From Macrostomum lignano (Eukaryota), in assembly GCA_002269645.1 (NCBI GenBank), contig NIVC01003320.1, positions 1 through 46,303 on the forward strand: DNA of 46,303 nt, in the 5' to 3' direction. The translations under genes were made by a program, and so were the position numbers. Position 1 is the first letter of the stretch. Every line of letters starts with the position of its first letter. This document shows, one piece after another, positions 1 through 46,303 of the stretch. The notes below the pieces were generated by a model. The model ran no database searches, had not been told where the DNA came from, and saw only the letters and a program-made list of their open reading frames with translations.

Positions 1-483
1 AAATAAAACTAAAAGAGTAAGCAGAAGGAGTACCGAATTAAACTAACACGTCAAAATGGAGGGAAAAGTAGTGGAGGAGGAGGAGGAGGAGGTGGAGGTG
101 AGGTTAAACCAAAACACAAACAGATGCACATTTTATAAGTAAACGTGACGTAAAGTTTGCCGCTGGACCAGATTAAGGAAAGCATACGAAACGCATCTGG
201 TCCAGCAATGGAGCAGAGTAATGAAAATACATGCAATTAAATGTGGTATGCAAAAAGGCGAATGAAGGGATAGCAAGTTGGCATGGGGTGGAGATTAAAA
301 TATCCCATTGCGGATGGGGTGCGTGACAAAATTTTCGGTAACTTGGCCCTACATGGGAAAACAAAAAATGGCTTGCACTTATCGTAAAAGGAAAAGCACC
401 AAATTTTGAAAGTTAATAAATGTCTATTAAATTGAATGAGTAAATAAAATATTATTAAAACCAAGGGCAGCACACCTGCCACA
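1..483 (-). repeat. 3' LTR of Gypsy #1 (partial)
   Basis: Matches 8748-9231 with roughly 10 substitutions and several 1-2 nt indels. Similarity stops exactly at CCTGCCACA (483). Confidence 0.92.
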
Positions 484-1254
484 AGCACGGGCGGGTCAGG
501 ATTTGCAAGCAAAATTACAGTACTCCTATTGTCAATCACTGACGTCCGCCTTGGCTGGTGGGTGCCCGGCCCGCGAGTCGGAGGGCGAGAGCTGCGGTCC
601 TCGGTCGACGTCACAGCCGGCGTCTCACTCGGCGTCTCGCTTAGGTTCGACTGAGCGGACGAGCTCGCTACTCGGGCCACTCTGCACGGGTTATCAATGA
701 CCGGCGGGATCGCGTTGCAGACATGCTCCACATATCGAGCAACAAGTGTGCAACAGGGTCCCAGCTGTGGGCCAGTGGTCTCAGCTTGCAGCCAGAGACC
801 CGTTAGGGCCACCTCGGCCTCGAGCGCCAGGGTGGTGTCGGCGGCTGAATGCTGGCGGGCCACAATGTCCCAAGTCCGACAATCGTTAACATGTCTCGGC
901 TCCTGGGGATGCAGCAATTCCAGGTAAAGTAGTTCCTGGAGCATTTGGGCCGGCTCCACACTGGCCATTGGGGCTGCTTCCAAGGCTGAGGTGCCCGACG
1001 CCTCCGAGTAGGCCTGGCTGGAGGTGCTTGACCAGGCAGATGGTGCGTGACTTCGGGCCGTACTCTAGCAGCCACAAGAAATCGGTGTCGTCGGCCTCCA
1101 GCGCAGGCGTGGCGTGGACTAGGTCCAGGTACTGCTCGACTCCGACGTCCGGCTTGGGGCGGGCGCAGGAGGTGTGTGGAGCTCGGATGGCCCAGAAATT
1201 ATTGGGATGTCGAACATCCGCCAGTCGGGGTGCCAGCACTCCATGATCGGGCAT
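484..1254 (-). other. Extra ORF3 of Gypsy #1 at the env position, unknown function (two overlapping frames, 886-1254 and 237-983)
   Basis: GC-rich coding-like island between AT-rich flanks, in the same sense as gag/pol. No signal peptide or TM segment. The second frame runs into the 3' LTR. Confidence 0.5.
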
Positions 1255-2312
1255 GGCGACGAGACAAATGAAGTTGAGCCCGGTCGCCGGATTAATGGAT
1301 TAGTCAATTGGTCACAATCGAATGATGTCGGCTGAATATAAGTGGCAAGCCGGATAATTAACAATTAGAAAAAGAATCAGAGCCAGGGTGCGACTTATAT
1401 ACTCAGAATACCGTCACGCAGATGGAAATGAGGGGTCCCTAACTGGGAACAGGCCTCCACCCTGCATGCACTCTATGGCGGGCATGCATGGTGAAGGGTG
1501 GGTGGTTAAATCCAAAAGGCTATAAAACAGGTAAACACGCGGCAGGGTTCCTGATTGAATGAATTGGGGGCACCTAAGCGGCTCACATTAAACGGGTTGG
1601 TGGTTGGGAAAGCTGAACATCGCGTTAAACAGTAAATAGAAAAATAGATAGAAAGAGGGAGCAATTGTGGCTCCTTATAGCTAAGATAATATAGTATAAG
1701 TAAGTTAGTGACCAAAATTGTCAAACTGGTGGGCTCAACAAGGAGTTACAGGAAAACAAGAGCAAACGACTGGCACTGGAGAGGGGAAACAAAAGTCAGC
1801 CCTCACGAAATTTTCCCAGGCTCAAACTAAATTGAACAAAGAAAACAGGGGTCGAGTCACCTCAAAAGGCCTCCACTGAGGACAAGGCCTAGTTGGAAAA
1901 CTGGGGCTCTTGACCTAGGTGGGGCAAATGACAGTTTGGCCCTTAGGCAGTGGGCACACAAATAGAAGAGAGGGACCTTCAGCATGAAACTAACTGCAAA
2001 GTTTGCAAAAATTAGTTGCTTTTCTCCGAAAGGCTTAAGGCAAGAAAATTGGGACACTTCTGCACTTTGATCGCGTGCAAGAAGTTTATAGCAAATGGGG
2101 AGGCGCAAAATTAGATGAGAATGCAATTAAGCAATGATTTTATAGTATCACATTGAATAAAAATTTAACGCATTGATTAAATAAGTTGCATTAGCGCAGG
2201 CTTTACTGCAGCAAAGGGAGAAATATGAAGAGCAGAAGTGCTGATTAATGAACCGCGTTGGATAATAGCAAATTATACACTGTACATGAGCACGAAACTG
2301 ATCAAATACACA

Positions 2313-2567
2313 CTGCTTTTACCTAAAAGCATAAGGAAAATGAGAATTGCTTTTAACCCTGAAGCATAAGGAAAGTACATTGAAATTAAAATTTGATGCC
2401 TGCTTTTACCTAAAAGCATAAGGAAAATGAGAATTGCTTTTAACCCTGAAGCATAAGGAAAGTACATTGAAATTAAAATTTGACGCCTGCTTTTACCTGA
2501 AAGCATAAGGAAAATGAGAATTGCTTTTAACCCTGAAGCATAAGGAAAGTACATTGAAATTAAAATA
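2313..2567. repeat. 87-bp tandem repeat, about 3 copies, in the 3' non-coding region of Gypsy #1
   Basis: Unit starts CTGCTTTT at 2313, 2400 and 2487. Confidence 0.95.
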
Positions 2568-2826
2568 TAAAAAAACCGCTTTCAGCACAGAGCAGGTGCA
2601 GAGAAAGCTTACGGCAAAATTAAAAAATTGGAATGCGTTCGCAAAATCAACTACTAATAGTAACGTGCATCAAAAGTTAGCAACTTGGCGCGACATAAAA
2701 TGCATTGGTAATTACCTTTCAAACTTCAATCTCCGCACCGATATCAGGCAAATCCGGGTCGCCTTTGGGCAGCACTTCCGGATGGTGGGGGCTTGGCTCG
2801 AACAATTGGCTGCTGCGCATGTCAGG

Positions 2827-5800
2827 CTAAGCTGCGGCTGGTTGTTCAGGAGTGGGCTGATTGGCTGGGTCGACTTCGCTGTCGTCGCTCGACTCGTAGG
2901 GCAACATTGGCCGCTTGGTTTGGCGCGGCGGCGCCTGCGGTCGATTTACCATCATTTGCGGCACTTTGATGATGTTGTTGCAGTGCACCAACATCTCAGC
3001 GGGTGTCCTCAAAGGGCTGTCGCTGGCTGGATCCAATAGGCTACTTCGCCGACCTTTCTGTTGACTTTGTACAAGCTCTTGTATGGCCAGTGAAACTTTG
3101 GCAGCTCTCCCAATTTGAGCTTCGGGTTGGCCAGGCAGACCAGGTCTCCAGGCTGCAGTTCCATGGGCTTAGGCCGGTTTTCATAGTACTCTTTGCGGCG
3201 TTAAATCTCAGTCGCAATCGCTGTCGTACAATTCTTTTGATCTCAGCCAGTCTGCGCTGATGCTTTGCGATGTACTCAGGGAGGTCCGGCGATACGTCCA
3301 GGCAGTCTAGGGTGTTATCAATTGGGTACCGATAGGGCACTCCGTAGACGACGTAATGCGGCGAGAAACCCGTCGTACAGTTGACTGCAGATCGCAGGGC
3401 TGTCAAAGTGGCTGGCAACATCTTTTCCCATTGTTGGTGATCTTCCAGGAGACAAGTGAGCACTTTTTTGATGTTTTTATTGTACGATTTAGCTTGTCCG
3501 TTGGCCCAAGGCGAGTATGGCGGCATTGTCGTTTGCTAAATGCCATAGACTTCGCAGAAATGTTGAAACTCGTGCCTGGTGAACTGCTTGCCTTGATCCG
3601 AATGGATCCATGCAGGGATTCTGGTGATCGGGAAGACTTGTTCTTGGAGCAGAGTTATGATCGTCTTGGCCCGCTGATTCTTCATGGCGAAGGCAAATGG
3701 ATACTTCGATGTCGTGTCGACATAGGTGAGGATGTACTTGTTGCCTCGGTCTGTCGGGTCTCCAGTGGGGCCCATGATGTCAATCACGAATTGCCCATAG
3801 ATTTCGCAGACCGGAAATGATTGTACATGCGCTGGGATGCGTCGCCGTCCTTTGCTCTGAGTGCAGGTCTGGCAGGAAGCGACATAGTTGGACATGGCCT
3901 TGGCCAGGGCCAGTCACCAGAACCTCTCGCGCACCTTCGCGATGGTGAGATCTCGGCCCATGTGTCCGCAGTAGGCGAACCATGCAGGTCAGCGAACACC
4001 GTGGCATTGAGACTCTTTGGCAGGATGATCCTCGCTGTGTCCTCTTCAGCGACATTGTTAAGATGGATGACTAAAAGTCCATCGTCTCGGACCTCTAGCA
4101 GTTCGTAAAATGCTAAGAGATTTTGCTCATCTCTTGTCAGATTTAACCGCTGATTCAGCGGCGGCTTCGGTTGTCGACTTTCGATAAGGTTGATCATCAT
4201 CATGCTGGCAGAATCAGCATGCTGGTGAGTCTGGAGCTCCTCACGAGTGATTGGCCTTGGGATGTGATCAGTTAGATTCAAGGCTTGGCGTCGGTTAGTC
4301 AAATTAGACGGCGTGTCTTCGGCTGTGGCATCATGGTTCAGGGTCTGGAGCTCCCTCCGCACGACTGCCACTCTGGCCGGTTGCTGGGTCGTTGAAGGAT
4401 TTGAAGGCCAATCCTCATCAGTCAGTTTGGCGTCGGTGTCGTCAGCATTGGATTCGTCAACAGATGAGAGTGAGTCAGCAGAGCTATCGGCGTCGAGGCT
4501 AAATCTCACCTTTTTGAACACAGGATAGCAAACGGGTTGGCAGCAGTCGTTGCTGGCTGCACTGTGGTCGCTGTCCCCGTCGCCTTCAGCTAGTAGACGG
4601 CGGCTCCTTGATGGGCAACATGTCGTACTGCTAAAACTGGTGGGCGACCTCTGAGAGTCTCGCAGACGGCTGGCTGATGGCCTCGGCTTCGTTGCCGGCG
4701 GGTGCAGCACTGTCAGCGACTTGCTATCGGCTGTCAATGTTGCTGGCGGCGTAGCCTCGCCGTTGGACTCTGTTGGCTCAGGCAGGCTCCGATTCTGGTC
4801 GCAGAAGTATCCGTGTCCAGGACAAATATTACATTCGGATCTTCGCTGAACTGCGGATACGCAAGCACTGATGTCAAAGTCATAGCTGCCTTGAACTAGT
4901 CGAATGCGTCTTGCTGGGCTTTTCCCCATAGACAATTGAAATTTCGGATCTTCTTCTCCTTAATCAGATCGTGAAGCGGAGCAGCAAGTTCTGCGTAGCC
5001 AGGTACAAATTTAGCATAATAAGTGCAAGTGCAGACAAAACTTTTCAGTTGCCAAGCTGTTTTTGGTCTTGGCCAAGTTTGAATAGCTTCGATTTTTGCC
5101 GGGTCAGTCTTGATTCTATCCTTTGTTACAACGTGTCCCAGATAGTTTAAACTGGTCCGAAATAGATGACATTTCTTGCCTTTAAACTTTAAATTAGCAT
5201 CTTGAGTTCACTTAAATACCTCTTCCATATAGAGCAGATGGTTGTTAAATTTCTTAGAATAAACGATTACGTCATCCAGGTAGGCTATTGCGCTTTTGTA
5301 GGTAATCCCATTGAGTATAGCATTCATGAGGCGCATGAAGCTGGCTGGCGCTAAACTTAGCCCCATAGGCATGACCTTGTAGGCAAATTGTCCGCAGTGC
5401 AGCGTAGCAAAGGCAGTCAGATCCTGATCTTCTGGACGCAGCGGAATCTGATAGTAGCCGCTATTGAGGTCGAATGTGCTGAATAGCTGGCTTCGCTCAA
5501 GGCTGGCAAATGCTTCTTGGATGTTAGGAATCGGGTACGGAAAATACTCGCACTTTTGATTCAGACTCTGGAAATCTTGCACAATTCGCAGGCTGCCATC
5601 CTTCTTCGGGATGATCACCAGCAAAGTGTTGTAGCTGGAGAAGCTCGGTCAAATCACGCCTTTGGCCAACAGATCATCGAGTAGCTGGTCCACTTTGGGT
5701 AGCAGATGCGGCGGGATCCGGCGAGTTGGCAGATGCACCGGATTCGTGTCCTTTAGCACAATACTGTGGGTGACCAGGTGGGTTTGGCCGAGATCGTGTG

Positions 5801-6780
5801 GCCCCTGAGAGAAGATGGTCTTGTACTTCTTCAATAGCTCGATGACTTGAGCTTGAGATCTTCCCTGATGTCAATCTCCTTGATCCAAGCATCAGGATCT
5901 TTGTCTTGGATTTGATTGACCAAGTCTTCTGGCTTCAGCAGCGGGAAGAACTGTAACTCAGGCAGTCTGATGGGTCTAGCAATCCCGACTAAGGCATTCG
6001 CTTGTACTTTGATTGATGTTGTTCCCCGATTAATCATCTTGATAGCACCTTCTCCATTGGCCATAGATATCAGGGCAGGCGCGGCGTCCAGGTGCTGCAC
6101 ATCTTCTTCGCGCCGAGCCGGTTTCAACGGCTCGATCATGGCGGGTATACCCTGGTTCTCTTGTCCTTTGGCAAGTTTAATCTTGATTCGGGCTGATGAT
6201 AGCGGCGGCACGGTTGTGCTCTCAGCCGTGTAAATTCTGGACGTTGTCGCTTCTGTTCGTGTGTAACGGAGTGGTGCAGCAGTGCCGTCCTTGAAGAATA
6301 GCATCCCAGCGGCGAGATCCAGTGAGGTGCTGTACTTCTCCAGAAACTCGAAACCCAGGATGTTGTCATGAGATCCTTTCGCTAGCAGAAACTTGACTGT
6401 AGGCTCGAAATTCCCAATCTTCACTTTAATGGTTAATTCTCCTGCCATCTGAATTGGTTCACCATTGTAGGTCACGATGCGCTGTAGGCAGGGCTTGATT
6501 TGGCCACACAGGGTTGGGTCATCAGTACATAGGCGATGCCAGGTGCTGAAGCCTAGGACTTCGCACTTAGAACTGGTGTCAAGTAGAAAAGCAAAATAAT
6601 GACCCTGAATCTCACCAGTTAAAAACGGATCTATTTGAGGTCGCTTGGGTGCAAAGCTCTGTACAGGTGCGGCGGAGGCGGGCTCAGCAGTGGCCTGCTG
6701 AGCGACTAAAGTCTGCGGTGGGGACTTTAGTGCTGGCACGGCTGCTGGATGGTGCTGCCCCGATGGCACGTCCAGCCATC
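2827..6780 (-). pseudogene. pol: pol (protease-RT-truncated RNase H-integrase) of Gypsy #1
   Basis: ORF pieces 5831-7117 (protease), 5649-5834 and 5208-5624 (RT: KKDGSLRIVQDF, YLDD), 3784-4935, 3536-3895 and 3041-3526 (integrase), and 2827-3036 (C-terminus). The catalytic E appears changed to K (NGQAKSYN). Confidence 0.9.
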
Positions 6781-6829
6781 CCGTTTCCCAAGCTGCTGTT
6801 GTGCTGGGACGCAGTGCTGGCCGACCGTC

Positions 6830-8129
6830 AGTGCGGGCATTTGTCAGCGCAATGCTCGCAGTTGCACCTGTAGCACATTGCACTTTGCCGTCGCAACTGA
6901 TAGGGCAGCGGTCTTGAACTTGATTGTTGCTGCTGTTGCTGCTGCTGCAGCTGCTGCTGCAGCTGCTGCTGCAGCTGTTGCTGTCAATGTTGACCTCCTG
7001 CTGGCGGGTTCTCGGTGGCGGGTTGCTGCCGTCTTTTGGTTGCTGAAGTCGCTGGAACTGGTCGTGCGGCACAGTTCTTTTTGCTGGGCGTTGTAAATTG
7101 GGCACTTCCGTCGGCACTGCGGCGAGGTGTCGGATGTACTAGACATCTAGAGCGTTGGTCCTACGAGTCCCGCGACTGGTGTCAAGGTTCCCATGGCTCC
7201 GGGGTGTCGTTGTTGCGCAATCCCCGCGAGTAGAACTCTCGCATCGCATTACTCAAAGTTTCAAGTAGGCGTCGCTGCTCTTGCTGTGTCTCAGCTTGTT
7301 CCATGACTTCTCGCAACCAGTTTTCCTTGGGCCGAGATGACTTGTCGTGTTGCACCACAGTGGGCATCTGATCGTTGTCATCCTCAAGAACCCGGACGTG
7401 TCTCGCTGCTGGCGGCAGTGCTATACGCTGAGCCATGCTAGCTGCTGTCTCCAGGCGTAGCACGGCCCGTCTCGCTGCGGTCAGATTTGGGGATTGCACC
7501 AGGATTAGCTGTTCTCGGGCCAACTGAGCAATCCGCACTCCCACAGTGAACTGATCCACCAGTTCAACCTGCTTCTGAACTGGGGTAAAATGCGGGAACG
7601 CTCAATCGGCCAAAGCAATTAGTTGGTCGCCGTAGTTGTCCACACTCTCGTTCTTGCCTTGCTGGCAGCTTCGAAATTGCTCCCGGTACTCCAGCGTGTC
7701 GGCGACATGCGTAAAACGCTTAGACAATTGTTGTTTGAACTCACCAAACTCCATCCTGACAACTGCAGGGTAGGCTGTGGCGATGTCCAGATTCACGAGG
7801 ACCTCTGCCTTCTTTTGTCTGTCGTCATTGATCCTGTTGAGCTTGCATCGCTCTTTGAGAGCCTTGATCCAGACGTCAAATTTCTGGTTGGGCGTGTACC
7901 ACTGGATCTTGACTGGTTTTGGCGCTGGAGCTCGATCCTGCTGCTGGGGCTGCTGGCACACATAGTGATGGTGTTGCGGCTGGCCCAGGCTAGTCTGCTC
8001 CAGTCTCCGGTGCACCTCGTCGGTCACTGCACAAATCATCTCGTCATAGGTCGGTCTAGTAGTTGAGTTGTCGGGGCCTGCGGCGTCGGCTGTTGCGTCT
8101 GCGGCCGTTGGATCATTAGTTGAAGCCAT
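6830..8129 (-). pseudogene. gag: gag of Gypsy #1
   Basis: Probable ATG at 8129 (MASTNDP). Retrotransposon-gag-like segment (FDVWIKALKERCKLN...FRSCQQGKNESVDNY) is frameshifted into 7182-7559, then a polyQ run and a CYRCNCEHCADKC knuckle at 6837-6875. Confidence 0.8.
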
Positions 8130-8489
8130 AGTGTAGCGTTTGAACGACTCGTTGAAGGGGTTTTGGCATTTCGTAATCCCACTTAGCTGACACCAGTGAG
8201 GTGGGGGTGGAGAAGAATTGACAAAGTTGAAAGTTGGCCGGTTTTCGTGTAAACCCGGTAGCATTGCATTCGCACAAGTAAAGCCGGAAATTTTGCGCAG
8301 ACGAATCACAACGTAATCTTCTCCTTTTACTCCAACAGCCGGGGTCCCCAAGTCCGGGGGAGGGTAGTCATACTCGTAGCAGAGTGGTTGTGTAGCGGCC
8401 CGGTCGTTCAAAGCGATGAAAACACCGGAAATGTAGGCACCGTAGTTAATGTGTCGTTTTGCTGAGCTTATTACTTCCAGTAGGGTAGA

Positions 8490-8499
8490 GCTGCCACCA
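8490..8499 (-). promoter_or_regulatory. Primer-binding site TGGTGGCAGC (tRNA-Leu-like)
   Basis: Starts 1 nt after the LTR-terminal CA. Complementary to a 3' end ...GCTGCCACCA typical of eukaryotic tRNA-Leu; only 10 nt are matched. Confidence 0.7.
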
Positions 8500-8500
8500 C

Positions 8501-9231
8501 TGTAATTTACGTATTACGGAATGGATAAGTCTCGGAGCTTTTCTTTAGCTGAGGAAACTTGGTTATTTTATGCCCCACGGGCAAAAGATTCAAGATAGGC
8601 TACGGCTTAAAGTCACCTATTAATGTATTAATAAATTGAATCGATATTATTTCTTTATTTGTTGGGATTTATTGAGCAGGATGAATAGATTATTATTACT
8701 GACGAGGATGAGCTTCGGTGGCCGCGGTGCGACAATTAATTAAAATGAAATAAAACTAAAAGAGTAAGCAGAAGGAGTACCGAATTAAACTAACACGTCA
8801 AAATGGAGGGAAAAGTAGGTGGAGGAGGAGGAGGAGGAGGTGGAGGTGGAGGTTAAACCAAAACACAAACAGATGCACATTTTATAAGTAAACGTGACGT
8901 AAAGTTTGCCGCTGGACCAGATTAAGGAAAGCATACGAAACCCGTCTGGTCCAGCGATGGCAGAGTAATGAAAATACATGCAATTAAATGTGGTATGCAA
9001 AAAGGGGGAATGAAGGGATAGCAAGTTGGCACGGGGTGGAGATTAAAATATCCCATTGCAAGATGGGGTGCGTGACAAAATTTTCGGTAACTTGGCCCTA
9101 CATGGGAAAACAAAAAAATGGCTTGCACTTATCGTAAAAGGAAAAGCACCAAATTTTGAAAGTTAATAAATGTCTATTAAATTGAATGAGTAAATAAATA
9201 TTATTTAAACCAGGGGCAGCCACCTGCCACA
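8501..9231 (-). repeat. 5' LTR of Gypsy #1 (731 bp)
   Basis: TG...CA termini, adjacent PBS, direct repeat of 1-483. Contains a (GGA/GGT)n tract. Confidence 0.9.
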
Positions 9232-9685
9232 ATTATATTATATCTTTTCTAAGAAATCAAATCTATGTAAGATGCTTAAAACTAGTTTGTTTAGATGCAC
9301 CAAATATTTTGTTTTAATATGGTAAATAGTTTGTTTCAATACATGAAATAAATTTGTACAATAATTTTTGTTATAATTGTATTGGGGAAATGTGGGTATA
9401 AATAGTGTCAAATAAACCAACTGCCCACTGCATTACTATCAGTCTATTCTGTGAGCAATCATTTGCAAGCAGTTCAACCTATACAATCTTAGAGCTTTCA
9501 AGTTAAGAGTTATTCATTTGTCAAAGTTGACGAACAGTTTAAAAAAGTTTGCTTAGAGAGAGAATTGGGAAGAGATCCAGAGAGAAATACTAAGAGTTTT
9601 ACTGTGACCCCTTTATCTTAGTAATGCCTGAATTTGGAAAGTACAGATACTAGTACGATTGCTCAGGCCAAGATTATTAAAATGC

Positions 9686-10278
9686 TAGTGTTCCACTATA
9701 GCTGTAGCTACAGCTATAGGATCCTATGGCAAATATGGTAAAATAGGTGCTTACGGCAGCTACAGATATGCCTACAGTAGCTAGCTGCTCTTATGGCTAT
9801 GACTATAAGAATATGGTAGTTGCTGTCACATTCTATAGATTCCTAGACATAGTTAGGACATAGCCATAGTTATTAATTTTAAAAAATTGAAAAAAATACT
9901 AGAAACAGGTAGAGTAAAACAAATTTACTTTAGTAAACTATATTATCAACTTAGAAACTTATAGAATATACCTAATAAAGTTCAATAAAACACTAGCAAA
10001 CTCTAATTTTTATTATTGTGAAAAAGTTTAGCATTAGTACTTTTAGTAGCAATTAAGTATTGTTGCTCTATAAAAAGAGAAAATATAATCTTACAAAGGC
10101 AATCAAGTGTTTCTTTTATTTTCTAACCTTATTTGCAGTTGTTTAAGCACTAGTTTATCTTCTTGATTTAAAAATTTTGGAGTCCCTGCGGCTACAGAAT
10201 ATGGAGATTTGGAATAACCCGTAGTTTTGCTTATGGCTACAGCTACAGTACATGGACCCTCCTTATGGCAGAACACTA
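9686..10278. mobile_element. Possible MITE-like element
   Basis: 8-bp inverted ends TAGTGTTC/GAACACTA, with clusters of TTATGGC/GCTACAG motifs near both ends. No clean TSD. Confidence 0.3.
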
Positions 10279-11063
10279 AAAATTCTACTAGAACATTACT
10301 AAAAATGCTACTAGAGATGTACTAAAATTATGTGTTACAAGGAAATTTTGAGAAACAATACTTACATATTAATACCCCTGTATCAACTTCAGTAGCTAAT
10401 CAGTAGGATCAATTCAGAGGATAGACCTAACCACTAGCACAAATTTGGTGTTTGCAGCAAAATTCTTCTTCTAGAAGGCAGAAGCTTAACACCTACTACA
10501 ACCTGATAGCATCAATGCGATTCATAAAATTGTTATCAAGAAGAGGAAAAGTGCTATTACAACTTGGTGGCAGCAGTGGGATATTAAAGACAGGGGAAAA
10601 CTTAATAAACAAAGAGATAAAAGAAAAAAATGAATACACCAGTTTTTAAGGCAGATATTTTTTATTTGATATTATAACTCAACATTGAATATCCTTAAGC
10701 TTCTACTAACTAGATGCACATCTTCTAAAGTGATACTTGGCTAAAAATAGGGGTTTTGATTTTATATTCTAAGAGTTATCAGCCAAGTACATTTTTGTTA
10801 TTTTAGACTACAAATGTTTTTATTTTAACTTAAGTAATTATTCAAGTGTTAAATCATTAATAAAGCTACATGCATGTACAATTATATAGTAGTGATGGCT
10901 TCTAAAAAATAATTTGCTTCACTGCCTGCTAACAATTTTCAGTTGAATTATTGAACTCAAAACGCACACACGATTGACAAAATAGTAGATACTTTTTTAA
11001 AGATAGTTGGTTTACTCAAGGTGCTAGCTATTTAAATATAGATTTGTCAGAGATAGCAGCGAC

Positions 11064-15840
<4,777 letters not shown>

Positions 15841-16619
15841 ACTGTGTTTGGTTTCTATCATTTCAGCGAATTTTTATTGATGTGTGTATAAATTGTGTGA
15901 ATATTGTTTCTTTTTGTTTAAACTGGGTTATAATATTGTGTTCGATGGAGAGGCATCAAGTGAGTTGCAGATTCGTGAAAGAGTCGCAATACAGTCGTCA
16001 AAAGTCACTTTCCACTAACTCAGAGTTGCTATATATAAAGGTGAAATGCGCCTCAAATTGACTCTGGTGACTCTTTAGCGAGTAGTACCGTGACATCTCG
16101 TCCTTTTACAGTCGTTTCGATTGGTGTGTACCGCACCTCAAGCTTCACGTCAAATTTCAGCTTGGTTTTTTAAAATTAAATTTGCAGCCAAAGAGACATT
16201 AATAGATTGGTATGAAAAATTTGAATACGATACATAATAAAATTTTATTTACATTTCATGCCACAACGCTGTGTATCATTGTTAAATGTTCACATTATAA
16301 CGGTTATAGAGACCAGTATATATGTATACGCATACATTATTTTTTCGCCTGACTACATATCAATCATTGTACAGTACATCATTATTGGGTTTTGCACTTT
16401 CAGTTTTTTAAATCTGTTTTTGTTTCTTGTAAGGTGTAAATGAAAATTGTTTACTAATTTTTATTCATCTGCAGATTAATCGTGAAAAAAGTCTCAAAGG
16501 ATTTCTAAATGTTTAGTGTATAAATGATGAATATTTTGAAAACTAATCTTAATACCGCTAACGAAAATTATTTAAAAAAAGAACTTGTAGTAGTGAAGTT
16601 TTCACTTTCTATATATCTT

Positions 16620-17280
16620 AGAGCTCCCCGGTGCTCAGTGTAATGTGGCACAGAGCATCAGTTCTCAATCTATCGTGGTAGGGAGCCCCATTGCCCACTG
16701 TAAAGTGGTAGAGAGCCCTATTGCCCAGTGTAATGTGGTAGAGACCCCATTCCATGGTATAATTTAGTAGAAAGCCTCATTGCCCAGTATATTATGATAG
16801 AGAGCCCCATGCCCAGTGTAATGTGGTAGAGAGCCCCATCCCCTGGTATACTGTGGTAGAGAGCCCCATTTCCCAGTGTATTATGATAGAGAGCCCCATT
16901 GCCCAGTGTAATGTGGTAGAGAGCCTCATCTCCTGGTATAGTGTGGTAGAGAGCCCCATTGCTCAGTGTAATGTGGTAGAGAGCCTCATCCCCTGGTATA
17001 GTGTGGTAGAGAGCCCCATTGCGCAGTTTAATGTAGTAGAAAGCCTCATTGCCCAGTGTAGAGCCCCATTGCCCAGTGTAATGTGTTAGAAAGCCCCATT
17101 TCCCAGTGTAATGTGGTAGAGAGCCCCATTTCCCAGTGTAATGTGGTAGAGAGCCCCATTGCCCAGTGTAATGTGTTAGAAAGCCCCATTTCCCAGTGTA
17201 ATGTGGTAGAAGGCCCCATTTCCCAGTGTAATGTGGTAGAAGGCCCCATTGCTGAGTGTAATGTGATAGAGAGCCCCAGT
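16620..17280. repeat. 30-bp minisatellite, about 21 copies, downstream of MRTF
   Basis: Unit GAGCCCCATTGCCCAGTGTAATGTGGTAGA, degenerate at the left end. Confidence 0.95.
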
Positions 17281-18776
17281 TATAATCTGTTTCTAGGATA
17301 TATGCTTTCAGCTATATTGTAACTGAAAATAATTACGTAAATAAGGTTTTCGAATCTCTATTCTCATTGGCCAGCAAAATAGACTTCTTGTGTGTTTGTT
17401 TTACTTTCTTCTTCATCACTAAAAATAGTTTTTTAGTATCTATTCGTAGCAGACCTTGTTATTACTATCGACGTATTAAATTTTACATCAGACAACGAGC
17501 AAATAGTTTAAACAATTGTCGTACTTTTGTCTAGGTTTTATTAATTAATTTTATAACACCCAGTGACTGAGTGCCGCAGAGCCGCCACACTTACCTTCTT
17601 TTAATATTTTTGTGTGTACACATTTTTGTAATAAACAAATTAATCAGTTACTACTACTAATAACAGCAAGTGTTGCATTCATAATTTTGACATTGTGTTT
17701 AATGGTGACTCATTCCACGGAGTTCGTTTTAACAAAATTATTCTTTGTCGTGTATTTTGTAATTACAACAAACGCAGTTTTGGGACTCTTTAGACGAAGA
17801 ATGTTTTTTCCTGTTTTTCCTCTTAGTTTATTTCTCTGTGCTTGTGCGATTCTGGGCTGTTTTTTCATCTACTTATAAATGAGAAGCTTTATTCTTTCGA
17901 AAAAATCGATAAACATTTAAAATAAATATTAATTCGACTCAAATCAGCAGATATACAGTCTTCAATTCACAGCGCAAACTTTTATTTCTAAAGTTTGTTG
18001 AATTCAAAAAAAGTATTGTTGAAAGTTCTGCGTGTGTCCAGGGGTCAGTGTTATAAAAATAAGTGTTAATCAGTGTTAATAGTACTATATTACAATATTA
18101 CATGCATTTTACGTTAAAAAAATAAATTATAGGAATTTTTTTTATAAACTACTAACAGTACAAATTTACTGAACAAAACTTTAATAATAAAATGAATATG
18201 TTGAAGATGACAGAACAGTCCGTGATCTTTTTTTAGCGAAGAGATGAGAGGGGAGAGGAGACAGAAGGGACGACATGCGTGTAAACCTTGAGTGAAGTTT
18301 TAGATGACACCCAGGGTCTATTAGCTTTAAACAAAGTTCCATACATAGCGATTTTAATGTCATAGTAAGCAGGCCCTTGTACTTACTAAAGCTTTTGTTT
18401 GTGGCCTAAACCGAAAAATCTTATCAAGCATCAAATTGTTTTTCATACCCAAATATGCCCCATACGAAAGTAGCCCGCATGCATTTCTGAGAGTGGAAGC
18501 TTGCATGTAAACATAAAAAGCAAACCAACTTATTAATGCGCGTATTTTTGGAAACAATTTTTAAATGACGTAATGATTACATATACAAGTAATTGCAATA
18601 TGCAACAATAAAGATGTAAGACATTTATTGCAATTAATAACCTTGAATCACATTAGGCCATAGACATAATTTACGGTTTAAAGATGTTGACAACTTGTTA
18701 CTTTCGGTTAACACAGATGAGTCGGAAAGAAGCTGTTATAATAAAGTTGTTGAGTATAAATAATGATTAGTTAACC

Positions 18777-22841
<4,065 letters not shown>

Positions 22842-23576
22842 CGGAGCTCAGGTAGCTAATTGCTGTATTCACATGTGACCTTTCTTACGGTAAACTTTCT
22901 GGGAAATGGGCTTTAAGGCTTCTAAAGTAACGCCAGCTTTCAACATTTGACTTAGGAAGCTGTATGCCGAGTATTTTGACGAAATTTTAGAGTAGTTATA
23001 ATATTTATTTTTAATTTTTTTTAAAAGTGAATAATTGCTGGACTATTGAATAGATATGATTTTAATGCGAATGTTTAGTTAGAATTTAGTCTACATGCTG
23101 TTGAAGTTTTTTTTTATAAATAAAAGAATTACCTTTGACTTTTAAATCCTGCTAAACAACATTTTTGTTAACTTGAAGGTCACTTTTGTTTTTTTGTATA
23201 TAACTTTAATTATTTGCTTGAACCCGATCAAAAATTTCGAATTGTACATTAGCTTTACGTCAATTAAAATTGCTAATAAAAAATTACGTGAATACGACAT
23301 TACAGGTACGTAGGCTGGATTCCAAGTGCAGTCATAAATTGGGGGCTAAAATGGAATCTCGGCTTGGCTCTGCTCGTGTAATTAACGCAATTCAGGCTCA
23401 ACCCCAAGGCACAGTGAAGTGTACATGCCTAACGATAATTAAAGTTAGGGCCGCTGTACACTCCTGTGTGAGTGTGTGCCTGTGTGTATGACTGCGTACG
23501 TATCCGCGAGCTTGTGTGCCTGCTCAGGGGAGTCGGCGTAATGGGCAGTAATGCCTCTCGCCGGTTGTGTGACAAT

Positions 23577-26500
23577 TGAAGTGACAGTTGATTGGTTTGT
23601 GAGCCATCGGACTGCAAGGCGGGGAGCTAACCGAGCTGCATCGGCCGAAGCCGATGACTGAGAGCACTGCCGGCCCCTCGCCGGTGAAGCTGCCTCGCTA
23701 TCCGTTCGACAAGAGGCCTGCCACCAGCTCGACTCGAAGGGGGGAGATGAAGTGACAGTTGATTGGTTCGTGAGTAGGTAACTGTGTGGGGTTCGTTTGC
23801 ATAAGTTCGCTCAGTCACTTTGTTTGCATTGTTACGCTCCTTCCCGAGTTCTTGATGATGTACCTAAATTGAACTCGCTGCTCCGGAAGTACGAGCTAGC
23901 TAGATAGTACCGTTTTACTACCTATCGATTTGCCTGAAAGGAACCTAAAACGTTAGCCTTAGTCTCGGTAGGGTTGCTGCCACCTTGGTTTGCGGACTCG
24001 ACGCGTCGGCAGAGTTGTCTATCCGTAACCTGAAATATAATAACGAAGTCGTTCGGAGCAAGGCAAATCTGAAAATGTCTCGACAGTTGATCGCTCCTAA
24101 AGCTGCTGCTCGAACCTGAAAACCTGAAATGAGAGAGGAGAGCTCGGAGGCAGAAAGGCAGCTCCGTTCGCCGGACGGACGCGATGGTAGTTCATCGCCA
24201 GAGCCTCCTCCTTGTGCCCACTTCAGACTATCCTATTTCAGATCTTGAAGGACCAGCGGACCCGAAGCATCAACGCCGAGTTCGACAGGCTGACATCGGA
24301 GCTGCGACACTCCCTGCCATCTCTGAGGACTCTGACGAAGAGGAAGACGACCTGGACACGAGACGCGCCTACCGCTGGCGACTCAGTTCAGCTGCTAATC
24401 CAGGCGTGCGCCCAACTGAAGTCCGCATCCACGAACCAGAAGTCATGGAGAGGAGAGTAGAGCTTGAGTCACTGCCGTATGATTCTTGCAACGCTCCATC
24501 CGCTCCTACAGTTGAAACGCTGAGGCGAACTGAAAGTAGAAATAGCGATAGGATTATCTTATAGACTGATACGATAAATCAATGTCATAGTCTTGTTTTG
24601 TCGGCCAATGTGCCATCCACCAGTCAAGTTGAATGGGCCGTCAATGACAGGCCAGTAAGGGCTCGAAAGGAACCTGACCGTTTGGTTCTCAAACCAAATT
24701 CAAAATCCCACTTGAGCCGCTTAATTAACTTCTTTTGCCGGCCTCGTGCCTGTTCCAGAGCTGAAAAGCAAAACTAAAACCAACATAACCGGCAAAGAGA
24801 ACGGCGATCGCGAGCCCTCCAGGACGTTTTCGCCGGCCCGTGGGCGCAAACGCATGCGACCCGCCCCGCCAGCTCGCAGGATCCGTGTCATCCCGGCTCC
24901 GAACCAGGACCCGGCTCGCATGCGACGCAGCCGCTGGGATGCCCATCCCCTGGGGGATGCAAGTATAGAGTATAAGGATGCTAATCAACTGTCATTTAGG
25001 GACTATCGTAGGAACTATTAGGAATAGGACTTAGGTCTAGGTTAGAAATTAGGGAATTGCACTGTTATCAGAGCGTGGTGGAGTGTAGCAGTTGTGGACA
25101 GCTGCACTCTTACAAAAAGCCACAAGCGCTCGAGGACGGCATTGCAAAGGGCGAGTGCAGGCCGCCCTAAAAGTCTGCTTCCACTTTAAAGGGGTTGTAT
25201 GCCTTTATGTGGGGTGGGGTTCAATTACATTTTTAAACAGAGACATTTCAGAAGTCGAACGAGACAGGGAGACCGTCAGAATCGGCCGGAATGGAATTGC
25301 GACGATGACTGGAAGACGTGGGAAGTGATAACGCAGACAGTTTCACAGGGACTTCTTCTGAGAAATTTACTATAAATAAGCGAGGGGTTAAATGTCTAAA
25401 TCTTTACTCTTTTCACTCTCTCTATCCTAACTATTGAATTGCTTAAACAACTAGTTTGCCAAATCGTGCCGATCGCATCTGCAGAAACCAGCTGTGAACG
25501 GAGGGTAAAACTGAGCACTGCCATGACTATAGATTTCTGAATATTAGCATATTGGTCTCAGACCAAGTAGACAGGCGTAAGATATATCCATTATTCATCT
25601 ATTATACGTATATAATAGATTAATAAGAGTATTCGAGTAGCTTAGTTATACCGAAGTGTCTCAGACTTATTCTTCCTGCTTGTAGCTCGCTTATTTGCTT
25701 ACTTACTTATTTATACAAACATTAAAAATGCAGTATTAAATATAGTTATATGGTTAAAAATAGCATCCAAGCATATTCTACCTCGTTTGAGTTATTATTA
25801 ATCATATGTAAGGTTCTAGTTAGCGGCCGGCTAGACCCTTATATAAAAGTGCGCCGACTCGCACCTTTGCAGCCACCTCAGCTAAGTGACCGACTAGCTG
25901 TCGCTAGAGAACGAGCGGCTGCCATCCGGCTCCGTTTGGACCCGCCCATGGCGATCACAGCAGAGGCTCGGCTACCGGCCGCAGAGGAAGCTCGAGGAGC
26001 CGCAGCCCCGCAGAAACCGTTGCCGGAGCAGCCGATCCATGGCTCGTCCGCTCTGCCACAATCGCCACCGGCGCAGCCGACCCGCGAACCAGCTGCGCAC
26101 AGCTCGCCCGTTCAGCAGCAACTGCAAGGGAGTGGCAACTTCTTCGACCTGATTGGCAGCGTGTCCAGCTCACTGAGGAACCTAGCGAAGAGCTGCTGCC
26201 GCCGATCCAGGAGTTGCTGGCTCCAGGCGCGCAGGCCCCACGAGAAGCGCACCCAGCGGACCTTTTAGACCCGAGGGTGGACACGCTGCGAACGCCGCCT
26301 CCTGCTCAGTCGCCGCCAGCTCTCCACCTAGGCGTTCTGACGCCGCCGCCGCAGCCTGACGCCGTCAACTTGTACGACTATCCGACGCCACCTACGCCTC
26401 CGTTGCTGCGCTTTCGCCGCCCTTCGCCAGTTCTGTTGCCTCCTAGGCTCTTCAGTCAAACCGAGCTGGCCGAAGCCATCAGCGCCGCCATCCGGGCCAG

Positions 26501-27027
26501 GCCTCAGCAAGCTGATGCGACGACCCAAGTCGATCATCTGGGCTTTACATCACATCAGTGACGAAAGCATCAGCGCGCTGACGGAGCTGCTCGTGAAGGC
26601 CGGCCTCAAGGTGGAAGCAACCCTACCAAAACTGAGGCTAACGTTTTAGATTCTTTTCAGGCAAATCGATAGGTACATGTAGTACAACGGTACTATCTAG
26701 CTACTTCCGGAGCAGCGAGTTCAAATTTTTGGTACATCGTACAAGAACCCGGGAAGGGGCGTAACAGCAGCTTGCGATCTGCGTGTACTCTACTCTGTTC
26801 AATGTGAATCATTGCGCTAGCCATTGCCTCGCCCCTTAAGTCTCTACCATTTTGTACCCTCTCCACTCACTTAGCCAGTGCATCAGTGAAATTCAATATT
26901 TACAATATTTAAGCTATTGCTCTCGGTCTTTAACTCGTCAAGTAACTTTGGCTATTCTACAAATACATCGCCAGCATTCACATTAGTTATTAAACAACAA
27001 TCAGCTCCTGACTTTCGCGTCACGTCA
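23577..27027 (+). mobile_element. Internally deleted Gypsy-type LTR element, interrupted by a TIR element
   Basis: Termini TGAAGTGAC/GTCACGTCA (8/9 inverted match), TSD ACAAT at 23572-76 and 27028-32. The first ~28 nt recur at 23748 directly after a PPT (GAAGGGGGGAGA). The PPT is preceded by an integrase-tail motif RSTRGLPPARLEGGR*. Confidence 0.75.
23830..26766. mobile_element. 2.9-kb element with ~158-bp terminal inverted repeats (TGTTACG...CGTAACA), Ginger-like and non-autonomous
   Basis: 23830-23986 is the reverse complement of 26608-26766 with scattered mismatches and small indels. Flanks GCAT/GCAG give a near 4-bp TSD. Interior has integrase-C-terminal-like remnants (VVHRQSLLL, RPVRARKEPDRL) but no DDE core. 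Confidence 0.7.
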
Positions 27028-27257
27028 ACAATGTCGCTTAAAGTGCGCCAGGGTGCACACAGCCCCAGCGCCTAATTCCAATCTTAAAAAAGCATTCAAT
27101 GCAATTTTTTCTAGACGGATGTTTCTCCACCTCAGGTAGAGCGCTTGGATCTGTTAAGGGACTGATGCGGACTGATAAACCAATATGACCAAAAAAGCGT
27201 AAAAAATCACTTGCTAACACCCACAAACTTGTCATTGCCACTGAGCAGGCAATCAAA

Positions 27258-27924
27258 CAAACAAAAACAACAACAGAGTACGCTGTCTGTTCGCAAAAGC
27301 AGCGTCAGATGGCGCGCTTCGAAGCTTGGGCGCGAACAAAGGCCGCACCGCCGGCAGAGTCCGGGGCGCCGGCGTCAGCCAGCAGACAGTCGACGTAGCG
27401 CCGAGTCCTCGCCTGTCCCCGCCGGTAGGGTGCCTGCAACGTAAGTAGCAGCACCTCCTGCACCGGCTCCGGACAGTAGGCCTCGGCGCGGATGACGTGG
27501 CCTGCCAGCTGGAGTCGCCGACGGCGCAGCAGATCGCTAGGACGGGCCAGGCCGGCGCGATGATAGAGCGCCGTGTTGGTGACTCGCTCGTTGCCGATCT
27601 TGAAGACGGCGCGCAGCAGGCCAGCTTGCGCCGCGTCGATTTGAGCCTCGAGCGAGTCTGTCAGCGTCCAGGTCTCGGCGTTGTATAACAGGACGGTCTC
27701 GATCACCGCCTGGAACAGCGCCGCCCTCTGGCGGTCCGGTAGGCCCTCGGACTGCAGGACTGACCTTAAAGAACGAAAGGCAGCCCAGGCAAGTCCTCGA
27801 CGACGCCGCAGATCCTCGCGGACGTCGGGAACCAGACCGCCAAGGTAGACGAACTGCTGACATCTTAGAAGCTCACTCGCCTGTCCGTCAGCGCCTCGGC
27901 AGAAGATTGCAGCCTCGGTGTCAA
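27258..27924 (-). mobile_element. 5'-truncated RTE-like non-LTR retrotransposon
   Basis: Uninterrupted frame from ~27921 to 27305: FVYLGG...AWAAF...LLYNAETWTLT...RRRRLQLAGHVIR, the post-RT region of RTE/RTE-X ORFs. (TTG/TTTG)n tail. Candidate TSD AATCAAA at 27251-57 and 27925-31. Confidence 0.88.
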
Positions 27925-28464
27925 AATCAAAGCCAAAAAAACCGAACCGCCATTTAATAACGTATTTTTCTACTGTTTTGACTAAAATTCAACTTTAAAG
28001 CGAAGATGCAAAGTTACTCGGCGTTTCGTCGACTGAGGTTCACTGTGTTCGTATCGCCCTGTTTCTTTCTATCCCTACCGTCTTAATTAATCATTTAGCC
28101 ATCATTATATAGTAATAGAATATCGAACTAAACTGCTACTTCCAGGAAAGCAGGAATTTGACATATGACAGTTGACTGTGTTGAAAGAAATGGTGCATAA
28201 TGCCATAAGCTTGTCACAGATTTTCAATTCAAAGCAACCAGCATTTGATCACTTTTTCTCAAGTAAGGAGTCGACAATAATTAGGGTTTATTTTTATTAT
28301 CCCTGCTCACTCTTGGCCATAGAACCGAACTCTAGGAGTTAAAGATGCGATAACGTCAATTGAGTTGGTCTAATTTGACTTCAAACAGTTAGCGTAACAG
28401 AGTGGGACAAAGAATCAGTTTAGCACTAACGTCTGTTCATTTTTAGCATTAAATTTCAACAAGC

Positions 28465-30260
28465 ATGAGCAGAATGTCTCAACGATGGGTTTCACACTTT
28501 TTGCTAACAGTGCTGCTTTTCCTCTGCCGATACGCCAGCGCCGTTAAACTCCACAAACCCCGGTCAGAAGTTCTCTCACTGCTGGGCGAACAAGAAGGTA
28601 AGACAATTCTTATTTACCATAGCTCGTATTTGCGGTGCTGATTTTGACACGAAAGAATTGATAAACTTGACCGATGATGAAACTCTTGCCCAAGCCCTAA
28701 CCCGCTATTGGAGATTGGGTTAGTAAATTCAACACCTGTTCAAGCATTTTCCTCACTCTAAAATCTTGCATTCCCTGGTCACATAACAAAGTTATTACGA
28801 TACGGGCTTAAATTTATTTGGAAATATATTTATTCTACATGATAAATAAGTTACTGAATTAATAGCAGCACCATATGAAGTCTTAAAACCAACAATATAT
28901 CTAACTACGTCCAAAATAAAACATTTTGAAAACGTCTTTAGAGCAGTCTCTCGAGGATGTGACCTGCTCAATTATTGTGAATTTATGAATAAAGTCTAAA
29001 TTTCTAGGAGTACCAAAGATCAATAATTATACATCTATTTTACGCATATTTTACGGTTTTTACCCTAAATTGTGAATATCTCATCTTCTGACTGGATTTT
29101 ACGCATGCACACAACAGCTTTTATGAAATCTGATTCAAAGTTGATTTTACAAATTGAATTCACTGAATAACTTGAACTTCGAAACATCTATTAGAAACTT
29201 TTACGAGTAAAAAATGTGCTGAATGAATGATTTTATGCAAATATATTGCTTCACATTGTATTTAGCCTTGGGCAAAAGTGCGATGGGAAGAACCCCGATT
29301 TTGTTTAATTTTGAACAATTTACTAGATTTTCTTCCAGAACTAACATTCAAAGCTTCATATGATTGATCATCTATCTCGCTGTAATGCACTAGAAGGGGC
29401 AATCTGAGGCTCTGTAATATATTTAAATAATTTTAAACTACATGCTACATCTTGCTACCAGGAAAACTATGTAGTAGCTAGGAATTTAACATTGTCAGTG
29501 GCGAAAACGACTAATTAGCCCTCCGACGATATGTGACTTTTAAAACTTTTGAAAGCCCCGAAAGACATGGAAAATCTCGCTACTACATTTCCTCCCATCC
29601 ACTCGAATCCGCATCAGGCCGACTGTACTTTGGCAACTGCGAGCAAAGCAGCGAACAATCTCCGTGCGTCTTCGCCATAGACGAGAGCTACAATCAGGAG
29701 CCAACCCAGTGCGCCGTGACATCTCTGGAAGGCAAGCCCTGGTGGATGGGCGTCCTCGAGACGCCGGCGTATATAACTAAGATAACGCTGCTCAATATCG
29801 ATCAGCTGTATCGTTCTCACCCGGACGCCCTTCGCGCAGTAACCATTATGGCAGGTGATGACGTCTGCTTCCGCTACGAAAGCGACGAGTCTTTTGTTAA
29901 GCGTTCGTTTCCTTGCGACACCGTTGCGGACCAGATCGTCATCAGGAGCAGAATGGATTCAGCGGCTTTGACTCTGTGCGATGTCACAGTTTATGGCGCG
30001 CCAATTAGATTTCGGGGAGTTGTTGACGATGCTGGGTGAGCATTTAACTGACAAAATCAATACTGACAAAAACTTTTTGCCCTGAGAAAAACGAAAGAAG
30101 GAAATAAAGACGGCAATAGACAGCCAGAAACTATTTATTTAAATGCACAAAAAACTGACATCAGGTGAGAAACCTAAGAACAATCAGGATGGATAGTGAG
30201 ATCGAAACTAATAAACAGACAGACAGACAGACAGATAGACAGACACTAAGGCAGACACTA

Positions 30261-30331
<71 letters not shown>

Positions 30332-30356
30332 TAGACAGACACTAAGACAGACACTA

Positions 30357-30425
<69 letters not shown>

Positions 30426-30454
30426 CTAAGACAGACAGACAGACAGACACACAC

Positions 30455-30509
<55 letters not shown>

Positions 30510-30572
30510 CACAGACACACACACAGACAGACAGACACACACACAGAGAGACAGACAGATAGACAGACACTA

Positions 30573-30609
<37 letters not shown>

Positions 30610-30752
30610 CACACACACAGACAGACAGACAGATAGACAGACACTAAGACAGACACTAAGACAGACAGACACACACACACAGACAGACAGACAGATAGAC
30701 AGACACTAAGACAGACACTAAGACAGACAGACAGACAGACAGACAGACACTA

Positions 30753-30785
<33 letters not shown>

Positions 30786-30830
30786 CACACACACACACAC
30801 AGACAGACAGACAGACAGACACACACACAC

Positions 30831-30897
<67 letters not shown>

Positions 30898-33800
30898 CTA
30901 AGACAGACAGCTCATTCCATTCCATTTGGCTTTCCCGGCAGCCCTTTGCGAGTTCAGTCGTGCCAGCAGAGCAGTGTAAGCGGCAACGGCTACTGCGAGA
31001 ACGCATTCGATGGCGATGCAAACAGCAACCACAATGCGCGTCCTTGTGCAGTCACCATAGACGAAGCAACGCCCTGGATGTCAGCCAGACTGGAAATTCC
31101 CTCTCTGGTGACAGAAATCAAAATTTTCAACCGAGCCGACTGTTGCGGCGATGGACTCAACCAATTTTTGCTGACACTTGATAATCGAGTCTGTGCGGAT
31201 TACGAAGGTGCAACGTTCGAGTCGAAGTCTTTCTCGTGCTTGTACTTCGGCAGTCGGCTGCGCATTAAAAGCAAGAAAAATAGAGCCATTTCAGTCTGCG
31301 AGATGCAGGTCCTTGGCTACCCTATGGAACTTCCGCGAGATGCGAAATTCAGTAAGTTAGGATTCAAAGAAGATAATGGGAAGTTAATCCCTAATAGTTC
31401 TCACAAAAATTCACAGGAAAAACGTGTCTGCTCTATCCCACTGCTAACAAAGTGCCACTCCTCCCAGATCCCCAGTTGCTGGGCCAGCCAGCCTCCCAGA
31501 TCCTCAGTTGCTGGGCCAGCCTCCCAGATCCCCAGTTGCTGGGCCAGCCAGCCTCCCAGATCCTCAGTTGCTGGGCCAGCCTCCCAGATCCCCAGTTGCT
31601 GGGCCAGCCAGCCTCCCAGATCCTCAGTTGCTGGGCTAGCCAGCCTCCCAGATCCTCAGTTGCTGGGCCAGCCAGCCTCCCAGATCCCCAGTTGCTGGGC
31701 CAGCCAGCCTCCCAGATCCTCAGTTGCTGGGCCAGCCAGCCTCCCAGATCCTCAGTTGCTGGGCCAGCCAGCCTCCCAGATCCTCAGTTGCTGGGCCAGC
31801 CAGCCTCCCAGATCCTCAGTTGCTGGGCCAGCCAGCCTCCCAGATCCCTAATTGCCAGCTCCCTATGCGCACCTGTAAGAACAAGCAAAGACGAGAAATA
31901 GGCTTAAGGCGTAGACCGATTCATGGCTGCCCAGGGCGCCATGGCACTCACATATATATTATGATTGTACAGCGAGCAAGTGTACAAATACGGGCAAGTA
32001 AACTTGCGCCCAGGCAGTCAACTAATCAAACCATCTTAAAATGCTCTCCTTCTTTCAAAAAAGTGTTTCACTCACTTTCTGCATTTTTCGTTATGTTTAA
32101 AAAGGTTACGAGTATGAGTTCGATGAAGTCTGGCCTAATATTTTGACGAATAAATATTTGAGTGAAATAAAAGTGGAAATTAAAATGAACTTACGCTCGG
32201 AAGCAATGTCAATGTTTCAAAAAAAGATCTAAGAAAATCCGCATTTAATGAGTATACCGGTACACTTCGCCAAAAAATCCTGGTGGGGTACGGGCCCTCT
32301 CACTTCGACTCAATGCAGGCTGTTCTGGATGCGCTTGAACATCAGCAGGGGCGCCGACTAGGGCGCCGACTTGGGCGCTGACTGGGGCGCCGGCTGGGAC
32401 GCCGGCTGGGGCGCCGGCTGGGGCGCCGTCAAATCTCAGGTCGTCCTCGTCAGGATTGTGCAGTTGCGCCGCTGGTTGCAATTGAGGTGCTGCAGCTGGA
32501 CTGGCCGTGTTGCATGGCTTCAGGCGATTGAAATGCACCACCCTTCGCCGTCGTGCATTGGCCTCGTGCTGAACGCGGTAGGTGACGTCTGAGATCTGCT
32601 TTTTAACGCGCCATGGCCCAGTCCACCATCGATGAAATTTTCGGCTCTCGCCTCGCTTCGGATTGTGCAGCCAGACCAGATCGTCCTTGCTGAATGCCTC
32701 GCTGACTGCCTTCTGGTGCAATTGCGCTGCCTTTAAGTTTTGTTGCGCCCTCTCATGCGATGTCTGCAGCCGGCTTCGCAGCTCGGCCACCCATTCACAA
32801 GGACGTTGTCCATCTGGCGCCAGACCTCCGTATGCCAAGTCTAGTGGTAGTCGCAGTTCCCGGCCGAAATGCATTGCCGAAGGTGTCTGACGAGTCGACT
32901 TGTGGACTGAAGTGCGGCAGCCCATCAGTGCAATCTGCAGATGAAGATCCCAGTCTCGCTGATTCTCGTTCACCCATGCTCGCAGCAGCTGCATCAGCGT
33001 CCGGTTCATCCGTTCGCAACCACCGTCTCCCTCAGGGTGATAGCCTGTCGTCCGATTCTTGTCGATTTTCAGCAACGCATCGTTTCTTGAAACAGCTGCG
33101 ACTTCCATTTCCGACCCTCGTCGGTGTGCACCGACTACGGGACTCCAAAGCGAGCCACCCACTCACTGACAAACGTCCGGGCTGTGGTCTCAGCATCGTG
33201 AGACGGCAGTGCAAAGGCCTCAGTCCACTTTCTGAAGGTGTCGATGACTACCAGGATGACTGAATTTTCACGATCGGTCCTCGGTGTTGTGTTCTAATTA
33301 ACACAGAGAGTTTCTTTGATTGAAGCTTTCTCGGCGAGACACAAATCTCGCTCACAATATGTTTATAGAGGTGAAACTCCTACTTGCACGTTTCATTGCC
33401 AAATCGATACGCAATCACCTACACATTCTAGTCTGAGTACAGTATACGCCCACGCATTCAATAAGGTCAATAGTTAATTGTCAGTGGTCAGTTCATTGCG
33501 CAAGCATTGTCAATCACAACACTCGGCAAGCCCACTATGAAGTCCATTTCCAGTCGCTGGCCAACGCTGCCGACCGCCATGCTCTGTATAGAAGCGCCCG
33601 CCTGTGCTGGCCAGAATCCTTCATTGTCGCGCATTCGAGGCATGCAGCACACCAGTCAGTCACATCTGCTGTCAATCCAGGCCAGTAGAGTCGCGTCCTG
33701 ATCTTTTCAATGGTCTTCTGCGGTCGGCAGTGGCTGCCGCTTGTTCCAGCATGAGCTTCGACAAAAACATCGCGCTGTAGACTCTCTGGCACCAGCAGCT

Positions 33801-36800
33801 GCTGACAAAAGGCGCTGCCATCTTCGGATTCCCATCGGCGGCACAGCAGTCCGTTCACCAGTGTCAGCCGCTTAAACTCGGACAGCAGTTGCCGCTGCCT
33901 TCCGTCTCTGCCTTGTCCGGTGGTTGACTATCTCGCAAGCAGTTCGCCAGCTTCTGCATGCACCAATCCTCTGCCTGTGCTCGTCGAATCGCGCTGTCGT
34001 CATTGAACTCGACAGCGAGCGCAGAGCCACTGCACAGACAAGGTCCTTTTCGACACGGTCACCGACTGAGTGCGTCTACATTTCTATGTTTCTCGCCCTT
34101 GCGGTAGTCGAATTCGCTTAGTGTATCCAGCCACCGTGCCAGCTGACCATCGGGATCTCGGAAGCGCAGAAGATGAATAAGTGAGGCGTGATCAGTACGT
34201 ACTATAAATCTCTTTCCCAACAAGTAGCTACGATAGTGACCGACGAAGTGCACAATTGCCAGCAGCCCACGCTTCGTTGTGCAGTAATTTCTCTCTGCTT
34301 TGGGCAGAATGCGACTGCCGTACTCCACCACCTGCGTCCTGCCACCACGGCGCTCTTGAAGAACTCCTGAGATGGCCACGCCAGAAGCATCGGTATTCAG
34401 CACGAACTCAGCGTCTTCTGCGAATGTCGACATGATGAGGACTGGGCCGGAAGTAAGGCACTGCTTTAGGCGATTAAATGCTGCTGAGCATTCGAGAGTT
34501 CAGCTGAAGGTCACGTCCTTTTGCGTGAGCTTGTACAGCGGTTCAGCAATCTCACTGTACTTTTTAACGAAATGACGATAGTTGACACACAACCCCAGAA
34601 ATTGTCGCACTTCTGAACGATCTTCGGGTGTTGGCCACCCTACACTGCTTTCATCTTGTCCGGGTCAGTGGTCACGCCATCTTTTGCGACTCGGAAATCT
34701 AGAAATGAGATTTCCTGATAGCACAAGTGGCACTTGGTCGGCTTCAACTTCAGATTAGCGGTTCTGAATTTCTGCAACACAAGCTCAAGACGCCGCAGAT
34801 GCTCCTCGAATCCTTTCGAAAAGATAGATGACAACGTCGTAAAGAAATGACAGGCATACTTCCCATCAGAGGCCCTTCAGAACGAGTTCCATCAGCCTTG
34901 AAAACGTGAAAACGTGGCAGGACCATTGCACACACCTTGCGGTAGTCTCTTGCTTTGGAATAATCCCTGTGGCGCAAGGAATGCTGTTTTTGAGCGACTC
35001 TCCGAGTCCAGCATCACCTGGGTGTACCCGCTAGTGAAGTCGAGCGTTGAGGACATTGTGGATCCTGCGAGAGCATCGATCAGATCGCTGGTGTGAGGCA
35101 GTGGATGACTGTCTTTGACGGTCACGGAGTTGAGCAGTCTGAAGTCGTTCACGAAGCGCAAACTGCCGTCCTTCTTCACCAGAATTACCGGGCTCGACCA
35201 CGGAGAATTCGAAGGCTCTACGATGTCGTCTCTCACCATCTGCTTGACCATCTCTAAAACAGCTAGCTAGTTTGGCGGCGACAATCGGCGAGGAGGCACT
35301 CTGATGGGTTTCCCCGACCCGGTGTCAATTTTGTGGTCAAGTAGTCAAGTGCAACCCAGGTCGTTTGGACTTTTCGAGAACACAACCCGGTACTGATACA
35401 GAAGATCTTTGACACACTGAACTTGATTGGCTGTCAATTTTTTTATCACATTTGGTGCATACTCAGCGATCTGACCTTTCACTGACTCAACTTGCATTGA
35501 CAACTCTGCATCGGCACCATCAGACATCGGCTCAAAAGTCCCCAGTCTTGTTCCGGGGTAAAATGTATGCGACTTGGTGTCCGTATTGACATCGTGAACG
35601 GCGATGAGTCCTCCTCGCAACACCGAGAGGCTGCGCGCTCCACACATGACCATGGAGATGTCCTTCGAATTGTCAGGCTCAAAGATGCCGCACTCACCAT
35701 CAACAGCTGCAGCTTACCCACTTGCCAATCTCGCTGGGAAAACGATTTCGTGACCAGCGGGCACGGTTGTCCTGTCTGCTACCTCAACGGCGAATACACA
35801 GCTACTGGCTGCCGATGACTCCATTTTTACTTGCTGACCGCACACAGTGAGCGTTTGGCGATTGCAGTCGATGACGCAGCCGCAGTTTGCCAGGAAATCT
35901 GCACCCAGCAAAAAATCCTTGGCCAGATTTTCGACAACCAAAACTCTTTGTCGAACCGTTGCCACACTGAAACTTAGCTGCACGTCCTGCCAACCACAGG
36001 CAGCCAAATAGTTACCGTCTGCCAGCTTCAACTGCACCGGAGTCGTCAAAGGCAGGAGCCTCTCATTCAGCTTGCAAAACAGGGAACTTGACATCAGAGA
36101 CTGGGAACACCCAGTGTCAACTAGACAGCTGGCAGGGATACACATTGGCAGGATGCGACAGTTTACCAGCATGTTTACTCCAGTGGCTGAGCTGGACACC
36201 TCCACGACTGGTTGCGCCGGGATTCTCACTTGCGGAACGGCACCCCGGCGGTCGCCGCTCCATCAAAGTTTCCCGACTTCTGAGTGCGAAATCTTTGAAC
36301 ATGGCCCGACTTACCGCACTTCCAGCATGGCACGACTCTGCGTCTGTCGCCGCTCTGACGATGATCCTGGTCCTTTGACTCCCAGCGACTGAGCTTGTTG
36401 TACAGCTCCTTCAGATACCGTTGAATTCCGACTGCAAAGGCTTCGGGAACCTTAGCAGCCAGAGCCGTAGCGGTGCCTCCTTGTGACTGTATCGATTCCA
36501 TGAATCGCGCTGTTTCCCTCAATCCGGATAGAAACCGACCTTTGAGCAGCTCGTCCTTCGCTGTCACTGACGTTTCCTGCTCAGCACTTGCTTTCGTTTC
36601 CATCACTGGAAAGTGCGCTTTGCCGCAACGATCAGGGCATCGGAGTAGTCTGCAACCGACTGACCGTCCTTTTGAGTCAGATTGAAGAACTGCGCCTGCA
36701 GCTCAGCAGAGGATGTTGATGGCCGAAATCGATTTTTCAGAGCCTTCTCAAAGTGGTCGTAGGACCGGGCAGCCTCCAAATTGCTGGCCGCTTGATATGC

Positions 36801-38267
36801 TTTGTCATCGAGGAATGACAGCAGAGCATTCTTGCGCTGATCCACTCGAAGAAATGATGCGAAATTGTTGAATCGCGCCAGCCAAAGTTCAAAGTCTTGT
36901 CCATGCTGGTATTGAGGCGGCCGCAAAAACATGTTGACAAAACTAGCTTGGGCTGAGTCACCGCCATTGAAGGGCTTTCTGCACTGCCTTCCTTTTCAGT
37001 CATCAATGTAAGAACAAGCCAAGACGAAAATAGGCTTAAGGCGAAGACCAGGGGTCGGCAACCTCCGGCCCGCGGGCCAGATCCGACCCGCAAAGACTTT
37101 CTATGCGGCCCGCGAACTTCCTTAATCTTAATTATTACAATCCGGCCCGCACTTTTATTGTAACTTCATTGTTTCTCCTACAAAAGTTTTGTGCACTAAT
37201 AATGGGAAATTTCTTTCCTCAATTGCCAACTTTAATAACAAATTAGTTAACAATGAGACCCGAACTGATCGTGTAAGTGGCTGTTTACAAACTCTAGACA
37301 GACAGCACATCAGTTCAAACTTTCGAATATGGTATGGGGGGGTAAAGGCCCAGGGGGGCAGATTTTGGAGGGTAAAGACCCAGGGGCGGATTCTGGAAGG
37401 TAAAGACCGACGGGGCCGATTCTGGAGGGTAAAGACCGGGGGTGGATTCTGGAGGGTAAAGACCGGGGGTGGATTCTGGAGGGTAAAGACCCATGGGGCA
37501 AATTTTGGAGGGTAAAGACCCATGGGGCAAATTTTGGAGGGTAAAGACCCAGGGGGCGGATTCTGGAAGGTAAAGACCGACGGGCGGATTCTGATGGGTA
37601 AAGACCCAGGGGGCAAATTTTGGAGGGTAAAGACCCATGGGGCAAATTTTGGAGGTAAAGACCCAGAGGGCGGATTCTGGAGGGTAAAGACCCAGAGGGC
37701 AGATTTTTGAGGGTAAAGAAAGACCCAGGAGGGGGGGGGCGAAGTAATCGGGGGACGACCTGTGGCCCGTGGTCTTGAACTGAAAACCTCATCTGGCCCT
37801 CAAGTGGAAAAAGGTTGCCGACCCCTGGCGTAGACCGACACTTGGCTGCCCAGGACGCCAAGGCACTCACTTATATATTATAATTGTAAAGCGAGCAAAT
37901 ATACATACGGGCTAGTAAACTTTCGCACCTGCAATCAACTAATCAAACCATCTTACACAACCAATACGCTCATATATCTCGTTATCACAATGCAGAGGCC
38001 CTCGGCTGCTACAAAGACAACCACAAAGACCGCGACCTCGGTCAGCTGACGTCCAGCATCCTCATGAGCCACGAGAAGTGCTATTCGATTTGCAAGCGAC
38101 TTGGCCTGAAATATTTCGGCGTCCAAGGCGGAGCGCACTGCTGGGGCGGATCGACCTACGGCAAGCACGGCAAGGTTGACGAAAAAAAGTGTTCCATACC
38201 CTGCGAGGACAACGAGAAGCAGAGATGCGGTGGTTCGATATTCAACAATATTTTCGAGGTCCTGTGA
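28465..38267 (+). CDS. Secreted lectin-like protein B (SP-FTL-FTL-WSC), 410 aa
   Basis: join(28465..28597,29618..30035,30942..31351,37996..38267) = 1233 nt. Exons 2-4 have the same sizes (418/410/272) and phases as A. Intron 3 is expanded to 6.6 kb by TEs. Confidence 0.9.
30214..30910. repeat. (GACA)n microsatellite with CACTAAGA interruptions, intron 2 of lectin B
   Basis: Seen directly in the sequence. Confidence 0.99.
31460..31857. repeat. 28/32-bp minisatellite, about 13 copies, intron 3 of lectin B
   Basis: Same unit as in A, with an extra CCAG in many units. Confidence 0.96.
32245..36229 (-). pseudogene. pol: pol of Gypsy #2
   Basis: CLVDTGCS (protease); [22 protein letters not shown] (RT, YxDD decayed to FLYD); NTDAS...RTDHASL...NVDALSR (RNase H); [25 protein letters not shown] (integrase). 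Many stops and frameshifts. Confidence 0.92.
33285..33521. mobile_element. 237-bp solo LTR inserted in the integrase of Gypsy #2
   Basis: Termini TGTTGTG/CACAACA, perfect 5-bp TSD CTCGG (33280-84, 33522-26). Removing it restores [31 protein letters not shown]. Confidence 0.9.
36215..36274 (-). promoter_or_regulatory. -1 ribosomal frameshift signal (G GGA AAC + 6-nt spacer + H-type pseudoknot) at the gag-pol junction
   Basis: Heptamer is in phase with gag and pol lies in the -1 frame. Stem1 GGAGCGGC/GCCGTTCC; stem2 CGCCGGG/CCCGGCG. Confidence 0.75.
36226..36932 (-). pseudogene. gag: gag of Gypsy #2
   Basis: ORFs 36603-36932 and 36226-36606, joined by one frameshift. FELWLARF...[12 protein letters not shown] and a decayed [13 protein letters not shown](R) zinc knuckle. 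Confidence 0.85.
37049..37827. mobile_element. Non-autonomous hAT (Charlie-like) DNA transposon/MITE inserted in the 5' LTR of Gypsy #2
   Basis: 16-bp TIRs CAGGGGTCGGCAACCT/AGGTTGCCGACCCCTG, 8-bp TSD GCGAAGAC/GCGTAGAC, subterminal GGCCCGCGGGCC motifs. Confidence 0.92.
37340..37720. repeat. ~27-30-bp minisatellite inside the hAT MITE
   Basis: Repeating GATT(C/T)TGGAGGGTAAAGACC core. Confidence 0.9.
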
Positions 38268-39526
38268 TGAAGCTCGTGGATCTCATTGCTGGTAGATTGC
38301 AGTTTTTTAGGTCTTACAGCTGGGAACCATCTTCTACTGAACTTTCTGACTAAGATTTTTTCAAGTTGAGAGCAGCTCTTTTTAGTCATTTTTCTTTTGA
38401 AGTAGCTAGCTAGCTAAAAATACGAGCGCTCGTAAGTAGTGTATATTTACGAGTACGTGAACTGTCTTACTTTCTCAGCTACAAATACAAGTGTAGACCA
38501 TTAGAACTGTACGGTTTTTCATTAAATTGTGAATGGTAAAGAAAACCACACACATCATTTTGGCTGTCATATAAAGTTGCAGCAAGAGTGTAAGAACTTT
38601 TTCAGTGCATTGTTTTGTTATAAATACTTTTCTACAATATAGAGTGTTTATTTTTTATGTACACAGAGGGTTGCTACATATAAATATTCTAATTTGTCTT
38701 CACCATTGATATAAAATCTTCGATTTCAACAAGTCTATTTGTGTCGTGCTGAAATTGAAAGGCATTATGAAAATATTAGAATTATAATTTTATGATACTG
38801 GCGAATAAAGAATTAAATTTTATTCAATACCGGTTAATTTTGCTAATAAAAGTAACGTTAGCTAAGAATCAGTACAGGGAATTCATTAGAAATATTGGAC
38901 AAACGACTGGATAAATATTGAAATATTGGTTACAATATTGGTAAATGTTGAATACTTGAATATACATTCAGTGATCAGATGTAGATATAATGGCCGGTTC
39001 ACAAAAACTACAAACAATTGAACGTCTAGGTGAAAATGTAGGATTACATTGATTGCTGCACTCAAGGAATATATGGACTTTAGCACTCGACGAATACTTC
39101 GACGTCGACAGATTAAATTGTCAGGCTCTCATATTCGGCTATTTTTTAAGAATTCAAAAAGACTACTCCGGAGGAAGAAGAATTGAAGAAACGAGCTCGG
39201 AGAACCTTGCCCGACAAAAGCAGCTTTTCAACTCCAGCAACCAGCATTCGATCACGTTTTTTTTCAAGTTACGAGTCGACAATAATCAAGGAGTTCTATA
39301 ATTATCCTGCTAATTATAAAACTCCTTGACTATAATAAGGGTTTATTTTTATTATCCCTGCTCACTCTTGGCCATAGAACCAAACTCTAGGAGTTAAATA
39401 TGCAATAACGTCAATTGAGTTCGTCTAATTTGACTTCAAACAGTTAGCGTACGCTCGTAGCAGAGTGGGACAAAGAATCAGTTTAGAATTAACTTCTGTT
39501 CATTTTAGCATTAAATTTCAACAAAC

Positions 39527-40888
39527 ATGAGCAGAATGTCTCAACCATGGGTTTCACACTTGTTGCTAACAGTGCTGCTTCTCCTATGCCGATACGCCAG
39601 CGCCGTTAAACTCCACAAACCTCGGTCAGAAGTTCTCTCACTACTGGGCGAACAAGAAGGTAAGACAATTCTTATTTACCGTATTTGTGGTGCTGTTTTG
39701 ACACGAAAGAATTGATAAACTTGGCTGATATTCAGATGAAACTCTTGCCCAAGCCCTAACCCTTTATTGGAGATTGGGTTAGTAAATTCAACACCTGTTC
39801 AAGCATTCTCCTCACTCTAAAATCTCGCATTCCCTTGTCACTAAATTACTTAAAATACTGGCTTAAATTTACATTGAGACATGTTTATGCTACAATATTC
39901 TTAAACTATAGCATAAGCAGCAATAAAAACGCTCTTAAAAGTTAAAACCATAAATTTATCATACTATGTCCAAGACTAAACATTGTCAAAACGTCATTAG
40001 TTCAGTTTCCAGAGGATATGACCACTTCAGAGATAGGAAATTTATTTAAATGCTGAATTTCTTGTATTATATTTACATAATTTTTAAGTACATGCTTACT
40101 TCTTGCTAACAGTAAAACTATATAGTTAGCTACGTACTACAAGCTCGAAATTTAGCATTGTCAGTGGCGAAAACGACTAATAAGCCTTCCGACGATATTT
40201 GACATTTAAAGCTTTTAAAAGCCCCGAAAAAAACATGAAAAATCTCGCCACTACATTTCCTTCCATCCACTCGAATCCGCATCAGGCCGACTGTACTTTG
40301 GCAACTGCGAGCAGAGCAGTGGACGGTCTTCGTGCGTCTTCGCCATAGACGAGAGCTACAATCAGGAGCCAACCCAGTGCGCCGTGACATCTCTGGAAGG
40401 CAAGCCCTGGTGGATGGGCGTCCTCGAGACGCCGGCGTATATAACTAAGATAACGCTGCTCAATATCGATCAGCTGTATCGTTCTCACCCGGACGCCCTT
40501 CGCGCAGTAACCATTATGGCAGGTGATGACGTCTGCTTCCGCTACGAAAGCGACGAGTCTTTTGTTAAGCGTTCGTTTCCTTGCGACACCGTTGCGGACC
40601 AGATCGTCATCAGGAGCAGAATGGATTCAGCGGCTTTGACTCTGTGCGATGTCACAGTTTATGGCGCGCCAATTAGATTTCGGGGAGTTGTTGACGATGC
40701 TGGGTGAGCATTTAACTGACAAAATCAATACTTCTGTGTAAAGAAACTTTTTGCCCTGAGAAAAACGAAAGAAGGAAATAAAGACGGTAATAAATAGCCA
40801 GAAAAGATTTATTTAAATGAACAAAAAACTGACATCAGGTGAGACAACTAAGAACAATCAGGATGGATAGTGAGATCGAAACTAATAA

Positions 40889-40982
<94 letters not shown>

Positions 40983-40988
40983 CGTCAG

Positions 40989-41073
<85 letters not shown>

Positions 41074-41078
41074 CACAC

Positions 41079-41133
<55 letters not shown>

Positions 41134-41138
41134 CACAC

Positions 41139-41189
<51 letters not shown>

Positions 41190-42236
41190 CTAAGACAGAC
41201 AACTCATTCCATAGCCATACGCTTTCCCGGCAGCCCTTTGCGAGTTCAGTGGTGCCAGCAGAGCAGTGTAAGCGGCAACGGCTACTGCGAGAACGCATTC
41301 GATGGCGATGCAAACAGCAACCACAATGCGCGTCCTTGTGCAGTCACCATAGACGAAGCAACGCCCTGGATGTCAGCCAGACTGGAAATTCCCTCTCTGG
41401 TGACTGAAATCAAAATTTTCAACCGAGCCGACTGTTGCGGCGATGGACTCAACCAATTTTTGCTGACACTTGATAATCGAGTCTGCGCGGATTACGAAGG
41501 TGCAACGTTCGAGTCGAAGTATTTCCCATGCAAGTTTTTCGGCGATCGGCTGCGCATTAAAAGCAAGAAAAATAGAGCCATTTCAGTCTGCGAGATGCAG
41601 GTCCTTGGCTACCCTATGGAACTTCCGCGAGATGCGAAATTCAGTAAGTTAGGATTCAAAGAAGATAATGGGAAGTTAATCTCTAATAGTTCTCACAAAA
41701 AATTCACAAGAAAAACGTGTCTGCTCTATCCCACTGCTAACAAAGTGCCACTCCTCCCAGATTCTCATTTACTGGGCCAGCCTCCCAGATCCTCAGTTGC
41801 TGGACCAGCCTCCCAGATCCTCAGTTGCTGGGCCAGCCAGCCTCCCAAATCCTCAGTCACTGGGCCAGCCTCCCAGCTCCTCAGTTGCTGAGGCCGGATT
41901 CTCAGATCCTCAGTTGCCAGCGATCCCAAATGCGCAACCAATATCTGTCTTTATCACAATGCAGAGGCCCTCGGCTGCTACAAAGATAACCACAAGGACC
42001 GTGACCTCGGTCAGCTGGTGTCCAGCATCCTCATGAGCCACGAGAAGTGCTATTCGATTTGCAAGCGACTTGGCCTGAAATATTTCGGCGTCCAAGGCGG
42101 AGCGCACTGCTGGGGCGGATCGACCTACGGCAAGCACGGCAAGGTTGACGAAAAAAAGTGTTCCATACCCTGCGAGGACAACGAGAGGCAGAGATGCGGT
42201 GGTTCAATATTCAACAATATTTTCGAGGTCCTATGA
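39527..42236 (+). CDS. Secreted lectin-like protein C (SP-FTL-FTL-WSC), 410 aa
   Basis: join(39527..39659,40286..40703,41234..41643,41965..42236) = 1233 nt. Exon sizes and phases are identical to B. Confidence 0.9.
40889..41200. repeat. (GACA)n microsatellite, intron 2 of lectin C
   Basis: Seen directly in the sequence. Confidence 0.99.
41753..41920. repeat. 28-bp minisatellite, about 5-6 degenerate copies, intron 3 of lectin C
   Basis: Same unit family as in A and B. Confidence 0.88.
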
Positions 42237-42783
42237 TGAAGCTTAATGTTTTAGATTGTACAGCTGCACCAACTTCAAATGCACTTTCTGACTAAGATTC
42301 TTTTATTTTGAGTTACGATTAGCTCTTTTGAGTTCTTTTTTATCAATTACGCTCGCAGCTACCCGTAAAAAGTATGTGTTTACGTGAAATGACCTACTTT
42401 CTGAACTGCAAATACGAGCGTAGATTATTTGAACTGTTTGGTTTTTATAAAGTTAGTATGGTAAATAAAACTACACATTTCAACCGTCCTATAAAAATTT
42501 GCAGTAGGAGCTAGCGTAAGAAACTTGTCAGCCCATTGTTGCTTTATAAATATACAATAGAGAGTGTTCATATTTAATGTAACAGCGGTGTGTTATTGAT
42601 ATAATTTTTTTAAAATATTTTTCTTCTCCTGCACAAATTTTCTAACAGTTTGCTTGTATGAAAGAATCAGGAACATAACTTTATGATACTGGAGAATAAA
42701 TAATAACTTTTATTTAGTACCTGTTTGTTTTTCTAATAATTGTAACTTTTGTCAAGAATTAGTACAGGAAATTAATATTTATG

Positions 42784-43688
42784 TGCTAGCCCTTATGGTT
42801 CCTACTGAAATTATCTCACCAAGTTGCTGCAGTTCTTTAGTTCTAATTTCTCTATCCTATAAATTGTCACTAATATATCTACTTTGAGTAGCGTTGGCAG
42901 CCCTAATCTATGACTCTTTCCTAGAGATTTCTAATTTCACACGATTTCCTAGAAACATTGCGATAGCGTATAGTGCCTGAGCGGTAAGACACTGTCTAAT
43001 TCCCTAGTTCTGTCCGAAAGTCTAGCATTTTCCGGGGATCAAGGGTGTCCAGCGGTAACTAATCTACTTCCCTAATACCTAATCTCTTAATGCCTATTAT
43101 TGGCCTGTACGGCTTTCTTAGGATCTGTACGATCTCGATCTCCCTACTCAGGTTCTATTCTTGGGTCTCCACGACCTCTGGTTTCCTAATCAGATCCTTA
43201 GTTCTGGGTCTCCACGACCTTTGGTTTTCCCTATCTAGAGTCCTGGTTTTGGGTCTCCACGACCTCTGGTTTCCCTATCTAGAGTCCTGGTTTTGGGTCT
43301 CCACGACCTCTGGTTTCCCTATCTTATGAAAGAAATAACGAGATAAGTCTTAGCCAAATTTAGATTTGTTTCGCTAAAAGATTCTCGCAAGAATAGTTAA
43401 AGGCAAATATTGAGAACGATCGCCGAGGTTATATTTTTCTAGCGTCAACCTGATTCCTTAAATACAGAAAATTTGGGGAAGGTGGGACGCATTTTAACAA
43501 TTACTAAAATTATAACAAAAGGATTTGATTTGTTTGGGGAAATTAAACAAATGTGGAAGAAAATTTCTGATTGGCTGTGATTAAAACTCGGGTTTAACTA
43601 CTGTTATAAGTAATATACAAAGTTTATAAGGATTCTGCCTCATTTAGCTATAATCAGTGCTACTAAAGAATTAGAATCACTGAGCATA
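42784..43688. mobile_element. ~0.9-kb insertion (possible solo LTR) downstream of C, carrying a 44-bp tandem repeat (43162-43325)
   Basis: The sequence downstream of B (38870-39030) aligns to both sides of this block but lacks it. Candidate termini TGCT...AGCA. Boundaries approximate. Confidence 0.4.
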
Positions 43689-43940
43689 AGACTGGATAAT
43701 TATTGAAACCTTGCTTACATTGGTAAGTGTTGAATACTTGAATGCATATGCAGATCTAAATAAAATTGCCGGTTTACAAGAACAATAATTAAACGATCGA
43801 ACTTCTCAGTTAAAATGTAAAATTTATATTGAATTGCTTCTTGTAAGCTACAGCTAGATTAAGTACGTTTGTAAACTTCTAACATTTGTTAGTGCACAGC
43901 GGTATTTTCTGGAATGTCATATAATATCAATTACATGACA

Positions 43941-46302
43941 TTACGTTACATACATGTCCTGGCTAGAACAAGGCGGCCTGTCTTCTTCTGTTGAGTAATA
44001 AACTACAGGATCCTCAATCGCAGCTGCTGGTCTCGACTCCATTTTGAGTGCTTCAGCTGCCGCGTTGCTGCTTGCAGCTTTGCTTTGTCTGTTATGACGA
44101 CATTTTTTGCAGTTACTCGCGGCTACACTGAGCAATGTTAAGATCAGAGCCAGACTGACAATCGCGATCACAACCCATTGGACCAGAAACACCGGCATTC
44201 TCCACCAAGGAACGAGTCTGGCGCCTGCATTCAGATTTAATTAACATGCGATGTAATATTGTGGTAAGGCTCTCCTATTACTAATAAGCAAATAATAATT
44301 AATAGCTTCTTTAATCACTGCAAACCTATGCGCAAATGCGCATTATTAATCTGCGATTAGAACCAATCTTTGTACATTGAGTTTTTTTAATGCACTGGAA
44401 ATTATAATATTTAAAATACCGCGTAAATACAAGTATATATAACAAAGCTTCAATTTTCCTTTGAAGTGCATTAAAGCGAGCTAAAATGTCAATCGTATGA
44501 AGCTTCCAGTTTTATTGCATGCATACAGCCCCATCCAAAAGATGAATATTGACATTTGCATATGCTAAAAATGAGTTGTGCTGTATGTATGTATCCAGGA
44601 GTATGCGATCGATTTTAGAAAAAAACTTGCACCATTTGATCAGAAGTTTAGTGCTAAAAGTAAAAAAGAAGTCTAACACCAATTATTTTTAAACGAAATT
44701 GGGCCTTCAAAATAAATTTTGGTAAGTTCAAATAAAAGAGGTTGCATCCTCAGGCAACTGAACTCAAAGACTCACCGAACTTCGATTTTTGCGGCAGGTT
44801 CAGCTGTACAGTCAAGCTTCCATTTAGCTTTCGGCACTCGATAACTGATCCTGCTATGTCCGTTACGGGATGAACCACAACGGAGAAGTGTGACGTCACA
44901 GAACTGAGACACTGAGGCCCACTGGATCGGAAACTACCTGAAATTTAAAGAGTTGCTATTGCAGCTGGTGATATTTTTGACAAGGAGAACTTTCCAAGTA
45001 TCACAATTTGCGTACCATTGTATTAGCTGAGCAGCAATATTTGTGCTGTTGGTTGTCCTCAGCTTGCACCGGTGTCTCACTCTGGCACAAGCGGACGTGG
45101 ACACAACACGGAACTGAGCTAACACGGTACGAAGCCACAACTCAGGCTTTAGCAGGTCGATGCTCAAAGACTCCGATCCACTGCAAGTACAATATGAGTT
45201 TTAAATAAATGGGAAAACTACTGACCCGTATAGTCAATGAGGAGGTTCAGTTGAACTTTACACTGAAAACTATCAAGATTCTGAACACTATCAGATCATT
45301 GCGTGCATATTGCGCGACTAGGGGTTTCAACCTCTTGGGCGTGAATTATACAAGCTCTTGGTTCTAACTTCATTCAAGCATGCATTCATTATCGCTCCGC
45401 TACGATTCTAAGACTCATCATCAGACGGACGTCTTTAATACTCGTATATAGTATAAATCTTTTAATCATTTGAACGCTTACTTTGAGGCAAGTAAAGCGA
45501 CTTTTTTAACTTGCTCAGACCGCCCGCTGAAAACTCGCAGGTGATACTACGAACGCACTGGTGGTCGAGTCTGCTGTAACGAAACTCAAAGGTAACCATG
45601 GTGCCGTTCCGTTGCCAATTTTCCTGGAATGATCAATCGTAACTTGCTTTTCAGTTTTATATTTCATCTATTCTCCTCTTAAAAATATCTGGTCCCACGC
45701 AAGTACGAGTATTATCATAGAAGATAATTACCGATTGGGATAAACTTGGATGAAACGGTTTCTACATTCCTTGTACAATCGACAAGTTGCTGATGTGTCT
45801 TTTGCAGCAGTTTGCAAAGCAACTTTAAACACTGAAGCGGACTTCTTGGACCATTGGTCTGCATCCCATATCACTTCGCTTGTCCCTGTGGGACAAACAG
45901 ATAAAGACAACTGTAAAAAATGTAACTTCAAAACTATTTTTGAAAAGCGTATATGCTTACAGTTCATCAAAGGCAAGTTACGTGACACAATGTTTCCATT
46001 CAATAGGTGGCACTCGATAACTGAACCATTGATGTCTGAGGGCTTAACGTTCACTGAGAATAGCGAAGTTACTGGACTAGTGCAGGCATGTGCACCTTTT
46101 GTTTGTTGTTCTACCTAAAGTTTCATCGTCATAATTAAATGCATGAAAATTGAACAACGGCCAAAAACTTATAATCAGCGAAGCATACCGAAGCTGCTAA
46201 TGGAGCCGCGACAATCGAGCTATTACGACTAGATATTGACAGTTCGCATTTTCTCGGAACGGAGCAGCGACTTTCCGCTAATGTTCGAAATTGGACCGAG
46301 CC
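43941..46302 (-). CDS. Single-pass type I membrane protein with repeated Cys-containing Ig-like modules (5' part outside window)
   Basis: Exons <46302..46189, 46114..45961, 45885..45732, 45180..45016, 44933..44776, 44224..43941, all GT-AG with consistent phases. Internal repeat VTSLFSVNVKP-SDINGSVIEC vs VTSHFSVVVHPVTDIAGSVIEC. TM segment VFLVQWVVIAIVSLALILTLLSVAA followed by a basic stop-transfer stretch and a short Tyr-containing tail. The Ig assignment is from pattern only. Confidence 0.75.
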
Positions 46303-46303
46303 C

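What the first reader, a model, noticed from the sequence alone, without database searches (positions are those of the whole stretch)
23830..26766. TIR-bounded element whose cargo looks like a circularly permuted LTR retrotransposon
Seen: ~158-bp TIRs starting TGTTA and a near 4-bp TSD; TGT ends with a 4-bp TSD are the Ginger DNA-transposon signature. Inside, in order: integrase-tail-like sequence (24184-24950), a PPT-like GGGGGA, a putative LTR TG(24958)...CA(25549) with TATAAATA at 25371, a TGG-initiated PBS-like TGGTCTCAGA, then a frameshifted Pro-rich ORF (~25947-26649) that ends inside the right TIR. The left TIR boundary read on the minus strand gives LPTRRVRKPRWQQPY*, another integrase-tail-like motif. 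Inference: a DNA transposon that captured a pol-LTR-gag junction (1-LTR circle or tandem array), or an autointegration/inversion product. Either would be an unusual class I/class II hybrid.
Basis: partly seen in the sequence, partly recalled or inferred. Interest (0 to 1): 0.7.

Follow-up and report, generated by a model that had tools for sequence, protein, structure and literature searches.

The report
Lone decayed transposon with inverted ends
A real 2.9-kb element with 158-bp inverted ends sits here, most likely an old, dead DNA-transposon relic of unplaced family, and nothing supports the idea that it carries a rearranged LTR retrotransposon.

Summary
The arms are 23830-23987 and 26607-26766: 139 matches, 14 mismatches and 4 small indels (91%). 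They end TGTTA...TAACA and are the only long inverted repeat in the 46-kb window apart from a 45-nt CAG/CTG repeat pair.

The "TSD" is GCAT/GCAG, 3 of 4 bases, which chance gives about 5% of the time. It matches neither published Ginger target.

- No Pfam domain in any of six frames, although the same library finds integrase, reverse transcriptase and RNase H in the window's two gypsy-like elements.
- No protein homologue in 5.8 billion clusters.
- No hit for the best-scoring part of the Pro-rich ORF in 1.84 billion representatives.
- No second copy of the putative LTR or of the TIR anywhere in the window.
- The "PPT" is six purines, and TG...CA ends carry no information.

The best reading is a solitary, decayed, non-autonomous TIR element with integrase-type (TGTNR) ends. 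It holds remnants of an orphan plus-strand ORF that stops inside the right TIR. The AT-rich "LTR" is probably spacer or intron. Copy number and family could not be tested because no host genome was available. Interest is low.

The parts
23830..23987 (+). Left terminal inverted repeat; outer end TGTTACGC
   Evidence: 91% identical to the reverse complement of 26607-26766; nhmmer E 4e-57
26607..26766 (-). Right terminal inverted repeat; outer end GCGTAACA. It contains the last 13 codons and the stop (26647-26649) of the plus-strand ORF.
23826..23829 (.). Left flank GCAT, a candidate half of a 4-bp target-site duplication (3 of 4 with the right flank)
   Evidence: only length 4 gives a near match; empirical P = 0.054
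26767..26770 (.). Right flank GCAG, the candidate second half of the 4-bp duplication
24184..24564 (+). 126-aa ORF, acidic and basic, with no homologue. It may be exon 1 of a decayed gene, with a candidate donor after 24535.
   Evidence: no domain, no homologue; GC1>GC2 periodicity, weak positive codon score
24759..24962 (+). Basic Arg/Pro-rich open stretch in another frame. It joins in frame to the ORF on each side through candidate GT-AG junctions.
   Evidence: the joined translation is open; frame 2 scores best here, weakly; inference only
24963..25819 (+). AT-rich spacer (39% GC). It is possibly an intron or promoter region. A second TATA-like box, TATATAAAAG, lies just beyond it at 25840.
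   Evidence: composition, motifs; no other copy in the window; 25552-25566 is self-complementary
25820..26649 (+). Decayed Pro-rich ORF. The reading frame changes twice (frame 1, then 0, then 1) and ends with TAG inside the right TIR. It has no CCHC knuckle, no domain and no homologue.
   Evidence: frame map; whole ORF: no domain, no homologue; 26151-26558 only: zero hits among 1.84e9 representatives

Best explanation
This is a single, old, inactive copy of a cut-and-paste (class II) transposable element. It is 2,937 bp long and bounded by TIRs of about 158 bp whose ends (TGTTA...TAACA) are of the integrase/IS3-like 'TGTNR' type.

Inferred mechanism: a DDE transposase made by an autonomous relative binds the TIRs, cuts at the TG/CA ends and inserts with a short staggered cut. 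That would have produced a 4-bp duplication, now GCAT/GCAG after decay. This copy has no transposase.

The interior holds remnants of an orphan plus-strand coding sequence. It is acidic and basic at the 5' end and Pro-rich at the 3' end, has two frame changes, and stops 117 bp inside the right TIR. An AT-rich stretch interrupts it and is more simply read as spacer or intron than as an LTR.

Shown: the TIRs, the termini, the lack of any retroelement or transposase domain, and the frame disruptions. Inferred: mobility, a TSD length of 4, the family, and the splicing.
For: - The TIRs are far beyond chance, and apart from a 45-nt CAG/CTG repeat pair they are the only inverted repeat of 40 nt or more in the 46-kb window.
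- Arm homology stops sharply at both outer ends, exactly at TGT/ACA, and at the same inner point in both arms. That is as expected of a designed TIR and not of two truncated LTRs.
- TGTTA fits TGTNR, and 158 bp lies within the published Ginger TIR ranges of 40-270 and 50-180 bp.
- The flanks match 3 of 4 at length 4 only. With 9% arm divergence, one decayed TSD base is expected about as often as not.
- The arms have diverged 9% with 4 indels and the ORF has frame changes, which marks an old, dead copy.
- The element lies in a 5.35-kb stretch (22865-28217) that is specific to one of three paralogous ~10-kb units. That stretch also holds a LINE fragment, so it is an insertion-rich spot.
Against: - Only one copy could be seen. 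There is no other TIR copy in the window, and scans of metagenome, viral and prokaryote-genome collections gave nothing beyond one chance 21-mer match. Multi-copy status, the hallmark of a transposon, is therefore untested.
- The TSD is imperfect and alone is not significant (P about 0.05).
- The target fits neither Ginger1 nor Ginger2 preferences.
- There is no transposase, and no autonomous partner is known.
- No empty paralogous site could be found, because the flanks are also unit-specific.
- The host lineage is poorly represented in the protein databases: the MRTF-like exon gets a single weak hit. The 'no homologue' results are therefore weaker than they look.
Confidence: 0.5

Rival explanations
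1. This is a local, non-mobile inverted duplication. A 158-bp piece holding the last 13 codons and the 3' flank of a small gene was copied in reverse about 2.6 kb upstream, for example by template switching during replication or repair. The TGT/ACA ends and the 3-of-4 flank match are coincidences.
For: The structure is single-copy in everything searched. There is no perfect TSD and no transposase. The arms include the end of an ORF, and the left arm in the same frame reads KVAATLPRLRLTF* against KVEATLPKLRLTF*.
Against: Both outer breakpoints fall exactly on TGT...ACA, and the adjacent 4 bases nearly repeat. The surrounding 5 kb is otherwise made of insertions. ORFs that run into long TIRs are common in real transposons (general knowledge, not tested here).
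Confidence: 0.25
2. This is a non-autonomous or heavily deleted retroelement of a kind that naturally has inverted ends. One candidate is a Penelope-like element, where a 5'-truncated inverted copy sits head-to-head upstream so that the element's own 3' end, including the ORF end, forms the inverted repeat. The other is a DIRS1-like element with ITRs.
For: The geometry fits the Penelope pattern. The right arm carries the ORF's stop and 3' end, and the left arm is an inverted copy of just that 3' end. The absence of a clean TSD is compatible with DIRS. That these element types have such structures is from my own knowledge of the literature, not from a paper read here.
Against: No RT, GIY-YIG or tyrosine-recombinase domain appears in six frames. 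No hammerhead or other Rfam family is found, even at E up to 10. No internal complementary region matches the ends or flanks.
Confidence: 0.1
3. A Ginger-type DNA transposon captured a pol-LTR-gag junction of an LTR retrotransposon (from a 1-LTR circle or tandem array), or it is an autointegration or inversion product: a class I/class II hybrid.
For: The TGTNR ends resemble those of LTR elements and Ginger. The listed motifs are present at the stated positions. The order 'basic ORF, AT-rich block with TATA, Pro-rich ORF' is loosely like pol tail, LTR, gag.
Against: No integrase, RT, RNase H or gag domain or homologue is found (for 26151-26558), and the positive controls work. There is no tblastx or blastn similarity to either gypsy-like element or its LTRs in the window. 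The 'PPT' is 6 nt. The 'PBS' is a near-palindrome, and its implied tRNA 3' end would lack the conserved C61 (my inference). The TG...CA boundaries are arbitrary, with 5,865 alternatives. The Pro-rich ORF has no CCHC knuckle.
Confidence: 0.04
4. This is an endogenous fragment of a small linear DNA virus or virus-like element with inverted terminal repeats, such as a parvovirus or densovirus.
For: The size class (about 3 kb) and ITRs of about 150 bp are superficially similar.
Against: The arms do not fold into terminal hairpins (z = -0.9 and +0.2). There is no NS1 or capsid domain. The ORFs point outward into the repeats, not inward.
Confidence: 0.01

Closest known systems
Ginger1 / Ginger2 (TDD) DNA transposons (Bao, Kapitonov & Jurka 2010, PMC2836005)
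   Same: TGTNR...YNACA termini (here TGTTA...TAACA). The 158-bp TIR length lies within 40-270 bp (Ginger1) and 50-180 bp (Ginger2). A possible 4-bp duplication. An overall size of 2.9 kb, close to the lower end of Ginger1 (2.6-7 kb). Non-autonomous copies that share only the ends are described for Ginger-1_BF.
   Different: No integrase-like transposase (no rve, zinc finger or GPY/F). The flanks GCAT/GCAG are neither CCGG/CCGT (Ginger1) nor within an AT-rich RTATAY target (Ginger2). No autonomous partner and no second copy were seen.
GingerRoot (Cerbin et al. 2019, PMC6839031)
   Same: TIRs of 100-150 bp. Some copies end TG...CA. It often carries unrelated gene fragments.
   Different: GingerRoot makes 6-bp (occasionally 7-8-bp) duplications and mostly ends TA...TA. 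No 6-8-bp flank match exists here, and there is no DDE region.
Ty3/gypsy LTR retrotransposons, including the two in this window (about 1-9232 and about 31870-37955)
   Same: TGT...ACA end motif. Gypsy-like element 1's LTR also starts TGTGG.
   Different: The repeats here are inverted, not direct. There are no gag or pol domains and no second copy of the putative LTR. There is no sequence similarity to either resident element.
Penelope-like elements with inverted pseudo-LTRs / DIRS1-like elements with ITRs
   Same: Inverted terminal repeats, with an ORF that runs into the right repeat.
   Different: No RT, GIY-YIG or tyrosine recombinase, no hammerhead ribozyme, and no internal complementary region.

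Membership tests
Ginger (Ginger1/Ginger2) DNA transposons | Termini 5'-TGTNR...YNACA-3' | tested here: met
   TGTTA...TAACA at 23830 and 26766; criterion from PMC2836005
Ginger (Ginger1/Ginger2) DNA transposons | TIRs of about 40-270 bp (Ginger1) or 50-180 bp (Ginger2) | tested here: met
   158-bp arms, 91% identical
Ginger (Ginger1/Ginger2) DNA transposons | 4-bp target-site duplication | tested here: inconclusive
   GCAT versus GCAG, 3 of 4, empirical P = 0.054; only one copy was available
Ginger (Ginger1/Ginger2) DNA transposons | Target preference CCGG/CCGT (Ginger1) or AT-rich RTATAY (Ginger2) | tested here: not met
   The flanks read TTTGCAT|...|GCAGCTT. A single insertion cannot exclude a relaxed preference.
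Ginger (Ginger1/Ginger2) DNA transposons | Gypsy-integrase-like DDE transposase, in the element or in an autonomous partner with the same ends | tested here: not met
   No rve or other domain in six frames and no homologue. The window's rve ORFs belong to RT-bearing gypsy-like elements. A partner elsewhere in the genome could not be searched.
Transposable element in general | Several dispersed copies sharing the ends | not testable with these tools
   No host genome is available. The window holds only the two arms. Collection scans gave nothing beyond one chance 21-mer match.
LTR retrotransposon (as cargo) | gag and/or pol (PR, RT, RNase H, IN) coding remnants | tested here: not met
   Six-frame Pfam is empty and the positive control is positive. 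tblastx against the resident gypsy-like elements gives only noise.
LTR retrotransposon (as cargo) | The LTR is a repeated unit (a second copy in the element, or multi-copy in the genome) | tested here: not met
   24958-25549 has no other match in the window. The genome-wide count is not testable.
LTR retrotransposon (as cargo) | Polypurine tract abutting the LTR 5' end, and an 8-18-nt tRNA-complementary PBS abutting the 3' end | tested here: inconclusive
   Only 6 purines (GGGGGA), while longer purine runs lie elsewhere. The PBS candidate is a near-palindrome. The window has no tRNA gene to compare it with.
DIRS1-like retrotransposons | Tyrosine recombinase plus RT/RNase H, and an internal complementary region matching the termini | tested here: not met
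Penelope-like elements | RT with GIY-YIG endonuclease; hammerhead ribozyme motifs in the terminal repeats | tested here: not met

The most novel reading that the evidence does not exclude
The element is one copy of an undescribed family of integrase-end (TGTNR) TIR transposons in a poorly sampled eukaryotic lineage. Its cargo would be an orphan, intron-containing, Pro-rich gene whose coding sequence ends inside the TIR. That would make it a new Ginger-like lineage or a gene-carrying derivative. Less likely, part of the interior really is retroelement-derived but is too diverged to recognise.
Probability: 0.1. Interest if true: 0.4.

Novelty: new member of a known kind. Interest (0 to 1): 0.15.

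Why it matters
If the hybrid reading were true, it would be a rare physical link between class I and class II elements, relevant to the Ginger/gypsy integrase relationship. The evidence does not support it. What remains is an unclassified, dead TIR element. It is useful for repeat annotation of this genome. It may also extend the host range of Ginger-like transposons if an autonomous partner is found. Otherwise it is ordinary.

Tried and rejected
1. Exact-product look-ups for the element's ORFs and for two other window ORFs found nothing on record.
2. A 605-aa concatenated conceptual translation searched against 5.8 billion protein clusters gave no hit at E <= 0.01.
The 136-aa frame-0 ORF was then searched and gave 0 hits.
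4. TIR words were scanned in metagenome, viral and prokaryote-genome collections. The only match was a chance 21-mer in a phage-like contig, L001, with no further similarity.
5. An empty-site test used the three paralogous ~10-kb units. It failed because the element's flanks (22865-23829 and 26767-28217) have no counterpart either.
6. DIRS-like reading: no internal complementary region.
7. Penelope-like reading: no hammerhead, RT or GIY-YIG.
8. Parvovirus-like ITRs: the arms do not fold as hairpins.
9. Identifying the host through the MRTF-like exon gave one weak hit, on an anonymous metagenome scaffold. The host remains unknown.
10. Other TSD lengths from 2 to 10 gave no match. This argues against hAT, P, Mutator, Merlin, Transib, PIF, piggyBac and Tc1-type insertions, as far as one copy can.

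Full report
**Observation**

The window is eukaryotic and rich in repeats. It holds two gypsy-like LTR elements, a LINE fragment, micro- and minisatellites, an MRTF-like gene and three tandem ~10-kb units with F5/8-type-C-like exons.

Within it, 23830-23987 and 26607-26766 form an inverted repeat. The arms align with 139 matches, 14 mismatches and 18 gap columns in 4 small indels, which is 91%.

A 23-mer from the repeat occurs only in the two arms, with 0 expected in shuffles. A profile of the arms finds nothing else in the window. Apart from a CAG-repeat artefact, this is the only inverted repeat of 40 nt or more in the 46 kb. The structure is therefore real.

The flanks are GCAT and GCAG. 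They match 3 of 4 at length 4 and match at no other length from 2 to 10. The empirical chance of a 3-of-4 match is 0.054. So the "near TSD" is as described, but it is weak evidence on its own.

**The interior**

- GGGGGA is six purines, and four purine runs of 9-12 nt lie elsewhere in the element.
- The element contains 5,865 TG...CA pairs spaced 300-1000 bp apart, and 31 TGG triplets.
- The "PBS" TGGTCTCAGACCA is a near-palindrome.
- 'LPTRRVRKPRWQQPY*' is a roughly 19-codon stretch that follows a stop codon.

Homology tests are uniformly negative:
- Pfam on the individual ORFs finds nothing.
- Pfam on all six frames of 23700-26900, with stops masked, gives only one sub-threshold chance hit.
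- A 605-aa concatenated conceptual translation finds nothing among 5.8 billion clusters.
- An exhaustive phmmer of the best-scoring 136-aa piece finds nothing among 1.84 billion representatives.

As a positive control, the same Pfam library finds rve, RVT_1, RT_RNaseH and Integrase_p58_C in the window's two gypsy-like elements. Neither blastn nor tblastx links any part of the element, including the putative LTR 24958-25549, to those elements or their LTRs. No Rfam family, hammerhead included, is present. The window has no tRNA gene.

One caveat applies. The host lineage is poorly represented in the databases: an MRTF-like exon gets a single weak hit, on an anonymous metagenome scaffold. The absence of homologues therefore does not prove the ORFs are meaningless.

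**What the interior looks like instead**

A simple codon-usage log-odds map, trained on the window's own ORFs, gives weak but consistent plus-strand signal:
- 24150-24420, frames 1 and 2
- 24660-24960, frame 2
- 25830-26060, frame 1
- 26070-26430, frame 0
- 26460-26600, frame 1

Most of these segments show the GC1 > GC2 < GC3 pattern of the known ORFs.

Candidate GT-AG junctions at 24535|24759 and 24962|25820 join the pieces in frame. This gene model is inference only. If it is right, an intron-bearing gene argues against a retro-derived cargo.

The last exon changes frame twice and stops at 26647-26649, 117 bp inside the right TIR. The left arm in the same frame reads KVAATLPRLRLTF* against KVEATLPKLRLTF* in the right arm. 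The copy is decayed.

**Alternatives examined**

- *Two truncated LTRs in inverted orientation.* This is unlikely, because homology ends at the same inner point in both arms.
- *DIRS-like element.* There is no internal complementary region and no tyrosine recombinase or RT.
- *Penelope-like element.* The geometry fits, but there is no RT, GIY-YIG or hammerhead.
- *Parvovirus-like ITRs.* The arms do not fold as hairpins.
- *Local inverted duplication.* This cannot be excluded, because copy number is untestable here.

Searches of metagenome, viral and prokaryote-genome collections gave only a chance 21-mer. The paralogous units offer no empty site, since the flanks are also unit-specific.

**Comparison with known families**

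The published Ginger features are TGTNR ends, TIRs of 40-270 bp (Ginger1) or 50-180 bp (Ginger2), 4-bp TSDs with targets CCGG/CCGT (Ginger1) or RTATAY (Ginger2), and an integrase-like transposase (PMC2836005).

Here the ends and the TIR length fit. The TSD is inconclusive, the target does not fit, and there is no transposase. GingerRoot makes 6-8-bp TSDs and mostly ends TA...TA (PMC6839031), which is not matched either.

The element works like, and may be, a non-autonomous Ginger-type transposon. Membership is unproven.

**Verdict**

This is a real, solitary, decayed TIR-bounded element. It is most likely a dead non-autonomous DNA transposon with integrase-type ends (confidence about 0.5; Ginger membership about 0.2). 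A one-off inverted duplication is the main rival (about 0.25). The class I/class II hybrid reading is not supported (about 0.04). Interest is low.

Noticed in passing
window 1-9232 (minus strand): A gypsy-like LTR retrotransposon. Its LTR copies at 1-484 and 8748-9232 are 96.5% identical, and the left LTR runs off the window start. The LTR starts TGTGG. rve and RVT_1 domains are present, and the ORFs are broken into several pieces.
   Followed up: partly
window ~31870-37955 (minus strand): A second gypsy-like element, with Integrase_p58_C, RT_RNaseH and RVT_1 domains and a CCHC gag. It is inserted into the second of three paralogous ~10-kb units. Its upstream LTR region is expanded by a 28-29-bp minisatellite (37338-37720).
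   Followed up: partly
window 19770-29560, 29561-40228, 40229-end: Three tandem ~10-kb units. Units 1 and 2 are 77-84% identical; units 2 and 3 are about 91% identical. Each carries two F5/8-type-C-like (galactose-binding-like) exons, a long (GTCT)n array and a 28-32-bp minisatellite that stays open as a [25 protein letters not shown] repeat.
   Followed up: partly
window 27243-27900 (minus strand): A 5'-truncated non-LTR (LINE) fragment. It has a 133-aa RT-C-terminal-like ORF with very high GC3 (0.78) and a (TTG)/(TTTG)-like 3' tail. It lies about 475 bp to the right of the TIR element.
   Followed up: no
window 23577-23603 and 23748-23774: A 27-bp direct repeat, TGAAGTGACAGTTGATTGGTT(T/C)GTGAG, with copies 171 bp apart just left of the element. 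Its core GACAGTTGAT recurs inside the element at 24082 and, inverted, at 24983-24994. This may be chance (E about 0.6).
   Followed up: no
window 11064-15840: A poly-Q-rich MRTF/myocardin-like gene with RPEL and SAP motifs. Its introns hold 23-bp, 8/12-bp and 30-bp minisatellite arrays. The closest database relative is only 46% identical over 24% of the exon, which suggests a poorly sampled host lineage.
   Followed up: partly
L001 (SDBT01259509.1) 360-380: A phage-like metagenome contig shares an exact 21-mer with the TIR. There is no further similarity, so it is a chance match.
   Followed up: yes

What the first reader, a model, noticed from the sequence alone, without database searches (positions are those of the whole stretch)
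29618..41643. B and C exons are homogenised except for clustered amino-acid-changing patches, and an internal LTR clock argues for gene conversion
Seen: exon 2 of B and C is identical over its last ~370 nt, but 6 changes cluster in ~20 nt (EQSSEQSP vs EQSSGRSS). Exon 3 has ~3 scattered differences plus ~10 clustered in 30 nt (SFSCLYFGS vs YFPCKFFGD). At both patches C resembles the distant paralogue A (CKFFGDR). Meanwhile intron 1 and the flanks are clearly diverged, and B alone carries an LTR element whose LTRs differ by ~18 substitutions plus 2 indels in ~165 bp. The duplication is therefore old, yet synonymous sites are nearly identical. Inference: recent exon-scale gene conversion with retained or selected variable loops, as in diversifying recognition-gene families.
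Basis: partly seen in the sequence, partly recalled or inferred. Interest (0 to 1): 0.75.

Follow-up and report, generated by a model that had tools for sequence, protein, structure and literature searches.

The report
Gene conversion between duplicated lectin genes
Two neighbouring copies of a secreted lectin-like gene in the flatworm Macrostomum lignano keep overwriting each other's exons by gene conversion, except for two ~20-base islands at the protein's most variable positions; this is a clean, well-replicated example of a textbook process, not a new kind of system.

Summary
The window is a Macrostomum lignano contig with three tandem paralogues (A, B, C). Each encodes a signal peptide, two degenerate F-type-lectin domains and a WSC domain.

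B and C differ at 6 sites within 17 nt of exon 2, followed by 373 identical nt. In exon 3, 9 of 12 differences fall within 25 nt. Outside these patches pS is 1.1%. By comparison, mid-intron 1 and the 3' flank differ by about 20-30%, and the LTRs of a degraded Ty3/gypsy element found only in B differ by 12.4%; C keeps the empty target site.

Two further complete copies of the array, and a near-duplicate contig of its B-exon-4-to-C end, from other contigs of the same assembly add decisive evidence:
- Both patches are fixed in every B and C copy.
- Shared B/C polymorphisms occur only in the exon-centred zones.
- In adjacent intron DNA, B is closer to C than to its own homeologue.

Recurrent exon-centred gene conversion is therefore well supported. 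The "diversifying recognition family" reading is only weakly supported. The patches sit at family-wide variable positions, one in a CDR1-like loop. However, pN/pS within them is below 1, they are monomorphic within each paralogue, and the fucose-binding triad is absent.

Verdict: a new member of a known kind, of modest interest.

The parts
18777..22841 (+). Paralogue A, used as outgroup. Exons 18777-18912, 19827-20244, 21054-21463, 22570-22841.
   Evidence: tblastn and translation. Matches PAA51997. A-B pS 49%, pN 18%.
28465..38267 (+). Paralogue B. Exons 28465-28597, 29618-30035, 30942-31351, 37996-38267.
   Evidence: Matches PAA51998 (P0007). Pfam WSC and F5_F8_type_C_2.
39527..42236 (+). 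Paralogue C. Exons 39527-39659, 40286-40703, 41234-41643, 41965-42236.
   Evidence: Matches PAA51999 (P0009).
29646..29662 (+). Island 1 in B exon 2 (C counterpart 40314-40330). Six fixed differences; B is derived. Encodes the variable apex of the loop C-EQSS[EQ/GR]S[P/S]-C in lectin domain 1.
31229..31253 (+). Island 2 in B exon 3 (C counterpart 41521-41545). Eight differences at 31234-31253 are fixed in all copies. The ninth (offset 288, Ser/Tyr) is a change private to C of the window.
29663..30064 (+). Longest B=C identical run (402 nt): the rest of exon 2 plus the first 29 nt of intron 2. C counterpart 40331-40732.
30215..30910 (+). (GACA)n microsatellite in intron 2 of B (C: 40889-41201; A: 20380-21019). 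It separates the exon 2 and exon 3 conversion zones.
   Evidence: Its length differs in every copy.
31460..31847 (+). 28-32-nt minisatellite in intron 3 of B (C: 41753-41917; A: 21576-22533). It marks the 3' limit of the exon 3 conversion zone.
31874..37957 (-). Degraded Ty3/gypsy LTR retrotransposon in intron 3 of B only. LTRs are 31874-32040 and about 37796-37957. Ends are TG...CA. Flanked by CACC (31870-31873) and CAACC (37958-37962). C holds the empty site CAACC at 41935-41939.
   Evidence: Gag, zinc knuckle, protease, RT, RNase H and integrase fragments lie in that order on the minus strand, split over at least 7 ORFs. The element is present in B of L001 and L002.
29006..29412 (.). B-specific 407-nt insertion in intron 1, inside the old, unconverted part of the intron.
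39696..39812 (+). 5' part of intron 1 of C, which in this contig carries B-type sequence. The C copies of the other two contigs do not. This is a lineage-specific B-to-C conversion tract.

Best explanation
B and C are old tandem duplicates of a secreted protein with two lectin-like domains and a WSC domain. They are kept nearly identical by recurrent non-allelic gene conversion.

The tracts are centred on the exons, which purifying selection keeps similar enough to pair. They spill 30-200 nt into the neighbouring introns. They stop in the diverged intron cores, at the (GACA)n and 28-32-nt tandem arrays, and at the 6-kb retrotransposon.

Two ~20-nt islands have escaped homogenisation in every copy. 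Their states are mostly derived on the B lineage, and they lie at the most variable positions of the protein family.

Shown: the conversion, its extent, its recency and the fixity of the islands.

Inferred: why the islands persist. Candidates are selection for different B and C surfaces, or heteroduplex rejection at a stretch with 35-40% mismatches, or both.
For: 1. Age ladder.
- B-C background divergence is 27-37% in mid-intron 1 and about 20% (JC 23%) in the 3' flank.
- LTR-LTR divergence is 12.4% (JC 13.6%) in two copies.
- C retains the empty target site, so the duplication predates the insertion.
- Subgenome pS is 0.8-4.2%. B-C pS in exons 2+3 outside the patches is 1.1%, i.e. 2 differences in 175.5 synonymous sites.
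- Poisson P(<=2) is 3e-9 even at the LTR-level rate.
- Synonymous sites are not unusually constrained: pS between subgenomes roughly equals intron divergence.

2. Replicates. L001 and L002 carry the whole array and L003 its B-exon-4-to-C end. M. lignano DV1 has three subgenomes with about 2% SNP divergence (PMC10733133).

3. Shared polymorphisms. Eight B/C shared polymorphisms lie in exon 1, exon 2, the 5' part of intron 2, exon 3 and the 5' part of intron 3. There are none in 240 + 591 + 569 columns of promoter, intron 1 and 3' flank, where fixed differences dominate.

4. Incongruent trees. B and C are reciprocally monophyletic in intron 1, exon 4 and the flank. In the exon 2 and exon 3 zones, B of W and L001 groups with the C copies, away from B of L002.

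5. Intron-only signal. B_W differs from C at 8-13 of 288 sites but from B_L002 at 26 of 289. A B-type block sits in intron 1 of C_W only.

6. Islands.
- Of 15 fixed differences in 828 nt of exons 2+3, 14 lie in the two islands.
- With A as outgroup, B is derived at 10 sites and C at 1.
- B/C replacements fall on the highest-entropy columns of A plus four distant paralogues (p = 2e-4).

7. Erasable island. B of L002 keeps a third island (exon 3 offsets 127-147, 9 of 21 nt). It encodes PWLEAKL, as A does, with different synonymous bases. It also keeps B-specific states downstream and in intron 3. In W and L001 these are replaced by C-type sequence on both sides of island 2, which itself stays B-type.
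Against: - Only one assembly was available and no reads. Mlig_3_7 was polished with Pilon using Illumina and RNA-seq reads (PMC5730564), which could in principle blur paralogue differences in exons.
- The three contigs are not fully independent evolutionary replicates. Their relationships switch along the array.
- Island density (35-43% of nucleotides, pS about 40-67%) is higher than the 20-30% background. A purely 'relic' origin is therefore not fully satisfying. However, the windows were chosen because they are dense, which inflates these figures.
- No test here separates selection from a mechanical mismatch barrier.
Confidence: 0.82

Rival explanations
1. Assembly or polishing artefact. B and C exons look identical because multi-mapping Illumina or RNA-seq reads were used by Pilon to 'correct' one paralogue to the other, or because haplotypes were mis-joined.
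For: Mlig_3_7 was polished with Pilon using genomic Illumina and RNA-seq reads. The genome has three near-identical subgenomes, and most read pairs multi-map. Annotation chimeras exist at this locus.
Against: - The same patches, the same LTR insertion and the same identity pattern recur on the independently assembled contigs.
- Synonymous differences of 1-4% between subgenome copies survive in the very same exons, so polishing did not flatten even closer copies.
- The conversion signal is present in intron DNA, which RNA-seq polishing should barely touch.
Confidence: 0.05
2. No conversion. The exons are similar simply because of purifying selection or codon constraint, or because the duplication is young and the introns evolve fast next to microsatellites.
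For: Every exon is less diverged than its introns. Exons are also less diverged than introns between subgenome copies.
Against: - Synonymous sites evolve freely between subgenomes (pS up to 4.2%) and between A and B (49%), yet B-C pS is 1.1%.
- The duplication predates an LTR insertion whose LTRs differ by 12.4%.
- Shared polymorphisms and B-with-C clustering cannot arise without sequence exchange.
Confidence: 0.03
3. The islands were installed, not retained. Each is a single templated event: short-tract conversion from an unsampled, diverged family fragment, or a complex multi-nucleotide mutation in B. It then simply had not been erased.
For: - Synonymous and replacement changes are equally enriched in the islands (pS 41-67%, pN 18-32%, pN/pS about 0.5). 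This level is like A-versus-B divergence, not B-C background.
- Derived states are strongly biased to B, 10 versus 1.
- The third island in B of L002 changes 9 of 21 nt, including 3 synonymous sites.
Against: - No donor was found. No 11-mer of any island core occurs elsewhere in the ~140 kb held.
- The other annotated family members are only 33-38% identical in protein and carry different residues there, which is too diverged for homologous conversion.
- The third island reads well as ancestral sequence: same amino acids as A, different synonymous bases.
- Windows were picked for density, which inflates pS.
Confidence: 0.15
4. The islands are ligand-contact loops under diversifying selection, as in recognition-gene families, and selection actively rejects converted alleles.
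For: - Islands are fixed in all copies while sequence on both sides is exchanged.
- They coincide with the most variable columns of the family.
- Island 1 is the apex of the CDR1-equivalent loop, which is the most variable loop in eel F-lectin isoforms (PMC5712786).
Against: - pN/pS in the islands is below 1.
- There is one state per paralogue and no polymorphism across three subgenomes.
- The His52/Arg79/Arg86 triad is V/R/G in domain 2 and absent in domain 1.
- Island 2 aligns to AAA residues 121-131, next to the Cys108-Cys124 disulfide and Arg131. I infer this is the end of the barrel opposite the sugar site.
- A comparable island was erased in two of three lineages.
Confidence: 0.25

Closest known systems
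Concerted evolution of tandem duplicates by interlocus (non-allelic) gene conversion with islands of divergence. Examples: primate gamma-globin pair, RHD/RHCE, red/green opsins. Theory: Walsh 1987; Innan 2003; Teshima & Innan 2004. All cited from my own knowledge, not checked here.
   Same: - Old duplicates with young-looking exons.
- Shared polymorphism between paralogues.
- Tracts of a few hundred bp ending in diverged or repetitive introns.
- Small unconverted islands carrying the paralogue-specific residues.
   Different: This case sits in a neopolyploid flatworm, where three homeologous copies of the array act as internal replicates. A paralogue-specific LTR retrotransposon gives an in-locus clock. 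The function of the genes is unknown.
F-type lectin isoform diversification: eel fucolectins and Pacific oyster sperm bindin (review PMC5712786).
   Same: - An F-lectin fold domain encoded by its own exon.
- Variability concentrated in CDR1-type loops.
- Introns with microsatellites and a retroelement next to the lectin exons.
- Recombination shuffling lectin exons.
- Some isoforms lacking the His-Arg-Arg triad.
   Different: In bindin, positive selection at pocket sites and extreme intraspecific polymorphism are documented. Here the patches are two fixed states with pN/pS below 1, no hypervariability is seen, and both domains lack the full triad.
F-type lectin domain proteins of known structure: striped bass FBP32 (3CQO) and eel agglutinin AAA (1K12).
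   Same: - Profile match 2e-28 to FBP32 and 5.5e-10 to AAA over the whole domain.
- Conserved motifs: A-x-D-G, P-W-W-type strand, N-R-x-D-C-C with the vicinal cysteines (domain 2), C-E-V/M-Q-V.
- Binary tandem arrangement, as in FBP32.
   Different: - His52 is replaced by Val and Arg86 by Gly (Ser in A).
- Domain 1 also lacks Arg79 and the CC pair.
- There is an extra Cys pair closing the CDR1-like loop.
- There is a C-terminal WSC domain.
Dating insertions by LTR-LTR divergence (SanMiguel et al. 1998, from my own knowledge).
   Same: The two LTRs of one insertion are identical at integration, so their divergence dates the event. Here it gives a minimum age for the B/C duplication.
   Different: It is used here as a relative yardstick against paralogue divergence in the same locus. 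The LTRs are short (~165 nt) and only ~130 nt aligns.

Membership tests
Interlocus gene conversion / concerted evolution | Synonymous divergence between paralogues far below the neutral divergence of their unconverted flanks. | tested here: met
   pS is 1.1% in exons 2+3 outside the islands, against 20-37% in mid-intron 1 and the 3' flank and 12.4% between the LTRs. Poisson p <= 3e-9.
Interlocus gene conversion / concerted evolution | Polymorphisms shared between paralogues, restricted to the homogenised tract. | tested here: met
   Eight shared sites lie in exon 1 through the 5' part of intron 3. None occur in promoter, intron 1 or 3' flank.
Interlocus gene conversion / concerted evolution | Phylogenetic incongruence: paralogues group by genome copy in the tract and by paralogue outside it. 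| tested here: met
   NJ trees per segment. Intron-only distances are 8-13 of 288 (B_W to C) versus 26 of 289 (B_W to B_L002).
Interlocus gene conversion / concerted evolution | Significant fragment test (GENECONV-type). | tested here: met
   My own permutation version on A/B/C exons gives a run of 93 concordant polymorphic sites, p = 4.5e-4. The GENECONV and RDP programs themselves were not available.
Diversifying-selection recognition gene family | dN/dS above 1 in the variable patches. | tested here: not met
   Islands: pN 18% and 32%, pS 67% and 41%. The pooled ratio is about 0.5. Site counts are very small.
Diversifying-selection recognition gene family | Many alleles or hypervariability at the patches within the species. 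| tested here: not met
   There is one state in all 3 B copies and one in all 4 C copies. The only exception is a single Ser/Tyr change in C of the window. No population data were available.
Diversifying-selection recognition gene family | Variable patches map to ligand-contact loops. | tested here: inconclusive
   Island 1 aligns to the CDR1 loop region (AAA 29-32). Island 2 aligns to AAA 121-131; placing this at the bottom of the barrel is my topological inference. The AlphaFold model was too poor to use (pLDDT 51).
F-type lectin (fucolectin) family | Sequence homology to the F-type lectin domain across its length. | tested here: met
   Profile versus PDB: FBP32 2e-28, AAA 5.5e-10, SpX-1 2.4e-7. 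Pfam PF22633 at 33 bits, above its cut-off.
F-type lectin (fucolectin) family | Fucose-binding triad His52, Arg79, Arg86 (AAA numbering). | tested here: not met
   Domain 2 has Val, Arg, Gly (A: Val, Arg, Ser). Domain 1 has none of the three. The proteins are therefore F-lectin-fold homologues, not demonstrated fucose binders.
F-type lectin (fucolectin) family | F-type jelly-roll fold and actual carbohydrate binding. | not testable with these tools
   The predicted model has low confidence. There are no binding data.
WSC domain proteins | Match to the WSC profile with its conserved cysteines. | tested here: met
   PF01822, E = 1.9e-15, 57 bits. B and C lack one conserved Cys: CWGG instead of CWCG.
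Ty3/gypsy LTR retrotransposon | Direct LTRs ending TG...CA, a target-site duplication, and an empty site in the paralogue. | tested here: met
   TG at 31874 and CA at 37957. Flanks are CACC and CAACC. C has a single CAACC at 41935-41939.
Ty3/gypsy LTR retrotransposon | Domain order gag, protease, RT, RNase H, integrase. | tested here: met
   Pfam hits occur in that order on the minus strand from 36932 down to 32245, all in separate broken ORFs. A purine-rich tract abuts the 3' LTR. No primer-binding site was identified.

The most novel reading that the evidence does not exclude
The dense islands are not relics. They are cassettes written into B by short-tract templated conversion from unannotated, diverged family fragments elsewhere in the genome. 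This would resemble pseudogene-templated diversification of chicken immunoglobulin genes. The M. lignano FTLD-WSC family would then diversify the apex of its CDR1-like loop by copying from a hidden donor library, while ordinary B/C conversion homogenises the scaffold.
Probability: 0.06. Interest if true: 0.8.

Novelty: new member of a known kind. Interest (0 to 1): 0.35.

Why it matters
The locus offers an unusually well-controlled natural example of how gene conversion and divergence coexist in young-looking old duplicates. It has an in-locus clock (a paralogue-specific retrotransposon), an empty-site control, an outgroup paralogue, and three homeologous copies in one genome that act as replicates.

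It shows conversion zones centred on exons and bounded by tandem repeats. It also shows that one divergence island can be erased in some lineages while another, 50 nt away, persists.

For Macrostomum biology, it flags an uncharacterised, expanded family of secreted proteins with F-lectin-like and WSC domains. Paralogue identity in this family is carried by a few loop residues.

It is also a practical warning. In this neopolyploid assembly, B and C cannot be told apart by most exon reads, and several public gene models at the locus are chimeras.

Tried and rejected
- Donor search. I looked for every 11-mer, and for approximate matches (up to 3-5 substitutions), of the three island sequences on both strands of the window and three related loci. 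I found only the islands themselves. The whole M. lignano genome could not be searched, because the DNA collections on offer are viral, metagenomic or prokaryotic.
- First homology search. It returned one cluster only. The exhaustive representative search then showed a larger family, but at 33-38% identity. That is too distant to act as conversion donors, and these members have different residues at the islands.
- Structure prediction. AlphaFold2 on an 8-sequence alignment gave pLDDT 51. I did not use it for mapping or for a fold search. I mapped the islands by a profile alignment to AAA and FBP32 instead.
- Gene IDs in the literature. Mlig006374, Mlig015746, Mlig017986, Mlig029629 and Mlig032348 gave no hits.
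- cDNA-mediated conversion as the cause of exon-limited identity. I rejected it because the introns are retained and adjacent intron sequence is converted too.
- A-to-C conversion as the reason C resembles A at the islands. I rejected it because C and A differ at many other bases inside and next to the islands.
- An editing or deaminase origin for island 1, where all six changes are transitions. This is not significant, and the other islands mix transitions and transversions.

Full report
**What the window is**

The 46,303-bp window is a contig of the flatworm Macrostomum lignano, assembly GCA_002269645.1 (Mlig_3_7). Its three proteins are PAA51997, PAA51998 and PAA51999.

Three tandem paralogues lie on the + strand. 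Each has four exons: a signal-peptide exon, two exons that each encode one F-type-lectin-like domain, and a WSC exon.
- Intron 2 of all three holds a (GACA)n microsatellite.
- Intron 3 of all three holds a 28-32-nt minisatellite.
- A is distant from B and C (pS 49%, pN 18%) and serves as the outgroup.

**Checking the observation**

Every element is confirmed.
- Exon 2 of B (29618-30035) and C (40286-40703) differs at 6 sites, all at offsets 29-45. The next 373 nt are identical.
- Exon 3 differs at 12 sites, 9 of them at offsets 288-312.
- Position permutations give p <= 5e-6 for each cluster.
- A GENECONV-style permutation on A/B/C gives p = 4.5e-4 for the 93-site concordant run.
- C equals A at 5 of 6 and 5 of 9 patch sites.
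- The element in intron 3 of B is a genuine Ty3/gypsy retrotransposon on the minus strand (31874-37957). It has TG...CA ends and is flanked by CACC and CAACC. Gag, protease, RT, RNase H and integrase are present as broken fragments.
- C carries the empty site, a single CAACC at 41935-41939.
- The alignable LTR core has 16-17 substitutions and one indel in about 130 nt (12.4%, JC 13.6%).

**The divergence ladder**

| Comparison | Divergence |
|---|---|
| B-C, mid-intron 1 | 27-37% |
| B-C, 3' flank | about 20% (JC 23%) |
| LTR vs LTR | 12.4% |
| Between homeologous contigs, synonymous | 0.8-4.2% |
| Between homeologous contigs, non-coding | 0.3-6% by segment (up to ~11% in the B-specific intron-1 insertion) |
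| B-C, pS in exons 2+3 outside patches | 1.1% (2 of 175.5 sites) |
| B-C, pS in exon 4 | 9% |

The insertion is in B only and C has the empty site, so the duplication is older than the insertion. Neutral B-C divergence should therefore be at least 13%. The probability of 2 or fewer synonymous differences at that rate is 3e-9. Synonymous sites are not under special constraint, because they diverge normally between subgenomes and from A.

**Independent evidence from other copies of the array**

The same assembly holds further contigs carrying the array.
- L001 carries the whole array and is about 97.6% identical to the window.
- L002 carries the whole array and is about 95.5% identical.
- L003 covers window 33258-46303 and is 99.6% identical, i.e. 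a near-duplicate.

This matches the three homeologous subgenomes described for the DV1 line, which differ by about 2% in SNPs (PMC10733133). All B copies share the retrotransposon.

I classified variable sites across three B and three C copies.
- Eight shared polymorphisms lie in exon 1, exon 2, the 5' part of intron 2, exon 3 and the 5' part of intron 3.
- None lie in the promoter, intron 1 or the 3' flank, where 12, 76 and 165 fixed differences are found.

Segment trees agree. B and C are reciprocally monophyletic in intron 1, exon 4 and the flank. In the exon 2 and exon 3 zones, B of the window and of L001 groups with the C copies, away from B of L002.

The signal holds in intron sequence alone. 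B_W differs from C at 8-13 of 288 sites but from B_L002 at 26 of 289. In this contig, the first ~200 nt of intron 1 of C carries B-type sequence that the other C copies lack.

Conversion is therefore real, recurrent, bidirectional and still going on after the subgenomes separated. It is exon-centred, not strictly exon-limited.

**The polishing caveat**

Mlig_3_7 was polished with Pilon using Illumina and RNA-seq reads (PMC5730564). This could in principle homogenise exons. I consider it unlikely here for three reasons.
- Closer copies (the subgenomes) keep their synonymous differences in the same exons.
- The pattern recurs on the independently assembled contigs.
- Intron DNA shows the same exchange.

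Reads are needed to close this.

**The islands**

Of 15 differences fixed between all B and all C copies in 828 nt of exons 2+3, 14 lie in the two islands. With A as outgroup, B is derived at 10 island sites and C at 1.

A third island exists only in B of L002, at exon 3 offsets 127-147 (9 of 21 nt).
- It encodes PWLEAKL, as A does, but differs from A at synonymous bases.
- B of L002 also keeps private states further downstream and in intron 3.
- The simplest reading is that L002 preserves older B sequence. In the lineage of the window and L001, C-to-B conversion overwrote it on both sides of island 2, while island 2 itself stayed B-type.

Islands can therefore be erased, and island 2 survived an exchange that removed its neighbours. 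This fits either selection or rejection of a 40%-mismatched heteroduplex. I cannot separate the two.

**Are the islands 'variable loops'?**

Partly.
- A profile of the six lectin domains matches FBP32 (2e-28) and eel agglutinin AAA (5.5e-10) over the full domain.
- Island 1 is the four-residue apex of a Cys-bounded loop, C-x-Q-S-S-xxxx-C. It aligns just after the CDR1 apex of AAA.
- That loop is the most variable one in eel isoforms (PMC5712786).
- It differs in every M. lignano family member examined: RRFT, EQSP, GRSS, NTDA, QLES, SSGN, DTGH.
- B/C replacements sit on the highest-entropy columns of A plus four distant paralogues (p = 2e-4).

Against a ligand-driven diversifying model:
- pN/pS in the islands is about 0.5.
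- There is no polymorphism within a paralogue.
- The His-Arg-Arg triad is Val-Arg-Gly in domain 2 and absent in domain 1.
- Island 2 aligns to AAA 121-131, next to the Cys108-Cys124 disulfide and Arg131. By strand alternation this is the end of the barrel opposite the sugar site. This placement is my inference, because the AlphaFold model was unusable.

**Origin of the islands**

Their density, and the equal enrichment of synonymous changes, would also fit single templated events from a diverged donor.
- No donor exists in the ~140 kb available.
- The other annotated family members are far too diverged.
- The whole genome could not be searched.
- The windows were chosen for their density, which inflates pS.

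I give this rival about 15%.

**Verdict**

It overreaches on 'diversifying recognition family'.

This is a new, well-replicated member of a known kind: concerted evolution with divergence islands. It occurs in an uncharacterised lectin-like family of a neopolyploid flatworm. Interest is modest.

Noticed in passing
window 1-484 and 8748-9232: A direct repeat, 96.5% identical and 8.7 kb apart. The long ORFs between the copies have no Pfam hit. It may be the LTR pair of another, younger element, or a segmental repeat.
   Followed up: partly
window 11064-14281 (+), repeats to about 17.3 kb: An upstream gene with RPEL and SAP domains (MRTF/myocardin-like). It is embedded in 23-nt and 30-nt minisatellites. 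A (GACA)n-like array at 14632-15428 resembles the intron 2 microsatellite of A, B and C.
   Followed up: partly
window exon 4 of B (37996-38267) and C (41965-42236): The WSC domain of B and C reads CWGG where A and four distant paralogues have the conserved CWCG. One canonical WSC cysteine is therefore lost in both B and C.
   Followed up: no
L002 14425-24238: A nested insertion of about 9.8 kb lies inside the left LTR of the retrotransposon. It is present only in this homeologous copy.
   Followed up: no
window 39696-39812; L001 and L002 C intron 1: Relationships among the three contigs switch along the array: (W,L001),L002 around B, but W,(L001,L002) in intron 1 of C. Part of this is a B-to-C conversion tract in the window's C. 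The rest could be homeologous exchange or contig chimerism.
   Followed up: partly
window 29006-29412: A B-specific 407-nt insertion in intron 1, shared by all three B copies. It shows unusually high divergence (10.6%) between the window and L002.
   Followed up: partly
L002 10001-34049; UniRef A0A1I8FV61: Public gene models here are chimeras. PAA53283 joins B exons 1-3 to exon 4 of C across 24 kb. One WormBase/UniRef model fuses A, B and C into a single 1097-aa protein.
   Followed up: yes
window 37340-37719: A 29-nt minisatellite (13 copies) lies in the leader region of the retrotransposon, between its 5' LTR and gag on the minus strand.
   Followed up: no
other M. lignano contigs (P0013-P0035, P0165): M. 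lignano has an expanded FTLD-WSC family. It includes a second tandem pair (Mlig006795/Mlig025061 on the same contigs) and multi-domain proteins that keep the full His-Arg-Arg fucose triad (P0014, P0016). It also includes kringle-containing members.
   Followed up: partly
window 23830-23987 and 26607-26766: An inverted repeat, 84% identical and about 2.6 kb apart, lies between A and B. It may be the ends of a DNA transposon.
   Followed up: no
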